Shown here: piece after piece, positions 1 through 64,000 of the stretch
Layout: each line of letters begins with the position of its first letter
Position numbering within the stretch: the stretch's first letter is position 1
Sequence record: MG748547
Direction: 5' to 3' (one strand)
Source: Escherichia phage EP75
Length of the DNA: 64,000 nt
Program-made: the position numbers and the translations under genes
The notes under the pieces: generated by a model
Database searches by the model: none
The model's input: the letters and a program-made list of their open reading frames with translations, nothing else
What the model was told of the DNA's origin: nothing

Positions 1-17
1 GGGGCACTGTGAGTTCT

Positions 18-440
18 ATGAAGAAATATGTCGTGCTCATCACAGGTTCCCGCTCAATAACCGAGCGGGATAAAATCTTCGCCAAACTGGATGAACTGTT
101 AGATCCCCACGAGATCGAAACTTTTATAGAAGGTGAAGCGGCTGGTGTGGACTTGATATCTCGTGATTGGTGTGAAATCAATTATGTCCATGTTACACCA
201 ATGGAGATCCCTAAGAATTATCACACGATATATGGGAAAGGCGCAGGAAACCAACGTAACAAAGATATGTTAGACAAAGCTACAACCCTGGCCAAACAAA
301 AAGGTCTTGAGGTCTTTGGAATTGCATTATGGGATGGTTCGTCTACTGGGACGCAAGACATGATTACCCGCATGAAAAAAGCAGGAGTCAATGTTAATAT
401 CACTCTCATGGGCAAACCCAAAACCAAACGATTGTTATAA
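18..440 (+). CDS. SLOG/DUF2493-like small protein, function unknown
   Basis: ORF 9..440 (GTG at 9, ATG at 18); VVLITGSRS and GEAAGVD motifs resemble SLOG/DprA-like Rossmann proteins; family assigned from memory only. Confidence 0.35.
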   Translation: MKKYVVLITGSRSITERDKIFAKLDELLDPHEIETFIEGEAAGVDLISRDWCEINYVHVTPMEIPKNYHTIYGKGAGNQRNKDMLDKATTLAKQKGLEVFGIALWDGSSTGTQDMITRMKKAGVNVNITLMGKPKTKRLL

Positions 441-646
441 ATATGTTTGCCTTCACACCCATATGGAGTTAGCTATGCTGCAATTAATTTTGATTCTTTG
501 CGTCGCTTTTACCATGTACTTTCTGGCGCGAATCAGTTATATCACACTAAATGATCTGAAAAATACACCACGCGAACCTAAATTTATATTTCTAAAGAAA
601 TACACCAAAAAGTTCTGCGAGAATTTTATCTATCATCTTCCATGAT

Positions 647-654
647 TATAAATA
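647..654 (+). promoter_or_regulatory. T4-type late promoter box TATAAATA
   Basis: Exact TATAAATA 22 nt upstream of ATG at 676, followed directly by hairpin ACCCCCAAAATTGGGGGT whose 3' arm carries the GGGGG Shine-Dalgarno. Confidence 0.5.
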
Positions 655-675
655 CCCCCAAAATTGGGGGTATTT

Positions 676-1404
676 ATGAACGCACAAATCTACGATGTCC
701 TTTCCTCTGGTAACGCATTTAGCAACCCGCTTCCGTCCCTCTCCGGTCCCTCACAGGATTTAATCACCAGTGGTAGTACCAATATACCATTGATAACTGC
801 CAACGCGACTCCGGAAATGCAGGTGGCTATGTCAGCAGGTGGATTAACACCAGATAAACTTACAGCAGCCACAAACATGTATAGCTCTGCCAACACGGGG
901 TTAACGACACTGAACACATATGGCGACCAGAGCATAAATGAAGCGTATTCAAGAATTGGGACTTCCGTTTCATATAAATCAGGTTTGAAAAGTATATCAC
1001 GGGAACCAAACAATTGTGACCTGATCAACAAAGCATTCGGTGTTGTTCAGGATCTAGGCCGCCAATGGTTAAACGCTATGGAAGGCGCTCTCCAGACTGT
1101 GACTAACAAGATATCGGAATTGTATGACATGATTATGGAAGGTGCCTCAGAAGGTATGGCAAAACTACAGCAATTGGCTGCTGAAGTAACAGGGTATATC
1201 AATGAGGCAATAACCGCCGTCAATGGAGTTATAAATGATATCACCGATGGGATAGCTGCAGAACTTGCTCATATTGAAAGTATGATCAAAGAATGTCTAA
1301 ACTTCTCTTTTGCGAATGTTCTTGGAGAATGGGCCAAAGATCTCTGTGCTGGAGGCGTTATTGATAAAATAGGGACTCCAGAATTAAAAGAGTCCCTGAA
1401 ATAA
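676..1404 (+). CDS. hypothetical late protein, possibly virion structural
   Basis: ORF 664..1404; ATG at 676 preceded by GGGGG SD and late box; Ser/Thr/Gly-rich N-terminus; no family recognised. Confidence 0.5.
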   Translation: MNAQIYDVLSSGNAFSNPLPSLSGPSQDLITSGSTNIPLITANATPEMQVAMSAGGLTPDKLTAATNMYSSANTGLTTLNTYGDQSINEAYSRIGTSVSYKSGLKSISREPNNCDLINKAFGVVQDLGRQWLNAMEGALQTVTNKISELYDMIMEGASEGMAKLQQLAAEVTGYINEAITAVNGVINDITDGIAAELAHIESMIKECLNFSFANVLGEWAKDLCAGGVIDKIGTPELKESLK

Positions 1405-2103
1405 TCAATGTCTAGCGGGGAGAACTCCCACTGGTTCGATACCTTCCATCACCAGGGAGTTCACCCCAACATCACTCATTCGAATCCATACTTTACCGCC
1501 TGGTCTTATTTCATAGATGTTCATTTCATTACCCACAGCAGATCCATTAACGAAAACACCCTGAGTGGCAATTCGGATCGGAGATTTGGTGTTATTAACT
1601 ATCTGAAATGATATTGCAACGTCTCTGGTGATTTCTACGCCCCTTGCTTGAGTATTCCTTCTGAGTTTGTCAAAGAAAGAAGGATTGAAAGTCGCTATGA
1701 TGCTATTATTCTGAGAGTAATAAATACTTGCGGATAGATATGGGATCTTTCCTTCGTCACCTTTCCTCAATAGGGGAATCGTGGTTTTCCAGTATGGTCT
1801 CAGTGAATGGTTGTTATCATCAAAACAACCAACAGCTTGAAGAGTCTGGAAGTTCTGAAAATCAGATACTACTTGATTCAGAATATTTTTATTGCATTTA
1901 TCAATGTCGGCTGAGATGTTAACAGGTATGGTTCTGATTTCAGGATCCCAGAGGTCGGTTACAGAAATGACGGACGTGACAAAGATACGGCAACTTGTGA
2001 GTGCAAGCACCATTATCATCGTCATGATCCATTTTCTGAATCCGCGTGTCAGGAACACTAAAACGTTCTCCACAGCAAAGGTGCTAACATGACAGGTGTA
2101 CAA
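1405..2103 (-). CDS. putative lipoprotein
   Basis: 232-aa ORF; N-terminal region has basic stretch RGFRKW, hydrophobic IMTMIMVLALT and lipobox-like LTSC; true start uncertain (2103 or 2025). Confidence 0.4.
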   Translation of the reverse strand: MYTCHVSTFAVENVLVFLTRGFRKWIMTMIMVLALTSCRIFVTSVISVTDLWDPEIRTIPVNISADIDKCNKNILNQVVSDFQNFQTLQAVGCFDDNNHSLRPYWKTTIPLLRKGDEGKIPYLSASIYYSQNNSIIATFNPSFFDKLRRNTQARGVEITRDVAISFQIVNNTKSPIRIATQGVFVNGSAVGNEMNIYEIRPGGKVWIRMSDVGVNSLVMEGIEPVGVLPARH

Positions 2104-2586
2104 TTCAAAAACGAAAATCCTAATTTCGCGGCTTCCGATAAATGGCGCTTAACTATCGGAGACCTGATATTGCTTACTCGTTCAATACATGACTTCAGTA
2201 TTCCTGGAGTGTATTCTGAAGGTATCGAGGGACCATCCCCTGGTGATGTGCTCAACTCCATACCTTCAGAACGTCTCACGTATGACCCCATCGTATTTAC
2301 GTTCGTTATCGATGAGAGTTGGTACAACTGGGAACAGATTTACAATTGGATTGCGTCTAATGCTGGATCTGATTTAGCTGTTAGCCGCGACATCACCATC
2401 GACCTTCTTGATAACATGAATCGACCTATTGGTCTACAATTGTTGTTGGAAGAAGCCCGTCCCACAGCTTTGGATAACGTATTGGTGGATGTGGATGCTG
2501 CGGTTCCCCAACTGGTCACGACTGTTACGTTCAAATATTTGAAACTGACTCCGACTCGCGTCACCCGCGAAATTGATAAACAATAA
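2089..2586 (+). CDS. hypothetical protein, possible tail-tube-family structural protein
   Basis: 165-aa ORF with AAAGGTG SD; loose resemblance to gp19/gp48/gp54-type tube proteins from memory; sits just upstream of uvsY where T4 has baseplate genes. Confidence 0.35.
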   Translation: MTGVQFKNENPNFAASDKWRLTIGDLILLTRSIHDFSIPGVYSEGIEGPSPGDVLNSIPSERLTYDPIVFTFVIDESWYNWEQIYNWIASNAGSDLAVSRDITIDLLDNMNRPIGLQLLLEEARPTALDNVLVDVDAAVPQLVTTVTFKYLKLTPTRVTREIDKQ

Positions 2587-2624
2587 GTTATAATACAGAG
2601 AGTTGAAACAGCAGGGAATAAATC

Positions 2625-3080
2625 ATGAGCGAAACAAAACTTGAAACGATGAAAACCGAAGATATAATGGCAGAATTGGAACCTCTTATTTCGGTAAATC
2701 CTGAAGACATGAACTTGGACCAAATGTCATTGAAAATTGGTCGTTCGTGGATGACTGTGCAACGCCATTATATTCGTGAAGGAAGATATCTGGAGTATCT
2801 AACTGGCAAATTCCGCCAAATAGATCTCTATTTACGCCGATTTTATGCAGGGGAATTGCCGCCCAACGTTTATGTTGAACGCCCATTAAAAGTTCGACCC
2901 CTGAAATCTGATATAGATGTATGGGTAAAAGCAGATGATGATTATATCGAATTGTCTAGCATGCTTCAAGAGCAGAAAGCCAAAGTCAAGTTCATCGAAA
3001 GTTGCTTAGATCGTTTGAACAAACTCGGATATGAAGTGAAGAATGCTATTGATTGGCGAAAATATTTGGATGGGATGTAA
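2625..3080 (+). CDS. uvsY: UvsY-like recombination mediator
   Basis: 151 aa; C-terminal half aligns by eye with T4 UvsY (DxYLRRFYAGE ... DYIELSSMLQ ... GYEVKNAIDWRKY); AGGGA SD; adjacent to uvsW as in T4. Confidence 0.65.
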   Translation: MSETKLETMKTEDIMAELEPLISVNPEDMNLDQMSLKIGRSWMTVQRHYIREGRYLEYLTGKFRQIDLYLRRFYAGELPPNVYVERPLKVRPLKSDIDVWVKADDDYIELSSMLQEQKAKVKFIESCLDRLNKLGYEVKNAIDWRKYLDGM

Positions 3081-3826
3081 TGGTTTCTCTACAGGCTTTG
3101 CGCAAACTTAATGACTTTGAAAATCGTCATCATACATTTCAGCAATATTCCTTGCCGTTTAAGGAACTGACTTGCGTAACTACTGAAAATGGTCGTCACT
3201 ATGTTTCTCCCACTGGAGTCAAACTGACTTCAGTGACGACCATGTTAGGGCGTACTGGTGACCACACATGGTTAGAAGCCTGGCGGGACAAGTTGGGGCA
3301 TGAAGCTGCTGATATAGAAACACATCGTTGCGCAGACCGTGGGGAAAAACTTCATTTGGCTTGTGAGTTGTATCTCAAAAACAGACCAATGAAAGAAGTT
3401 CTGGAAGCTGCAGGGGAATACGTGTTTATGTTCAAACAGGTTTTCCCCTACCTTAACAAAATGAGCAAGATATATGCACAAGAGATTCCATTATATAGCG
3501 AAGTCCTGGGTCTTGCTGGTCGTGTTGACCTCATCGGGGTTTACGAAGGAATTCCAAGCATAATCGATTTCAAAACATCCAACACCCTAAAAACTCGAAG
3601 CATGATAGAAGATTATAGTATTCAATTGTGTCTATACTCAGTCATGTTTCAACAAATGTTTAATGTCAAGATAGAGCGTTTAATCAATATTATATCCAAC
3701 GAAAATGCCCTTGTTCCCACCATAATCGAATTCGATCGCAAAGACGTTATTTCTAAAATGTTTGACCGTGTCCGTCTGTATCACAAAATGGACAAAGAAC
3801 AGAAAGGAATCTGGGCGGATCGCTAA
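3080..3826 (+). CDS. PD-(D/E)xK family nuclease (RecB/Cas4/YqaJ-like fold)
   Basis: ATG overlaps uvsY stop (TAATG); motifs GRVDLIG, IIDFKTS and QLCLYSV match D / (D/E)xK / QhxxY nuclease signature. Confidence 0.55.
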   Translation: MVSLQALRKLNDFENRHHTFQQYSLPFKELTCVTTENGRHYVSPTGVKLTSVTTMLGRTGDHTWLEAWRDKLGHEAADIETHRCADRGEKLHLACELYLKNRPMKEVLEAAGEYVFMFKQVFPYLNKMSKIYAQEIPLYSEVLGLAGRVDLIGVYEGIPSIIDFKTSNTLKTRSMIEDYSIQLCLYSVMFQQMFNVKIERLINIISNENALVPTIIEFDRKDVISKMFDRVRLYHKMDKEQKGIWADR

Positions 3827-3855
3827 ATACTCCATAATATTGGGGGAAATTAGTG

Positions 3856-5355
3856 ATGTCTGAGATCCAAATAGTCAAAGTGAACGAAGTTAGAATGCGG
3901 ATCCTTGCCGAGGATTATATCCGTGAAGAACTCAACGATTACTTCAAATTTGAAGATCCTAATTTCCAACCGAATCCGTTCAGTAAATGGGACGGCGTAG
4001 TGCGGTTGTTCACAAAGAGTTCTGGGCTTATCGACATCGGCCTGTTATTTGAGGTGTTCAAATTCTGTAAGATGAACGGTTACACCATCAAATTAGATCC
4101 GGCCTTAAAATATATTCAAGATATTCCGGATGAAGAAATTCATGCGTTCATCGATACATTGAATGCGGTGTACCGAGACGAAAACAAACAATATCAAAAA
4201 GCGATTGTCCGCGATTATCAATTTGATTCCGTTACCACAGCAATACGCCAAAGCAGATGTGTCCTCGAAGCTGCCACGAGTGCTGGCAAATCCTTTATTT
4301 TGTACATCATGGCGCGTTACTACAGGCAACGCAGAGATGCCCTCGAAAGTAATCTGAGGACGTTAATCGTTGTACCATCCATTCATTTGGTGACTCAGTT
4401 GTATGACAACTTCGAAGAATATAGCCACGGGACAGAATGGAAACCATTGATGAATGTCCAGACAATATACGAAGGGGCAACGAAAGAGATTTTCAAACCC
4501 ATAGTTATTTCAACTTGGCAAGGTATCCAGAACCAACCCAAAGAGTGGTTCCATCAATTTGGAGATATCGTCATCGACGAAGTACATACATCAAAATCAG
4601 ATAAATTGTCTTACATCTTGAACAACTGTATTAACGCTGATCAACGTTTGGGAGTAACCGGAACCCTGGCGAATACAAAGGTCGCGGGGTTACAAGTCGT
4701 TGCTCACTTTGGCGCATATCATAAAATTATTACAGCGCGCGATTTAATCGATCTAGGATATGCGGCAGACATCAATGTTAATATGATTGAAGTCATACAT
4801 CCTGTGGCAGACTGTATTGAAATGCACGGTGCTGAGTATCAAAAGGAAATAGAATTCCTCATTGCTAACGAACGCCGCAATGAATTGATAGCTCGAATGG
4901 CTCTGTCTTTGAAAGGGAACGTCGCAGTAATGTTCGAACGTATCGATGCACACATGATGTTGGTTTATGAAATGCTATCGGCAGTCAAGAAAAACGTATT
5001 CGTCATCAACGGGGAAGTCAAGACAGAAGTTCGTAAACAGATTCAGGCTGCTATGGAAGAAGGGGAAGATATAACACTGTTGGCATCATATGGTACTATG
5101 CAACAGGGCGTATCTATCAAAAAACTCCATCATCTGATATTGGCCCATCCCAGCAAATCTTATATCCGTGTTATACAGACATTGGGGCGTTTGATGCGCC
5201 AGCATTCCTCTAAGGATGTTGCGCGAATCTGGGACCTGGTAGACAACCTGCGTTACAACGGTTCCTACAACCATGCTCTCAGGCATTCTCATGAGAGATA
5301 TAAATTTTATCTTATGGAGCGCCACCCTGTTAAAATGAAAAAAGTGGCGCTCTAA
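3856..5355 (+). CDS. uvsW: UvsW-like SF2 DNA helicase
   Basis: 500 aa; Walker A AATSAGKS, DEVH box, TWQGIQNQPKEWF segment alignable to T4 UvsW; size matches T4 UvsW. Confidence 0.85.
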   Translation: MSEIQIVKVNEVRMRILAEDYIREELNDYFKFEDPNFQPNPFSKWDGVVRLFTKSSGLIDIGLLFEVFKFCKMNGYTIKLDPALKYIQDIPDEEIHAFIDTLNAVYRDENKQYQKAIVRDYQFDSVTTAIRQSRCVLEAATSAGKSFILYIMARYYRQRRDALESNLRTLIVVPSIHLVTQLYDNFEEYSHGTEWKPLMNVQTIYEGATKEIFKPIVISTWQGIQNQPKEWFHQFGDIVIDEVHTSKSDKLSYILNNCINADQRLGVTGTLANTKVAGLQVVAHFGAYHKIITARDLIDLGYAADINVNMIEVIHPVADCIEMHGAEYQKEIEFLIANERRNELIARMALSLKGNVAVMFERIDAHMMLVYEMLSAVKKNVFVINGEVKTEVRKQIQAAMEEGEDITLLASYGTMQQGVSIKKLHHLILAHPSKSYIRVIQTLGRLMRQHSSKDVARIWDLVDNLRYNGSYNHALRHSHERYKFYLMERHPVKMKKVAL

Positions 5356-5360
5356 CCATT

Positions 5361-5726
5361 TCAAATATCTTGATTCACATAGGCGGGGGTTGCCTCGCCT
5401 TCTTTGTTGGATCCAAATAAACAGTCGATCGTGCCAATACATTGTTGTAGCACTTTCGGCTCAAGAATCTGAGAAAACAATTCTTCATTAGATGCCAGCA
5501 GTGGAACAACTTTCACTTCCCGCGCCTGGCCTTGTTGAATAATGCCAACATACAGACCTTTGTTATTTGGGAGTAATGGTATCACCAACATCGGTGACAC
5601 AATAAACCCCGATGTACAGAAAAGGCTTTGTAAATAAACGCCTTTTAATGACGGACGTTGTTCTGCTATGGAAAGAATTACTTCTTGGTCTTTCCCTACT
5701 GCGTATAAACCAACAAATTGCTTCAT
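5361..5726 (-). CDS. hypothetical protein
   Basis: 121-aa ORF convergent with uvsW; GAGAAA SD-like sequence before ATG; no family recognised. Confidence 0.3.
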   Translation of the reverse strand: MKQFVGLYAVGKDQEVILSIAEQRPSLKGVYLQSLFCTSGFIVSPMLVIPLLPNNKGLYVGIIQQGQAREVKVVPLLASNEELFSQILEPKVLQQCIGTIDCLFGSNKEGEATPAYVNQDI

Positions 5727-5936
5727 ATATTATTTCTCACGTGTTAGCAAACTTGACTACATAATAATGTCATGCTCTGTTTAGACCAAATAAAATATTT
5801 TACTTGTTGAATAAAAATCGCTTTCTTGTTGAACAATCCGTGCGTAATATACGAGTTGTGAGCTTTGCGAGCAACGAGTATTATCACGAGCAAAGCGAGT
5901 AGACTGATAAAGAAAGGTTTTATTAAAACAGAATAT

Positions 5937-5944
5937 TATAAATG
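5937..5944 (+). promoter_or_regulatory. late-promoter-like box TATAAATG upstream of gene 45
   Basis: TATAAATG (1 mismatch to TATAAATA) followed by hairpin AAATGCC-GTCA-GGCATTT; about 120 nt upstream of gp45 ATG, so assignment is weak. Confidence 0.25.
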
Positions 5945-6065
5945 CCGTCAGGCATTTATTTATCGCGCGTAGGGCAATTTATCACTTGTTCTATAACTAC
6001 AAACACGCGATACTAATTTGCGTCAAATATGACTTGAACCCCACTATATTTTGAGGATACAACTA

Positions 6066-6734
6066 ATGCAAGAGATCACTCTTTCCGAACGCACTTTACA
6101 ACTGCTGGCTAACTTTGAAACCATCTGCCCCTCTATCGTTCTGGCACCTGGTAAAAAGTTGCGCACTGTTAACGATTCCAGTACAGTTATCGCTATTGCC
6201 GACATTGACGAAGACTTCCCGTTCGAATTCCCGATTCTGGATCTGACCAAATTGCTGGCAATCCAGCGTCTGCCGAGTTTTAAAGGTGGTAAAATTGAAA
6301 TGTCGGAAGACCACATTTTGCTGAAAGGTGAAAACTCCCAACTGCAATTCTGGCGTTCCGCTAAAGAACTGACTGTCGTTCCGGCAGACAGCATCGATCT
6401 TCCGTCTGTAGAATTTGAAGCAACAGTCACTCCTGAAAAAATGAAAGAGCTGACTCGCGCCTGTTCTACTCTGGGCCACAAAACTGTACGCCTGGTGGCC
6501 AGCGGCGGTAAAACTCGTCTGGTGGGCACGACCACTACTATCGACAATTCCAACGATTACACTGTTGAGTTGGGTGAAACAACTCTGGGTGATTTTGCTA
6601 TGCCTGTTGATGTGGTCAACCTGAAAATGATCGAAGGCAACTATGTGATCCGCGCCTGTGCCGAAATGCAACTGGTTAACTTCCAATCCGCAGATGGCAC
6701 CATCAACTATTACGTCGGCATGCAGCTGGATTAA
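6066..6734 (+). CDS. 45: sliding clamp (gp45-like)
   Basis: 222 aa; N-terminus LSERTLQLLANFETICPSIVL aligns with T4 gp45 N-terminus; size and position before clamp loader genes. Confidence 0.9.
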   Translation: MQEITLSERTLQLLANFETICPSIVLAPGKKLRTVNDSSTVIAIADIDEDFPFEFPILDLTKLLAIQRLPSFKGGKIEMSEDHILLKGENSQLQFWRSAKELTVVPADSIDLPSVEFEATVTPEKMKELTRACSTLGHKTVRLVASGGKTRLVGTTTTIDNSNDYTVELGETTLGDFAMPVDVVNLKMIEGNYVIRACAEMQLVNFQSADGTINYYVGMQLD

Positions 6735-6764
6735 TCAATAACGATTCGGCGCTTTATTATCGGT

Positions 6765-6796
6765 GGCGGGGTTTCCCCGCCCTTTGAAACGTTTTA
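6765..6796 (+). terminator. intrinsic terminator after gene 45
   Basis: GGCGGGG-TTT-CCCCGCC hairpin followed by T-rich tract. Confidence 0.5.
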
Positions 6797-6811
6797 TCTA
6801 AAGAGGCTGCA

Positions 6812-7801
6812 ATGTCTAACATCACTATCGTCACAGATCAATACGCGTGGGAAAACAAATATCGCCCTGACAATCTGGATGAGATCGTCCTCCCTTCAGA
6901 CGTCCGTGCAAAAATCCATGGCTATGTTACATCAGGCAATGGAAACATCCCCTCAATGCTGTTCTATTCCCCTCAGCCTGGTACGGGCAAGACTACTTCT
7001 GCTCTGGCTGTTTGCAACGAAATCGGTTGTATCAAACCGTTGATGATCAATGCGTCACTGGATAACAGCATTGATGTCATCCGTGACCGTGTTATTCAAT
7101 ACGCAACTGGCGTCAGTGTTTTCGGTGGCCGTAAAGTCGTTATCCTTGATGAAGTTGAGCGACTTTCTATGGCGGCACAGGAATCCCTGAAAGGCATCGT
7201 AGAGAAAGTCTCCAAAAACTGCTCCTTCATCCTGACGACTAATGCGAAACAGCGCGTTAACGAACCTCTGCGTTCCCGCTGTCGTGAAATTGATTTTATC
7301 TGGTCTGAAAAGGAAGCAGATGAAGTTAAACTTCAATTCATGCGTCGTTGCGCCACTATCCTGACGGAAGAAGGTATCCCATACGAAGCTGGTGTTATTG
7401 CATCGATTGTCAAATCTTATTTCCCTGACAACCGCAAGATTATGGGAACCCTTCAGGATAATGCCACCACGTTTGGTAAAATCGATGAACGTGCTTTGGC
7501 TCAGGTGAAAGCAGGTGAATTCCAGGCGCTGGTCGATTTCTTAAAGGCCAATGATTGGGCTGGCATGAAGCAATGGGTGACTGACAACCAAAACTATATT
7601 ACAGAGGACTTCTACTCTCGTTTCTTCCATTTCTGTGTCCCACAGAACAAAGAGAAGACTCCTTTGATTCAGAACGAATCTATCCCAGATTTGGTCTGCG
7701 TTTGTGGTCAGTCACAGATTGAACATCGTTCAGTTGGAGACGTCTGGTTACACGGCGTTTACTTCCTGACCAACGTCATGCTCAACATCAAGTGGAAGTG
7801 A
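6812..7801 (+). CDS. 44: clamp loader large subunit (gp44-like AAA+ ATPase)
   Basis: 329 aa; Walker A PQPGTGKTT, DEVE box, SRC motif; directly downstream of gene 45. Confidence 0.9.
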   Translation: MSNITIVTDQYAWENKYRPDNLDEIVLPSDVRAKIHGYVTSGNGNIPSMLFYSPQPGTGKTTSALAVCNEIGCIKPLMINASLDNSIDVIRDRVIQYATGVSVFGGRKVVILDEVERLSMAAQESLKGIVEKVSKNCSFILTTNAKQRVNEPLRSRCREIDFIWSEKEADEVKLQFMRRCATILTEEGIPYEAGVIASIVKSYFPDNRKIMGTLQDNATTFGKIDERALAQVKAGEFQALVDFLKANDWAGMKQWVTDNQNYITEDFYSRFFHFCVPQNKEKTPLIQNESIPDLVCVCGQSQIEHRSVGDVWLHGVYFLTNVMLNIKWK

Positions 7802-7805
7802 TATT

Positions 7806-8228
7806 ATGGCCGCTCCGTCACTGTTCGATTACCTGGGTGCTCTGAACAGCACCAAAGAGAATCTGTTGTTGACCGAAGACCCCGAAATCAGAAAGGCATT
7901 TGATCCTTTCATGACTCGGCGCGGCCTTGCCCAGAGTAAAGACACGTTGGTGGTTGCAGAACGAATGAACCACTTTCATGCCATTACTCCTTGGATGCAA
8001 TGGAACCTTGCGTTTCATAGCATTCCGGCGAAACGCCGTTATGATAAATGGTCTAAGAAAGGAGCCATGGACCCTGATGTAAAATTGATTTCCGAGTATT
8101 ACTACATCAGTCCTGAAAAGGCTTCTGAATATGTTCGATTCCTGCCGAAAGAAGTCCTGGCTGAAATCAAGGCGAAGGTCGAACGTTCTAACAGCAACGA
8201 AAAAGCTAAACCGCGCAAGGCTAAGTAA
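7806..8228 (+). CDS. 62: clamp loader small subunit (gp62-like)
   Basis: 140 aa, basic C-terminus; assigned by conserved position between 44 and regA; shorter than T4 gp62. Confidence 0.6.
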   Translation: MAAPSLFDYLGALNSTKENLLLTEDPEIRKAFDPFMTRRGLAQSKDTLVVAERMNHFHAITPWMQWNLAFHSIPAKRRYDKWSKKGAMDPDVKLISEYYYISPEKASEYVRFLPKEVLAEIKAKVERSNSNEKAKPRKAK

Positions 8229-8257
8229 TTCAAATTATTGTTAAAGGGGTACGAGTC

Positions 8258-8722
8258 ATGGCGCGTAATACGCTGGACATCTTGAAACTTTCAGCCGTTA
8301 ACGATGAGGCCAGCATCGTTGATTGTATGGTTGAAGTTCAATTAAACCAAGATAAACCAGGAATTTTTCTGGGTATCAAGGAAACTCTGAGCCGGATAGG
8401 GGTTAACACTCGTCAAGAGCCGAATACCCTGTATCAAACATGTCATATCCTGCATAAATTTGGCAGATATCACATCGTGCACTTCAAGCATCTTTTCATG
8501 CTGGATGGGCATTACAACGGCTTTACGCGTGAAGATGTCCTGCGTATGAATCGGATTATTCGGCTTTTGGAGCAGTGGAATATGGTTAAAATACTGCATC
8601 CGGAACAGATTACCGAAGTTGCTGATATGTCTCGAATCAAAGTTGTAAAACATGACCAAGTTTCTGATTGGAAACTGGTTCCAAAATATACCATCCGCCC
8701 GAGTCGGGCAAAAAGCGAATAA
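8258..8722 (+). CDS. regA: RegA translational repressor
   Basis: Segment LYQTCHILHKFGRYHIVHFKHLFMLDG ... WKLVPKYTI aligns with T4 RegA; N-terminal extension of about 30 aa relative to T4; strong SD AAAGGGG. Confidence 0.85.
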   Translation: MARNTLDILKLSAVNDEASIVDCMVEVQLNQDKPGIFLGIKETLSRIGVNTRQEPNTLYQTCHILHKFGRYHIVHFKHLFMLDGHYNGFTREDVLRMNRIIRLLEQWNMVKILHPEQITEVADMSRIKVVKHDQVSDWKLVPKYTIRPSRAKSE

Positions 8723-8738
8723 CTGGAGTCGCTATATT

Positions 8739-9602
8739 ATGACAACTACATTTAATAAAAACGTGAGACTGAATCTGGCTTTTGGTAATGCTGCAGGGGA
8801 CGTGACCGCCCCCGACTTTAGCAAAATTCGCAATCAGGCAAAACTCGTTCTGGAAGAAACTAAAGAACTTCTGGAAGCGGCGTTCTTTGATCATCAAGTG
8901 GTTCTAACATTAGAATTGAACCCTTGTGAAAGTGAGATCCCAACCACTATCGAAGACCGCATGAAAGCCATCATGGATGCCCAGGGTGATATCACTACTG
9001 TCAACGACGGCGTGGCGCATATCGCGGGTTTTAATGGTGATGAGTGCTTACAGCGCGTGTTTGCCTCCAACATGAGCAAGTTTATCCGCTCTGAAGATGA
9101 AGTCGGTCCGGCTCTGGACTATTACTATTCTCGCGGTTTCCCTGATGGGCAATTGCGCGTGGAAGGCGAATTCCCTCAGGCGTGCATCAAAGTTAATGAA
9201 ACTGTTGTTTGGAATGGCAAAGAATATCCTAAAGGAAAATTCCTTAAAAACATGGCCGTTTTCCAAGAGCCTGATTTTTCTGACATGCTGACTAAAACTC
9301 CTTCCCGTCAGATCAACGATATCGTTGCCAGCATGGCGATTGAAGAAGGCCAGGTGTTTATCGATGATCTCAATGGTGTGGCGTTGGTATCCCCGAACAC
9401 ATTGGGTGTAATTCTTTCCATGGCTGTTGAAAAAACTTCTCAACCTGTAGAGATCGACGGGCAAATTGAAAGCTATGTGCCCGCGTTCATCGTGGATGAT
9501 ACCAATATGCCTAAGCTGTGTGGGGTGTGGGGTTCTAATGTTCGTGTTTATGCGAGCACTCCAGTGCAGAACACGGTAACACACCTTTCCCGTATTGATT
9601 AA
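8739..9602 (+). CDS. hypothetical protein (287 aa)
   Basis: ATG at 8739 in frame with ORF 8652..9602; EETKELLEA motif weakly reminiscent of all-alpha NTP pyrophosphatases; occupies the slot where T4 carries gene 43. Confidence 0.45.
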   Translation: MTTTFNKNVRLNLAFGNAAGDVTAPDFSKIRNQAKLVLEETKELLEAAFFDHQVVLTLELNPCESEIPTTIEDRMKAIMDAQGDITTVNDGVAHIAGFNGDECLQRVFASNMSKFIRSEDEVGPALDYYYSRGFPDGQLRVEGEFPQACIKVNETVVWNGKEYPKGKFLKNMAVFQEPDFSDMLTKTPSRQINDIVASMAIEEGQVFIDDLNGVALVSPNTLGVILSMAVEKTSQPVEIDGQIESYVPAFIVDDTNMPKLCGVWGSNVRVYASTPVQNTVTHLSRID

Positions 9603-9626
9603 TATAAACCGTTATTCATTAAACAA

Positions 9627-9652
9627 CAGAGGCTATAATGGCCTCTGTTTTT
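9627..9652 (+). terminator. intrinsic terminator
   Basis: CAGAGGC-TATAATG-GCCTCTG hairpin followed by TTTTT. Confidence 0.6.
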
Positions 9653-9671
9653 GTATTCTAGAGAGGATACC

Positions 9672-10898
9672 ATGAAAGATAAACCGTGTGACATTCCTTA
9701 TTGCGGTGTTCGAGAAGCCAAAATTAAATCTGCACATCCCATGTTAAGTCCATTTCATAAACAACTCGCATACGAATGGATGAGTGAGCGCTATAAGATC
9801 CACGTGAGAAAGGACGTACAGCGTCTTCCTGCTCCTTGGACGGATAATCCCATACTACGGCAGGTCAAGTTCTGCAACGTCCGGAGAGAGCACGACAGGC
9901 AGTCTCTTAACCTGATCAACAATATCGTCAAGAACGACGCTCTGAGCATGGCTGACAAGATGTTCAATTGTGTTCTGTTTCGCATGTTCAATCTCTGGGA
10001 CCCGATCAAGGTGGCGCTCGAGGGTGCTATGACGATTTCAGACTTCGCTAAAATCAACCTCGACGAGACCCGCGCCCGTCTTCAGAAGTTTGAATCAGAA
10101 GGTGGTAAGATATTCACCAATGCATTCAACACAGGTGGTCTAAAACAATGCCTGGCGTTCCCTGAACTTGTTGTCAACCACAAGGAGCAGCGCTTTGGTG
10201 GTATGATGGTTAAGGTACACCGTGTTGGTCAGGGTATCGTTGATGAATTGGATTACAAGGTCGCCAAGAAGCTGGTTGAAGAGAATCCTGGGGAGTACAC
10301 GATCGAGGGCTGGGAGCCGTACATGCCGATGCGTGTTATCCGTTCCCTGAAGGCATTTGTCAACAAGTATCCTGATTACTTCAATGATCTTTTACGTCTT
10401 GACTCTCCGATGAAAGTCTACCAGCGCATGTATGAAGACATTGAAGGGCTTGGACCATTCCTGGCTTATCAGATCTGGGTAGACTTCACGTACATCCCTG
10501 AATATCCATTCAGCGAGAACCATTTCACTATCGCTGGCCCAGGTTGTCGCGCGGGTATTGACCTGATGTTCCTGGATAAGGACGGCATGACTCATGAAGA
10601 ATGCATCTTCTGGGTTCGAGATCACCAGTATCAATTGTTTGCCCAGTATGGTTATGTCCAAGAGCAGTTCTGGTCAGCCGAAGCACCGGAAGATCAGTGC
10701 ATGAATGTCATGCAGCTGGAGAATATGTTCTGTGAATTGAGCAAGTACACCCGCTGTGTGCAGGCTGTTGAGAGAGGGGAAAAGCCCCGTGGCAAGGTCG
10801 GTTACGATGGAGGCGGGGAATACAAAAAGCGGTGCGATGAAGTTGTCCTCAATCGCGGATCGGTCAATTTGTTAGATCGTTTGAAGAAACCTGAATAA
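9672..10898 (+). CDS. hypothetical protein (408 aa), no family recognised
   Basis: ATG at 9672 with GAGAGGA SD; conserved-looking stretches FCNVRREHDRQS and GPGCRAGID; C-terminal Cys cluster. Confidence 0.5.
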   Translation: MKDKPCDIPYCGVREAKIKSAHPMLSPFHKQLAYEWMSERYKIHVRKDVQRLPAPWTDNPILRQVKFCNVRREHDRQSLNLINNIVKNDALSMADKMFNCVLFRMFNLWDPIKVALEGAMTISDFAKINLDETRARLQKFESEGGKIFTNAFNTGGLKQCLAFPELVVNHKEQRFGGMMVKVHRVGQGIVDELDYKVAKKLVEENPGEYTIEGWEPYMPMRVIRSLKAFVNKYPDYFNDLLRLDSPMKVYQRMYEDIEGLGPFLAYQIWVDFTYIPEYPFSENHFTIAGPGCRAGIDLMFLDKDGMTHEECIFWVRDHQYQLFAQYGYVQEQFWSAEAPEDQCMNVMQLENMFCELSKYTRCVQAVERGEKPRGKVGYDGGGEYKKRCDEVVLNRGSVNLLDRLKKPE

Positions 10899-11010
10899 AG
10901 AATCGCTTTACTTCATTCTTCAATAACCCCCTTTCAACGTATATTGACCTCACTTTAACGACGCGCCCATTTAGGGCGCTCAATTTGAACTGAAACAGGA
11001 AGACTACACC

Positions 11011-13032
11011 ATGGCAGAATTTAAACCTTTCGCAACGGCTGTTAATGATAACGTGCTGGCGATGTCCGCAACTGGTCTGTTCATGACCAACGTTGATAAA
11101 GATGCTCTGTGGGATTTGTATTTGGCATCCTTCCCAGCTGGTACCAACCCGATGTACCGCGAACGCACTGAACACGACTGCACCTGCTGTAAACAATTCA
11201 TCCGTAATATCGGCGGCGTTGTGACTATCGATGCTGACCTGAACGTTATCTCGATTTGGGACAACATTGAGTTGGGTAACGAATACGACGTGGTCGCTGC
11301 GGCGCTGTCGACCTTCGTTAAACAACACGCAATCGTCGACGTGTATTTTAACGATTCTGCTAAAGTCGGCCTGTCTCATAACCACGAATCTGGTGTAGAC
11401 GGTAAAATCCGCACGTATAACCATTTCCATACCGAACTGCTCGGCAGCTATGTCCTGCGTTCTGATGCTATCGCATCTAAAAAAGGTGAAATCCGTCAGG
11501 CTATCGAATTATTTGAACGCGGTCTGCGTGAAATTACTCTGGAATCAGCAGAAATCGTTCTGGAATTGATTGATCAGAATTCTTTGTATCGCGGTGCTGA
11601 ACATAAAGCTGCGGTGATGGGCTTCGTAGTAGCCAAGACGGCATATGAAGAAATCCCAGAATCTAACCGTTCTCTGTGGGCATGGCGCACTGGTTATCGT
11701 TCAAACAATCATGTTCCACATGGCATTCGCAACACCGTTATCGGTACTCTGTTGACTGATATCAGTGAAGGCGTGGAACTGGAAAAGGCCGTTAAGTCGT
11801 TTGAAACCAAAGTTGCCCCAGCGAACTACAAACGCCCGACGGCTCTGGTCTCCAAGTCCATGATCGAAAACGCTCAGAAAGAAGTGATTGCTCTCGGTCT
11901 GGAAGATTCGCTGGCGCGTCGTTATGCAGTTTATGACGACCTGACGATCAATAACGTTCTGTTTGCAGACCTGGCTGCTCAAAAAGCGATGGATCCATTC
12001 GCTCAACTGGCCGCCGAAGTGAAAACGCCGACCAAGTCGCTGGATAAAGTTGAAGAGATCGGCATTGACGACTTCCTGAGCAATATCCTGCCGAAAGCGC
12101 ATTCAATGGAAGTGCTGGTTGAAAACTCGCATACAGGAAACCTGATGTCTCTGGTCGCTCCGGCTATCGCAGGTGCTCCTAACCTTTTCAAATGGGGCAA
12201 CGGTTTCTCATGGTCATACAACGGCGAAGTGACCGACTCCATCAAAGAGCGTGTGAAAGCGGCTGGTGGTAAAGTCGACGGGTTCCTCCGTGTGTCTTTG
12301 GCTTGGCACAACAACGATGACCTCGACCTGCATATGTTCTTTAACAATATGGAACATGTGTACTTCCGCGATCGTCGTTCAATGACTGGTGCTCATCTCG
12401 ATATCGACATGAACGGTATGGACGGCATCGACCCGAACCGCTCTCCGGTAGAAAACATCATCTTCACTGATGAAAGAAAGTTGCGTGACGGTGAATATCG
12501 TTTTGAGATTCACAACTACAACCAACGTGAAAAGATCGACGAAGGGTTTGAAATTGAAGTTGAATACAAAGGCACTACGCAACGTTTCAGCCACAATGGG
12601 TTAAAAGACCAGGGGCGCATCACTGCCGTCGTTCTGACTGTTAAAGACAAACAAGTCGTTAGCATCAAGTCCGAGCTGGCGAATGTTGATAAATCCAAAG
12701 AAATTTGGGGCATTAAGACAGCGACCTTCCAGAAGGTACAACTGGTCCTGAACTCACCGAACCATTGGGATGGTGAACAAACTGGCAACAAGCACGTCTT
12801 CTTCATCCTGGAAGGTTGTGCAAATCCTGAAGGTACTCGTGGTTTCTACAACGAATATCTGAAGCCGGAACTGGATAAACATCGTAAGGTTTTTGAAATG
12901 CTGGGTAGTAAAATGAAAGTACAGCCCAACGAAAACCAACTGTCTGGTCTGGGGTTCTCAACGACGCAACGCAATCATGTGTTCATCAAAGTGTCCGGTG
13001 CGTTTAACCGTACTGTAAAAGTCATTTTCTAA
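11011..13032 (+). CDS. large hypothetical protein (673 aa)
   Basis: AGGAAG SD; no Walker A and no polymerase motifs; AAGGKVDGF...NDDLDLH stretch loosely resembles G[GS]...DxD nucleotidyltransferase or KxDG ligase motifs. Confidence 0.55.
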   Translation: MAEFKPFATAVNDNVLAMSATGLFMTNVDKDALWDLYLASFPAGTNPMYRERTEHDCTCCKQFIRNIGGVVTIDADLNVISIWDNIELGNEYDVVAAALSTFVKQHAIVDVYFNDSAKVGLSHNHESGVDGKIRTYNHFHTELLGSYVLRSDAIASKKGEIRQAIELFERGLREITLESAEIVLELIDQNSLYRGAEHKAAVMGFVVAKTAYEEIPESNRSLWAWRTGYRSNNHVPHGIRNTVIGTLLTDISEGVELEKAVKSFETKVAPANYKRPTALVSKSMIENAQKEVIALGLEDSLARRYAVYDDLTINNVLFADLAAQKAMDPFAQLAAEVKTPTKSLDKVEEIGIDDFLSNILPKAHSMEVLVENSHTGNLMSLVAPAIAGAPNLFKWGNGFSWSYNGEVTDSIKERVKAAGGKVDGFLRVSLAWHNNDDLDLHMFFNNMEHVYFRDRRSMTGAHLDIDMNGMDGIDPNRSPVENIIFTDERKLRDGEYRFEIHNYNQREKIDEGFEIEVEYKGTTQRFSHNGLKDQGRITAVVLTVKDKQVVSIKSELANVDKSKEIWGIKTATFQKVQLVLNSPNHWDGEQTGNKHVFFILEGCANPEGTRGFYNEYLKPELDKHRKVFEMLGSKMKVQPNENQLSGLGFSTTQRNHVFIKVSGAFNRTVKVIF

Positions 13033-13069
13033 TTGATTTGACAACAACTTCGTAATAAGGAACAAAGAA

Positions 13070-13441
13070 ATGTTTGATCAAGCAACCCGTTTAAAACTGC
13101 GTTTTAACTCTAACAAAGGTCTGCTGTCTGTTGAGCAGGTTTGGGATCTGAATCTGAACGCATTGAATGAGATGGCGAAAGATCTCAGCCGTCAGGTGAA
13201 GGAAGCCGCCAGCGATGAAGAAGATTTCATCGGCGTGAAAAGCGCAGTCGACTCTCAGTTACAACTGCGTTTCGATATCGTGAAAGCGATCATCGGTGTT
13301 AAACTGAAAGAACGTGACGAAAGCGCAACCGCCGCCGAACGTAAAGCGAATAACCAGGCGATCATGGAACTGATCCAGCGTAAGAAACAGCAGGAACTGG
13401 AAGGTCTCTCTGTTGAAGAACTGGAAAAACTCCTGAAATAA
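13070..13441 (+). CDS. hypothetical coiled-coil protein
   Basis: 123 aa, charged helical composition, SD AAGGAA. Confidence 0.45.
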   Translation: MFDQATRLKLRFNSNKGLLSVEQVWDLNLNALNEMAKDLSRQVKEAASDEEDFIGVKSAVDSQLQLRFDIVKAIIGVKLKERDESATAAERKANNQAIMELIQRKKQQELEGLSVEELEKLLK

Positions 13442-13464
13442 TCTGTCGGCTCCGGCCTGAGCAA

Positions 13465-13489
13465 CCCCGCCGTGTGCGGGGTTTCTTTT
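13465..13489 (+). terminator. intrinsic terminator
   Basis: CCCCGC-CGTGT-GCGGGG hairpin followed by TTTCTTTT. Confidence 0.6.
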
Positions 13490-13500
13490 AGGTAAAGAAT

Positions 13501-13875
13501 ATGAAACCTGTCGTCTGTGATTACTGCGGTCAACCTGCTCAATACGTCGGGGGCGATGCTGTATACCCCCACCGCCCAGACCTCCGCAATCTGAAGTTCT
13601 GGGTATGCACTCCATGTGACGCTCGTGTGGGTTGCCATACCCATGGGGATGGAAAGACCCCTCTGGGAAGGATGGCGAATGCCGCTCTCCGTGCTGCTAA
13701 GCAGGAAGCTCATAGGTCGTTTGACCCTATCTGGAAAAGTGGGCAGAGGAGCAGGAGTGATGCTTACAGCTGGCTGGCTCATAATCTGGGGATCAAGAAG
13801 CGCGATTGCCATATCGGCTTGTTCGATATCGTCATGTGCCGTAAAGTAGTGGAGGTCTGTAAACAAATATCATAG
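13501..13875 (+). CDS. Cys-rich zinc-finger protein
   Basis: 124 aa; CDYCG ... CTPCD ... CH motifs typical of small phage zinc-ribbon proteins. Confidence 0.45.
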   Translation: MKPVVCDYCGQPAQYVGGDAVYPHRPDLRNLKFWVCTPCDARVGCHTHGDGKTPLGRMANAALRAAKQEAHRSFDPIWKSGQRSRSDAYSWLAHNLGIKKRDCHIGLFDIVMCRKVVEVCKQIS

Positions 13876-13883
13876 GATAACAC

Positions 13884-14756
13884 ATGACAACTCGTACTGG
13901 CATCAAACTCACTCCTGAAGTCCTGAAGTCACATATCGCTGAGGTGATTTACGAAGACCGCGAAGTCGGCGGTCACCGGGCTATCACTTGTCATTTCAAG
14001 ATGGATAACGGCTTCGTCGTTCACGGCACCAAGCCCAGCACATCCATAGACCCGGCCAACTTCGATGAAGCCCTGGGCAAAGAGATTTCCTACAATAACA
14101 CCTTCGACCAGCTGTGGCAGCTGGAGGCGTACCGGGCGCTTGTTGAACAAGATCTGTTGGCCAAAGCCACGGAAACGGCAGAGATCCGGATCGATCAATA
14201 CGCTGTTGAACGTAGCGCCCTCTGTCCGGCCTATCACCTCGGCTTCAATGTGATGATTCAGGACGTGATGTTCAGAGCGGAAAATGGCGAGCGCTTCTTG
14301 GCGTCTTTCGTTTGTGGGCCGGATGACATGGAACTTGTTGTTGACTCTCACAACGCCAAATCTCGTAAGGCTGTTAGTGATTTCCTGTGCGCCAACTCCA
14401 AACTCGATCTCACTTATTCGCCATTGGTTCTGCGCATCGCCAAGATTTGTCATGAAGCCAACCGCGCATACTGCAAGTCTGTTGGTGACGACTCTCAACT
14501 GCCTTGGGAACAATCTCCGGCCTGGCAGCGTGAGAGCGCTTGCAAAGGTGTTATCTTCCATCTCACTGGTGATCGTAAGCCCAGCGAATCGCATGAGAGC
14601 TGGATGGCGGAGAAGGAGGCTGAGGGATGGGTGTATGGCCCAGTCAAAGACCCTCAGACCAAGCAACACCCTTGCATGGTTCCGTATGGAGAACTCCCGG
14701 TACAACAACGCTCCAAAGATTATATTTTCAAATCCATTGTAGACTCCTTTAAATAA
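13884..14756 (+). CDS. Gp49-like N-terminal domain fused to RyR domain protein
   Basis: N-terminus ITCHFKMDNGFVVHG...NFDEALGKEI...WQLEAY matches phage Gp49/Sf6 gene-66 family pattern; C-terminus WMAEKEAEGWVYGPVKDPQTKQHPCMVPYGELP matches RyR domain signature. Confidence 0.55.
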   Translation: MTTRTGIKLTPEVLKSHIAEVIYEDREVGGHRAITCHFKMDNGFVVHGTKPSTSIDPANFDEALGKEISYNNTFDQLWQLEAYRALVEQDLLAKATETAEIRIDQYAVERSALCPAYHLGFNVMIQDVMFRAENGERFLASFVCGPDDMELVVDSHNAKSRKAVSDFLCANSKLDLTYSPLVLRIAKICHEANRAYCKSVGDDSQLPWEQSPAWQRESACKGVIFHLTGDRKPSESHESWMAEKEAEGWVYGPVKDPQTKQHPCMVPYGELPVQQRSKDYIFKSIVDSFK

Positions 14757-14789
14757 GCTCTGAATAATATTTCAACCTGTCAATAATAT

Positions 14790-14826
14790 AATGCCCGGTT
14801 ATATTCAATCGGGCATTTTATTATAT
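14790..14826 (+). terminator. intrinsic terminator
   Basis: AATGCCCG...CGGGCATT hairpin followed by TTTATTATATT. Confidence 0.5.
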
Positions 14827-14905
14827 TAATTGGCATCAATACCGCCTGTCGTAATATAATAGTCCCATGTTGAAATAGTTGGGAAATATAACTCACGAGA
14901 GCCTG

Positions 14906-15082
14906 ATGACCGACAACAAATTAAAACGCGCCGGACTTGATTGTCTTGACAATTCATTCCGTCCCAGTGATGTTCTGGTCGCCCAAATGGAAAACAACCG
15001 GGATTTCATTGAAACTATGCTGGAGAACGCCGACGCGAACTCCAAACACTCCAAAGCCCAAAAAGGTCAAAACGATGATTGA
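14906..15082 (+). CDS. small hypothetical protein (58 aa)
   Basis: ATG at 14906; stop overlaps the vWA gene start (ATGATTGA), suggesting translational coupling. Confidence 0.3.
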   Translation: MTDNKLKRAGLDCLDNSFRPSDVLVAQMENNRDFIETMLENADANSKHSKAQKGQNDD

Positions 15083-17291
15083 ATCATTAACATTTAAGAA
15101 TGCGGTTGCGACTGTCGCGCCGTCTAACCATGTAATCGTTGTGGATATCTCCGGTTCCATGTATCGTTCACTTCCAGAAGTTCGTAAGCATCTGAAGGAG
15201 AACCTGCCTTCCCTGGTGAAACCGGAAGATACTGTGAGCATCCTTTACTTTTCATCTCGCGGTGATTTCGGAACGGTATTTGCCGGACGTCAGATTAACA
15301 GTGCAACTGATCTCACTGAGATCAATAATCTAATTGACCGCTTCCTGCAACCGTCGGGATGTACGGGATTTGTAGAACCTCTGAAATTGGCTGCTGAAAC
15401 CGCGTTGAGTCTGAACAAACCTGGTTATGTCAATAACCTGGCGTTCATGACCGACGGTTATGACAACTGCTGGCGCTCTAATGAAATTCTGGCAGCAGCT
15501 GAAGTACTGCCCAAAGCGTTTGATAACATTACCTTCATCGAATACGGTTGGTATTGTAATCGCGAACTGCTGGCTCTGATGTCCGAGCGTTCTGGCGCGA
15601 CCCACGTGTTTGCCGAAGGTCAGACTGAATATCAGACCGAACTGGAAAACGTACTGAAATCATCTACGCCGAAAGTGGTTGTTGATGTTCCCCTGGTTTA
15701 CACTCATGCCATCTACGTTGAAAACGGCGTGGCAACTGTGCTAGCCATACAGCCAGATGAAGAACACCCGATTGGCCACGTGAGCATTCCTGAAAGCGTT
15801 TCTCAGCTGTGGGTTGTAAACCCCAACATGATCGACCAGCTGGACAATCTGGCCGACATCCAGGCGGCATACGTGCTGGCATTTTATGGCGTGTATACCA
15901 TGGATGCCGATCTGGTTTGGGCTGCGCTGAAGAAGACAGGCGACGTCCGCTTCATCAAACAATACAGCAACTGTTTCACCAAGCAGGACTATTCCAACAT
16001 CAAAGTCGACCTGACCCAGGCTATCGTGGATGAAACTCTGCGCGGCGTAGATGGTATCGATTACAACATGGTTCCAGCTGAAGATGCGACGACCATTGTT
16101 GATGTCTTGACCTATCTGGCCGAAGCCGACGTCTCTGTTGTCACTAAGCATCCGTTGTTCTCTTACAACAGCATCGGTCGCGGAACTGTGCAGAAAGTTG
16201 ATGACACAGAAGACAAGCTGGCTGAACAAATCGCCGAAGCCAAAACCAAAGCAGAGCGTAAAGCGCTGGCTCTTAAACTGGCCGAGCACGAAGATTGGAC
16301 GCCGGAATTTACTCCGGTTGACGACAAAGGGATTGTCCCAATTAGCAATCTGGTCTACAATTCAGAGCGCCCTAACATCAGCATTCAGACCGTTCAGCAC
16401 GGGACGGTTGTTGTGCCGGAGTTCGTACAGAAGAAATATGAACTTCCTGAAGAACTGGGAACCTGGCGTTATCGTAATTACACCATCGTCAAAGATGGCA
16501 TCATCAACCTGAAGACGATGCCGATTACTGCTGAATCTCCGATTGTCCGAGCTAAGGTTGTCCAAGATTTGACCGCCATGGGCGTTAATGTGTTTGGTGG
16601 TCCGGAAATCTTTATCGTTAATTTAGAAAGCGTTCCAATGGTCAACCGCGCCATGACCAAGAATATCAGTGCTGCCGAATTCTTCGCCGACAACGTTCGT
16701 CGCGAAGCGCTGAAGGCAAAACAGAAAGTTCTGAAATTCTATCGTGATGAACTGGTTGGCAAAGGTAATGCAACAGGCCTGGCGTCTAAATATGGTAAAG
16801 AAGCCGCCGATTTCTTGTCAGCAAATGGCATTCGTGACTACGGGTTCTCACCGAAAACTACTTCTGTGGAATCAACCGACGTCTACATGAGTCGTGAACT
16901 GAACGTGAAAATCAAAGGTGCTTCGTCGCTGCCGAGTATTGCGTCTGTTGTTAAAAAGCAAGCAGACGGTAAAAAACTGAATGTCGCTGATCAGTTGATT
17001 GCTAATGCTCTGGCCGAATACAACGCTTTTGTTAAATCTCCAATGATCACCAGCGTACCTGAAGAGACTCAGAAAAAGCTGATTGAAAGTTGGATTGGCG
17101 ACGCAGCAAAAGCAGCCATCAACGAAGTCCGCGCCCTGAACAAAACGCTGTCTAAAGTAGTTTACGGCATCGTCGCTGGTCATGGTTGGTTCACTGATTT
17201 GGATCTGGAAGAGTCTACGATGGATGTAGAAGTTGATGGGGTGAAATACACCGTCACTGCCGAACTGGCCGAAAAAGAAATCAAGATCTAA
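15075..17291 (+). CDS. von Willebrand factor type A (vWA) domain protein, 739 aa
   Basis: ATG at 15075 (MIESLTF); complete MIDAS motif VVDISGSM plus downstream MTDGYDN; long C-terminal region of unknown function. Confidence 0.7.
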   Translation: MIESLTFKNAVATVAPSNHVIVVDISGSMYRSLPEVRKHLKENLPSLVKPEDTVSILYFSSRGDFGTVFAGRQINSATDLTEINNLIDRFLQPSGCTGFVEPLKLAAETALSLNKPGYVNNLAFMTDGYDNCWRSNEILAAAEVLPKAFDNITFIEYGWYCNRELLALMSERSGATHVFAEGQTEYQTELENVLKSSTPKVVVDVPLVYTHAIYVENGVATVLAIQPDEEHPIGHVSIPESVSQLWVVNPNMIDQLDNLADIQAAYVLAFYGVYTMDADLVWAALKKTGDVRFIKQYSNCFTKQDYSNIKVDLTQAIVDETLRGVDGIDYNMVPAEDATTIVDVLTYLAEADVSVVTKHPLFSYNSIGRGTVQKVDDTEDKLAEQIAEAKTKAERKALALKLAEHEDWTPEFTPVDDKGIVPISNLVYNSERPNISIQTVQHGTVVVPEFVQKKYELPEELGTWRYRNYTIVKDGIINLKTMPITAESPIVRAKVVQDLTAMGVNVFGGPEIFIVNLESVPMVNRAMTKNISAAEFFADNVRREALKAKQKVLKFYRDELVGKGNATGLASKYGKEAADFLSANGIRDYGFSPKTTSVESTDVYMSRELNVKIKGASSLPSIASVVKKQADGKKLNVADQLIANALAEYNAFVKSPMITSVPEETQKKLIESWIGDAAKAAINEVRALNKTLSKVVYGIVAGHGWFTDLDLEESTMDVEVDGVKYTVTAELAEKEIKI

Positions 17292-17299
17292 ATCTAATT

Positions 17300-17323
17300 G
17301 GCGGGGCCAACCCGCCTTACTTT
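17300..17323 (+). terminator. intrinsic terminator
   Basis: GGCGGG-GCCAA-CCCGCC hairpin followed by TTACTTT. Confidence 0.5.
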
Positions 17324-17329
17324 CAGGAA

Positions 17330-17647
17330 ATGAATATGAGCAACAAACCGACTTATGTTGATGTAATGCGCGTTTTGGCCCAATACGCGTGTGACAATCT
17401 AAACATGGAAACTTGGCGCGACGGCGACCATAAAGAAAAGTTCGATAATATCGACGACAACATTGATGCGTTGGCTCCTCTTCGGGCCAAGAGCGATCTC
17501 GGTGGTGATGATCTTGACATGATTGAACTCATCATGGAAGTTGAAGAACAATATGATGTTGAAATCAGCGATGAATGGGTAGGCAAACATGGTGATGACC
17601 CCACGCTCGGCGCATTGGCTGAATTGGTAGTTGCCCTCAGCAAGTAA
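17330..17647 (+). CDS. acyl-carrier-protein-like protein with Asp in place of the phosphopantetheine serine
   Basis: DLGGDDLDMIELIMEVEEQYDVEISDE aligns with ACP core [27 protein letters not shown] but has DDL where ACP has DSL; alternative ATG at 17336. Confidence 0.55.
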   Translation: MNMSNKPTYVDVMRVLAQYACDNLNMETWRDGDHKEKFDNIDDNIDALAPLRAKSDLGGDDLDMIELIMEVEEQYDVEISDEWVGKHGDDPTLGALAELVVALSK

Positions 17648-17654
17648 CCAAAAG

Positions 17655-17690
17655 AATCCCCAATAAAATATTGGGGATTTTTACTTTTAG
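17655..17690 (+). terminator. intrinsic terminator
   Basis: AATCCCCAATA-AAA-TATTGGGGATT hairpin followed by TTTTACTTTT. Confidence 0.6.
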
Positions 17691-17692
17691 GG

Positions 17693-17722
17693 GTTTACTT
17701 CCTCTAAAGAATGTCCTATTAT
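17693..17722 (+). promoter_or_regulatory. T4-type early (sigma70-like) promoter
   Basis: -35 GTTTAC (17693..17698), 18-nt spacer, -10 TATTAT (17717..17722); directly downstream of a terminator. Confidence 0.5.
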
Positions 17723-17768
17723 TCAATAACTGGCTAACGTGGGGTTGGCTAGAAAAAGGAGATACAAA

Positions 17769-18008
17769 ATGAAACTACCAGGTCACATTGAAGTTTATAT
17801 GCGGTTATACAAAGAAGGTAACGCCGCTGCTAAAGAACTACACGAACTGATTTTGTCATACGGCGTTAAGTCTGTTACAGGAGTAAAGAACAAAAAAATA
17901 GACGGCGAATATGTGTCAATCAATGGGCGTGGTCTGAAAACCAACCCAACATATTTTGTGGGTGTCCATTTAGACACAGGGAAAGAAGTCGTGGAGATCG
18001 TGGCATAA
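17769..18008 (+). CDS. hypothetical small protein
   Basis: 79 aa, strong SD AAGGAG, downstream of early promoter. Confidence 0.45.
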   Translation: MKLPGHIEVYMRLYKEGNAAAKELHELILSYGVKSVTGVKNKKIDGEYVSINGRGLKTNPTYFVGVHLDTGKEVVEIVA

Positions 18009-18247
18009 TGTCTAATAAGAAAGTTGAAACGACAGTAGAAATTGATCGTAATTGGGGATTACTCCGCGCTAAAGGTTTTCGTCGCGTTTATATGACCAAG
18101 GAAGTTTATGTTCAGCGGCGCGACGTTATTATCAGCAAGAAAGGTAAAGAATGGGTTGCTGAAGAAGTTGACATTGAAACAGGTGTCGTGGGCAAAGTAA
18201 AAGCGAAGGCGGCTATTTTGTTTGCTCTTCTGAAGCATATCAATTAA
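18008..18247 (+). CDS. hypothetical small protein
   Basis: 79 aa, start overlaps previous stop (TAATG). Confidence 0.4.
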   Translation: MSNKKVETTVEIDRNWGLLRAKGFRRVYMTKEVYVQRRDVIISKKGKEWVAEEVDIETGVVGKVKAKAAILFALLKHIN

Positions 18248-18260
18248 TTCTATAATTTAC

Positions 18261-18290
18261 GGCGGGGTATGATTACCCCGCCTATTTGAA
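18261..18290 (+). terminator. intrinsic terminator
   Basis: GGCGGGGTA-TGAT-TACCCCGCC hairpin followed by T-rich tract. Confidence 0.55.
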
Positions 18291-18293
18291 ATT

Positions 18294-18311
18294 GCAGGAA
18301 CTATATCATGA
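18294..18311 (+). repeat. conserved translation-initiation repeat GCAGGAACTATATCATGA (copy 1 of 3)
   Basis: Near-identical 18-mers at 18294, 33953 and 46646, each containing the start codon of a small early gene and preceded by TTGAA. Confidence 0.6.
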
Positions 18312-18586
18312 CAGATCAAAGAAGTATTGCTCGTTCGGAAATCAAAGATATTATACAGAGCAAGACCAACGAAACTCATGCTCAATCCAGAATGCTATCT
18401 CGATTTGTTGAAATTAAGTTCGACATTGAAGAGAATAACAATCGGAGAGCGCTGGAGGGAATGTTGGCGATTATCTTGGGCCATGTCACCAATTCAGCAT
18501 ATGACATGGATGATTTAACTCGTTTGTTGAACGCCCAGAATAACGTTGGGAATTCTGTTCGTGAATTGCTGTTTAAGTCCGAATGA
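18308..18586 (+). CDS. hypothetical small protein
   Basis: 92 aa; start lies in conserved initiation repeat GCAGGAACTATATCATGA. Confidence 0.4.
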   Translation: MTDQRSIARSEIKDIIQSKTNETHAQSRMLSRFVEIKFDIEENNNRRALEGMLAIILGHVTNSAYDMDDLTRLLNAQNNVGNSVRELLFKSE

Positions 18587-18623
18587 ACTAACTAAGGGAT
18601 AACCCTATATCCCGAGGTGTGAC

Positions 18624-19073
18624 ATGTTCCTTACATCCTTTATTGACTGGATGAATATCATAAATGGCCTGAGGATCCCTGTTGGGAACCTCGGGCTTTC
18701 TCGTTCTTCTATGCCGCAAATAGATGCCGACAAACAAGAAGATTTTCACAAATATCTTGAAGACAACGGTGTGTCCATAGATGCTGCGCAAGTGCCCATC
18801 AAAATGCTTCGTCTTACCCAGAACGAAATCAATAAAATGAAGGTCTGGAAGATCATGAAGCAAATCAGAAATAAGAAACCTATGGGTCGAGTTTGGGTGT
18901 CTTCTGACAATTACGTTGTTGACGGTTCTCACCGATTTGTCGCTGCGTTGAACATGGATGGTAAACAGCGAATGAAGGTCTACAAAGTTGATTTACCCGC
19001 GATGGAATTCGTAAAACTCGCCAAACAATTTCAGGGTGTGCGGTACAGAACGGTCAGTGATACCCGTTTCTGA
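18624..19073 (+). CDS. ParB/Srx-like nuclease domain protein
   Basis: 149 aa; NYVVDGSHRFVAA resembles the ParB-like nuclease VVDGHHR motif. Confidence 0.45.
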   Translation: MFLTSFIDWMNIINGLRIPVGNLGLSRSSMPQIDADKQEDFHKYLEDNGVSIDAAQVPIKMLRLTQNEINKMKVWKIMKQIRNKKPMGRVWVSSDNYVVDGSHRFVAALNMDGKQRMKVYKVDLPAMEFVKLAKQFQGVRYRTVSDTRF

Positions 19074-19152
19074 ATACGATAGTTTATTGAAACCCTTTAC
19101 TCAACATGGTGAGCCGACTATCATTTTATCCAATGAAATAAGGAGAATCACC

Positions 19153-19842
19153 ATGAAACATTTAATCCTCGGGGTTGTGCTGGCAGGTCTGGCATTACCC
19201 GCCGCCGCCAAGCTGAACTCCACAGGTGAGAAACTGTGGTCTGATCTTTCCTACTGTGCTGGGTTCTCCCAGGCGGTCGCTATCGACAAGTCCGGTTCCA
19301 TAGAGAATTTTGCTGAACTTTGGAACACGGGTAACGTCTCCACTGCTGTTGTTAATGCTGGGATTGAGTTCAACCGTTACAAACAGGGAGCCTACAACTT
19401 GAAAGGCTACCTGAATGACGATGAATTTAACCGAGGAGGCATGGAGGCTGGCGATCTCATCATGACTGGCCGTATGGGCACACAAGGCCGTATGACTGTA
19501 AGGCAATGCCGTTCTCTCCCCTCTCCGGCATTACAGAAGGGTGTGCAAATCGGGCGTCGACATCTGGATCTGATCAATGATGGCAACCAATGCATCAAGG
19601 TGTTTGAATATAGTGCCGACCAAGAATCAGATCGACGTTTGAAAAAGGAATGGCGGACACGCGCCCTTGGATTGAGAGCATGGCTCGTAGAAAACGATTA
19701 TTACTACGAGGATCGTGTTCAGAACGGATTGAAAGATCTTTCTACTAATTTGTCTGTCAATCTAGACGACCCAAGGCTTTCGCGTGAACTCAAGCAAACA
19801 CGGATTGACTGCGACAATATGATGAAGGAGAACGAAAGATGA
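19153..19842 (+). CDS. secreted/periplasmic protein, function unknown
   Basis: AAGGAG SD; N-terminal signal peptide MKHLILGVVLAGLALPAAAK; several Cys. Confidence 0.5.
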   Translation: MKHLILGVVLAGLALPAAAKLNSTGEKLWSDLSYCAGFSQAVAIDKSGSIENFAELWNTGNVSTAVVNAGIEFNRYKQGAYNLKGYLNDDEFNRGGMEAGDLIMTGRMGTQGRMTVRQCRSLPSPALQKGVQIGRRHLDLINDGNQCIKVFEYSADQESDRRLKKEWRTRALGLRAWLVENDYYYEDRVQNGLKDLSTNLSVNLDDPRLSRELKQTRIDCDNMMKENER

Positions 19843-20159
19843 GAAACATAATATTCTTGTTATTCTTTTCTATGTTAGCATCATTCCAAGTTATGGCAAC
19901 TCCGGCCAGCAAATTGAATATATGTGCGGCCTGGTTGTCTACTTATCAACAATTTCACCCTGATGATAAAGATACATCCATCCTTTTATCAGATTATGAA
20001 GGTGAGTTGAAACGCCTTGATCTCTACAGCGTGGATCAAATAGAGAATGCTTTAGATTTGCCAATGATGGAGTCCGCTGCCGATAATAGCAAACAGACGA
20101 TCAAAGATCTGACTATGTGTCGGGAAATAGCGACTAATTTCGTTGGAAATCAAAGATAA
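19839..20159 (+). CDS. small secreted/periplasmic protein, function unknown
   Basis: 106 aa; hydrophobic N-terminus MRNIIFLLFFSMLASFQVMA; ATGA overlap with upstream gene. Confidence 0.45.
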   Translation: MRNIIFLLFFSMLASFQVMATPASKLNICAAWLSTYQQFHPDDKDTSILLSDYEGELKRLDLYSVDQIENALDLPMMESAADNSKQTIKDLTMCREIATNFVGNQR

Positions 20160-20206
20160 TTTTCAGGTTAAAATTTAACTTCCATTGAACTGAAAGGAAA
20201 TACTTC

Positions 20207-21016
20207 GTGATGATTATTACTAAAAAGATCGCCGAATCGATCGTTGAAAAGAATAAGATGTTCGCGCCCAACAAAGCAAAGGTCATTCTGATTCACGAAG
20301 ACGGGCGCGTCATCTTCGCTGAGAAGTTTGAGCAGGGTTGTGCTTTCTGGTTCGCAGATACTATGCGCGAAAGCAAGCTGCAGGGCATCATCTATAAATT
20401 AACCCTGGTTGCCAAGCGCAATGATCAGGGTGATTGGGTTACGGTCTGCGATTTCAGCTCTAAGGTAGAAGCTAAACCCAAAACTCGCCAAGAAAGGATT
20501 TTAGAGGCTCAGGAAAAACTTCGGGTTGCTCGCACATCATCCGCGGAGAAGCCGGAAATAAAACCAGCCGTTATTCCTGTCACCAATAATCCGCTCCCAC
20601 CTGTGGGTCAAAAGGCTTTCGAACAATATGTTGAAAAGAGAAAAGAAGAATCTATGAAGACTCCGGTAGAAAATAATGATGAGTCTGAATTTATTTCAAT
20701 ACGACAGTTGTGCCCGCAAGAACAACGTTATTCTTCTCCAAATGATTTATTTGTGTCATTCCGATGCAACGGAAAGATCATATTGTGTAAAACTCTGCGT
20801 GAACAACTACCATGGCCTAACATCAATATGATGGTGAGTCGCAATTTTAAACGATTTGCTATTAGTGAAGGGAACGATTATCCCGTAAACAAGAGCGGAA
20901 CGTATGCCAACAAACATATGTGTGGTAAGTTGTCTTTCCCTAACGATTCCGGAACCATCCGCGTTCGTTTAGAATGGGATGAAACCCTGAACATGTATGT
21001 TGGTGATATAAAATAA
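20207..21016 (+). CDS. hypothetical protein
   Basis: 269-aa ORF, no family recognised. Confidence 0.45.
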   Translation: MMIITKKIAESIVEKNKMFAPNKAKVILIHEDGRVIFAEKFEQGCAFWFADTMRESKLQGIIYKLTLVAKRNDQGDWVTVCDFSSKVEAKPKTRQERILEAQEKLRVARTSSAEKPEIKPAVIPVTNNPLPPVGQKAFEQYVEKRKEESMKTPVENNDESEFISIRQLCPQEQRYSSPNDLFVSFRCNGKIILCKTLREQLPWPNINMMVSRNFKRFAISEGNDYPVNKSGTYANKHMCGKLSFPNDSGTIRVRLEWDETLNMYVGDIK

Positions 21017-21030
21017 TTCAATAACATTAG

Positions 21031-21059
21031 GGCGGTTATTATTAAACCGCCTTTTATTT
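21031..21059 (+). terminator. intrinsic terminator
   Basis: GGCGGTT-ATTATTA-AACCGCC hairpin followed by TTTTATTT. Confidence 0.55.
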
Positions 21060-21073
21060 GAGAGATCTATATT

Positions 21074-21742
21074 ATGAATAAGAAGAGTCGTATCATCATC
21101 GGCGCGGATCAGGGAAATCTGTATTTTGATACAACTGGTGCTATTGCCCACGCCATCCTTCCAACAGGTATTTCTGTTTATTGTGTCGAACATCCAGATC
21201 CAGCGATCAAACGACTTTGTTACATCCATCGTGAAAAGGGATTGATTGTATTACCGGAAGGCGCAATTATGCGCGCTCGTTCTTGGCCGATCGATTTTAA
21301 TTCCATGACCGCCAGAGAGATTGACGCCCGTTTCTTCGCATACAATATGAATCGAACTTTAAGGAACGAAACTCAAAGAGTTGCCCATTTCGATAATGAA
21401 ACATATACCGTGACATTAGAATTTCGCGTTCTTGGTGAAGCTCTTCAGGTAAAGAAAACGAGTTGGGCAACCGAAGGGACGTTTACCAATGATTATGCTC
21501 TTATCGATAGATTGTGTAATCGGTTCCGAATTAGCCTGACTGCGAATGAAGATTTGGGAGAATATGTATCATGGACAGCTCGTTCTCCACATATGAATGG
21601 GATCATGATGGAGAGCGGGACTCGTAATCGTGCTGTTCTTCAGCTGCTGTTGTTAGATGCGTATTCTCGCAATCCTCTGGAATATTTGTCTCGAGAGCAA
21701 ATCGACAACGCTCTTTCCCATTGCAATCGTCTGGAGGTGTAA
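21074..21742 (+). CDS. hypothetical protein
   Basis: 222-aa ORF, no family recognised. Confidence 0.45.
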   Translation: MNKKSRIIIGADQGNLYFDTTGAIAHAILPTGISVYCVEHPDPAIKRLCYIHREKGLIVLPEGAIMRARSWPIDFNSMTAREIDARFFAYNMNRTLRNETQRVAHFDNETYTVTLEFRVLGEALQVKKTSWATEGTFTNDYALIDRLCNRFRISLTANEDLGEYVSWTARSPHMNGIMMESGTRNRAVLQLLLLDAYSRNPLEYLSREQIDNALSHCNRLEV

Positions 21743-21743
21743 T

Positions 21744-22031
21744 ATGTCCGGCGTATGGTGTGATGTATTATTAGTGAGATTTTCAAACGGGATGGATAAC
21801 CAGATTATTTCATTCTTTTATCCTGTTCCCTTTTCTTCTATGGGTCTGACTGTCAAGCGCGTTCTTGACATAGAAGAAAAACTCAACGCCATGCCGTATA
21901 TGGCGCGACCACACGTGCTGGGTTGTGAACTGTTAAACGAAATGATGATCGATGAGAATCTTGTTGAAACAATTATCACGCGTGAACAGATGAAAACCAT
22001 ACTGGCTCAGGGAGAACCCCATGTCGAATAA
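21744..22031 (+). CDS. hypothetical small protein
   Basis: ATG at 21744 with GGAGGTG SD, in frame with ORF 21657..22031. Confidence 0.35.
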   Translation: MSGVWCDVLLVRFSNGMDNQIISFFYPVPFSSMGLTVKRVLDIEEKLNAMPYMARPHVLGCELLNEMMIDENLVETIITREQMKTILAQGEPHVE

Positions 22032-22341
22032 ACCGTTTGAACTTAAATTTCGCGTTTGGCATATTCCCCAGGTTCCTGGGATCGCTTTTCATGTTGAGGT
22101 TCCAACATTTGAAGAAGCGCAGCGCCTGAAGAATGCTCTGGGTGATTATGATTTGTTCCAGTTCAACAACAATATCAAGCCGGATTATTGCAATGCTTCG
22201 GGCATTCAGATTTATCAACATGATCTGACCGATGATGATCTTAATGATATGGGTCTGGATGATCGTTGGGTTGATATGGAAGATGTTGACGAACTCAACG
22301 ATTATTTCGAGCATCTGCGCAGTACAGGGTGGGAAATATGA
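22021..22341 (+). CDS. small acidic protein, function unknown
   Basis: 106 aa; C-terminal half very rich in Asp/Glu. Confidence 0.4.
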   Translation: MSNKPFELKFRVWHIPQVPGIAFHVEVPTFEEAQRLKNALGDYDLFQFNNNIKPDYCNASGIQIYQHDLTDDDLNDMGLDDRWVDMEDVDELNDYFEHLRSTGWEI

Positions 22342-22646
22342 TTTCAAAATATATTGTAAAGCCTGGGGATACTCTGTCCAGCATCGCTCTAAAATTATAT
22401 GGTGATGCCCAACAGTATATCAAATTAGCCAGATTCAACAATATCCAAAACCCAGGCCATATCGCGGTTGGTCAGGTTATTTGTTTACCCACACCTGTCG
22501 AAGACAAAGAACACATTATGATTCCGGTTCAACCGACTCAGAAGTGTTTGGATGCGATAGCTGGTTTATTTCGGCCAGGTTTTTGTGATGGAACTATTGA
22601 ACGTCACATTTATCAAGCAATTGTGGAAAACGCAGGTGTAAAATGA
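22338..22646 (+). CDS. LysM domain protein
   Basis: YIVKPGDTLSSIALKLYGDAQQYIKLARFNNI matches LysM peptidoglycan-binding motif; ATGA overlap upstream. Confidence 0.55.
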   Translation: MISKYIVKPGDTLSSIALKLYGDAQQYIKLARFNNIQNPGHIAVGQVICLPTPVEDKEHIMIPVQPTQKCLDAIAGLFRPGFCDGTIERHIYQAIVENAGVK

Positions 22647-22852
22647 TCGGATTAATTCGTTACCTGTTCATATTCGTAATTTCAACATTCATTTTATTTT
22701 TCTTTTTCAAATACTTGAAAGAGACTAAAATCTACCGAAGTAAACGTTGGCGCAAACGGGTGAGGGCAACTTTCCTGCTGCTGATTTCTTCGGTTACAAT
22801 AACCGCACTCACATTGGGTGCTTATATCTACATTTTTGAAGGGGTACATTGA
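22643..22852 (+). CDS. small integral membrane protein (two predicted TM helices)
   Basis: 69 aa with two hydrophobic segments separated by a basic loop; ATGA overlaps on both sides. Confidence 0.45.
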   Translation: MIGLIRYLFIFVISTFILFFFFKYLKETKIYRSKRWRKRVRATFLLLISSVTITALTLGAYIYIFEGVH

Positions 22853-23643
22853 TGTTCAAGAAACTGGTGTTCGGTGCAATTATGGTTCTGGCTGCAAGTC
22901 TACTTTCTGGTTGTGGTGGCGTTATCGATGAAGGTAACGTCGGCGTTCGTACCCAATGGGGTGAAGTAGACATGAACCCTGTAACGGCGGGGATCTACAC
23001 CAGCTTTGTTTCAAGCGTGGATGTTTACACGACCAAAGAAGCCGTTGTGAGTCTTACTAAAATGACTCCAAAGGCGAAAGACAACCTGACTCTGGAAGAC
23101 TTGGATGTAGATGTTTATTACACACCCAACGTCGCAAAGGTTCCGTGGTTCCATACCAAATTTGCTGGCCAGAGCGCTGAACTCGATGATGGCACGATAG
23201 CGGTGGGTTTCAATCTGGTTAAAACTGCTGCATCATCTTCTTCAATGGACGCCGTTTCTTCTCTTGATTCTATGACAATTCACACCCAACGTGCTGAATT
23301 GGAGAAGATGATTAAAGATCGCACTCAGCAACAATTAGAAACTGCTGCGCCTGGTATGTTCACAATTACACGCGTGTTAGTGAAAAAGGCGCTGACAGAT
23401 CCTTCTATTGAGCAGTCTATCCGTGATAATGTTATGGCGGACAAACGATTGGATACGGCAAGAAAGAACGTTGAAATTCGCGAGCAAGAAGCCCAAGCGA
23501 ACCAAAAACTGACCACCTCGCTGACGCCTGAATATCTACAACATGAATATAACATGGTGTTACAATCATGCGCCAACAGTGGAAAATGTACTCTGATCGT
23601 TGACGGATCCGGCTCAGGTAAAATGCTGAACGTCGGCAAATAA
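22852..23643 (+). CDS. lipoprotein with SPFH (band-7/HflC-like) domain
   Basis: Signal peptide plus lipobox LLSGC; EGNVGVRTQWGEV resembles the SPFH N-terminal motif of HflK/C; coiled-coil C-terminus. Confidence 0.5.
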   Translation: MFKKLVFGAIMVLAASLLSGCGGVIDEGNVGVRTQWGEVDMNPVTAGIYTSFVSSVDVYTTKEAVVSLTKMTPKAKDNLTLEDLDVDVYYTPNVAKVPWFHTKFAGQSAELDDGTIAVGFNLVKTAASSSSMDAVSSLDSMTIHTQRAELEKMIKDRTQQQLETAAPGMFTITRVLVKKALTDPSIEQSIRDNVMADKRLDTARKNVEIREQEAQANQKLTTSLTPEYLQHEYNMVLQSCANSGKCTLIVDGSGSGKMLNVGK

Positions 23644-23726
23644 ACGCTTTATTCAATAATATTTGTTAGGTAAGCTGTAGTCCTCTTGTAGTGAAACATT
23701 GTAAACAACTAACTGGAGTAATCCGA

Positions 23727-24005
23727 ATGAACCGTACTGATTTTATCGCTCACATCGCCCAGACTCAGGGTATGACCAAAGGCGAAGCAGAGAAGATCGT
23801 GGCATCTTTTATCAACGGCGTAAAAACTGCAGTCGCAGCTGGCCAATCTGTCCAATTCGTCGGCTTCGGCGCGTTTGAAGTTAAACATCAGGAAGCGCGC
23901 ACTGGCCGCAACCCGCTGAACGGGCAAGCGATTCAGATCGAAGCGAAAAATGTTGTTAAATTCAAAGTCGGCGAAGGTCTGAAAGCTGCTGCCAACGGCC
24001 AGTAA
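23727..24005 (+). CDS. HU/IHF-family DNA-binding protein
   Basis: 93 aa; VGFGAFEVKHQEARTGRNPLNGQAIQIEAKNVVKFKVGEGLK aligns with bacterial HU; GGAG SD; strong terminator downstream. Confidence 0.8.
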   Translation: MNRTDFIAHIAQTQGMTKGEAEKIVASFINGVKTAVAAGQSVQFVGFGAFEVKHQEARTGRNPLNGQAIQIEAKNVVKFKVGEGLKAAANGQ

Positions 24006-24056
24006 TCACATCCAGAGCGGGCGTGCCTAGCACAGCGTGTTAGGCTAAAAGAGAAA

Positions 24057-24082
24057 GCCGAGGCATTAACCTCGGCTTTTTC
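24057..24082 (+). terminator. intrinsic terminator
   Basis: GCCGAGG-CATTAAC-CTCGGC hairpin followed by TTTTT. Confidence 0.65.
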
Positions 24083-24130
24083 GTTGCTGGAATTCGGGTA
24101 AACTATAACAGAACCCAAAGGAGGAACAAC

Positions 24131-25852
24131 GTGACAGCATTTAATCAATACCGAAAGGCGATTGACGCCATAGGCCGTAAGGTTCCTATAGAAGAAATAG
24201 AAAGCCTTGCCAAAAACGAATTTCCATATGACAAGGCGAACCCAGGCCAGATGGAATGTATCGTTGAAGCTGTTGATGCACTGGTCAACAAAAAGGTCAA
24301 ACATGTGATCATCGAAGCCCCAACTGGCGTGGGGAAATCTTTGATCGGAACAACGATTCATAAAGTTATTCGCCATTTGGTTTTACATGCCGATCCTTAT
24401 GGGCAATTCCGCACGTCTATCAGTACACCCACCAAAGGTCTACAAGACCAATATGCTGCTGAAAAGGCGGTGGCGATAGACATCCTGAAAGGCAAGAAGA
24501 ACTATCGTTGCCACGTACACCCAGATGTGTATTATAACGCTGTGCAATGCCGTATAGCATGCCGAGACGGGCATTGTAGTAAACGCCGTTGTCCATATGT
24601 ACAAGCACGTAATTTGTGGACGGACATTTCATCATTGCGTTGCACTAATGCAGCTATGATGATTGAGATGTGCACCACCATATGTATGAAGCCTGAAAAC
24701 CGCTCCGACATGCTGATCTTAGACGAGTGCCATAAGATGCCCTCCACGCTCCTAGAGCACACGATAATGGAATACAATACAAAGGCTGTGGATGGGCTGC
24801 GAACTATCCCCGAAGGGAAGGAGATAGTCTCCATCATTGCCGATATTGTAGACCGCACTAAAGACTATGTCTTGGGCAAATTGTATTCTTTGTCTGGTGA
24901 AATGCATTCGATGTTCGAAGACCTCCATCTTAAAGTGGAGTCTTTGTTGGAAGTTCTTGAAGAATTGGTTGAAGATGACCGCCTGAGTGAAAGCCAGGTG
25001 ATGAAACTCGCTGACATTATAGATGTGCTACACAATCTGAGTGATTATTGTGGTATTATGTCTCAGACAAAGGCCAGCACCTTTATCGTACAGGAAAAGG
25101 GAGATGACTTTATCCGGTTCAAACCCGTCATGCCTTCTGATGTAAGTGAATTTGGTTTGTTCAGGAAAGCCGATTACCATGTTCATATGTCGGCAACAAT
25201 CTGTGGGATCGATTCATATGCCCGTTCCTTGGGTATCCGCCAGGGGGATTATCATTCAATACAGATTGGAAATCCAATCCCAATTGAAAATCGTAAAGTC
25301 AACTATATGCCCATTGTTAAGATGACCAACAACATGGGCGATTATGAAATGAAAAGGCTGACGGAATACATCGATGAAATAATCGCGTTTCATCCAGGGC
25401 AATCTGGTATTATACACACGGTGAGTTATGATCGTGCATTGGCGATACAAAAATTCAGCAAATACCAGAATTTTATCCATGTGCCCCGCACTCGAAAGGC
25501 GTTGATGGATATTATGGAAAATGCATTCAGGACAAAGACGCCTTGTGTCATTGCCAGTCCGGCTATGGAAGAAGGATATGACTTCAAAGGTGATTACAGC
25601 CGATTCCAGATACTGATCAAAGTTCCTTACGATTATCTGGGTGATCCTCTAATTGCACATATCAACTCAGTAGATCCGTCAGCGTACTTCCGCAATGCGG
25701 TACTGAGGATTGTACAAATGTGCGGACGCTCGGTCAGGGGTGTCGATGACTGGGCTGCAACATACATAATTGATTCTTCCTTTGAATCTCTTATGATGCG
25801 CAACCCAGAGTTCTTCCCAACCTGGTTCACCGATGCAGTATTTGAAGTTTAA
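24131..25852 (+). CDS. DinG/XPD-like Fe-S helicase
   Basis: GTG start with AGGAGG SD; Walker A APTGVGKS, DECH box, four-Cys cluster CRIACRDGHCSKRRCPYV typical of an Fe-S domain. Confidence 0.65.
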   Translation: MTAFNQYRKAIDAIGRKVPIEEIESLAKNEFPYDKANPGQMECIVEAVDALVNKKVKHVIIEAPTGVGKSLIGTTIHKVIRHLVLHADPYGQFRTSISTPTKGLQDQYAAEKAVAIDILKGKKNYRCHVHPDVYYNAVQCRIACRDGHCSKRRCPYVQARNLWTDISSLRCTNAAMMIEMCTTICMKPENRSDMLILDECHKMPSTLLEHTIMEYNTKAVDGLRTIPEGKEIVSIIADIVDRTKDYVLGKLYSLSGEMHSMFEDLHLKVESLLEVLEELVEDDRLSESQVMKLADIIDVLHNLSDYCGIMSQTKASTFIVQEKGDDFIRFKPVMPSDVSEFGLFRKADYHVHMSATICGIDSYARSLGIRQGDYHSIQIGNPIPIENRKVNYMPIVKMTNNMGDYEMKRLTEYIDEIIAFHPGQSGIIHTVSYDRALAIQKFSKYQNFIHVPRTRKALMDIMENAFRTKTPCVIASPAMEEGYDFKGDYSRFQILIKVPYDYLGDPLIAHINSVDPSAYFRNAVLRIVQMCGRSVRGVDDWAATYIIDSSFESLMMRNPEFFPTWFTDAVFEV

Positions 25853-26616
25853 TAACCTGCAATAAACGATAAATGGCACTTGATATTTGGTTCAAGTGTC
25901 GTTATCGTGATGATCATATTATCCACATCTTGGCTGAAAGATATATTTGCAATCGGTTTGGTTTGCACATGATTATACAGACTGTAAATCAAATCTTCAC
26001 CGCGATAACCTACTTTGCCATCAGTGTCTTGCCAATGGCCTAACGTGGATTCATGAGCATGTACTCGGAATTCTATCATATGGAACAATGCTTTTGGGAT
26101 TGTTTTCAGTATGCTGGTTCCGACAACAGGGATATCAATAGCAGAGTCGTTGGAATTGCCCTCATATACTGACGCCCAACCAAAAGTTGGATCTCCTCCC
26201 GCTACTGGAGTTCTCTTCCAATATTGGAATTCCGGATTTCCAGCAGCATTCTTTTGAAGAAGGATTACTTCACCGCCTTCAAAATTGGATGTGTCTATGT
26301 CATCACGTGCTAATAAATCAGCTGGAGAACCAATAAATTTCCAGGTTTCGCGATCTAAAATAGACTTATAATAATCGGTGAATACGTTGCTGTCGTTAGC
26401 TGCATTGATTGCGTCTTTAAGACCTTCACCTGTGACCATCTCATTGAGTTTTAGCCACATGTTTTTGACAGCTGACGCAGCTGCGACCTGACCTTCAGTC
26501 CCACCCGCCGTGTAGTCATATACGATGTCCAGCTTTTGGATGGAGTCGTTTATGGACAAGAGCAAACGCTCAATTTCTGGGGCGGTCAGACTGAAACGAT
26601 ATGCGCGTTCTGACAT
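25849..26616 (-). CDS. hypothetical protein, possibly late/structural
   Basis: 255 aa on - strand with GAGGAA SD; late-like box TATAAGTA upstream on - strand; no family recognised. Confidence 0.45.
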   Translation of the reverse strand: MSERAYRFSLTAPEIERLLLSINDSIQKLDIVYDYTAGGTEGQVAAASAVKNMWLKLNEMVTGEGLKDAINAANDSNVFTDYYKSILDRETWKFIGSPADLLARDDIDTSNFEGGEVILLQKNAAGNPEFQYWKRTPVAGGDPTFGWASVYEGNSNDSAIDIPVVGTSILKTIPKALFHMIEFRVHAHESTLGHWQDTDGKVGYRGEDLIYSLYNHVQTKPIANISFSQDVDNMIITITTLEPNIKCHLSFIAGY

Positions 26617-26658
26617 GATTCGTTCCTCATCGATAAAACCAGTTTGGGATACTTATAC

Positions 26659-27186
26659 ATGATTGAAATATACACTGACGGGGCATCATCCCCTCAGAAG
26701 ACAAGAGCTGCTGGTTGGGCATTTGCCATCAGTCCAATCACTGGAGAGCAATGGAAAGTGTTTTATGGGTATTTACCCCCGCCGTCAACGAACAATATAG
26801 CTGAGTTACTCGGGGTTATAAACGCGATGAAGATCCTATGGAAATTCTCTAATTGTGGTGAACGCTGCATTCCCCCAGCCCGCATTATATCCGACAGCCA
26901 ATATGTTATCAATAGTGTTTTGGAGTGGCGTAGAAAATGGGAATATGAAGGGATGCCGCCTAAGAACACAGAACTTCTGCTCGAGTTGTTCGATTATTAT
27001 GACAAAGTTTGTTCAATTTGTGAACTTGAATTAAAATGGGTGAAAGGTCATGCAGGAACGATGGGCAACGAAATTGCGGATCAGTGGAGCGTTAGAGCCA
27101 AAGAAGATAGTTCAATGGTTCTTGAAAATAACCGTTTCTCGGTCAAGAAAGTCGTTGGTTCTTTCAATGAATTCATTGGTATTTGA
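26659..27186 (+). CDS. RNase HI (cellular type)
   Basis: IYTDGAS ... NNIAELLGVINAMK ... ISDSQYVIN ... WVKGHAGTMGNEIADQ match RNase H catalytic motifs. Confidence 0.8.
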   Translation: MIEIYTDGASSPQKTRAAGWAFAISPITGEQWKVFYGYLPPPSTNNIAELLGVINAMKILWKFSNCGERCIPPARIISDSQYVINSVLEWRRKWEYEGMPPKNTELLLELFDYYDKVCSICELELKWVKGHAGTMGNEIADQWSVRAKEDSSMVLENNRFSVKKVVGSFNEFIGI

Positions 27187-27197
27187 GGATTATCACG

Positions 27198-27968
27198 ATG
27201 GGTATGAATTTTATAGACAGGGGTGATAACGTCACCAAATATTTCACAGACGAAGATAATGACCGTGTTGTTGGAATATTGAGAGATTGGATTCCGGCTC
27301 GCAAAAAGGCTTTGGCCGAAGGAACACCCCTACCAAGAATCCCCAATTATGTGGCCATGAATGTTCAGATGATTATTAAGAACATGAGTATGCGCTACAA
27401 CTATCGTGATTATCCATACCGCGAAGACATGGTCAGTGAGGCCGTTGTCAACATCCTTCGTTACCTCCATACATTTGATGTCAGTCATATCGGCAAGAAA
27501 GGAAAAATCAATTTTTTCTCTTGGGTAACGATGTGCGCCGACCGTTCATTCGCCAAGAAACTCACCAGTGAAGAAGAACACAATTATATCAAGTTGCGTT
27601 CATTTGAAGAAGCAGGTGGGTTCGCTGCATTATCGGATGACCCAGACTTCCAACAACAAACCTTCGTTGATAGCACTGGGATAACGATGGACTTCCGTGA
27701 GCGTATCGGAAATTTTGAAACTAAGAAAGAAGCCCAGCGCGAAAAGGAACGCCAAAAGCAAATCGCCATCAAAGAAGAGGAAAAGAATAAGAAAATTCCT
27801 CGCGGTATACTTCAATGTCTTACGAAGAGTGAAAATACCATTACCGCTGACGCCGAAGATAATTCAGATAATGACTTCGGCTCTACTCAATTTAGTCTTG
27901 AAGATATAATGGACAGCCCCACATTGTTAGCCGAATCAGTTGGAGAAAAGAATAATGGCGATTGCTAA
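27198..27968 (+). CDS. 55: late sigma factor (gp55-like)
   Basis: Region RYNYRDYPYREDMVSEAVVNILRYLHTFD aligns with T4 gp55; followed by 47 and 46 as in T4; acidic C-terminal extension; alternative ATG at 27183. Confidence 0.7.
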   Translation: MGMNFIDRGDNVTKYFTDEDNDRVVGILRDWIPARKKALAEGTPLPRIPNYVAMNVQMIIKNMSMRYNYRDYPYREDMVSEAVVNILRYLHTFDVSHIGKKGKINFFSWVTMCADRSFAKKLTSEEEHNYIKLRSFEEAGGFAALSDDPDFQQQTFVDSTGITMDFRERIGNFETKKEAQREKERQKQIAIKEEEKNKKIPRGILQCLTKSENTITADAEDNSDNDFGSTQFSLEDIMDSPTLLAESVGEKNNGDC

Positions 27969-29070
27969 AATTGGCGATTTACACATCGGGAGCCGCAATG
28001 GTTCCCGTTACGTTCGTGAATTCATAAAGAATTATCTCATCAACTATTTTATTCCCGAATTGGTAGATGCAGACATTAAAGAAGTTTGGCAATTTGGTGA
28101 TACGTTTGATGTTCGCAAATTCATGTATGGGCGCGATAAAGATTGGTTGAAAGATGAATTAACGCCAGCCCTGAGAAAGGCGGGTATCAAATGGAATGGC
28201 ATCGTTGGAAACCATGATATCACCTTAGAAGAATCTAACCGTATCAACTGGCCATCCTATCTGAATGAATTAGCGCCAGACGTCTATCATTATTACAGTG
28301 AACCCACTGAAGTATTGATTGAAGGTGTCAAGACTCTCCTACTGCCGTGGATCAATAAAGAGAATTATGATGCATCTGTTAAAGCGATACAAGATACAGA
28401 CGCCAAGTACTGTTTTGCGCATCTGGAGTTGGCAGGGTTCAAAATGTACCAGTCCTCTGTATGTGATAAAGGTCAGATCGACGTGGCGCTCCTTTCCAAG
28501 TTCGAGCGCGTGGATACCGGACATTTCCATACCCGTTCGATGGAAGGTAACATTCAGTATATTGGGACTCCTTATCACCTTACCTGGGAAGACCATAAAG
28601 ACGGGACGAACCGAGGATTCTATGTAGACGACATGAATGGCGGGGAATTGTTTATCCCCAACAACGAACAACAAACGTTGTTCCGATTCATAGAATACGA
28701 CTACACCCAAATGTCTTCCGACATCGAAGGAAACTGGATTGACCCAGATTGGCTAAACAATGGTTTGGGTATTGAAGGGCAAATCGTTAAGGTGATTGTA
28801 CAGAACCGCGATAATGCCAAGCATTATGAAAAGTTCTGCGACGCATTGAAGCGCTGTAAATGCATCGATTACAACTTCATCGATCGGACGATTACTGTTG
28901 CTTCCGAGAAGGTAGAAGTCACTGAAGAGATGGTGGCTACTGATGCGGTGGAAGTCTTGAAGAAAGATATCCGCGCCGCCAATAATATCCAGCGCCCTGA
29001 AAATGTTTGCAAATTAGCAGAACAATTCTATAATGCTGCCCAACAACGCCTGAACACATTGGATGCATAA
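27955..29070 (+). CDS. 47: Mre11/SbcD-like recombination nuclease (gp47-like)
   Basis: Metallophosphatase motifs GDLH, GDTFD, GNHD; GGAG SD; start MAIAKIGDLH. Confidence 0.85.
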   Translation: MAIAKIGDLHIGSRNGSRYVREFIKNYLINYFIPELVDADIKEVWQFGDTFDVRKFMYGRDKDWLKDELTPALRKAGIKWNGIVGNHDITLEESNRINWPSYLNELAPDVYHYYSEPTEVLIEGVKTLLLPWINKENYDASVKAIQDTDAKYCFAHLELAGFKMYQSSVCDKGQIDVALLSKFERVDTGHFHTRSMEGNIQYIGTPYHLTWEDHKDGTNRGFYVDDMNGGELFIPNNEQQTLFRFIEYDYTQMSSDIEGNWIDPDWLNNGLGIEGQIVKVIVQNRDNAKHYEKFCDALKRCKCIDYNFIDRTITVASEKVEVTEEMVATDAVEVLKKDIRAANNIQRPENVCKLAEQFYNAAQQRLNTLDA

Positions 29071-29072
29071 TA

Positions 29073-31406
29073 ATGAGCAATGTAGACCTATTATCAAAAT
29101 TTGGTTCGCTGTTGAAAGAAGCGGACACTCCTGTTTCTGTTGAAGTACCATTTGAAATTCGTGGGGAAATTACCCACAAACTGACTTTCCATCGCGGTCG
29201 CGCTAAAAACTTCCGTTCTATCGGTAATGAATTCATGGAAATTGATTACCAACGCAATTCGGCAACCTTGGTTACATCCGATGACAATGGCGCTGGTAAA
29301 TCCACCATGCTTGTCTGGCTGCTGTTCTTCGTTCTGTACAACGACACGTACAGCAAGAAAGAGAAGAAAGCCGGATTGGTTAACTCTCAAAACAAAAAAG
29401 AATGCGTGGGTGAAGTTGAGTTCTCAACTCGCGGTAGTGAATGGAAAGTCCGTCGCGGTATCAAACCAGATTTTGTAGAAGTTTATCAGATGGTGGAAGG
29501 AGAGTGGAAGCAAGTCGTGAACGATGCGGCCAAAGCTGATATGAACAAGTACATCGTGAATCTCATCGGCGTGGACCAGAAGATGTTTGAGAACTCCCTG
29601 GTTCTAGGCAAAGAGAAGTTCATCCCATTCACGGAAATGTACACTGCCGACCGTCGCGCTATGGTAGAGACAATCTGGGATTTGGGGTTCTTCAGTCTGA
29701 TGAATGAAGATGTAAAAGCATCTATCAAGACAGTAACAAATGAACTCACGACGGTCACCAATGATTACGCCTTTCATGATGTAAATTTAAAAGGCCAGCA
29801 AGCGCAGTTGGAACAGATCAATAATTCCAATGCGATGATCCAGCAACAATCTGCTGATATCCTTGTCCAAGAGAAGGAACGTCTGAATAGTTTGAATTCA
29901 GATATCGGCGCAGTGCAGGAACAACTGACAGAGTCCCGTGCTCAAGACTCTAAATTGGAATCAGAATTATCAGAAGTCCGTAATCGCCTGAATGCCGAAA
30001 TGAAAGGGGATATCGATGCCATCAATGAAGAGTATGCGGCCAAAATCCAAGCAGTTCAGGATGAAGCCGATACCAAGGCTGAAGATTATGAACGCATAGA
30101 AGTATCCGACGGCGAAAGGTCGTTACAAGAAATCCGCGAAAGAATGGCGGTGGTCGCAGAACGCAAAAACGATCTGGTCAGCCAACGGAATGCTAATCTC
30201 GACGAACTGAATAAAGCGTTGGCGCGGCGTCAACAGGGAGAGAACTTCCGTTTCAAATTCGTCACAGAAATGGAAGGCCATGAATCTGCCATCAAACGTT
30301 TCCACGATATGGGCACTTGCCCTACGTGTACGCAATTAGTGTCGGACGATACCAAATCACGCATTGAAAGTCAATATTATCCACAAATCAGTGAACTGAC
30401 TGACAAGATTCTTCAGGTTGATACAGCCCTAGAAGAAGTGAATTCCCTGATTGAGAATTACAATGTCAGAGATTCAGAATTATCTTCTCAGATTTCGGTT
30501 ATTGACAAAGAACTGGATGCTTTGCGCAATGAAATCCGAGAAGCGGAATCAGCGATCGCGGCTTTAAAGCGCGATATCCAGGGGTTCTACGAGGTTGCGG
30601 CGGTTGAGAAAGCATCTTTACAGCGAGAACAACAATCTAAAGTTAATGATATCCTCAGAGCAGTAGATGTCCGTTATGAAGATATCACAACTTCTATTCG
30701 CCAAGCCCGTGATCAGCTCTCTAAGAGCATCAATGACACTGCTGATAAACTCACGAGCATGAAATCGCGTCGTGCTCCTCTGGAGGCATCTATTGCCGAT
30801 TTAGAACGTAAATTGGCTGTTAAGCCGACGCCTACCGATGCTCTCGAAGAAGAGATCACCCGCATCACGGAGTTAATGGATGGCTTGAACACAAGACGTG
30901 TGGAATTGGATGAAAAATTGCAAGATCTGAACCATCTGTTGTTCTTCCTGAAAGATGACCAGACCAAAGCGCGCATTATCAGTCTGTACTTGCCTTTCCT
31001 CAATAGCAAGATAAACGAGTATCTTGAAGCACTCAATATGTTCTTGGATATTGCGGTTGATGATACATTTGAAATCACTATGAGCGCTGCTGGTCGTAAA
31101 GGGCAAAGCATATTCTCCCTGTCTACAGGACAACGCAGCCGACTCAATCTGGCGGTGACATTAGCCCTGCGGGACGTCGCTAACCTGAAGGCGTCTGTAC
31201 AATGTAACCTCTTCGTGTTAGATGAGATACTCGAAAACATGAGTGAGCGTGGGGTTCAAGAATCCGTCGAGATGTTGAAACATAAATTTGGTGGGAACAA
31301 TCTGTTTGTCATCAGTCAGCGTGAACAGGAGTTCCAAGAATATTTCCAACATAACATTCGTTATGGTCTGCGTAATGGCATGACCGAAGTGATTAAGAAG
31401 GATTGA
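29073..31406 (+). CDS. 46: Rad50/SbcC-like recombination ATPase (gp46-like)
   Basis: 777 aa; Walker A DDNGAGKST, long central coiled coil with CPTC zinc hook, C-terminal signature and D-loop (FVLDE). Confidence 0.85.
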   Translation: MSNVDLLSKFGSLLKEADTPVSVEVPFEIRGEITHKLTFHRGRAKNFRSIGNEFMEIDYQRNSATLVTSDDNGAGKSTMLVWLLFFVLYNDTYSKKEKKAGLVNSQNKKECVGEVEFSTRGSEWKVRRGIKPDFVEVYQMVEGEWKQVVNDAAKADMNKYIVNLIGVDQKMFENSLVLGKEKFIPFTEMYTADRRAMVETIWDLGFFSLMNEDVKASIKTVTNELTTVTNDYAFHDVNLKGQQAQLEQINNSNAMIQQQSADILVQEKERLNSLNSDIGAVQEQLTESRAQDSKLESELSEVRNRLNAEMKGDIDAINEEYAAKIQAVQDEADTKAEDYERIEVSDGERSLQEIRERMAVVAERKNDLVSQRNANLDELNKALARRQQGENFRFKFVTEMEGHESAIKRFHDMGTCPTCTQLVSDDTKSRIESQYYPQISELTDKILQVDTALEEVNSLIENYNVRDSELSSQISVIDKELDALRNEIREAESAIAALKRDIQGFYEVAAVEKASLQREQQSKVNDILRAVDVRYEDITTSIRQARDQLSKSINDTADKLTSMKSRRAPLEASIADLERKLAVKPTPTDALEEEITRITELMDGLNTRRVELDEKLQDLNHLLFFLKDDQTKARIISLYLPFLNSKINEYLEALNMFLDIAVDDTFEITMSAAGRKGQSIFSLSTGQRSRLNLAVTLALRDVANLKASVQCNLFVLDEILENMSERGVQESVEMLKHKFGGNNLFVISQREQEFQEYFQHNIRYGLRNGMTEVIKKD

Positions 31407-31408
31407 TC

Positions 31409-31570
31409 ATGACTAATGTTCTGATTGCCACCGTTTTTCTAATTGCTTCTATAACCACGTTCATCTTAGGTTACAGGCGTGTATTTCAGGCTGATATTAT
31501 CACTGGCCTGATGTATATCGCGCTGGGTTCATTTCTGGCGTTCGGCTTCTCTGGGTTTACGTTAGAATGA
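31409..31570 (+). CDS. small hydrophobic membrane protein
   Basis: 53-aa ORF not in supplied track; MTNVLIATVFLIASITTFILG; ATGA coupling on both sides. Confidence 0.3.
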   Translation: MTNVLIATVFLIASITTFILGYRRVFQADIITGLMYIALGSFLAFGFSGFTLE

Positions 31571-31902
31571 AAGTTGTCCACTTCAAGAAGGAGCCATACG
31601 ACGTCTACATTGGTCGCCCTGGTAAATGGGGAAACCCGTTCGAGGTCAAAGACCACGGGCGGGGAAACTGTATTGAGTTGTTTGAAGACGACTTGTATGT
31701 GCGCCTGATTGAAGGGGATATCGCCGAAGATGAACTCCTTGAATTAGATGGAAAGACCTTGGGATGCTGGTGTAAGCCGCGCCCATGTCATGGAGATGTT
31801 TATGTCAAAGTGATCGGTCGTATTAAACTATTCCGTAAGTTGGGTAAATCTTTTACTGAATATTTGAGACAAACATATGCGAAAAGTTCTTGTAAAACTT
31901 GA
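31567..31902 (+). CDS. DUF4326-like protein
   Basis: YIGRPGKWGNPF ... GCWCKPRPCHGDV matches the conserved pattern of the phage DUF4326 family. Confidence 0.5.
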   Translation: MKVVHFKKEPYDVYIGRPGKWGNPFEVKDHGRGNCIELFEDDLYVRLIEGDIAEDELLELDGKTLGCWCKPRPCHGDVYVKVIGRIKLFRKLGKSFTEYLRQTYAKSSCKT

Positions 31903-32245
31903 TTGCCATCCATATTTCCCAGACATTTGGTTCACTAACAGTCGCATACTCTTTTTACAACAATTATCTAAAATAAGGGATGAAGGTATCATACATGATT
32001 TAGAAGATACTATCGGTATGGTTAGTTCCGATGAAAGTCGTGGAAAGATGGTGGTCGGAGTATTCATTTCAGATTCAGGTGTGTTGGTACATGAACTGAG
32101 CCATGCGGTAATAAACATATTTGAAGCCGTCAATATGGTAGCTAACACTCACACCACGGAAGCATTTGCCTACCTGTTAGAGAGTCTGTATAACCAATGT
32201 AATCACCATCTGAACTTATGGAGTTCTTTTGATGAGCCGAGATGA
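31877..32245 (+). CDS. hypothetical protein with HExxH motif
   Basis: VLVHELSHAV zinc-metallopeptidase-like motif; start overlaps previous gene by 26 nt, start uncertain. Confidence 0.3.
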   Translation: MRKVLVKLDCHPYFPDIWFTNSRILFLQQLSKIRDEGIIHDLEDTIGMVSSDESRGKMVVGVFISDSGVLVHELSHAVINIFEAVNMVANTHTTEAFAYLLESLYNQCNHHLNLWSSFDEPR

Positions 32246-32510
32246 AATTCAGATTGCTTGCGATATCGCTGTCGAGTTATGGAATCAGCGAAACAAACAT
32301 TATCAGGTGACGTTGACACCAAAACGTTACCTAGAGCAAGGTGGGTTGATCGTTGTTGACGCCGTCTTGGGTTTCAACAAGTACACAGATATGCAAATCC
32401 TCCAAGGGGATTTCATAGTGGCATCAAAATCAGCTTGGGATGATCCTATGGAATTTGTCTACGGTTGGTTGGAATGCATCGAGGAATCATACCATCTGAT
32501 CTACGAATAA
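32229..32510 (+). CDS. hypothetical small protein
   Basis: 93-aa ORF. Confidence 0.35.
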   Translation: MMSRDEIQIACDIAVELWNQRNKHYQVTLTPKRYLEQGGLIVVDAVLGFNKYTDMQILQGDFIVASKSAWDDPMEFVYGWLECIEESYHLIYE

Positions 32511-32514
32511 GGTG

Positions 32515-32548
32515 AAGGGCACTAAATATCACGTGCCCTTTATCTTTT
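32515..32548 (+). terminator. intrinsic terminator
   Basis: AAGGGCAC...GTGCCCTT hairpin followed by TATCTTTT. Confidence 0.55.
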
Positions 32549-32606
32549 AACCCTGTCAGGAGGCTCCAGCGAGCTGCAAGTCGACAAACACATAAGGAAC
32601 GCCATC

Positions 32607-33224
32607 ATGACGATGACAACGTTGAAGGCCATGGCCTTGTCCGTGACCTTTACCATTGCCAGCGGGAGTGTGCACGCTTCCCAAAGTACCACCCAATGTG
32701 ATTATGAGTTTTCTGATCAACAACTTTCAACCATGGCCACAGCCTATCACGTGGGCAAACAACAAGACCTTGGTTTCACCCTCGCCGCAATATCATGGAG
32801 GGAAAGCCGCGCCGGAGAAGATGTTGTATCCATGCGGAATAACCTGAAATCGGCTAATATGGGGGCATTTCAAAATCGCGTCCAAACCGTCGGGAAACGG
32901 GAGGGATGCAAAACACAGAAGTGTTACGCCAATGTTGCGATCAAATTACTGGTCAATCAAGAATATGCTGCCAATGCTGCCCTTGATGAAATGAATTTCT
33001 GGCTAGAATATCATAACCAAAACATCCGCAAATCCCTTTCCTCTTACAATGCTGGGTTCAATCGTAACCAGAAATCCAATTCTTATGCAGCCGACGTCGT
33101 GAAGAAGGCTAAATATCTTCAACGATGTGTGTCTTTCAAAGGCATGGCAATAAACCCAAAGGTCGACCCAGGAGTGATCGCCATGAATAAGCGCACGATT
33201 GAGAAACTCAAGAGGACCAGATAA
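32607..33224 (+). CDS. secreted lytic-transglycosylase-like (SLT) protein
   Basis: Signal peptide; ISWRESRAGEDV (catalytic Glu-Ser), GAFQ and SYNAG resemble SLT-domain ES / GLMQ / AYNAG motifs. Confidence 0.45.
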   Translation: MTMTTLKAMALSVTFTIASGSVHASQSTTQCDYEFSDQQLSTMATAYHVGKQQDLGFTLAAISWRESRAGEDVVSMRNNLKSANMGAFQNRVQTVGKREGCKTQKCYANVAIKLLVNQEYAANAALDEMNFWLEYHNQNIRKSLSSYNAGFNRNQKSNSYAADVVKKAKYLQRCVSFKGMAINPKVDPGVIAMNKRTIEKLKRTR

Positions 33225-33862
33225 TGAATATCACTCCATCTCAGACCGGATATGAACACATAATGGTATTTCTGGCTATTCAGGGCGCGAAGGAAGGGAT
33301 CATTACTTCAGAATATTCCGGTACAATGCGCCTTGCGGATTATGTCGCGCCTGAAGCATTCATCAAGAAATGCATTGACGCTTGGTGCCTTTATGCGCTC
33401 GGCACGTATCCATCACCTCCTGCTGGTGAGTTATTGTTTGCCATACCGACTCCGGCAACTGGTGACACAGACGCGATATTCGCTGATATGCTGTCAAAGG
33501 GTTATCTGACATATGACAGTGCTCACGGCGTGTATGATTTTTCTGCGCTGAATCGTATCTTCGGATTCACCATAACTTCTGAAGCCAATATTCCTGATTA
33601 TGGAATACTAGCATGGGGCGTCGACGGTTTGGGGGCAACATATGCATCTTCGGATGTCGGTCCTGTGTTGATAGACCCAGGGGTGACGATGGAGCAATAC
33701 ATGTCACAATTCCCTCAACATAATGTAACCGGAAGCGATATCATTATTGTCTATCCTGGTTCTAACGCGTTGTCCCGCCTGGTGGACGGCTGGAAGCCTC
33801 AGCTGAAGGACATTGTCTCTGGAATCAGGTTCCATATTCCCGTTGTCAATCCAACACCTTAA
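33224..33862 (+). CDS. hypothetical protein
   Basis: 212-aa ORF, TAATG overlap with upstream gene. Confidence 0.45.
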   Translation: MNITPSQTGYEHIMVFLAIQGAKEGIITSEYSGTMRLADYVAPEAFIKKCIDAWCLYALGTYPSPPAGELLFAIPTPATGDTDAIFADMLSKGYLTYDSAHGVYDFSALNRIFGFTITSEANIPDYGILAWGVDGLGATYASSDVGPVLIDPGVTMEQYMSQFPQHNVTGSDIIIVYPGSNALSRLVDGWKPQLKDIVSGIRFHIPVVNPTP

Positions 33863-33874
33863 AATATTCAATAA

Positions 33875-33897
33875 AAGGGGCAAAAGCCCCTTTACTT
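33875..33897 (+). terminator. intrinsic terminator
   Basis: GGGGC-AAAA-GCCCC hairpin followed by TTTACTTCTT. Confidence 0.55.
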
Positions 33898-33918
33898 CTT
33901 CAATAACCCACGTATAAT
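33891..33918 (+). promoter_or_regulatory. T4-type early (sigma70-like) promoter
   Basis: -35 TTTACT (33891..33896), 16-nt spacer, -10 TATAAT (33913..33918); -35 overlaps the terminator U-tract. Confidence 0.6.
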
Positions 33919-33952
33919 TCTAAACATAAGCAGTACGACACCAACTTGAAAA

Positions 33953-33970
33953 GCAGGAACTACATTATGA
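33953..33970 (+). repeat. conserved translation-initiation repeat (copy 2 of 3)
   Basis: GCAGGAACTACATTATGA, 2 mismatches to copies 1 and 3. Confidence 0.6.
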
Positions 33971-34242
33971 AAATCATCCTCGACGCATATATCCGTTACG
34001 GCAGCAAATGGTTGATGGCCAAAGTTTACGACGGTGAAGAATTAGTCCACGCCCAAACCGCCCCTTCTGAACAATTGCGTGAAATTATGAAACGCGATTT
34101 TCCTACTGTTGAAATGATTGAACCTGCCAACCAAACCGAAGTTGACAAAGAATGGGAACGCGAATGGAGTCCGGCGGCGTTGGCACAATTTGATAAGAAT
34201 TACAACAATCGCCAAAACGCGTCTCGCCCGTTCCGTCGTTAA
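33967..34242 (+). CDS. hypothetical small early protein
   Basis: 91 aa; start within conserved initiation repeat GCAGGAACTACATTATGA. Confidence 0.4.
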   Translation: MKIILDAYIRYGSKWLMAKVYDGEELVHAQTAPSEQLREIMKRDFPTVEMIEPANQTEVDKEWEREWSPAALAQFDKNYNNRQNASRPFRR

Positions 34243-34320
34243 GAATAAAGGGGTGTTAGCATCCCTTTCTTTTCGCTAATTAAGGGAAACCGCACCGATT
34301 TTATAATCAGGAGAATTACA

Positions 34321-36708
34321 ATGGCCATCCCATCTTTCTTGAACTTTCTTGAAGAGTCTAAACAATTAGACGAAGCGTTTAACTCATCCCCGTATGAATT
34401 GACATTCGGTAAGAAGAACGCTGGTGACATTTTCTTCACATTTGTTGATGAAGACGAAAAAGAATTCCGCATCCAATTTTATACCCCGCAGGGGCTGGGC
34501 AAGAACGTTCGTCAGGTCTTCATAGGCCAGAAACGTGGTTCGACCTATCCAGACGCAATCGGTCGTTTCAAAAACCCAATGCGTGTCATCGCATCCATGA
34601 TCGAAGCAACAAAGCAATTCATGGCGACGCCTTTGGGGAAAACCATTGACGGCTTTGCAATTAACTTCTCCAAGAAAGCATTGGAACGTGGTGTTACCCT
34701 CCTGCCGAAGATCATCCGTCAGTCCGGCCTGAAGCAGAAGCTCAATGTCATGGACCTGACGTATACCCCTATCCCTGATCGTGCATTCGTATGGGTTGTG
34801 CGTAAAGGTAAGGATCCTGCTCAGGTATTCGATGGTCCGAAAATGAAAGGCGTGACTTGGGACGACCCAGACAAAGTCGGCGACGTTCCTGACCAGGCTG
34901 CTCGTGACGCCGCACTACAAGGTGACATAGATGATTTGAGCCAAGCCATAAATGCCGATTCTCGCTGGATTCTGACCAAGGCTGATCATACTCAGCCTAT
35001 GCTGGTCTGGTCTGGTAAAGAACGTGGGCGGACTATTACCGCCAATATCGCACCTCACGCGAATGAACCTGGTGTGTATGCTGGTAGTATCATGAACGAG
35101 AAACGGATCCGCGCTCAATCCCCAGACGCTATTGTACGCCAACTGGGATTACCGCAGATCCCTGTGAATATTCTGAATGATTTCACCAAGCAGTCGTCCA
35201 TCTTCTGGAAAGAGATGACGGGAGATTCTGGAAAAATAGACATGCAGACTTTGCCAAAAACAGGATCTGTGGATGACTTACGAAATCAGGGTTATATTGC
35301 TCGCCTTCTGGGGATTGTAGACACATATGCTCCACAACAGGTCGGTATGTATGCAGGTGAAAAACTAACACGAATCGGCGCGGGCAAATATCGTACTTCG
35401 GGTGGTCTGGACATTCAGGTTTATTTCTGGGGAATTGTCAACGGAAAACTTTCTGTAGAAGTAGTATCAGATTTGTCTGGTCATTACCAACTTATGCTGG
35501 AAGGAGACGTGAAAAACGCCGCTTATGAAATAGTGGGCGCAATCTCCCGTGCAGCCGATTCTCAATTTGCGGGAGAAGTAGAATGCCGTGTGGTTCCTAT
35601 CAATGGTGCCCCATATCCGATTCAAAAAATTTCCCGTTCTCAGGGATATTCTTACGTTGATTGTGGTTCTTTCACATTGAAGATCGCTGACGCTCTGCTG
35701 AATCGGTTTACCTTGGGCAAGGCGGTCAAACTTGATCTGATGAAAGAGTTTCCTCGTACAACATTCAAAGTCCGCTATGATTGGCGTGGAAAAGATACTC
35801 TGTTGGTTCAATCTTCCGACGAGCGTACTATCTTTGGTGAAATCAACACCAATTCCAGTGAAAATGCAGTGATCACTGCAAACATCAAAGTACCAAGCAA
35901 CGCTAAATTTTTTGGTGAAACCGTTCATGGCTTCTCTGTAGCGTGGGATTTCCAGTTCCCTGCTGGTAGCAAGTTGCAAGCCGCAAGATTCGTTACCAAC
36001 GTAACTTACGATTTTGATCGAAATAAAGCCAACATCACCACCATGTTGACTGAAAATGGTCGAAATGTGGTAGACAGCAATGGATATGATATTTCGTTGT
36101 CTGTCAAATCAGTGCAAGATGCATTGGATGAGATTTCTCGACGCCTGAAAGACGCGGCTTCGCAACTGAGCCATCTCAGTTCATCAAACTATAACCCTAA
36201 CAATCTGTTCCTGAATGACATCACTGTCAGTAAATTTGGCGCGATTATGTTCCAAGACAAAGATTTGGCACAGTCCAGGAACCGCACGGCAGTCATTGAT
36301 GCTTTGGCTCGGGCTAAAGATCAGGCTGCTGGAGGTAAGAATGCAGGTGATCTGGCCACCTATGCCGAATCCATTCGTGACAGCGCTCCTAATGGACGAG
36401 ATCTGGATTGGCAGGTATACACAGCCAGTAATGGTACAGTTCTGAATGTTGCTTGGGATATCACTTTCCGTCGCAATACGACCGAAGGAGCATATCGTGA
36501 ATTCAAGGATCAGATCAACCGTGCCAACCAATACCTGCAAACGGTATACAACGACGCGAAATCTAAAGGCTATAATCCTACCGAGCCAAATCTCATGACT
36601 CTTGAACGCGCTCGCCAATCCGACGAATGGGCTATGAGTAATGGTGATAGTGCATACAGTGAATATGAACAATCGCTGGGTGGTAATCTTCAGATTAGTC
36701 TGAAATAA
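34321..36708 (+). CDS. large internal-head-protein-like protein (795 aa)
   Basis: N-terminus MAIPSFLNFLEESKQLDEA resembles a T4 capsid-targeting sequence with LxE cleavage motif; first of three consecutive genes with such N-termini. Confidence 0.45.
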   Translation: MAIPSFLNFLEESKQLDEAFNSSPYELTFGKKNAGDIFFTFVDEDEKEFRIQFYTPQGLGKNVRQVFIGQKRGSTYPDAIGRFKNPMRVIASMIEATKQFMATPLGKTIDGFAINFSKKALERGVTLLPKIIRQSGLKQKLNVMDLTYTPIPDRAFVWVVRKGKDPAQVFDGPKMKGVTWDDPDKVGDVPDQAARDAALQGDIDDLSQAINADSRWILTKADHTQPMLVWSGKERGRTITANIAPHANEPGVYAGSIMNEKRIRAQSPDAIVRQLGLPQIPVNILNDFTKQSSIFWKEMTGDSGKIDMQTLPKTGSVDDLRNQGYIARLLGIVDTYAPQQVGMYAGEKLTRIGAGKYRTSGGLDIQVYFWGIVNGKLSVEVVSDLSGHYQLMLEGDVKNAAYEIVGAISRAADSQFAGEVECRVVPINGAPYPIQKISRSQGYSYVDCGSFTLKIADALLNRFTLGKAVKLDLMKEFPRTTFKVRYDWRGKDTLLVQSSDERTIFGEINTNSSENAVITANIKVPSNAKFFGETVHGFSVAWDFQFPAGSKLQAARFVTNVTYDFDRNKANITTMLTENGRNVVDSNGYDISLSVKSVQDALDEISRRLKDAASQLSHLSSSNYNPNNLFLNDITVSKFGAIMFQDKDLAQSRNRTAVIDALARAKDQAAGGKNAGDLATYAESIRDSAPNGRDLDWQVYTASNGTVLNVAWDITFRRNTTEGAYREFKDQINRANQYLQTVYNDAKSKGYNPTEPNLMTLERARQSDEWAMSNGDSAYSEYEQSLGGNLQISLK

Positions 36709-36759
36709 GTCATAGCCCCTTCGGGGGCTAAATACATCAAAATCCTTAGGAGATCCACG

Positions 36760-37329
36760 ATGAAACCGTTTATAGAATATTTTAAAGAACAAGCTCAACA
36801 ACCGCAAACTCATGGCGGCATACAAGGCAAAAGTGTAACCATCACCAAACAGGCCGACGGAACCCAATGGTGTACTGGTGCCACCGTGACCCAGATCACT
36901 CCAGATAATCAGGCCGACATCTATAATCTGGAATTGACTAACGGCAACACCACCAAAGTAAAACTCACACCGGACCAGGTTCATGCAGTTTCTGTCGGTA
37001 AAGATGTGGTTGCCGTTCATGACGGTTTTGAGTTCTTCTTTGGGAAAGATGCCAGCAAAGGTCAGGTCACAGAATCCTATGCCCAAGAATTGGCGAACAT
37101 GGATAAGATGATCGGTAAAGCGCTGGGCGTTGGCAAATCTCGTAAAAGCGGTCGTACAGAGTTTGAATATTCCGGTATTCCTGGTATTGGAAAACCTGTC
37201 GCAATCGACTTCGGCGGAGAAGACGATCCATATGTAATTGTCACAGTCGCTGGCAAACAGCATGACATCAGTAAGGGAAAAACCCTAGCTGCGGACATTG
37301 CCAAATATATCGGCGTTAAACCTGTCTAA
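36760..37329 (+). CDS. internal-protein-like protein
   Basis: N-terminus MKPFIEYFKEQAQQ resembles the T4 IP capsid-targeting sequence (MKTYQEFIAEA). Confidence 0.45.
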   Translation: MKPFIEYFKEQAQQPQTHGGIQGKSVTITKQADGTQWCTGATVTQITPDNQADIYNLELTNGNTTKVKLTPDQVHAVSVGKDVVAVHDGFEFFFGKDASKGQVTESYAQELANMDKMIGKALGVGKSRKSGRTEFEYSGIPGIGKPVAIDFGGEDDPYVIVTVAGKQHDISKGKTLAADIAKYIGVKPV

Positions 37330-37338
37330 GGAGGTTGT

Positions 37339-37581
37339 ATGAAAGGATTCCAGGACTTCCTCTTGAAGGAAGCAAAGGTTGACCATCGCCGTCTTGGACA
37401 GCAGGGCATGTATGACATCACCGACGTTGGCCGCCCTAACAAAGGCGATCTGATTGATTACTATGATCGCAACGGGGATAAACATCAGGGGAAAGTGAAG
37501 TCTGTGAACGCACAGAACATTATGACCCTGACGAACACCAGCACGGGTGAAACCGTCAAGCTGACTTTGATCAAGCCTTGA
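37339..37581 (+). CDS. internal-protein-like small protein
   Basis: N-terminus MKGFQDFLLKEAK resembles the T4 IP capsid-targeting sequence; basic 80-aa protein. Confidence 0.45.
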   Translation: MKGFQDFLLKEAKVDHRRLGQQGMYDITDVGRPNKGDLIDYYDRNGDKHQGKVKSVNAQNIMTLTNTSTGETVKLTLIKP

Positions 37582-37585
37582 TGAC

Positions 37586-37617
37586 AATCCCCCTAAATAC
37601 AGGGGGATTTCTTTTTC
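37586..37617 (+). terminator. intrinsic terminator
   Basis: ATCCCCC-TAAATAC-AGGGGGAT hairpin followed by TTCTTTTTCT. Confidence 0.6.
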
Positions 37618-37630
37618 TGAGGAAACAATC

Positions 37631-37984
37631 ATGGTTAACGCGAGTATATTCATCAACCGTGGACTGCTTGCTATAGCCCACTCTCATGCCCTCCACTTCG
37701 TTACAACGTCCTATGCCAAGCACAAGGCACTCGGGGAGTTCTACGGGAAACTGGAGGACTTGCTGGACACCTTTACGGAAGCGTATATTGGTGCGGGTGG
37801 TATATACATTCCAGGATTCGAGAACATCAAATTATACAATCCTGAACCGATATCGTATATCAACAGCGTGGTCATCGACGTTAATGGGATCTACAATCAG
37901 TGTGATAGCCATTTACAAAACACGCTTGACGAAATCAAAACTTTGTGCTATCAAACGATTTACAAACTGAAGCAATTGTCCTAA
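37631..37984 (+). CDS. hypothetical protein
   Basis: 117-aa ORF. Confidence 0.4.
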   Translation: MVNASIFINRGLLAIAHSHALHFVTTSYAKHKALGEFYGKLEDLLDTFTEAYIGAGGIYIPGFENIKLYNPEPISYINSVVIDVNGIYNQCDSHLQNTLDEIKTLCYQTIYKLKQLS

Positions 37985-38047
37985 CTCAATAGGATCATCA
38001 TCAGGTTATAATTTTGCCCATTCGTCATCAATAGGATACAGATAACA

Positions 38048-38665
38048 ATGGGCAAAATCTTTATACCTTCTCACTCAGAAGGTTGTCAAATCGCTGCAAA
38101 ATTTCTACACAAACAAATGAATTGTGGTGCTGTGTTCGTAGAACCAAATTCATTCGATAATCGTGAATCCCCTGACGCCATCGGGTTCAGACCTGGAGGT
38201 TGTTCTATATTAATGGAAGTTAAAGTCTCCCGCGCCGACTTCCTGACAGACAAAAAGAAACCTCATCGCATGAATCCTTCCATAGGCATGGGAGCATATC
38301 GTTTCTATGTTTGCCCAGCAGATGTTATTAAAATTGAAGACCTCCCTCCCAAGTGGGGTTTGTTGTACTTCACCCCTAGAAAATCTTTGAAGCCCGTTCA
38401 CGTTCCAAATATGCAATATTCCTCTTTGTCTTCACCGGAACATTATGCATCATATTTGTCTAAATCTTTGGACAAAAGAAGACCTACAGATATCCCTCCT
38501 TATCTATTAGGGTACAAACAGATGCTGGAAGAATTCGCCCACTTTGAACGCAATCAGGTTGCGGAACAAAATATTCTGTATGGGGCTTGGCGACAGCTTT
38601 GCATAGCTCAAAGTCGCGGGGTGGATTATAATGTGACAGAAGTGTTCCAGAGGCCAAATATCTAA
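38048..38665 (+). CDS. hypothetical protein, possible PD-(D/E)xK-like nuclease
   Basis: 205 aa; ESPDAIGF ... ILMEVKVS suggests D / ExK nuclease motifs; weak. Confidence 0.35.
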   Translation: MGKIFIPSHSEGCQIAAKFLHKQMNCGAVFVEPNSFDNRESPDAIGFRPGGCSILMEVKVSRADFLTDKKKPHRMNPSIGMGAYRFYVCPADVIKIEDLPPKWGLLYFTPRKSLKPVHVPNMQYSSLSSPEHYASYLSKSLDKRRPTDIPPYLLGYKQMLEEFAHFERNQVAEQNILYGAWRQLCIAQSRGVDYNVTEVFQRPNI

Positions 38666-39729
38666 TGAAATTCTTGGACGAACAATACATCAATTTTCTC
38701 GCCCCCCGACTTGATAAATTCAGTTGGGAACGTGTTGGCGCTGTCGCCAAATTTCGTTGCCCATTATGTGGGGATTCTAAGAAGAGTGCCAACAAGCGTC
38801 GTGGTCACTTCTTTTATGATCGTGATGACGATGTGTTTCGTTTCAAGTGCCACAACTGTAATGAAATGAGCGGTTGGGCGTTTGAATTCTGGTTGAAGAA
38901 GTTTGACGAGCGTCTGTATAATGAATACAACCTTGAAAAATTCAGGATCATGGGGGATACCAGTTCCCGCCCGTTACAAAAACTCAAACCATTACAGCGC
39001 CTGACCCAGACAGCACGTATCGGTTCTCAGGTCGCCAAACGGGATGAAGAGCACCTTGGGAATATGATACGCCTTGATCTTCTTGACCGTGATCATATCG
39101 CCCGTCGTTACGTTGAAGGCAGGGGAATGCCGGAGAGCGCGTTATCTCTTTTGTATTACAGCAAGAACTTCCGCGAGGATCTTTTGAATTTTGAAACAGA
39201 CGTTGAAAAACAGAAGAAGATCCCTGAAGATGAACGGTTGGTTATCCCATTCTGGACTCAAGACGGTCGCATGAAGATCGTTCAGGGGCGCGCATTCGGT
39301 GATAACCTTCCTGATAATGTGTTGCGGTACGCCACTGTCAAACCCAAAAACGAGGATACTAAAATCTATGGGGAAGAGCGCATCATATGGAATAAGACCA
39401 AATTGGTCGTTGAAGGTCCAATTGATAGCCTGTTCCTCCCGAATTGTTTAGCAACTGCGGATGCCGACCTTCTGAGCGCCAAGGGGGATATCTATATCCC
39501 TGACAACCAATATCGAAACAAACAAGTTTGTGATGGTATACAGAAAATGATAGACAGCGGAGTCAAAGTCGTTCTGTTCCCACCAGAAATTCCATGGAAG
39601 GATATCAACGATATGGTCCATCCGGATAAGGGGAACATCCCTATTCGTGATTTGCTTCAGATCATAGCCAAGAACGTGTATCAGGGGTTGGCAGCGTCCC
39701 TGAGGTTTTCAGATTTGAGGAAGATATAA
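38665..39729 (+). CDS. 61: DNA primase (gp61-like)
   Basis: N-terminal zinc ribbon CPLCGDS ... CHNCN and TOPRIM-like region LVVEGPIDSLFLP align with T4 gp61. Confidence 0.85.
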   Translation: MKFLDEQYINFLAPRLDKFSWERVGAVAKFRCPLCGDSKKSANKRRGHFFYDRDDDVFRFKCHNCNEMSGWAFEFWLKKFDERLYNEYNLEKFRIMGDTSSRPLQKLKPLQRLTQTARIGSQVAKRDEEHLGNMIRLDLLDRDHIARRYVEGRGMPESALSLLYYSKNFREDLLNFETDVEKQKKIPEDERLVIPFWTQDGRMKIVQGRAFGDNLPDNVLRYATVKPKNEDTKIYGEERIIWNKTKLVVEGPIDSLFLPNCLATADADLLSAKGDIYIPDNQYRNKQVCDGIQKMIDSGVKVVLFPPEIPWKDINDMVHPDKGNIPIRDLLQIIAKNVYQGLAASLRFSDLRKI

Positions 39730-39769
39730 GAACTGACCTAAAACTTTTTAACTCAAAATATTTCCCTCC

Positions 39770-39795
39770 AGGCCTCGTTCTATGAGGCCTCTTAA
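39770..39795 (+). terminator. hairpin, weak terminator candidate
   Basis: AGGCCTC-GTTCTAT-GAGGCCT followed by CTTAAAATA; weak U-tract. Confidence 0.35.
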
Positions 39796-39834
39796 AATAC
39801 TTCAAAAATATTTTAAAAATTTATTGAAAAAGAC

Positions 39835-39863
39835 TTTACTCTTCAATAATGACGCACTATTAT
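39835..39863 (+). promoter_or_regulatory. T4-type early (sigma70-like) promoter
   Basis: -35 TTTACT (39835..39840), 17-nt spacer, -10 TATTAT (39858..39863). Confidence 0.55.
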
Positions 39864-39940
39864 AGTTCACATAGGGCGGTACACAACACCCCGCCGAATG
39901 AAAAGTGAAACGAACCAACTACATTATGAGGAATTACATC

Positions 39941-40429
39941 ATGGCTACTACCAAAACTCTGATCACCAACGGCACCATCTCTTTTGAACTGAACACTGAA
40001 GTTGCAAAAGTTGAAATGTTCCGCATCGCTCAGGCAGCTGGCTTCACTGGTGGCAAAACTTCCTTCATGAACCTGCTGAACGGCAAAGTCAAAGCGACCA
40101 ACGGCTTCACCCTGGTTGAGCAGGTTGTGGTTGACAAAGCAGTCGTCGCAAAAACCGCTGACAAAGTTGGCATGCTGAAAGGCCTGGGGCACGACATCCA
40201 CGTTGTTGAAGCTACGACCGAAACTTACGGCACCATCACTGTCGGAAAGGGGCGCATCCAGCTGAACCCGCTGAATAACGGAACCTTCTCTGTGATGGTA
40301 TTCCCGAAAAAAGGTTACGACAACAGCGATATCGTGAAAGCCGCTGGCGGTGAAGCAAAATCCCAATATGTCAAAATGGGTAAACTGAGCGCCGACGCCG
40401 TTGAAACTCTGGTAAGCAAACTGGCATAA
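39941..40429 (+). CDS. hypothetical protein, probably abundant early protein
   Basis: ATG at 39941 with GAGGA SD; strongly biased codon usage; flanked by early promoter and strong terminator. Confidence 0.5.
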   Translation: MATTKTLITNGTISFELNTEVAKVEMFRIAQAAGFTGGKTSFMNLLNGKVKATNGFTLVEQVVVDKAVVAKTADKVGMLKGLGHDIHVVEATTETYGTITVGKGRIQLNPLNNGTFSVMVFPKKGYDNSDIVKAAGGEAKSQYVKMGKLSADAVETLVSKLA

Positions 40430-40436
40430 GTCACAA

Positions 40437-40460
40437 GGGGAGGCAACTCCCCTCCTTATT
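40437..40460 (+). terminator. intrinsic terminator
   Basis: GGGGAGG-CAACT-CCCCTCC hairpin followed by TTATTC. Confidence 0.5.
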
Positions 40461-40483
40461 CAGAATTTTGGTAGGAGATTATC

Positions 40484-40672
40484 ATGGGACGTCCGATTAT
40501 CCACGTTTCAGAAGGCGCGATTTGGGTTATGACCCGCATCCCTAATGTTCATTTTCCTCAGTTCCAAGAGGAAATCGAGCAAGCAATGCTAACGATCCTG
40601 GAAAAATACGGGTACGACACTGAAGTCCGTGAATCCTTCAACGAAATTATGCCTGTGGTGGTTGCGCGATGA
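40484..40672 (+). CDS. hypothetical small protein
   Basis: 62-aa ORF with AGGAG SD. Confidence 0.35.
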   Translation: MGRPIIHVSEGAIWVMTRIPNVHFPQFQEEIEQAMLTILEKYGYDTEVRESFNEIMPVVVAR

Positions 40673-40974
40673 CCCTGACCCTCGAACAAATCGGCGAAGC
40701 AACCTGTCACCTCCTGAAGGAAAAGACAGGCAAGCAGTGGAAGCATCAGTTGTACAAAGATCACCCTGATGGCGTAGGGGCGATCATGATTGATAGCGAA
40801 GAGTCAACAGCCGTCCTCTTCTATTGGCAAGACACTGGCCGCTGGTCGGCTCAGACTTATGGTGGGAATAAGCAATCTAACTCCGTGCCTTCACCAGTGG
40901 AGGCATATGAAAGTCTGAAGAGAGGCATTCAAATGCAGATCGCTAATCTAAACACTCTCTTGTCAACTATCTAA
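40669..40974 (+). CDS. hypothetical small protein
   Basis: 101-aa ORF, ATGA overlap. Confidence 0.35.
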   Translation: MTLTLEQIGEATCHLLKEKTGKQWKHQLYKDHPDGVGAIMIDSEESTAVLFYWQDTGRWSAQTYGGNKQSNSVPSPVEAYESLKRGIQMQIANLNTLLSTI

Positions 40975-41006
40975 CATAGCAGTTCCTCAAGTCAGTTCAC
41001 TTTCAC

Positions 41007-41036
41007 TTTAAATACCTCTGCAATCACTGCGGAGGT
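41007..41036 (+). promoter_or_regulatory. late-like box TTTAAATA abutting an SD-sequestering hairpin upstream of the endolysin gene
   Basis: TTTAAATA (41007..41014) immediately followed by hairpin ACCTCTGC-AATCACT-GCGGAGGT whose 3' arm contains the GGAGG SD; ATG at 41045. Confidence 0.4.
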
Positions 41037-41044
41037 ATTTTCTT

Positions 41045-41839
41045 ATGGCCATTCTAAAACTTGGCAACCGAGGTTCTGAAGTCAAATCACTTCAGCAAAG
41101 CCTCAATAAAATCGGGTTCTCTCTTATAGCTGATGGCATATTTGGTAAGGCGACCGAGAATGCTGTCAAATCCGTTCAGGCAGGTGCCGGACTGGTGATT
41201 GATGGTATTGCAGGTCCAAAAACCTTCTATGCTATCCGTAATGCCGGAGACGCTCATCAGGAACATCTTACCGAAGCCGACTTAGTTGACGCAGCGCGTG
41301 AACTTGGTGTCGAACTGGCCAGCATGAAAGCTGTTAACCAGGTCGAATCTCGGGGTACTGGTTTCACCAAAACAGGTAAGATCAAAACTCTGTTCGAGCG
41401 CCACATCATGTATAAGAAAGTGGCGGCTAAATTCGGACAAGCAAGAGCCAATGCTCTGTACCAACTTTACCCAACATTGGTTAACCCCAATTCTGGTGGC
41501 TATATCGGCGGAGACGCGGAGTTGGAACGCCTTCAGGGTGCAATCGCCCTTGATGAGGACTGCGCGTACGAGAGTGCGTCCTACGGCTTATTCCAGATCA
41601 TGGGGTTCAATTGCCAGATATGTGGTTATCCGAACGCCAAAGAAATGTTCACAGATTTTCTGACTGGTGAACGTGCACATCTTCTGGCATTTGTGAAATT
41701 CATCAAAGCTGACGCCAATATGTGGAAAGCATTGAAGAACAAAAATTGGGCTGAGTTCGCCCGTCGGTACAATGGTCCAGCATATGCCAAGAACCAGTAT
41801 GACACCAAACTAGCGGCGGCATACAAGAGTTTCTGTTAA
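41045..41839 (+). CDS. endolysin: peptidoglycan-binding domain plus N-acetylmuramidase-like catalytic domain
   Basis: N-terminal PG_binding-like repeat (LKLGNRGSEVKSLQQSLNKIGF ... IDGIAGPKTF); C-terminal domain with FQIMGFN and YNGPAYAKNQYD resembling phage muramidases. Confidence 0.75.
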   Translation: MAILKLGNRGSEVKSLQQSLNKIGFSLIADGIFGKATENAVKSVQAGAGLVIDGIAGPKTFYAIRNAGDAHQEHLTEADLVDAARELGVELASMKAVNQVESRGTGFTKTGKIKTLFERHIMYKKVAAKFGQARANALYQLYPTLVNPNSGGYIGGDAELERLQGAIALDEDCAYESASYGLFQIMGFNCQICGYPNAKEMFTDFLTGERAHLLAFVKFIKADANMWKALKNKNWAEFARRYNGPAYAKNQYDTKLAAAYKSFC

Positions 41840-41842
41840 CAA

Positions 41843-41868
41843 AAGGCCGGAAACGGCCTTTTTCTTTA
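41843..41868 (+). terminator. intrinsic terminator
   Basis: AAGGCCG-GAAA-CGGCCTT hairpin followed by TTTCTTT. Confidence 0.65.
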
Positions 41869-41944
41869 TCTAACATACAGGTATGCTGGGCACGTCGCTT
41901 AATTAAAGGTGTCGACAACCCCTGTAGATATAGGAAGGTTCAAC

Positions 41945-42784
41945 ATGCAATCTGCGTCTAAAGTTGTATCCATGAAGCCAGCGAAGACAAAATCTGCTCG
42001 TAAGAAAGACACCATCCAGAAGGAAGAAGACTGGATGAAGTTTTCCAAAGGCGATTTCAAAATTGCTCCGTTCAATGGCCTCTCAGAAAATCAGAACCTC
42101 GCATATCAATCCGCACTCAATGAACATCTCACTATCGCTATCGGTCCGGCAGGTACAGGCAAATCCTATTGTGGTGCGTCCGCTGCTGCCAAGCATCTGA
42201 TTGACAAAACCATCAACAAGATTATCATCACGCGTTCTCCTTTACCGACTGGAACCACAGCGGGGTTCCGGCCTGGTGACACATATGAAAAGCTGATGCC
42301 TTATTTGATGCCGCTCATACAGACATTCAAAAAGGTTCTCAAAACAGATACGGGTTCCGACGGTTTCTTCAACTATCTGTGGGAGAAACGCATCATAGAA
42401 ATTCAAGACCTTGAAACTGTGAAGGGGATGACTTTCGATGATTGTTTCCTGATTATCGAAGAGGCGCAGGAATGCGATATGGAGCAACTGAAAAACTTAT
42501 TGACTCGTGCTTCAGATTCTTCGTACATCTTCGTGAATGGAGATATCAAACAGTCTAACAAGCGACTGCGTGATAGTGCGTTACAGACGTATGTGGATTC
42601 CTTTAAAGACTTCAACAACAAGCTGGAAACAGGTTCTTTGCAAATTGACGGTGTAGAAATCGGAGATGAATATCCTGAGTGGGTTCAGCCATTCAGCATC
42701 ATCGAATTCGATAAGTCTGATCGTAATGGTCGCGGTAACTTCACCCGCCTGATGTTAGAAATTAACGACCTGTACAACATTTAA
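41945..42784 (+). CDS. phoH: PhoH-like ATPase
   Basis: Walker A GPAGTGKSY and downstream PhoH-type motifs (ITRSP, FLIIEEAQ); GGAAGG SD; alternative GTG at 41909. Confidence 0.8.
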   Translation: MQSASKVVSMKPAKTKSARKKDTIQKEEDWMKFSKGDFKIAPFNGLSENQNLAYQSALNEHLTIAIGPAGTGKSYCGASAAAKHLIDKTINKIIITRSPLPTGTTAGFRPGDTYEKLMPYLMPLIQTFKKVLKTDTGSDGFFNYLWEKRIIEIQDLETVKGMTFDDCFLIIEEAQECDMEQLKNLLTRASDSSYIFVNGDIKQSNKRLRDSALQTYVDSFKDFNNKLETGSLQIDGVEIGDEYPEWVQPFSIIEFDKSDRNGRGNFTRLMLEINDLYNI

Positions 42785-42868
42785 ATACCACACGAACTTC
42801 CCCGTCGCCTTCAATCCATGGAGGCGACGTATAATAACAGCCTGCATTAACACAAACCGAGGATCGCT

Positions 42869-45145
42869 ATGATTAACATCATAAAGCGGGACGGATCTTC
42901 TGTCCCCTTTGACATTGAAAAACTCCACACTGTTCTTGAACGTGCCTGTGAAGGATTAGAAGGAGTTTCGGTGTCTGAGGTGGAAGCAGCATCGAAGATT
43001 CAGTTCACAGACAATATGAAAACCGAACGCATTCAGGATATTATCATCCAAGCGGCGGCTACATTGATTTCTGTAGAAAAACCCAACTACCAATATGTTG
43101 CTGCCCGCCTGAAATCGTATGACCTGCGCAAAGTCGTCTATGGGCGATACAAGCCACCTCACTTGCTTGATATATTCGCTAAAAACATCAAGCAGGGCGT
43201 TTATGATCGTGAATTCCTCGAACTCTATACGAAAGAAGAATTTGAAGAACTGAACACGGTCATCAATCACAAACGCGACAAGAATTTTACTTGGGCGGCT
43301 ATGGGCCAGCTCACGCAAAAATATCTTTTGCGCGATCGCTCAGCAGACAGCAAAGTATATTACGAAACGCCTCAAGTCATGTATATGGCGATCGCGATGG
43401 CTCTGTTCTCTGCATGGGATAAAGAAACTCGCCTGACGATGGTGAAGAAATTTTATGAATACGCCAGTACAGGTAAATTCAGTCTTCCAACACCCATCAT
43501 GTCCGGCGTTCGTACCCCAACCCGCCAATTCAGTTCTTGTGTTCTTATCAAAACCGGTGACACTTTGGACTCAATCAATGCTACAGCCAAAAGTATTGTT
43601 GATTATGTATCCAAACGCGCTGGGATCGGATTTGATGTCGGAGCAATTCGTGGCATCGGTAGCCCTATCCGAAAAGGTGAAATGGTGCACACAGGTCTGG
43701 TTCCTTTCATAAAATATCTGACTGGGGCATTAAAGTCTTGCTCTCAAGGCGGTATTCGTGGCGGATCAGCAACTTGCTATATCCCTATCTGGCATTATCA
43801 ATTTGATGATGTTGTGGTCCTGAAGAACAACCGTGGTCTTGAAGAGAACCGTGAACGCCGTATCGACTATGGTATTCAGATCAACCGCGTCATGTTCGAA
43901 CGTCTGGTGAACAAACAACCCCTGTATTTGTTCGATCCGAAAGACAACCGCGATATGTACGAAGCGTTTTTCGCAGATGTCGATAAGTTCCGTACCCTGT
44001 ACGACAACATGGTCAAAGCTGCTGATGCTGGTTTGGTTCGTGCCAAGAAGATGAATGCGGAAGAAGTATTCCAGATGTTGTTGGATCAGCGTTCAGATAC
44101 AGGCCGCATCTACATCGCGTTTGTCGACCACATGAACCAGTACAGTCCATTCAATCTAGACACAATCTATAGTTCTAATCTGTGTCTGGAGATTGCGCTT
44201 CCTACTCGTGAGTTCCAACAGTATGATGATGAAGATGGTCGCATTGCCCTGTGTACACTCGCATCATTTAACCTGACGGCGTTTGAAGATCCAACAGAAA
44301 TGGAAGATGTTGCTTTCGTTCTGGTTTCAGCTTTGGATATGTTGTTGGAATATCAGGACTACCCAGCTCGCCAAGCCCGTTTGGCTGTAGAAGAATATCG
44401 TCCTCTGGGTATCGGTATCGTCAACGTCGCGCATTTCCTGGCCAAGAACTTCACGGGTTATGGATCGCCTGTCGGATTAGAACTTCTAGACAAGTGGATG
44501 GCACATCTTCATTTCTACTTGGTCAAAGCGTCCAACCGTCTGGCCATGCGTTTCGGATCTTGTAAGAAGTCAACTATCCATGATTCTGGATTTGTGACAG
44601 CAGACCTTCAGCCTCTCCCGCTAGACATCCTACCCAATGGCAAAAAGCCTGTTGGGCAAGCCTATGGTCTTGACTGGGAAGGTCTGAAGCAGAACCTATC
44701 CGAGTATGGGATCCGTAACGCCACGTTGTTAGCCGTAGCACCAACTGAAAGCTCCTCTCAGGTGCTGAACGCAACGAACGGTATAGAACCACCAAAAGGT
44801 CTCATCAGCATCAAAGGCAGCAAGGACGGCGTCTATAAACAGATCGTTCCGGATGTAGAAACCCTTGGTCCTCTATATGACCTGAAATGGAATTTGGATT
44901 GTATTGAATACCTGAAGACGGCTGCGGTCATACAACGTTGGGTAGATCAATCTATCAGCACCAACACATGGTATGACCCAGAGAAATATCCAGAAGGCAA
45001 GATCCCGCGCTCTCTTATGATGCAGGATATTCTGTCTTTCTACATGTGGGGTGGTAAAACTCTGTATTACAACACCAACAAAGACTCCAAGGAAGACGAG
45101 GAGTTGTCTCAGGCTGTTGTTGAATGTGACACCTGTGTTGTTTGA
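42869..45145 (+). CDS. nrdA: ribonucleotide reductase large subunit, class Ia (NrdA)
   Basis: 758 aa; ATP-cone N-terminus (IIKRDGSSVPFDIEKL), catalytic NLCLEI, C-terminal CDTC redox pair. Confidence 0.9.
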   Translation: MINIIKRDGSSVPFDIEKLHTVLERACEGLEGVSVSEVEAASKIQFTDNMKTERIQDIIIQAAATLISVEKPNYQYVAARLKSYDLRKVVYGRYKPPHLLDIFAKNIKQGVYDREFLELYTKEEFEELNTVINHKRDKNFTWAAMGQLTQKYLLRDRSADSKVYYETPQVMYMAIAMALFSAWDKETRLTMVKKFYEYASTGKFSLPTPIMSGVRTPTRQFSSCVLIKTGDTLDSINATAKSIVDYVSKRAGIGFDVGAIRGIGSPIRKGEMVHTGLVPFIKYLTGALKSCSQGGIRGGSATCYIPIWHYQFDDVVVLKNNRGLEENRERRIDYGIQINRVMFERLVNKQPLYLFDPKDNRDMYEAFFADVDKFRTLYDNMVKAADAGLVRAKKMNAEEVFQMLLDQRSDTGRIYIAFVDHMNQYSPFNLDTIYSSNLCLEIALPTREFQQYDDEDGRIALCTLASFNLTAFEDPTEMEDVAFVLVSALDMLLEYQDYPARQARLAVEEYRPLGIGIVNVAHFLAKNFTGYGSPVGLELLDKWMAHLHFYLVKASNRLAMRFGSCKKSTIHDSGFVTADLQPLPLDILPNGKKPVGQAYGLDWEGLKQNLSEYGIRNATLLAVAPTESSSQVLNATNGIEPPKGLISIKGSKDGVYKQIVPDVETLGPLYDLKWNLDCIEYLKTAAVIQRWVDQSISTNTWYDPEKYPEGKIPRSLMMQDILSFYMWGGKTLYYNTNKDSKEDEELSQAVVECDTCVV

Positions 45146-45215
45146 TTAGGTCTATACAACACAAACGTTTAATATCAGGGGTGATTCGTCACCCCTTATT
45201 CATCAGGAAAGAAAT

Positions 45216-46319
45216 ATGAACGAACAAAAGCAATTTTCAGTATTTGACCCATCTTCAGATAATACAGGTTTACCGTTCTTTGGCGACCCTGTGAGCATCC
45301 AACGTTATGACAAAGTCGCATGGCCTTTTGTGCAGAAATGGTATGAAAAAGGTCTTAGTCAATTCTGGCGTCCGGAAGAAGTAGACGTGACTAAAGACAA
45401 AGCCGACTTTGCCACACTCTCCGCAGCAGAACAACACATTTACTTCAGCAATCTGAAACGGCAGACCATGCTGGATTCTATTCAGGGTGCCGCCCCTGAC
45501 GAGGCGTTCAAGGTGTGGACTTCAACGCCTGAAATGCAGTTCGCTGTACAGGAATGGTGTCGTCAGGAATCTATTCACTCCCTGTCGTACACGCACATCC
45601 TGCGCAATACGGTGAACGACCCTGGCATCGTGTTTGACCACCTCCTGGACGATGCCGAAATCGTAGACTGTGCCAAGCAGATCAGCACCTACTACGACGA
45701 TATGGTGCGTTATAGCGGAATGCGCATGGCGGGACGTTTGTTTACCCGTGATGATATCATGAACGCCAAGCGTGCATTCTGGCGTGCTCTATTTGCCGCC
45801 AACTCCCTCGAAGGCGTCCGTTTCTATGTTTCATTTGCGTGTTCTTGGGCTTTCATGCAATTCCTCAACAAAATGGAAGGCAACGCTAAAATCATCCGTC
45901 AGATTGCTCGTGATGAGCAAGACCATTTGATCCTCACCCAAACACTGCTGAACCGTCTACCACTGATGGACCCTGATTTTGCCATTATCAGAGAAGAACT
46001 GCGTGGCGAAATGACCCAGATGTATGTGGATGTGGTCAACCAAGAGAAAGAGTGGGCGAACTATCTGTTCAAAGACGGATCCATGCTGGGTCTGAACGCA
46101 AATATCTTACACCAAATGGTTGATTGGCTAGCAACACATCGTATGGGCGCGATTGGCCACCCGTACCCTGGGCAAGCCCGTAAAGACAATCCGGTTCCAT
46201 GGATAAATGAGTGGCTAGATAATAAAACAATGCAATACGCATTACAGGAAGCGGAAGCCCCTGATTATCTGACTGGTGTCCTTACTGGATCAGTCTCCGA
46301 CGGTCTGAAATTTGTTTAA
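45216..46319 (+). CDS. nrdB: ribonucleotide reductase small subunit (NrdB)
   Basis: 367 aa; di-iron ligand motifs (ESIHS, EGVRFY, DEQDHL) and radical tyrosine region. Confidence 0.9.
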   Translation: MNEQKQFSVFDPSSDNTGLPFFGDPVSIQRYDKVAWPFVQKWYEKGLSQFWRPEEVDVTKDKADFATLSAAEQHIYFSNLKRQTMLDSIQGAAPDEAFKVWTSTPEMQFAVQEWCRQESIHSLSYTHILRNTVNDPGIVFDHLLDDAEIVDCAKQISTYYDDMVRYSGMRMAGRLFTRDDIMNAKRAFWRALFAANSLEGVRFYVSFACSWAFMQFLNKMEGNAKIIRQIARDEQDHLILTQTLLNRLPLMDPDFAIIREELRGEMTQMYVDVVNQEKEWANYLFKDGSMLGLNANILHQMVDWLATHRMGAIGHPYPGQARKDNPVPWINEWLDNKTMQYALQEAEAPDYLTGVLTGSVSDGLKFV

Positions 46320-46328
46320 AGGTGAGAA

Positions 46329-46553
46329 ATGATTACGATCTATTCCAAACAAGGTTGTGCGCAGTGTTTACAAGCCGAAAACATCTGCCGCATTCGCGGT
46401 ATTGAACACAAGATTCTGAAACTTGATAAAGATTACAAGCTGGAAGAATTACAGAAAATCACTGGTAAACAGCGCATGTCTATGCCCGTGATTGTCCTGG
46501 CTGATCAAACCGTGACCGATGTTACTGGACTCGCCGCAAGTTTAAAACGTTGA
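46329..46553 (+). CDS. nrdC: glutaredoxin/thioredoxin-like protein (NrdC-type)
   Basis: 74 aa with CAQC active-site motif directly downstream of nrdAB. Confidence 0.7.
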   Translation: MITIYSKQGCAQCLQAENICRIRGIEHKILKLDKDYKLEELQKITGKQRMSMPVIVLADQTVTDVTGLAASLKR

Positions 46554-46560
46554 TATTTCA

Positions 46561-46590
46561 AAGCCCCTGATCCAGGGGCTTTACTTTTGA
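46561..46590 (+). terminator. intrinsic terminator
   Basis: AAGCCCCTG-ATC-CAGGGGCTT hairpin followed by TACTTTTG. Confidence 0.65.
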
Positions 46591-46608
46591 AACCTTCCCG
46601 CCTATACT
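46580..46608 (+). promoter_or_regulatory. T4-type early (sigma70-like) promoter
   Basis: -35 TTTACT (46580..46585) overlapping the terminator 3' end, 17-nt spacer, -10 TATACT (46603..46608). Confidence 0.5.
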
Positions 46609-46645
46609 TCCCAGTAATTCATTGGCAAACGCCACAAATTGAACA

Positions 46646-46663
46646 GCAGGAACTATATCATGA
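46646..46663 (+). repeat. conserved translation-initiation repeat (copy 3 of 3)
   Basis: GCAGGAACTATATCATGA, identical to copy 1. Confidence 0.6.
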
Positions 46664-46893
46664 CCAATTCTGAAATATATCATGCTTCTATGCATTATCA
46701 TGACCTACGCGCCCGTCCAGGACACGCCAAACAAAAAGCATTCTGGGTAGCAGAACTCAGATTACGCCGTGCTGTCGTTAACCACCAAATAATCATGAAT
46801 CGGAAAAACGACAAATCACCGTTGTTGGCAGATTCTTATCTTGAACTCCGCACAGCCTATGAACAAGCCAAACAGCACGTAATAGGAGCATAA
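46660..46893 (+). CDS. hypothetical small early protein
   Basis: 78 aa; start within conserved initiation repeat GCAGGAACTATATCATGA. Confidence 0.4.
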   Translation: MTNSEIYHASMHYHDLRARPGHAKQKAFWVAELRLRRAVVNHQIIMNRKNDKSPLLADSYLELRTAYEQAKQHVIGA

Positions 46894-46894
46894 T

Positions 46895-47356
46895 ATGTCC
46901 AACAAATTACTCACCAACCCCCGCCACAACTTTGGTTATATCCAATTACCAGAAGTGATAGACACGTTGTTTGCTGAAGACAAGGAAGAAGTTTGTTGGG
47001 CACCAACGACTCTTATTGAACGTGAAATTTTCAAATCTGAAGTGGATGTGATGTTCCGCATCGGTTCATTCGGAGACCTTCATTATTTGGGAAAAGTGAC
47101 TGAGTTAAAGACCTGTCACGCTCAAAGATTTTTGCGCATTGACACCACTCAATGTGAAGACATTTCATTCAGCATTCTGCGTGAATATGTTCAGGTCAAT
47201 CGCCCTGTGTACCAGCACCGCCCTTACCTGACGTCTATGCATATAGACAATTATATTTCTGACATTCATTTACGTGCATCAACTATCCATGAAGAAGATT
47301 CTGGTATCGCGGTTGATACAGTACTCAATATGATCGTCATTACTTTGGTGCCGTGA
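46895..47356 (+). CDS. hypothetical protein
   Basis: 153-aa ORF, tightly packed after previous gene. Confidence 0.4.
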   Translation: MSNKLLTNPRHNFGYIQLPEVIDTLFAEDKEEVCWAPTTLIEREIFKSEVDVMFRIGSFGDLHYLGKVTELKTCHAQRFLRIDTTQCEDISFSILREYVQVNRPVYQHRPYLTSMHIDNYISDIHLRASTIHEEDSGIAVDTVLNMIVITLVP

Positions 47357-47357
47357 T

Positions 47358-47696
47358 ATGTACAAATTCCCGATATTAGAAACGGTGTACTCTGTTCACA
47401 AAAAGGAAGGTCCATTATTTGAAAATTTGGATATTCTGTTAAAGGAAAATGTCCGTATCCCTCTGGTTCTAAAGGGAAAGCAAATAGGATATAGCCATGA
47501 CTGCCAAATAATGCGTTCTGAAGGCATCGACGTCTTACGCATCCGTCTAACATTTGTGTTGACAGGTGATCTGGACGGTATGGTGGTTAATCTGAAACCA
47601 ACCACCATAGTCCACAGAACGGGTGGGAAAATATTATATCGTTTATTAACTCATTTTGAGATAGTGACAAAATGTTCTGCCACCGACGTTCTTTGA
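47358..47696 (+). CDS. hypothetical protein
   Basis: 112-aa ORF. Confidence 0.4.
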   Translation: MYKFPILETVYSVHKKEGPLFENLDILLKENVRIPLVLKGKQIGYSHDCQIMRSEGIDVLRIRLTFVLTGDLDGMVVNLKPTTIVHRTGGKILYRLLTHFEIVTKCSATDVL

Positions 47697-48077
47697 TCAA
47701 TTTGTCCGTTTCAACCATATGGTATCTGTTATCGGCTCTGGGTTGTTAACCACATAAAAAGTTATGGTTACGCCCAGAGAATGATAATCGTCAGACAATG
47801 ACACATCAACTGATTGTATCTCCGCTCTCGGTTCAAATAAAGCAATCGCGTCTTCAACTTTGTTTTTAACGTCAACCTGAATTGTGGGGTTTGTATTTTC
47901 CCCCAGCATGGTATACAGCCCAGCTCCGATACTTGGGTATGTCGGCCAATCCCCAACAGTCGACATCACGATATTCCGCACGGATTGCAACACGGCATAA
48001 ACACCTGTTTTCTTAGTGACATCTTTGGTGACCGGATGCATGCCAAACTTCAGGTCAATGTCCTTGTACTCTTTCAT
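47697..48077 (-). CDS. 25: baseplate wedge protein (gp25/GPW family)
   Basis: Start at 48077 (MKEYKDIDL) with AAAGGGG SD; YKDIDLKF ... FEPRAEIQSVDVS ... LGVTITFYVVNNPEPI align with T4 gp25. Confidence 0.75.
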   Translation of the reverse strand: MKEYKDIDLKFGMHPVTKDVTKKTGVYAVLQSVRNIVMSTVGDWPTYPSIGAGLYTMLGENTNPTIQVDVKNKVEDAIALFEPRAEIQSVDVSLSDDYHSLGVTITFYVVNNPEPITDTIWLKRTN

Positions 48078-48091
48078 GTTAAACCCCTTTG

Positions 48092-48124
48092 GATATTGCC
48101 TCTCCGGCACGAGAGGGCAATATC
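48092..48124 (-). promoter_or_regulatory. near-perfect inverted repeat (13-14 bp stem) between the gp5-like and gp25-like genes
   Basis: GATATTGCCTCTC-CGGCAC-GAGAGGGCAATATC; no U-tract after it on the coding (-) strand, so more likely an mRNA structural or processing element than a terminator. Confidence 0.4.
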
Positions 48125-48141
48125 TGCCCTCGCCAGTGTAA

Positions 48142-49767
48142 TCATGCGTCTTTACCACCAAAGTTGCCGCCATTATCCTCTAGTTCCGGTTTTATATCAA
48201 TTGGACCAGGACCAGAAGTAGATACTGGAGTTGCCCCAGCGCGTGATGCAGCACGACCAGCACCTTCAGCATATTTGATGTTGCCTTCAATAGTCTGCGC
48301 CACCGACAACTTATCACAAACTATTTCACTAGCCAGTATTTTAGGCACTTTCAAAGTATTGGAAACTTCCAACATCTCGCAGATGATACGCATCACGTTT
48401 TGCGCTTGAATTTCGGCCAGCTGTGAAAATTTCAACAGCGCCGTGCCAGCAACCACATTGGAATAGTTCGATGAATGTAGATGATAGACCTCACCTGTCT
48501 TGCGCTGAACTTCAGTCCCACCAATGGTCAGGTTGTGATCACGACCAACATAGTAACGTTTGTCAAACATCGTCAGATCATAGTGATCTTTAACTGATTT
48601 ATTGACCACGTCCCCGTCAGGAAGCATCTGCTTATAAGACCCCGAGGAGTGCATCCAATGGAGACGTTCCCCGCCTGGTGTGTCATCAACCTCCATAATA
48701 TGTCCCGAACGAGATGCCATGACATTGTTGTAAGGATAACGAGACCCGCCAGCAGAAGGAACCGACACCTCTCCTGTGTTATCAATATCTTGAACACGCC
48801 CAGAAGGAGGCGGAGTTTCCTGAACTTTTGGTGTACGATCAGGGATTGGCTCAGACCATTTACCATTTTGTTGTGTAGGAGCCGCCGATGCTGTCGTAGC
48901 AGGACCAGGCCAACGATAACCCAACACAGATGAGCGGCTGAAGCGACTCACCTTCACAGAATCTGATTGGTTGCCTCCAATACACCAAACATAATTGGCA
49001 TCGAATTTCTGCACGAACGCAACGTGTCCGAATGTTGGGTTGTTGCCACGCCGGAATACAACAACAGCGCCGTAGCGGGGTTCCGACAAAGGGGAACCCC
49101 ATTGCAAATATGAACGAGCCAAAGCCGAGCGCGTTGAAGTGTATCCTGCTTGGATCAACACCCATCCCACAAATGATGCACACCAGCTGACTTCATCTTC
49201 CGAAGCGCCCAAAGATGTTGTCTTGTGATATTCCAAAATCCTTGGGTTATTATTGAATTTACCAGAATATTCTTTGACACCTAATTCACCACGAGCCACT
49301 GTCATCCATTTCTCAGGATCATAACCGTCCACAGGAGGTTGAGGTTCTGGTTGAGGTTCGTCTTCAATCTTGACAGGAACATTTTCAACGGCGTTATATT
49401 TCTGCCTTTCTATAGATTGAACGACCTGGCCCAGCGCCAACGGGTTTGTGTCTGAACCATCTGTTGGTGTCGCCGCTGGCCAAACCCAGGCGATACGAAT
49501 ATTTTGGTATGCTTCATCCAAAGCAAAACCCATAACATCCGACCCGACTGTAATACCCGTTGGAGACCAGCCTAAACCTGCCGAGGAGGCGTTAGATGCT
49601 GGCATGAGCATTTTACCCCAAGGCAATAATTCGGTAGGTAAGAGAGTGGTATCTTCCGTGTGTACACCATAGATGCGCACAGCGACGCGCCCGTTCTGGT
49701 CGGGATCATTCACGTCTTCAACGCGCCCGTAAAACCAACGCAAGTTGTCTAACATATTGAAACCCAT
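48142..49767 (-). CDS. 5: baseplate central spike (gp5-like) with CHAP/NlpC-P60-like hydrolase domain
   Basis: N-terminus LRWFYGRVEDVNDPDQNGRVAVRIYGVHT aligns with T4 gp5 OB domain; central WCASFVGWV ... GHVAFV resembles a Cys-His peptidase rather than T4 lysozyme; Gly/Ser-rich C-terminus. Confidence 0.75.
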   Translation of the reverse strand: MGFNMLDNLRWFYGRVEDVNDPDQNGRVAVRIYGVHTEDTTLLPTELLPWGKMLMPASNASSAGLGWSPTGITVGSDVMGFALDEAYQNIRIAWVWPAATPTDGSDTNPLALGQVVQSIERQKYNAVENVPVKIEDEPQPEPQPPVDGYDPEKWMTVARGELGVKEYSGKFNNNPRILEYHKTTSLGASEDEVSWCASFVGWVLIQAGYTSTRSALARSYLQWGSPLSEPRYGAVVVFRRGNNPTFGHVAFVQKFDANYVWCIGGNQSDSVKVSRFSRSSVLGYRWPGPATTASAAPTQQNGKWSEPIPDRTPKVQETPPPSGRVQDIDNTGEVSVPSAGGSRYPYNNVMASRSGHIMEVDDTPGGERLHWMHSSGSYKQMLPDGDVVNKSVKDHYDLTMFDKRYYVGRDHNLTIGGTEVQRKTGEVYHLHSSNYSNVVAGTALLKFSQLAEIQAQNVMRIICEMLEVSNTLKVPKILASEIVCDKLSVAQTIEGNIKYAEGAGRAASRAGATPVSTSGPGPIDIKPELEDNGGNFGGKDA

Positions 49768-49788
49768 TAGTCAATTAGAATCATGGGT

Positions 49789-49796
49789 TATTTATG
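49789..49796 (-). promoter_or_regulatory. late-like promoter box (CATAAATA on - strand)
   Basis: Plus-strand TATTTATG; 22 nt upstream of the gp5-like start codon on the - strand. Confidence 0.35.
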
Positions 49797-50090
49797 GCGG
49801 GGATTTGAAATCTGTCGAATAGTAATATTATAGGAAGCTCTGCTTCCGTTCAACTTTATTCTTTTCATTTCTACTCGCTGAAGCTCGTAACACCGCCTTG
49901 ACAGGCAGTCCCATTCCAATGCCATGGAGGCATAAAGGCGAGGAAAATACTGTACACCTCAGAACATGCGTAGAAAAGGATTATTTTTGCTTCAAAACAA
50001 ATTCAAACCCCAATTTACACAACACTTACTTCAGCAACAACGGTTTTATAGCAATTTAAGGTTAAACGTTCCTGTCTTAACCTATAAAAC

Positions 50091-50125
50091 AGTTAAGCAA
50101 AGAAAACCCCACATTACGTGGGGTT
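50091..50125 (-). terminator. intrinsic terminator (- strand)
   Basis: AACCCCAC...GTGGGGTT hairpin; on the - strand it is followed by TTTTCTTTGCTT; downstream of the - strand gene 50275..51078. Confidence 0.55.
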
Positions 50126-50274
50126 GGAAGATTTCTTAGACAATCGGATCTTCAGTGTCTCTGTTAGCAAATCAAGATGCCAAGGCATCGACTCGCTTAT
50201 TTCAAATATGCTATAGCCATGTGCCTTTAATTCGTCACACATCACAAAGTAGGAGAGTAAATCAATTTCAAAAA

Positions 50275-51078
50275 TTAAATGAAAATTTCAGTGACACTGT
50301 TAAATTTGACTTCGTGTTCTTTCCCACACGAAGGACATTTAATTTTCGTCGCGTAACGGATACGAGGAATCTTTTTAAAGAAATCGTCGGATATATCTTG
50401 AACAATCTCAGATTCAATATTTTCCCCCACCCATTTAATGAATTCATCCTTGACACGTTGACGTTCTTTAGCAACATCGGGAGATATGCCAGGCTCTGCT
50501 GGATTCTCTACTTTCCAAACCTGACCATCATCGTCATACAAACAATCAATAAAGGTCGCGATCATTTGCTCCACAGATGATGCTTCGTTGAGCACTGAGG
50601 CGTCCGAGAAGGACGGTTGACGCATCTTGATGTGATAGCCACCAGGGAGGTCAAATGTTTCCCTGAAGCCTTCTGGGGACACGCATTTCACTTGGTTGAG
50701 GGGGATCGGTAAAACAAGTTCTTGACCGCATTCTTTAAGGCCAGAAACTGGTTCTTCGCCTTCATCTGTGGCAGCTGGAACTTTGTTGTTGCATTTGTAA
50801 CGTATCTTCATGATCTCACCGATAGATATACAGCGCATCTTTAAAAATACTTCTTCAGTAACACCGATCGGCAGTTTACTAAAGGGAACCCCAGCGTCAA
50901 CACAACTATCAAATAGTTGCTCCAGCGTCGCCACACGTTCACTCATAGGAGTGTTCGGATCAGCAACCTGAAGTAACATGGTCTGTTGCCCTGCTGTGAA
51001 GGCGCGGTATTTGATCACAGTCGGCCAGAAATCACTTTTATGTGTTCTCTCAGTTTTGGGCAATGATGGTAAATTCAT
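50275..51078 (-). CDS. hypothetical late protein, probably virion/baseplate-associated
   Basis: 267 aa on - strand immediately upstream of gp5-like gene; C-terminal CPSCG zinc-ribbon-like motif; exact late box upstream. Confidence 0.5.
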   Translation of the reverse strand: MNLPSLPKTERTHKSDFWPTVIKYRAFTAGQQTMLLQVADPNTPMSERVATLEQLFDSCVDAGVPFSKLPIGVTEEVFLKMRCISIGEIMKIRYKCNNKVPAATDEGEEPVSGLKECGQELVLPIPLNQVKCVSPEGFRETFDLPGGYHIKMRQPSFSDASVLNEASSVEQMIATFIDCLYDDDGQVWKVENPAEPGISPDVAKERQRVKDEFIKWVGENIESEIVQDISDDFFKKIPRIRYATKIKCPSCGKEHEVKFNSVTEIFI

Positions 51079-51106
51079 AATGTATCTCCACGGTATATTG
51101 TAATTG

Positions 51107-51114
51107 TATTTATA
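51107..51114 (-). promoter_or_regulatory. T4-type late promoter box TATAAATA (- strand)
   Basis: Plus-strand TATTTATA; 29 nt upstream of the start of gene 50275..51078 on the - strand; divergent from + gene starting at 51128. Confidence 0.5.
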
Positions 51115-51127
51115 ACGAGGACTGAAA

Positions 51128-51652
51128 ATGCACGCGTTCTGTTTCAGTAAAGTGGGGGAGCAACTCGCAATTAATTATCCGGATGCAAACACGGACTTTT
51201 TTGTATTACTCACAGATTTTGCAAATAAATTGGGGATAAAGAATGTCGCCATGACCGTGTCCGATATGAAATTCGGGTGGCTGGGAGTTAAAGATTTATT
51301 GAATTATGGTTTCAATGTGATTATCGTTGATCCAACGTACAGCCCAATTGAAGAGGATGATGTTATTCCGGTTTGGGTGCAACGAGATATTAACACCCTG
51401 GACAAACACTATCCGGATTGTATCATCATCGGTGAATTAATACCGTATTTTCATAAACGTCGTCGGCTTGAATCAATTAAAAGTTATTTTCAAGATAGCG
51501 ATGACGGATATAAAATGGATGTCCTTACGAGCGGTTGGGTTGTGAAGAATACCACAGGCAACGCCGACCGAATTACTTCTCGTCTTTATGAATATGTTAA
51601 AGAACGGGATTATGAACTGGAGAACAATAATGCCAAACGTAGAACGCGCTGA
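51128..51652 (+). CDS. hypothetical protein
   Basis: 174-aa ORF with GAGGA SD. Confidence 0.45.
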   Translation: MHAFCFSKVGEQLAINYPDANTDFFVLLTDFANKLGIKNVAMTVSDMKFGWLGVKDLLNYGFNVIIVDPTYSPIEEDDVIPVWVQRDINTLDKHYPDCIIIGELIPYFHKRRRLESIKSYFQDSDDGYKMDVLTSGWVVKNTTGNADRITSRLYEYVKERDYELENNNAKRRTR

Positions 51653-52115
51653 TATCCAGCAAGTACAAAAAGTTATCCTTCAACGCCTCCGTGCTGTTAT
51701 CACAAATGAAAAGGGAGAAATTGCGCCAGGGTTTGAAGGCGCATTCGACGGTTTCGTTGCCGATGATCAGGGGAACCCCGTTGTACAAACGATCGCTGGC
51801 ATGATTATGCTGAATAGCGAATTTATGGCTGATGGTAAAATCCATTATTCTCCCAATCTCAGTGTTGACGGAGAATCTTTGGCTTCCGAAGTGGTTGATT
51901 TAACGGTTGCCGTTGGTGAGTTGGGTTATGTTTTGATGGTTTGCACCGCGCATTATGTGGACGCCAACGGCCATGTGTCGTATGGTGATGAGGCGCGAGG
52001 GATCAAACGTCATGTGGACACTTCTGCATTACTGCAACAGATACGTCAGATGCAAGAAGAAATGGACTCCAAACCTCGCCTGATTTTACCGGAAAGCAAA
52101 ATCGTCACCAGATAA
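51630..52115 (+). CDS. hypothetical protein
   Basis: ATG at 51630 with GGAG SD; overlaps previous gene by 23 nt. Confidence 0.4.
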   Translation: MPNVERADIQQVQKVILQRLRAVITNEKGEIAPGFEGAFDGFVADDQGNPVVQTIAGMIMLNSEFMADGKIHYSPNLSVDGESLASEVVDLTVAVGELGYVLMVCTAHYVDANGHVSYGDEARGIKRHVDTSALLQQIRQMQEEMDSKPRLILPESKIVTR

Positions 52116-52127
52116 TCCGGTCTAAAT

Positions 52128-52164
52128 ACCCATAACACAATGAAACTTCGTTATGGGTATTTTT
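52128..52164 (+). terminator. intrinsic terminator
   Basis: ACCCATAAC...GTTATGGGT hairpin followed by ATTTTT, ending immediately before the ATG at 52165. Confidence 0.5.
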
Positions 52165-52764
52165 ATGAAATTTTGCGGAATCGACTATTCTTACGGCTGT
52201 CCAGCCATGTGCTTCTGGGACGACAAAGATCCTCTGGATTTTGATCATCTTCATTTCTATGCACATCATACCGTTGAGAAGCACTGTCGTCAAGTGCGAC
52301 ACAATATTCTTATTTTACGTCAACCCAAATATGAATCCCCCGAAGAACGGTTTTATAACATTTCCAAATGGGCTGAAGCCGTACTTCTTACAGAGAAGCC
52401 GGATTTCATCACCCTAGAAGGCTATGCTATGGGGAATTCAAAAAACTCCAACAACATATGCCAAACCGCCGAGAACACATCTCTATTGAAACAAGCGATG
52501 CGCCGTAACAATATGGAATTTCAGATTGTTACCCCGTCTTTTGTTAAGAAACATTTTTGTGGTAAAGGAAATGCCGACAAATTGGTCATGATAGATCACT
52601 TTGAGAAGCTGTTCAACGTTAAGATGCGTGGTATAATGGACATGTTGGACGTGAAGGATCCAAAGCCTATCGATGATCTTGTAGACTCATTCGCAAACAT
52701 GGTGTCTGGACCTTACTTCATAGAAAATTATCCCGATTTCAATAGAGGTGTAAGAAATGATTAA
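52165..52764 (+). CDS. hypothetical protein, possible RuvC-like/RNase H-fold nuclease
   Basis: 200 aa; FCGIDYSYG ... ITLEGYAMG pattern weakly resembles the RuvC/A22 resolvase fold; low confidence. Confidence 0.35.
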   Translation: MKFCGIDYSYGCPAMCFWDDKDPLDFDHLHFYAHHTVEKHCRQVRHNILILRQPKYESPEERFYNISKWAEAVLLTEKPDFITLEGYAMGNSKNSNNICQTAENTSLLKQAMRRNNMEFQIVTPSFVKKHFCGKGNADKLVMIDHFEKLFNVKMRGIMDMLDVKDPKPIDDLVDSFANMVSGPYFIENYPDFNRGVRND

Positions 52765-53053
52765 TTACTGGCTGTTGGCAGACATACTGCTTTTCGCCTT
52801 GCTGTTGATAACGGCATTTATTTGGGTTAAGGGATTCTTGACATTCCTTCATTCATTAAGTGCCATGGTATCTTTCTATGCGGTTTCGCCACATAGTGAC
52901 GTCAATGTAAGAGCTGCAAATCAATCTGATATGTTGGCCGAATATGTTTTGCTGCGTGACAAAGCAATCAGGATTGTCCTGTTTTCTACGCTGGTGGGAG
53001 CAGTTATTATATTTCTGCGACACGTATTGGAGGCGATTCATGCCGTTTTATGA
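52757..53053 (+). CDS. small integral membrane protein
   Basis: 98 aa with three hydrophobic segments. Confidence 0.4.
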   Translation: MINYWLLADILLFALLLITAFIWVKGFLTFLHSLSAMVSFYAVSPHSDVNVRAANQSDMLAEYVLLRDKAIRIVLFSTLVGAVIIFLRHVLEAIHAVL

Positions 53054-53285
53054 TTATGCCTGTACAGGTTGTGGAAATTCGTTTAGTGCTCGAAAATCTT
53101 GTGCTGAACGTCATACACCTGAATTAGAGCCATGTTCTGAATGTGGCGGTGAAATAAAAATGATTATTGGAGCACCAAAGATCGTATCTGGTGTTCGTGG
53201 TCCTCAGTCCGCGCCTGATGGCTTCAAAGACGTTTTGCGTCATATTAAGAAGCAATCAGGGAAGGGGAATACAATCGATGTCTGA
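53040..53285 (+). CDS. FmdB-like zinc-ribbon protein
   Basis: MPFYDYACTGCG ... CSECGG two CxxC pairs typical of the FmdB zinc-ribbon family. Confidence 0.4.
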   Translation: MPFYDYACTGCGNSFSARKSCAERHTPELEPCSECGGEIKMIIGAPKIVSGVRGPQSAPDGFKDVLRHIKKQSGKGNTIDV

Positions 53286-53520
53286 TCAACAAATAGCACA
53301 AGTGCTCACACCAGATTCTTTTTCCGAATTGGTGTTGATGAGAGCAAGCCAACGCAAGGAATCAATCCTTGAAACGATGGCCAGTGTTTGTGAAGAGTAT
53401 GACATCGAAGAAGCAAAGGTCAAAAAATTGATCACGCCTCCTCTTCTGTCAAGGCTAACAGCTGAATGTTCTGATGCTCGGTTGTTGAAGGGTGAATTGA
53501 AATCTAAAAAACTCATTTAA
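53278..53520 (+). CDS. hypothetical small protein
   Basis: 80 aa; ATG at 53278 overlapping previous stop. Confidence 0.35.
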   Translation: MSDQQIAQVLTPDSFSELVLMRASQRKESILETMASVCEEYDIEEAKVKKLITPPLLSRLTAECSDARLLKGELKSKKLI

Positions 53521-53529
53521 GGTTGTAAC

Positions 53530-53769
53530 ATGAGCAAAGAGCAAATCTATAAAATGTTGAAGGCGCAAGAGTATCTGCCAGGTTCTATCCGCTGGCGGCA
53601 CGGTAGCCTCAATGAACATGCTGATGATATGGATCGTGTACGTTACACGACGCCGGAAGGTAAATCCTATGTCATCGAATACCATACATTCTTGGAAGGG
53701 CACAAAACCTTCTCAGATGTGTACGATATTATTGAAATAGACCCAGCAAAACAAATGATTGCGGGTTAA
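53530..53769 (+). CDS. hypothetical small protein
   Basis: 79-aa ORF. Confidence 0.35.
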   Translation: MSKEQIYKMLKAQEYLPGSIRWRHGSLNEHADDMDRVRYTTPEGKSYVIEYHTFLEGHKTFSDVYDIIEIDPAKQMIAG

Positions 53770-53793
53770 CTCAATAGCAAAACGCAGTATAAT
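53766..53793 (+). promoter_or_regulatory. sigma70-like promoter upstream of gene 32
   Basis: -35 TTAACT, 16-nt spacer, -10 TATAAT; followed by GCCC-GAAG-GGGC hairpin in the leader. Confidence 0.35.
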
Positions 53794-53865
53794 TACACCG
53801 TCGGAATAATTGACAAATACATTTACAGAATAGCCCGAAGGGGCGGATTATAGAGGAATATTAAA

Positions 53866-54897
53866 ATGGGTAATTTATTTGATCGTCTTAAACAATCTCG
53901 TGGCCAACAAGCCGAAGCTATGCAACAGCGACTCGCTCAGCAAGGCCAGCGTGTTGGTGGCGGTCGTGACCCACGCATCTGGAAGTGGACCTGGAATGAC
54001 AAGGGTACTTCTGAAAACATCATTCGTTTCCTGCCGATCCCTTTGGTGGACATGAAGGCTCAAGAAGAAGGCACCATCCCTGAAGATGCTGTGTTAACTC
54101 CGTGTGCCATGATCATGAAACACGCATTCCAGGGCGCTGGTGGTTGGTATATCGAAAACTCTCCACAGACTTTCGGTAACGATGATCCTGTTCGTGACCA
54201 TGACCGTCCTCTGTGGGCACAACAGAAAGAAACGAATGATGAAAAGCTGAAAACAGTTCTCAAAAAACGTCTGCCGGACACCAAATACTACGCCAACATC
54301 CTGGTGATCAAAGATGGCAACAATCCGGAAAACAACGGCAAGGTCTTCTTGCTTGAGTTCGGTAATGCCGTCAAGAAAATCCTGGATTCGGCTCAGAATC
54401 CTAAGTTCTCAACTGACCCTAAATTCGACCCGTTCGATATGTGGGAAGGCGCGAACCTGATTCTGAACCTCTTTGGCGAAGAGAAAGAGTTCGGCAACTG
54501 GAAAGGTCTGGTGGCCAACTTCACCAATGTGAAGTGGGATACTCCGGCACCTTTGGGGACAGACGAATACATTGAAGAGATCTGGGAAAAAGAGCACAGC
54601 TTGTTTGAGTTCTTTAATCCGGCCAACTTCAAATCGTACGAAGATCTGGAAAAACGTTTGCGCAAAGTTCTGGCCATCCCTGATAATCAGCCTCTGGTTG
54701 AAGGTGGTGCTTCTACTATGGCGCATGCGCCTACCCAGTCTCAGGAACCCCAGCGCCCAACAGCGCAGGAAAGTCTGAACCAACAACAATCTCAGCCTTC
54801 TAATGCACAGCAATCTGTTCCAGCCAATAATGGTGGTGCCGATGCGAAACAGACGGCTTCCATTGATGAGTTCGAGCAGTTCCTGAAGCAAGACTAA
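53866..54897 (+). CDS. 32: single-stranded DNA-binding protein (gp32-like)
   Basis: NIIRFLPIP, YYANILVIKDGNNPENNGKVFLLEFG and MWEGANLILNL align with T4 gp32; acidic Gln-rich C-terminal tail. Confidence 0.9.
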   Translation: MGNLFDRLKQSRGQQAEAMQQRLAQQGQRVGGGRDPRIWKWTWNDKGTSENIIRFLPIPLVDMKAQEEGTIPEDAVLTPCAMIMKHAFQGAGGWYIENSPQTFGNDDPVRDHDRPLWAQQKETNDEKLKTVLKKRLPDTKYYANILVIKDGNNPENNGKVFLLEFGNAVKKILDSAQNPKFSTDPKFDPFDMWEGANLILNLFGEEKEFGNWKGLVANFTNVKWDTPAPLGTDEYIEEIWEKEHSLFEFFNPANFKSYEDLEKRLRKVLAIPDNQPLVEGGASTMAHAPTQSQEPQRPTAQESLNQQQSQPSNAQQSVPANNGGADAKQTASIDEFEQFLKQD

Positions 54898-54904
54898 TTT
54901 CGCT

Positions 54905-54933
54905 AAAGCCCCTTCGGGGGCTTTTTAGTTTTT
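54905..54933. terminator. bidirectional intrinsic terminator between convergent genes
   Basis: AAAGCCCC-TTCG-GGGGCTTT with T-tract on + strand and A-tract upstream, serving both gene 32 and the - strand gene. Confidence 0.65.
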
Positions 54934-55869
54934 GACAACATCCTGCAACAATCCGAGTAAACTACTCTTCTCAGACGCCGTCAGGTTATCATTGCCTAAT
55001 ATATCCCTCTGGATGCCGATAGAGATCCTTTCGAAATCAGCCAGGCTGATACCAGCCAGATTGTTTACAAGCTGATCGAGTTGCTTATAAGCCAGCAGGG
55101 CTTCACCTGTGAAGTTTCCTTCTTTGATCTTTTTATACAGCTGTCCGGCTTTTGACGCAGCGGTTTCCCAGTCTCCGGAAGCAAGAGCATCAGTAATACC
55201 CAAAGGAAGAAAATCGCTGGCGAGGCTGCGCGTTTCATATTCAGTCTCCGATAATACTTTGTTATAAGAAAAGGAAATGTTGTACTGATTAAATTGATCG
55301 GCGGCGCTTTTATCCAGGTCTATAGAACTGAAGTTGATGGGGTGAGCCTCAGTCACATAAACGCGATGAACAACCTGATCTTCTGTATCCATTTGTTCTA
55401 TACAAATATCGGTCACGAAATCTTCATAATAACCCATCTTGGTTGTGTATGGGTCGAATATCAGATTCTTCCATTTGTCCATGACCGACTTTTCATAATA
55501 ATCGTTGGCGAGGAGGAACGACAACTCCAGATCAATGTTCGTCTTGTTGTTCGGCATTTTAATGTGGTTGCCGTTGTTGGTCATGGGAGTAGTGTCAATC
55601 CCTGTACCAGGTAAAGATGCGACCATACACATCATTTGCAGGGAACGAGATGTTTGGTTTGTCCCTCCAAAGAATGCGTTTACAATACGGGCGCTTTGTT
55701 TGAACAGATCCCCAAATGATGAAGATGAAGGATACGCGTTCCCATCATTTGCTAGTGTTGCATTGGAATCAAATATCCCAGGCGGCAACGGAATTGTAAC
55801 ACGAAATCTGTTCTTGCGGGAAATACCCCGTTGAAGCAGTTGCGTTAGAAAATTGCGATAGTCTTCCAC
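54925..55869 (-). CDS. hypothetical late protein
   Basis: Long - strand ORF; proposed GTG start at 55869 preceded by GGAG SD and exact late box; upstream in-frame part of ORF overlaps the promoter and the divergent + gene. Confidence 0.4.
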   Translation of the reverse strand: MEDYRNFLTQLLQRGISRKNRFRVTIPLPPGIFDSNATLANDGNAYPSSSSFGDLFKQSARIVNAFFGGTNQTSRSLQMMCMVASLPGTGIDTTPMTNNGNHIKMPNNKTNIDLELSFLLANDYYEKSVMDKWKNLIFDPYTTKMGYYEDFVTDICIEQMDTEDQVVHRVYVTEAHPINFSSIDLDKSAADQFNQYNISFSYNKVLSETEYETRSLASDFLPLGITDALASGDWETAASKAGQLYKKIKEGNFTGEALLAYKQLDQLVNNLAGISLADFERISIGIQRDILGNDNLTASEKSSLLGLLQDVVKN

Positions 55870-55893
55870 GATGAGGACTCCATTTAAATAATA

Positions 55894-55901
55894 TATCTGT
55901 T
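55894..55901 (-). promoter_or_regulatory. T4-type late promoter box TATAAATA (- strand)
   Basis: Plus-strand TATTTATA; 25 nt upstream of proposed GTG start at 55869. Confidence 0.45.
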
Positions 55902-55923
55902 GATATTTATAAGGAGTTGACAA

Positions 55924-56628
55924 ATGGCTAAGAACGCTATGGGTGAAGAAGACCCGTTGTTGCTTCCCGCCGAGATGGACGCCCCAGAACTGGTCAAGCG
56001 TTACATCCGCAAATATCGTCAACATTTTGGGCCGGAAGCGAAGCGTAATATCCGTCGTTCTCATGTGTGGTTTATGGAGCGCGTGTCGAAAGATGCTAAC
56101 TTATCTCCGAATCACATGATGAAAGCATTCGCTGAAAATAAACGTCCTGTTCAGGGTGTGCGTTATATTGTTGGTCGCATGTATTATTTCAAATATGATG
56201 CGCTGACTAAAGATGAACTCCCGTATTGGGATATGTATCCTCTGGTGTTCTTCTTCAATTTTGTGAAGGGGGATGGAGTGAAATTCGGTGAACGTGGTGT
56301 AACCTATCTTTATGGCCTAAACCTCCATTATTTACCGCCTAAACTCAGATTGTTGGTATTTGAAGATCTCATTAAATTGAGAAATGAACGGGCATATCGT
56401 TCTAAAACACGTTTGAGACTTACCTGGGATGCGCTAAAGCGGTTTGCGAATCACCCTTTGTACAATCATTGTGTCAAATTATACCGCGCAGATCAATTTC
56501 GTTCACAACTTTATGAAATTGAACCGCAATATTGGGAGGTCGTTTTGTTTATGCGTACTGCTCGATTCCAGAAACAGAGTCAGATGTCTGTTTGGAAGGA
56601 CGCACGTCGTAAACACAAAAATGGTTAG
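55924..56628 (+). CDS. hypothetical protein
   Basis: 234 aa, strong SD AAGGAG, basic C-terminus; no family recognised. Confidence 0.5.
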   Translation: MAKNAMGEEDPLLLPAEMDAPELVKRYIRKYRQHFGPEAKRNIRRSHVWFMERVSKDANLSPNHMMKAFAENKRPVQGVRYIVGRMYYFKYDALTKDELPYWDMYPLVFFFNFVKGDGVKFGERGVTYLYGLNLHYLPPKLRLLVFEDLIKLRNERAYRSKTRLRLTWDALKRFANHPLYNHCVKLYRADQFRSQLYEIEPQYWEVVLFMRTARFQKQSQMSVWKDARRKHKNG

Positions 56629-56633
56629 TTCTA

Positions 56634-56670
56634 AAAGCCGTTCTACGTGATAATTCGCGAACGGCTTTCT
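56634..56670 (+). terminator. hairpin, terminator candidate
   Basis: AAAGCCGTTC...GAACGGCTTT 10-bp stem with 15-nt loop, followed by a short T-tract. Confidence 0.4.
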
Positions 56671-56689
56671 ATAAACATGAGGTTATGAT

Positions 56690-57436
56690 ATGTCACAGCT
56701 ACATCGTATTTTTGGTATTGAATTCAGTTCTAATTGCGTTCGATATGATCGCACCCATAAAGATTCGGGTGGTAAAACCGGATATGAACTCGGTAGCCAG
56801 TTGGGATATTCCAAGGAACAATTGTTTAATCAGCACAGGCTGAATGAAACGGATCTTCTTAAGGTTATGGGTATTGAACTTGATTCCGAAGCCAGCTTGG
56901 ATCTGGGCGACGAAATTCGTTTTGGCAAACCAGAAGCATTGGAATTCATTGAAGACTTCGTTTCTGGTTATACCCAAGCCGCTACGAACCGCCGCGCTGC
57001 TAATGATGCAGTGGGTAAATTCTACTTTGCGGCGAAATATCTTGCCGACAAACGTATACAGATGGAAGCGGAATTCAGTAAAGAAAATCTGAAAGCGGTT
57101 TTCGGCGAAGAAGGCGATTTCCGTTTAATGCCAGAATCTGGCACTGATTCAGCTCGTGATTTCTTTGAAAAACCATTTGTGGTCAAAGGCTGTAAAATTC
57201 TTACCGACGAAGACCACGCTTTCGCAATCCATACTGAAGTCGTTTACAATGAAGAGAATTGCCTTGTTATTTCCAGATTGTTCAACAGTCTGTCATATAC
57301 AGCGTATTCTTTGATTGAACGTTGTATGGAAGAAGAGCATCGTCAGGTAGTGGTGAATAAAATTCGCTTACACGTTGAGCAGAATTTTAACGGGTTTGGT
57401 TGTGAATCCGGCGAAATCCCTAATTTCTATCTGTAG
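56690..57436 (+). CDS. hypothetical protein
   Basis: 248-aa ORF with GAGG SD. Confidence 0.45.
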   Translation: MSQLHRIFGIEFSSNCVRYDRTHKDSGGKTGYELGSQLGYSKEQLFNQHRLNETDLLKVMGIELDSEASLDLGDEIRFGKPEALEFIEDFVSGYTQAATNRRAANDAVGKFYFAAKYLADKRIQMEAEFSKENLKAVFGEEGDFRLMPESGTDSARDFFEKPFVVKGCKILTDEDHAFAIHTEVVYNEENCLVISRLFNSLSYTAYSLIERCMEEEHRQVVVNKIRLHVEQNFNGFGCESGEIPNFYL

Positions 57437-57453
57437 CACAAGCAGGGGGCTGT

Positions 57454-57741
57454 ATGAAGAAATATGTTCGCCTGAACACGGTACTGGAATCTGTAATCGA
57501 ATATTTCATAATGCAGCACCTGAGAGCAGAAAATGAACACGTGAGCGACGCTCTGACTTATGATCACCGGATAGTGGTTCATTCCGTCGAAATAGTGGAT
57601 GACGAAATGTTGATTGCCAATGTTGAGCATGCCCTCTGGGATGAAGTGTTGGATCAGTATGTTCAACCGAAGTTCACACAGATCGAGTTATCTGCCATGT
57701 GGCCACCTGAAACAGTTTTCAATATTGATATACAAAGTTAA
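57454..57741 (+). CDS. hypothetical small protein
   Basis: 95-aa ORF. Confidence 0.4.
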   Translation: MKKYVRLNTVLESVIEYFIMQHLRAENEHVSDALTYDHRIVVHSVEIVDDEMLIANVEHALWDEVLDQYVQPKFTQIELSAMWPPETVFNIDIQS

Positions 57742-57818
57742 TATTCACGTCAGTCCGCGCTATTCCAGCGTTCCGTTGTCTAACACAGAAGTGTTAACCA
57801 ACTTTTCAATAAAAAGTG

Positions 57819-57847
57819 GTTTACATCTTCTAAAAAGGCAGTATATT
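57819..57847 (+). promoter_or_regulatory. T4-type early (sigma70-like) promoter
   Basis: -35 GTTTAC (57819..57824), 17-nt spacer, -10 TATATT (57842..57847). Confidence 0.55.
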
Positions 57848-57916
57848 AATGTTCCAGACGCACAGTTGAACATTAAAAACTGCCAAAGAAGGTTACTACA
57901 CAAAAGGGTTTTTATT

Positions 57917-58876
57917 ATGTCCTATATTCTTCATATCGAGTCCGGCCTGAAATTTGAAATTGATGGTAAAACCGCTGCTGATCTTCAAGCAGAAATCAAA
58001 GGTGCAGACCTTATCATCGGCAACGTCACGTTGCGTCGCATGATGGAAGGCGTCCTCCAGTCAGCCAACGGCTTTGAACTCATTGAAGGTCTGAGCCAGG
58101 AAGAGAAAGAAGAGACTCTCGAAGCTCTTGACCGCGCTGAAGCCGAAAAAGTTAAACCGACCGAAGATGCGGGGGTTAAACAGGGCGACGGTGAATCAAA
58201 TCCGGTGATTGACGCCGAAGAAACGGTTGAGCAACCTGTCGGTGATCAAAATTCCCAGACCGTTGAAGACGGTTCTCTTGAAGTCAACAAAGACGGCTCC
58301 ATTTCCCTGGTAGTTGAAGGCGAAGAAGTTCTTGACGAAGAAGCGCAAGCCCGTGCTGAAGAAGTTCGCCGTCGTATGCTGGGCACAACCGTTGCTGAAG
58401 CAATCGCCGACGTTGAAAATCCGAAGGATGATCAGGCTTTAGCGAACGCGAAGGCGGTTCTGGCCAAGAAATCTTCTGAAATGCGTCCTGCGTCTTCTAC
58501 TGAAGAACGCAAGCGTCGTCATAACAAACGTGAAGAAATGGTTGACGCTGCTCGTGCTTCTAACTATGGTCCAATCCTGGCGGCGGTTGAAGCAGGGGTT
58601 ACTCCTGGAGTATATTTGAGTTATGTGAACCCTGATATGCGCTGGTTCCAGTTCCCTGTTACAGAACTGGCGGATGAAGCCAATCCGCATGCCCGCACCA
58701 ATACGTATGTTGATCTGGCACCTATCGTTTCCGGCGGCTGGGGATTCAGCCTGTATGTGAACGGTAAGTCATTCACCAAGCGTCAGAAAATCAAAGAAAC
58801 TGACGCTGAGTCTCTGGTGAAGGCAATCAACGAATGGTTGCCTCAGGCGTTGGCTGAAGCGAAAGATGCTGCGTAA
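57917..58876 (+). CDS. hypothetical acidic protein
   Basis: ATG at 57917 with AAAGGG SD (ORF track 57614 start lies in intergenic promoter region); 319 aa, acidic middle region. Confidence 0.5.
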   Translation: MSYILHIESGLKFEIDGKTAADLQAEIKGADLIIGNVTLRRMMEGVLQSANGFELIEGLSQEEKEETLEALDRAEAEKVKPTEDAGVKQGDGESNPVIDAEETVEQPVGDQNSQTVEDGSLEVNKDGSISLVVEGEEVLDEEAQARAEEVRRRMLGTTVAEAIADVENPKDDQALANAKAVLAKKSSEMRPASSTEERKRRHNKREEMVDAARASNYGPILAAVEAGVTPGVYLSYVNPDMRWFQFPVTELADEANPHARTNTYVDLAPIVSGGWGFSLYVNGKSFTKRQKIKETDAESLVKAINEWLPQALAEAKDAA

Positions 58877-58896
58877 TTTAACTCAGAAGCATTCAA

Positions 58897-58928
58897 TAGA
58901 TGAAGGGGCTGCTATAATAGCAGCTCCT
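58897..58928 (+). terminator. hairpin, terminator candidate
   Basis: GCTGCTA-TAA-TAGCAGC hairpin followed by TCCTTTTGTTTATT. Confidence 0.4.
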
Positions 58929-58948
58929 TTTGTTTATTGGAGCACACC

Positions 58949-59620
58949 ATGTCGTATTCGCTCAAAGGGTTGTTGAAGCGCCCTGTTCATCTGTTTGTAA
59001 AACCACCCGCTGTTGAAGGGGAATATCCGGCACGAGGAGAGTTGTATTACGTTAAAGGCTCCAACGGTAGCGGCAAGTCCACTGTCCCTTCCTATCTGGC
59101 GGAGAATGATCCTCAGGCATATGTCGTGGCCCGCGATAGCAAGATCATGCTCACGGTTTGCCCTTCTTATAACATTATCTGTATCGGTAAATATGACAAG
59201 TCTAAGTCTAAAGGTGTTGATTCCCTGAAAGACACCGAGCAGATGTTGTTCGCCTTGTCCATTGCGGACCAACCAGAATATCTGAAATACGACGTGATAT
59301 TTGAAGGCATCATCCCTTCAACTCTTCTCAGTTCATGGATTCCCCGCCTGACGCGCCCACCACGAGAATTGGTCGTCCTCTTCATGGATACCCCTCTTGA
59401 AACATGTATTGCCCGTGTGAAATCACGCAATGGCGGCGCAGAGTTCAATGAAAGCCTGGTGGTCGAAAAGTGGGAGAGAGTTCATGACCACCGCCAACGG
59501 CATAAAGGCTTGTTCCCTACCGTTCCCGCAGGTATGATGAAGTCTCACGGTCTAACAGTAGACCAAGCTGTAATGGCATTCCTCTGTCGTGATTTTGGGA
59601 GTATTGATTGTGGAAATTAA
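58949..59620 (+). CDS. P-loop kinase, polynucleotide-kinase-like
   Basis: YVKGSNGSGKSTVPSYLAENDPQAYVVARD parallels T4 Pnk kinase N-terminus (GCPGSGKST ... NP..Y ... RD); no phosphatase domain; second P-loop kinase next to a gene-1-type dNMP kinase. Confidence 0.55.
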   Translation: MSYSLKGLLKRPVHLFVKPPAVEGEYPARGELYYVKGSNGSGKSTVPSYLAENDPQAYVVARDSKIMLTVCPSYNIICIGKYDKSKSKGVDSLKDTEQMLFALSIADQPEYLKYDVIFEGIIPSTLLSSWIPRLTRPPRELVVLFMDTPLETCIARVKSRNGGAEFNESLVVEKWERVHDHRQRHKGLFPTVPAGMMKSHGLTVDQAVMAFLCRDFGSIDCGN

Positions 59621-60656
59621 AGCAATAAACAACAACGACATGCTGAAACAGGCTGTCTTGGCTATCCGTGAGCACGGGATTGAATCTGATCCAGGTAACG
59701 CGGAGATCAACACCGACGGCACCCGCTTCCTCGATGGTGTGACTATTACCGTCAGTGATATTCGCGACCGCTGGCTTTCCGTTGAAGGTCGCAACTCATC
59801 AGCAATAGCAGCCATCGGCGAAACCTTCTGGGTGCTGTCGGGGCGCGATGATGTTCGCTTCCTTTCTCGTGTGTTACCCCGCGCCGCTAACTTCTCCGAT
59901 AATGGCCACACGTGGCGAGCCGCCTATGGACCACGCCTGTATGCCCATGGCCAGCTGGATAGCGTCATCAACCGCCTGCGCAAGAATCCTAACACGCGCC
60001 AGGCATACCTCACCATCTATGATCCGGCTCTAGACTCAGATTTTGGTCTGGCGAAGTTCAGCCTGAGTGGTGAAGCGAAGACCAAAGACATGGTATGCAA
60101 CCTGGCCCTGCTATTCGCTATCGTTGAAGGTCGCTTGAACCTGACAGTCATCAACCGATCGCAGGATGTTCTCTGGGGTATGAGTTCAATCAACTTCATT
60201 GAGTTCTCTATCCTTCAGGAAGTGATTGCTCAGGTGCTGGATGTTGACGTCGGCCAGTACAAGCTCTTCTCTAACAATCTTCATTACTACAACAATGAAA
60301 TGAGCCAGAAGCAGCTCGGTAAGATCACGAAGGAAACCAAAGTGGAAGCCGGGTTCATCAACTCGTTGATCTACTTCAAGAACGTGACCAACCAGAACCA
60401 TATCCGTGATCTATTCACTGGTGTTCTTCATCACTGTGATATTGGTAGCCCGTGGGAAACTGTCGTCGCCCATCTTAAGAAATACGACGCTGATCGCGGC
60501 CTGATACCACAGATGGCATACTGCTTGTACTGCAAACTGAACGACTACAAGATCAACATGGACATGATCCAAGACCACGGGTTGAACGCAGCACTGCAAC
60601 ATTCACCTGTTGACCGCAAGATCATTGACCCCAAGTTCCTGGAAGGTGTGGTATGA
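59610..60656 (+). CDS. 42: thymidylate-synthase-family pyrimidine hydroxymethylase (gene-42-like)
   Basis: NTRQAYLTIYDP, DMVCNLA (candidate catalytic Cys) and INRSQDVLWGMSSINFIEF align with T4 dCMP hydroxymethylase/TS core; about 100-aa C-terminal extension; GTG 59610 (GGGAG SD) or ATG 59640. Confidence 0.75.
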   Translation: MEIKAINNNDMLKQAVLAIREHGIESDPGNAEINTDGTRFLDGVTITVSDIRDRWLSVEGRNSSAIAAIGETFWVLSGRDDVRFLSRVLPRAANFSDNGHTWRAAYGPRLYAHGQLDSVINRLRKNPNTRQAYLTIYDPALDSDFGLAKFSLSGEAKTKDMVCNLALLFAIVEGRLNLTVINRSQDVLWGMSSINFIEFSILQEVIAQVLDVDVGQYKLFSNNLHYYNNEMSQKQLGKITKETKVEAGFINSLIYFKNVTNQNHIRDLFTGVLHHCDIGSPWETVVAHLKKYDADRGLIPQMAYCLYCKLNDYKINMDMIQDHGLNAALQHSPVDRKIIDPKFLEGVV

Positions 60657-61222
60657 TGTACCCGAACCTTGAATTCTTCACGGGGCGCAAGCGCTCCGGT
60701 AAGGACTTCTGTTTGGAGTCCCTGATCAGTTTTCATCATATTCAGGGTGATATGGATATTCGTCGTCTGTCTTTCTCGGATGAACTACGACGTGTCGCTA
60801 ATTTCATCTATCCATGGCTACCAGCGGAGGTGGAGGATGCTGTGAAGGACGTTCCCTTCGTACACCCTGATAACCCCAAGGGCTTATCCCCGCGCCAAAT
60901 CTGGCTTCATCTGGGCAGCGATACGGGCTTGCGTTATGTACAGCCAGACCTGTTCCTGTCATTCTTTAAACGATATCAACTTCCTTTGGTTGAACAGAAC
61001 CCCAATGTTCATTATATCGTGAGTGATTTGCGTACTCCTCAGGAATATGAATGGGCGCTGAGCACTAAATGTCCTATCACCCGCATTTCAAAGGCGGATC
61101 GTGGTGGTATCATAGAGGATGACATAGAGGCTTTCATTGATAAGATGGAAGTTGATTATGAATTTGTCAATCCGTTTGAAGGTTGGCAACCGTTCGTCAA
61201 ATTTTATAGGGATCGGAAATGA
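60653..61222 (+). CDS. 1: dNMP kinase (gene-1-like)
   Basis: FFTGRKRSGKDF parallels T4 gp1 FLSGVKRSGKDT; ATGA overlap with hydroxymethylase. Confidence 0.7.
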   Translation: MMYPNLEFFTGRKRSGKDFCLESLISFHHIQGDMDIRRLSFSDELRRVANFIYPWLPAEVEDAVKDVPFVHPDNPKGLSPRQIWLHLGSDTGLRYVQPDLFLSFFKRYQLPLVEQNPNVHYIVSDLRTPQEYEWALSTKCPITRISKADRGGIIEDDIEAFIDKMEVDYEFVNPFEGWQPFVKFYRDRK

Positions 61223-61773
61223 TCACAGCAGAGCATATTAAAAGTCTGCTCGAACTTCAAAAGGCCACCAACGTGGCCTACTTTGGGGAAGAGTGGAAGA
61301 ATGTATGGAGTCATAACGCCGTCGTCAACTCCATATATCGTGAGTGGGCAGAGTTTCTTGATGAAACGACTGCTGACTGGAAGGTTTATGGAAACGACAT
61401 CGGGTTTAACCATGCGAACGCAGTCTATGAACTGGTGGACGTGGTTCACTTCATGCTGTGCTTCGTCCTGTTGGACCGTACCAAAGGCGAGATCGAAGAA
61501 GAATTCGAAATCCTCAGTGGTCGCGAATTCACCTTATTTGCTTCGATTGCTGTCGGACATCGAGGTGTGACGTATCGCCTTGGGCAATTCATGAACGATC
61601 CTTGCGTCGAGACTCTCATGTTCTTCCTGTCGGATGCTTGCTTTTACATGGAGATTGACATTGAGACCTACATGCTGGCACACAAACGCAAAAATGATCG
61701 CAATCGGCTGCGTGCTGCTGGTGGCGCGAACTACGATAAGTCCGCAGAAACCCCTCTGACCCTGGAGTTCTAA
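61219..61773 (+). CDS. all-alpha NTP pyrophosphatase (gene-56 dCTPase/MazG-like)
   Basis: AVYELVDVVHFMLCF resembles the T4 gp56/MazG helix; ATGA overlap; substrate cannot be inferred. Confidence 0.55.
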   Translation: MITAEHIKSLLELQKATNVAYFGEEWKNVWSHNAVVNSIYREWAEFLDETTADWKVYGNDIGFNHANAVYELVDVVHFMLCFVLLDRTKGEIEEEFEILSGREFTLFASIAVGHRGVTYRLGQFMNDPCVETLMFFLSDACFYMEIDIETYMLAHKRKNDRNRLRAAGGANYDKSAETPLTLEF

Positions 61774-62303
61774 TGTTTACAGTTGTCGTATCATATTATG
61801 CGGAACATGCCCCGCACATGGCAGAGAACTTCGCTGAGTTTATTAAACCAGGCGGTCATGTCGTTATTGCGACCAATTTCAAGAAAGAGCCAGATGGTGC
61901 GGCTACTGTAACACAACACATTACAACCAAAGAGCCGGAAACACTTTTTAAACGCATTGAGGATTTTGCTTTTGGCGGGGAAGAAATTCCAGAGTCATTA
62001 CAGCATATCTATTTTGAAGATGCGATATATTATATTCATGCTATACCAAAGGATGTTACGACCGAACAACTAATGTATGTTTTGAATATTGCGTTAAATT
62101 TATCGTGCGTCAACAGGGCACAGCATAATCGTTTGCGCAATATGTATTTAACAGAACGCGGGGGTTCCGAAATTAACGATGAAAAACTCCCGTCAATAAT
62201 GGCGATTCACGAAGCAATCAATATATTGTCCAAGAAAGTCTTGGGCACCGATTTATTAATTACGATCAACAAGCAAGAGGAAACGAAATGGCCGATTCAT
62301 TGA
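61773..62303 (+). CDS. hypothetical protein
   Basis: 176 aa, in the position where T4 carries the beta-glucosyltransferase gene; no glycosyltransferase motifs recognised. Confidence 0.45.
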   Translation: MFTVVVSYYAEHAPHMAENFAEFIKPGGHVVIATNFKKEPDGAATVTQHITTKEPETLFKRIEDFAFGGEEIPESLQHIYFEDAIYYIHAIPKDVTTEQLMYVLNIALNLSCVNRAQHNRLRNMYLTERGGSEINDEKLPSIMAIHEAINILSKKVLGTDLLITINKQEETKWPIH

Positions 62304-63373
62304 TGGCTCGCATGCTCAAGACAGCAAAGAAACTGGACCCGAATGCCGAAGTGCTGTCAAAGACCGATGCGCTGAAGCCTGACATTATTTGCAGTACGGG
62401 TATTCCTATTCTGAATTTGGCCTGGTCCGGTCGTATTGATGGTGGTCTGATATCAGGCATCAAACAGTTGGTGGGGGATTCTCGTACATTCAAAACCATG
62501 TTTGGGCTGGTGGATGTTAAGGCTTACATGGATAAGTTTCCTGATGCAATTTGTATCTTCGCGGATTCAGAAGGCGGTGCGAATGAAAACTACTGGACAT
62601 CTATGGGTATTGACATGGACCGTGTCTTGTATCTGCCGATTGAAAACGTTGAAAAGACGAAGATCAAGCTGACACAGCTTCTGAACGATGCACAGAAAGG
62701 TGACAAGATCATCGTATTCATTGACTCAATCAGCCAGTTGCCGTCTACCAAAGAAGTTGATGATGCCATCGCGGGCAAAGACACACAAGATATGACCCGC
62801 GCTCGCGCTCTCAATAGTTTTTGGCGTGTTATCACCCCGTTGGTCACTGAAAAGAAATTCGTTTTGGTATGGATCAACTCGTACTATGATGAAATCGGGA
62901 ACCAATACGCCGAGCCGAACATCAAAGGCGGTAAACAGGGGTTCCTGTCTTCTAACCAATTGTGGTTCATCACGCGTGCTCAAGTTAAAGAAGACAAAGA
63001 CCTTTTGGGATGGCAGTTTACAGTCAACATTATGAAAGGCCGCTTTGTCCGTGAAAAAGCCAAGTTCCCTGTCACTGTGTTGTATGAAGGCGGTATTGAC
63101 CGTTGGTCCGGTATGTTAGAAATTGCGCGCATGCTGGGGTATGTGGATTTGGTGAGTGGTTCTTGGTATCAACGCACTGCCAAAGGCGGGTTTGATCCAG
63201 AAAAAGAAAAGAAATATCGTAAGGCAGAGCTGGGGGATGACTTCTGGTATCCGCTGCTGGAAAACCCAGACTTTGTTGACGATGTGAACAACATGTTCGG
63301 TATCTCTCAGAGTTCGGTTATGCCTGCAGATATGCTGGAGCGCCTCGATAATGTCATCAAAACAACCGAGTAA
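62288..63373 (+). CDS. uvsX: UvsX RecA-like recombinase
   Basis: PILNLAWSGRIDGG, DAICIFADSEG, KIIVFIDSI and DMTRARALNSFWRVITP align with T4 UvsX. Confidence 0.9.
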   Translation: MADSLMARMLKTAKKLDPNAEVLSKTDALKPDIICSTGIPILNLAWSGRIDGGLISGIKQLVGDSRTFKTMFGLVDVKAYMDKFPDAICIFADSEGGANENYWTSMGIDMDRVLYLPIENVEKTKIKLTQLLNDAQKGDKIIVFIDSISQLPSTKEVDDAIAGKDTQDMTRARALNSFWRVITPLVTEKKFVLVWINSYYDEIGNQYAEPNIKGGKQGFLSSNQLWFITRAQVKEDKDLLGWQFTVNIMKGRFVREKAKFPVTVLYEGGIDRWSGMLEIARMLGYVDLVSGSWYQRTAKGGFDPEKEKKYRKAELGDDFWYPLLENPDFVDDVNNMFGISQSSVMPADMLERLDNVIKTTE

Positions 63374-63680
63374 TATTGCAGGGGGAGGAGACTCCCCCGT
63401 TAATTACAAAATCATCGACCCTGGTTCTGATCAGTTAGCAATAATCGAAATAACGGAAGGCAAATTCCGTGGCGTTCAATTTCGTATAGGGAAAGTGGGT
63501 GTCCATTTAGATAATGGAGAGCCTCGGTTATCCTTTACAACAGATATATTGAAGAAACCATGGCGTTTGTTATTTGTTAATTTGAAAGAAAATGACTTGT
63601 TCACTGTGGTGTCTGGGGATATCTTAGTTGATCTGATACAGCAAAATGCTCAGGATTACAACAAAATTTTGGTGGGGTAG
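63351..63680 (+). CDS. hypothetical protein in gene-40 position
   Basis: 109 aa between uvsX and 41 as T4 gene 40; overlaps uvsX 3' end by 23 nt; no sequence-level support. Confidence 0.4.
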   Translation: MSSKQPSNIAGGGDSPVNYKIIDPGSDQLAIIEITEGKFRGVQFRIGKVGVHLDNGEPRLSFTTDILKKPWRLLFVNLKENDLFTVVSGDILVDLIQQNAQDYNKILVG

Positions 63681-63686
63681 TTGCCA

Positions 63687-64000
63687 ATGTTACTCGAATC
63701 TGTCGTGCTTTCCCAATTAATCTATAACGAAGAATATCAAAGAAAGATCCAGCCGTATTTGAAAGCCGATTATTTCGATAACGAAGGCGAGAAAATTATA
63801 TTCGGTCTCATTGACCATTACACTTGCGAATATAATGCTCGTCCTTCGGTTGAAGCGTTGTCTATTATGCTGGAAAAGACTTCGCTCAACGAACACGTAT
63901 TTGAACAAGCTATTTCTGCTCTTGAGAATATCAATGACAACACATTCCATCAGGAATGGCTTGTAAAAGAAACAGAAAGTTGGGCGCGGCAGAAAGCTGT
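63687..64000 (+). CDS. 41: replicative DNA helicase (gp41-like), 5' partial, continues beyond window
   Basis: MLLESVVLSQLIYNEEYQRKIQPYLKADYF ... HQEWLVKETESWARQKA aligns with T4 gp41 N-terminus; ORF open to end of window. Confidence 0.85.
   Translation, partial: MLLESVVLSQLIYNEEYQRKIQPYLKADYFDNEGEKIIFGLIDHYTCEYNARPSVEALSIMLEKTSLNEHVFEQAISALENINDNTFHQEWLVKETESWARQKA

Follow-up and report, generated by a model that had tools for sequence, protein, structure and literature searches.

The window analysed here is the whole 64,000-nucleotide stretch of the Escherichia phage EP75 sequence (record MG748547). It comes from a Kuttervirus-like phage of the Ackermannviridae, with Salmonella phage Marshall as nearest relative, and is collinear with ViI. 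All five open reading frames that a first-pass annotation had placed between 58949 and 62303 are present there on the + strand. Together with uvsX they form one tight string, in which neighbouring genes overlap by 1-23 nt. The string is preceded by a terminator-like hairpin, after which come a GGAG ribosome-binding site and the ATG of the kinase; the Marshall annotation has a terminator at the position matching the hairpin. The features are as follows; for the five genes, the family assignments are much stronger than chance would give.

58902-58930, + strand: intrinsic-terminator-like hairpin with a 13-bp stem and a T-rich tail, closing the upstream gene
58949-59620, + strand: predicted 5-hmdU DNA kinase (5-HMUDK), 223 aa, orthologue of ViI gp67
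59610-60656 (open reading frame from 59589), + strand: predicted dUMP hydroxymethyltransferase (HMT) of the thymidylate synthase (TS) superfamily, 348 aa from a GTG start
60653-61222, + strand: dNMP kinase, 189 aa, PHROG 139
61219-61773, + strand: NTP pyrophosphohydrolase of the all-alpha dimeric-dUTPase family, 184 aa, PF08761 and PHROG 173
61773-62303, + strand: ACT-like-fold protein, 176 aa, PF24021
62288-63373, + strand: UvsX/RecA-like recombinase, PF00154, PF21134 and PHROG 97; downstream context, not a modification gene

When the cluster region was scanned for promoters, promoter-like sites proved no commoner than in shuffled sequence, and we therefore claim no promoter. The gene order kinase - TS homologue - dnk - dUTPase - orf62 - uvsX is identical in ViI and Marshall. 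The region is very probably a conserved, ViI-type Ackermannviridae operon for the synthesis of hydroxymethyluracil DNA and the start of its hypermodification. The gene set is not new, having already been described for ViI-like Salmonella and E. coli phages.

ViI (PMC5889632, PMC8989533) belongs to the same family as the window phage and is related to it at the genus level. It differs in its hydroxymethylase allele, which is of the Marshall type in the window, as well as in UvsX and the central segment of the pyrophosphatase, both of which are divergent. A more distant version of the module, in the order HMT - dNMP kinase - dUTP diphosphatase - small ORF - UvsX, is found in Delftia phage PhiW-14, the source of alpha-putrescinylthymine. 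Its HMT (357 aa) is also C-terminally extended, and PhiW-14 likewise uses a 5-HMUDK (gp37) and an aGPT-Pplase (PMC8989533). In contrast to the window, however, the PhiW-14 5-HMUDK gene lies apart from that for the HMT, the ORF in the slot before uvsX is 76 aa long and not ACT-like, and the final adduct is putrescine, attached through an N-C bond. Vibrio phage K471 has the same order of HMT, dNMP kinase, dUTPase, small ORF and UvsX.

The predicted DNA kinase and hydroxymethylase

The product of the first gene had been described as a Pnk-like P-loop kinase. A P-loop kinase it is, with the Walker A motif GSNGSGKST visible in the translation at residues 37-45, but "merely Pnk-like" falls short: a comparison with the 5-HMUDK profile PF18748 gave a full-length match (profile positions 1-195 of 196, E = 8.7e-114, 378 bits against a cut-off of 27). 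The protein is 94% identical to ViI gp67 (YP_004327432), which has the same neighbours and was biochemically shown to phosphorylate 5-hmdU in DNA (PMC8989533). Family, orthology and synteny thus identify the 58949-59620 product as a predicted 5-hmdU DNA kinase, in line with the earlier proposal that a kinase beside a TS-family hydroxymethylase signals such an enzyme. An NCBIfam search with the kinase returned no match. An identification with gp243, the second kinase paralogue, was dismissed, because BLASTP against it gave 23% identity at E = 0.004, versus 94% to gp67.

Most GenBank records carry the labels "thymidylate synthase" and "terminase small subunit" for the first two proteins of the operon. 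Taken at face value, these would describe ordinary nucleotide metabolism without DNA modification: the second protein would be a genuine thymidylate synthase, the first a generic kinase or a terminase small subunit, and a dUTPase would accompany them. However, the supposed terminase subunit is the full-length PF18748 kinase, and in ViI the small terminase is encoded by a different gene, next to that for the large terminase. The "terminase small subunit" label on the kinase originates from PHROG 800.

Translation of the second gene is taken to begin at the GTG at 59610, the start annotated in Marshall; it overlaps the kinase stop by 11 nt. The product is a TS homologue (PF00303, E = 3.8e-16; PHROG 3676, E = 8.5e-182) in which the catalytic Glu71, Cys163, His225 and Tyr227 are all found. 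It is 100% identical to the Marshall protein, 76% to that of ViI and 41% to the PhiW-14 dUMP HMT, and BLASTP against T4 gp42 gave E = 0.33. A C-terminal extension of about 100 residues, noted at first pass, is real: 121 residues lie beyond the His-x-Tyr motif, the whole protein has 348 aa where T4 gp42 has 246, and residues ~250-345 form a confident helical domain in the AlphaFold model. This domain is common to MilA-type hydroxymethylases, where it replaces the C-terminal lid of TS. Against the NCBIfam thymidylate-synthase equivalogs, the protein scored about 56 bits where the cut-offs lie at about 327, and every TS cut-off failed. These failures and the replacement of the TS lid by a MilA-type domain, together with the modified DNA chemically shown in relatives (PMC5889632), leave the ordinary-metabolism reading extremely improbable.

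Substrate type was read from published rules that assign sugar specificity to an Arg/Ser versus Lys/Ala pair and base specificity to Asn versus Asp (PMC5175136). MilA from Streptomyces rimofaciens (PDB 5jnh/5b6d; PMC5175136), with only ~20% overall identity to the window enzyme, has Lys133', Ala176 and Asp186, for ribose and cytosine. The window enzyme has Arg130 and Ser184 aligned to the first two, the deoxyribose type, and Asn195, the uracil type. HMMER pairs Asn195 with the Asn of TS, and the residue is invariant in 43/43 homologues; the preceding position, 194, has only the hydrophobic I, V or A. The loop, MSSINF, contains no acidic residue, and the base-specificity Asp (T4 Asp179) is absent from it. 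Because the alignments of Asn195 to MilA and to T4 are offset by one residue, the loop having a one-residue insertion, its structural equivalence is presumed. The dUMP signature and the MilA-type helical domain together argue for a dUMP hydroxymethylase and against the T4-type dCMP enzyme. For the 76% identical ViI hydroxymethylase, activity was inferred, not assayed, in the papers considered.

Nucleotide-pool enzymes and the slot before uvsX

The third gene product matches PHROG 139, "dNMP kinase", at E = 7e-48, and is 97.9% identical to its ViI counterpart and 29% to PhiW-14 gp231, which also adjoins a dUMP HMT. The first-pass annotation had it as a gene-1-type dNMP kinase. The dNMP kinase part stands, while the likeness to T4 gene 1 holds at the level of motifs only, with the P-loop G-x-KRSGKD and the motif YIV-x-D-x-R shared and a BLASTP E of only 0.003. 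The gp1 structure was not matched by phmmer against the PDB, where the sole sequence match was a non-significant dTMP kinase (E = 0.64); no T4-like phage was among the tblastn matches, and NCBIfam gave none. The enzyme, a putative distant relative of T4 gp1, is expected to convert 5-hmdUMP to 5-hmdUDP.

The NTPase proposed to follow the dNMP kinase was confirmed as an NTP pyrophosphatase, with a PF08761 match above the gathering score (32.8 bits against 22.9, E = 1e-7, profile positions 2-159 of 162). It also matches PHROG 173 and, at E = 1e-3, the Campylobacter dUTPase 1w2y, and is 31% identical to PhiW-14 gp232. Identity to the Marshall protein is only 67%, the central segment having been replaced to give a mosaic allele. 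The 61219-61773 product is presumed to be a dUTP, possibly also dTTP, pyrophosphatase.

The 176-aa protein occupies the position of T4 beta-gt and is not a glycosyltransferase. It matches PF24021, "Phage ACT-like domain" (E = 1.3e-88), has an ACT-like beta-alpha-beta-beta-alpha-beta domain plus helices, and shows no similarity to T4 beta-gt, as anticipated at first pass when no glucosyltransferase was recognised in this slot. Nor was any glycosyltransferase found among 30 proteins of the window scanned against Pfam. A PDB sequence search with the 176-aa protein gave chance matches only and NCBIfam gave none; its homologues fall into only nine clusters, of which those that are named belong to phages of the Ackermannviridae. 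The gene is translationally coupled between those for the pyrophosphatase and UvsX, and the corresponding slots of K471 and PhiW-14 hold unrelated small ORFs. By hhalign, the ACT-like family has no similarity to the 204-aa protein in the K471 slot, and the content of the slot is therefore not conserved.

T4 follows the same logic as the window, in that a TS-family hydroxymethylase (gp42), a dNMP kinase (gp1) and an NTP pyrophosphatase (gp56) feed a modified dNTP pool; the gp1-like P-loop motifs are shared, and there is remnant synteny of the hydroxymethylase with a uvsX - small ORF - gp41-type helicase string. A T4-like cytosine pathway without glucosylation would comprise a dCMP hydroxymethylase and a gp56-like dCTPase and leave bare hmC in the DNA. 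It is favoured by the distant echo of the T4 order 42 - beta-gt - segA - uvsX - 40 - 41, by a nearest solved structure, in both sequence and fold, that is the cytosine-specific hydroxymethylase MilA, and by a pyrophosphatase which we take to be in the same all-alpha superfamily as gp56. The window enzyme nevertheless differs from T4 in its uracil, not cytosine, signature and lacks sequence similarity to gp42 or beta-gt, and post-replicative chemistry of the window type would consist of a DNA kinase and amino-acid transfer instead of glucosylation by alpha-/beta-gt. ViI-like virion DNA contains ordinary dC and a 301-Da thymidine derivative (PMC5889632), which, with the uracil/deoxyribose signature of the hydroxymethylase, all but rules out the initial suggestion of hmC without glucose. 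The T4 gene order is only a distant synteny echo in an Ackermannviridae phage, where no glucosyltransferase is expected, and we accord the cytosine pathway virtually no likelihood.

Proposed pathway and the modified base

The other alternative in the first-pass annotation, a hypermodified pyrimidine, is supported by the PF18748 kinase with its 94% identity to ViI gp67 and by the ViI-syntenic operon. Two further genes lie about 48 kb upstream of the cluster.

8652-9602 (likely start near 8739), + strand: MazG-like pyrophosphatase, PHROG 2144 (E = 3e-131)
9672-10898, + strand: homologue of ViI gp160 (aGPT-Pplase clade 1, "HMUDK_hel"), PF18723 (E = 2e-83)

The gp160 homologue, which adds another hypermodification-associated gene to the window, is 94% identical to ViI Vi01_130c (orf00160), and gp160 was one of five ViI proteins used in a lysate reconstitution (PMC5889632). 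The MazG-like gene lies directly upstream of it, and ViI Vi01_131c is annotated as MazG-like. Neither protein had a match in NCBIfam, nor the MazG-like protein in Pfam. The latter is possibly a nucleotide-pool sanitiser, the one indication of a link to the pathway being this adjacency.

What is established for the locus is the identity of its genes, their orthology to and synteny with those of ViI, and the active-site signatures; the substrates assigned to dNMP kinase and pyrophosphatase we infer. In the pre-replicative phase, the TS homologue would hydroxymethylate dUMP to 5-hmdUMP with methylene-tetrahydrofolate, the gp1-like dNMP kinase would form 5-hmdUDP, and host NDP kinase the triphosphate. 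The pyrophosphatase would cleave dUTP, perhaps also dTTP, to the monophosphate, both feeding the hydroxymethylase and keeping unwanted nucleotides from the DNA, into which the phage polymerase would insert 5-hmdU instead of T. After replication, the 58949-59620 kinase would act on the DNA polymer itself, phosphorylating 5-hmdU at its hydroxymethyl group. If later steps proceed as in ViI, where gp247 transfers serine and gp226 decarboxylates (PMC8989533), an aGPT-Pplase2 (gp247) would swap the phosphate for serine, joined via its side-chain oxygen; the serine adduct would then be decarboxylated by a PLP enzyme (gp226), giving 5-(2-aminoethoxy)methyl-dU (5-NeOmdU). This base would finally occupy ~40% of thymidine positions and block many restriction enzymes.

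Searches of the 64-kb window by tblastn with ViI gp226, gp243 and gp247 gave only noise (best E at least 0.2). Homologues of these genes are therefore not in the window, and the end product is extrapolated from relatives. The ViI genome has the three genes at 140-152 kb, beyond the part that is syntenic with the window. Phage records with homologues number 345 for gp226 and 375 for gp247, mostly from the genera that also gave kinase matches, and within enterobacterial Ackermannviridae both are conserved with identities of at least 85%; Marshall, listed for gp226 only, has a gp226 99.5% identical to that of ViI. A family review likewise reports the modification genes as conserved across Ackermannviridae (PMC11721090). 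5-NeOmdU replaces ~40% of T in ViI, CBA120, CBA6 and 1.255.O (PMC5889632); Table 1 of the same paper places Marshall in the ViI-like 5-HMUDK group. From these relatives we infer that gp226, gp243 and gp247 homologues are encoded in EP75 beyond the window and that the phage probably makes 5-NeOmdU.

The same hmdU pathway and DNA kinase could also lead to another adduct, if the transferase and tailoring genes differ. These genes fall outside the window, which is itself a mosaic (hydroxymethylase 76% identical to ViI; NTP pyrophosphatase 67% and UvsX 72.5% to Marshall), and phages with a 5-HMUDK make N-C, O-C or C-C adducts according to which tailoring enzymes they have (PMC5889632). Set against this are the high conservation of gp226 and gp247 described above and the identical 301-Da nucleoside obtained from the four ViI-like phages, one of them a Vibrio phage (PMC5889632). 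A different adduct is accordingly very unlikely, and 5-NeOmdU remains the preferred reading.

About 60% of T is unmodified in ViI DNA, and the conversion of 5-hmdU to thymidine in hypermodifying phages is unexplained in published work (PMC5889632). As a speculative and rather doubtful suggestion, the ACT-like protein may be a dedicated subunit that senses a small molecule (for example serine, folate or a nucleotide) and tunes hmdUTP supply or hypermodification, perhaps with the gp160-type aGPT-Pplase1. If true, this might help to explain why ~40% of thymidines are hypermodified and the rest are plain T.

The locus adds no new biology, but a thymidine-hypermodification locus can be recognised from raw sequence. 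The arrangement is already published for the ViI-like group, Marshall included (PMC5889632); pathway, enzymes and modified base were reported in 2018 and 2021 (PMC5889632, PMC8989533), and the modification is treated as a hallmark of the Ackermannviridae (PMC11721090). The value lies in annotation, since annotations widely call the kinase a "baseplate hub" or "terminase small subunit" and give the hydroxymethylase as "thymidylate synthase". In any use of the phage for therapy, cloning or sequencing, its DNA should be assumed to be partly modified and resistant to restriction.

A 5-hmdU DNA kinase family member heads the cluster

Five plus-strand ORFs were located within 58949-62303, and all five genes proposed there by the first-pass annotation are present. 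Consecutive genes of the cluster overlap by 1-23 nt, and the 5' boundary consists of a terminator with a 13-bp stem (58902-58930), a GGAG ribosome-binding site and the ATG at 58949. The features are as follows:

58949-59620, + strand: P-loop kinase, 223 aa
59610-60656, + strand: thymidylate synthase (TS)-superfamily protein, 348 aa; GTG start as in Salmonella phage Marshall, with a longer ORF from 59589
60653-61222, + strand: dNMP kinase, 189 aa
61219-61773, + strand: NTP pyrophosphatase, 184 aa
61773-62303, + strand: ACT-like protein, 176 aa
62288-63373, + strand: uvsX, next after the ACT-like gene; a 109-aa ORF comes after it

The kinase matches Pfam PF18748 (HMUDK_HMUD1, 5-hmdU DNA kinase) across the whole profile (E=8.7e-114), with only weak matches to generic P-loop kinase families and the PHROG polynucleotide-kinase family. 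Given these matches, its earlier description as Pnk-like is fair as a distant one, but the specific family, PF18748, is unambiguous at the level of sequence. Over 220 residues the protein shares 94% identity with Vi01_061c (YP_004327432), which is gp67 of Salmonella phage ViI (Vi01), a phage with 5-(2-aminoethoxy)methyl-dU (5-NeOmdU) hypermodification. ViI gp67 has been shown to act on 5-hmdU within DNA, yielding the 5-phosphomethyl form at the expense of ATP, with ADP as by-product (PMC8989533). Assignment to the second ViI kinase paralogue, gp243, was rejected (23% identity, E=0.004).

Wrong names are widespread for the kinase and its GenBank/RefSeq orthologues: 'terminase small subunit' in some cases, 'baseplate hub' in others. 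The terminase label is carried by PHROG 800 and has passed to ViI Vi01_061c, Marshall_146, SFP10 and many more. In ViI, the small terminase is a different gene, Vi01_162c, adjoining the large terminase.

Substrate signature of the hydroxymethylase

The PF00303 match of the TS homologue is confined to the catalytic core (residues 74-242). The protein is predicted not to be an ordinary ThyA because it scores ~56 bits against the NCBIfam thymidylate-synthase equivalog models, far below their cut-offs of ~327. Its best PDB sequence match (E=1e-16) is MilA, the CMP hydroxymethylase of Streptomyces rimofaciens. MilA is also the closest solved structure by fold, with a score of 32.8 (303 of 318 residues) compared with ~22 for thymidylate synthases (~235 residues) and 18.1 for T4 dCMP hydroxymethylase (212 residues). 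MilA has an additional five-helix C-terminal domain that is absent from TS and the T4 enzyme (PMC5175136). With 43 homologues as input, AlphaFold modelled the TS homologue with high confidence (pLDDT 93.4), placing helices at 262-336. Together with the length of the protein (348 aa versus 246 aa for T4 gp42, with 121 residues past the His-x-Tyr motif), this establishes that the ~100-aa C-terminal extension reported previously is real, and that it is a hallmark of the MilA-like subfamily as opposed to an oddity. The dUMP hydroxymethyltransferase of Delftia phage PhiW-14 is likewise long (357 aa). Many metagenomic relatives reach 490-590 aa, which suggests fusion to another domain.

An Asp is found in cytosine-specific enzymes (MilA Asp186, T4 Asp179) and an Asn in uracil-specific TS and dUMP hydroxymethylases, while Lys133'/Ala176 denotes a preference for ribose and Arg/Ser a preference for deoxyribose (PMC5175136). 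Mapping by HMMER alignment identified Glu71, Arg130, Cys163, Arg183, Ser184, His225 and Tyr227 in the TS homologue, whose specificity loop (G-M-S-S-I-N-F) is devoid of acidic residues. Asn195 is kept in 43/43 homologues, with I, V or A at position 194 throughout, and HMMER places it opposite the TS Asn. When the protein is aligned to MilA and T4, it is Ile194, beside a one-residue gap, that faces the Asp of those enzymes; the structural equivalence of Asn195 to the specificity Asn is therefore something we infer, albeit strongly. Over the core, the TS homologue shares 41% identity with PhiW-14 gp230, which is annotated as a deoxyuridylate hydroxymethyltransferase and has the same S-I-N loop, and BLASTP detected no significant similarity to T4 gp42 (E=0.33). 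The residue signature, the loop, the likeness to gp230 and the lack of similarity to gp42 together lead to the prediction of a dUMP hydroxymethylase, not a dCMP hydroxymethylase. The suggestion that the genome might carry hmC without glucose is refuted by this dUMP-type signature.

In 7 of the 43 aligned homologues, position 184 is occupied not by Ser but by Ala, the ribose-type residue of MilA, a hint that some family members act on substrates other than dUMP.

Proposed pathway and the location of its genes

The 60653-61222 protein matches PHROG 139 'dNMP kinase' (E=7e-48), with homologues in Ackermannviridae, Vibrio and Aeromonas phages and PhiW-14 (gp231, adjoining the dUMP hydroxymethyltransferase). 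As for the label 'gene-1-type', the likeness to T4 gp1 is distant and limited to the G-x-KRSGKD P-loop and YIV-x-D-x-R motifs (E=0.003). The pyrophosphatase matches PF08761 (dimeric dUTPase) above threshold as well as PHROG 173, has a Campylobacter dUTPase as PDB match and is 31% identical to PhiW-14 gp232.

Following what has been published for hmdU phages and for ViI, the hydroxymethylase would convert dUMP to 5-hmdUMP and the dNMP kinase would yield 5-hmdUDP. Host NDP kinase would then provide 5-hmdUTP for incorporation by the phage polymerase. Acting in DNA, the 5-hmdU DNA kinase (5-HMUDK) would produce 5-phosphomethyl-dU; gp247, working by way of a Cys-C6 Michael adduct, would substitute O-linked serine, and gp226 would decarboxylate the serine adduct to 5-NeOmdU. 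In ViI, this base replaces ~40% of T, and many restriction enzymes are blocked (PMC5889632, PMC11721090). Judging from the SPO1 and PhiW-14 pathways, which PMC8989533 summarises, the pyrophosphatase may clear dUTP or dTTP and supply dUMP.

A second hypermodification-associated gene, matching PF18723 (E=2e-83), lies at 9672-10898. Its product shares 94% identity with ViI gp160, a clade-1 aGPT-Pplase that was one of the five proteins in the published lysate reconstitution (PMC5889632). Immediately upstream, a MazG-like pyrophosphatase (8652-9602; PHROG 2144, no Pfam match found) is a candidate second nucleotide-pool sanitiser, e.g. a dTTPase. No counterpart of ViI gp226 (PLP decarboxylase), gp243 or gp247 (serine:DNA transferase) occurs within the 64-kb window, as expected from their location at 140-152 kb in ViI. 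Homologues of gp226 were found in 345 phage records and those of gp247 in 375, mostly of the same genera as the kinase matches, and the Marshall and ViI gp226 are 99.5% identical.

Mycobacteriophages Bane2, Magpie, Frederick and Vincenzo gave weak but significant tblastn matches to ViI gp247 and gp226 at ~1500-2740, at the left genome end (25-29% identity, E 1e-9 to 1e-12), which suggests a related amino-acid-to-DNA tailoring pair. Adjoining the gp160 homologue, one uninterrupted ORF of 673 aa spans 11011-13032 and matches PHROG 1735 over the full length; ViI has two separate CDS at this place (Vi01_129c and Vi01_128c), probably a frameshift or split annotation. Also near this region, and unrelated to the modification genes, are a protein combining Phage_gp49_66 and RyR domains (13884-14756) and a 784-aa protein with a von Willebrand factor A domain (14937-17291).

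Relationship to other phages

Matches to the 3.5-kb region came from 271 phage records, almost all of them from Ackermannviridae. Marshall (Kuttervirus) ranks first, with 92% of the query covered at 96.6%; most others are at ~88%. Going by the ViI annotation, the counterpart of the window in ViI is approximately 34-98 kb, in reverse orientation, and the cluster gene order is identical in Marshall and ViI. This synteny, the PF18748 match and the likeness to gp67 support the original proposal of a 5-HMUDK and a hypermodified pyrimidine.

EP75 is a mosaic relative of Marshall. Protein identity to Marshall is 100% for the hydroxymethylase and dNMP kinase, 96% for the kinase and 97% for the ACT-like protein; the pyrophosphatase is 67% identical, its central segment (residues ~50-150) having been replaced, and UvsX 72.5%. 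The breakpoints lie at 61470-61663, inside the pyrophosphatase gene, and 62288-63373 (uvsX). In Marshall, an HNH homing endonuclease separates the 109-aa ORF from the DnaB/gp41-like helicase; EP75 lacks it, and the flanks are joined directly at 63680-63687.

The T4 order is 42 - beta-gt - segA - uvsX - 40 - 41, whereas that of EP75 is hydroxymethylase - dNMP kinase - pyrophosphatase - ACT-like - uvsX - 109-aa ORF - DnaB/gp41-type helicase. The earlier remark on the beta-gt slot captures a genuine distant synteny with T4, but the modules of PhiW-14 and Vibrio phage K471 hold unrelated small ORFs at this place, and a glucosyltransferase is not expected there. The arrangement dUMP hydroxymethyltransferase - dNMP kinase - dUTPase-like - small ORF - UvsX extends to marine Vibrio phages and PhiW-14 (K471, 4974-9686, with a 5-HMUDK adjacent; PhiW-14, 1931-5463). 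The ORF before uvsX is unrelated between the lineages: 204 aa in K471, 76 aa in PhiW-14 and the 176-aa ACT-like protein in EP75.

The hypermodification system predicted for EP75 is already known, since Marshall, its closest relative, was counted among the ViI-like 5-HMUDK phages in 2018 (PMC5889632) and a 2024 review describes the modification as a family characteristic of Ackermannviridae (PMC11721090).
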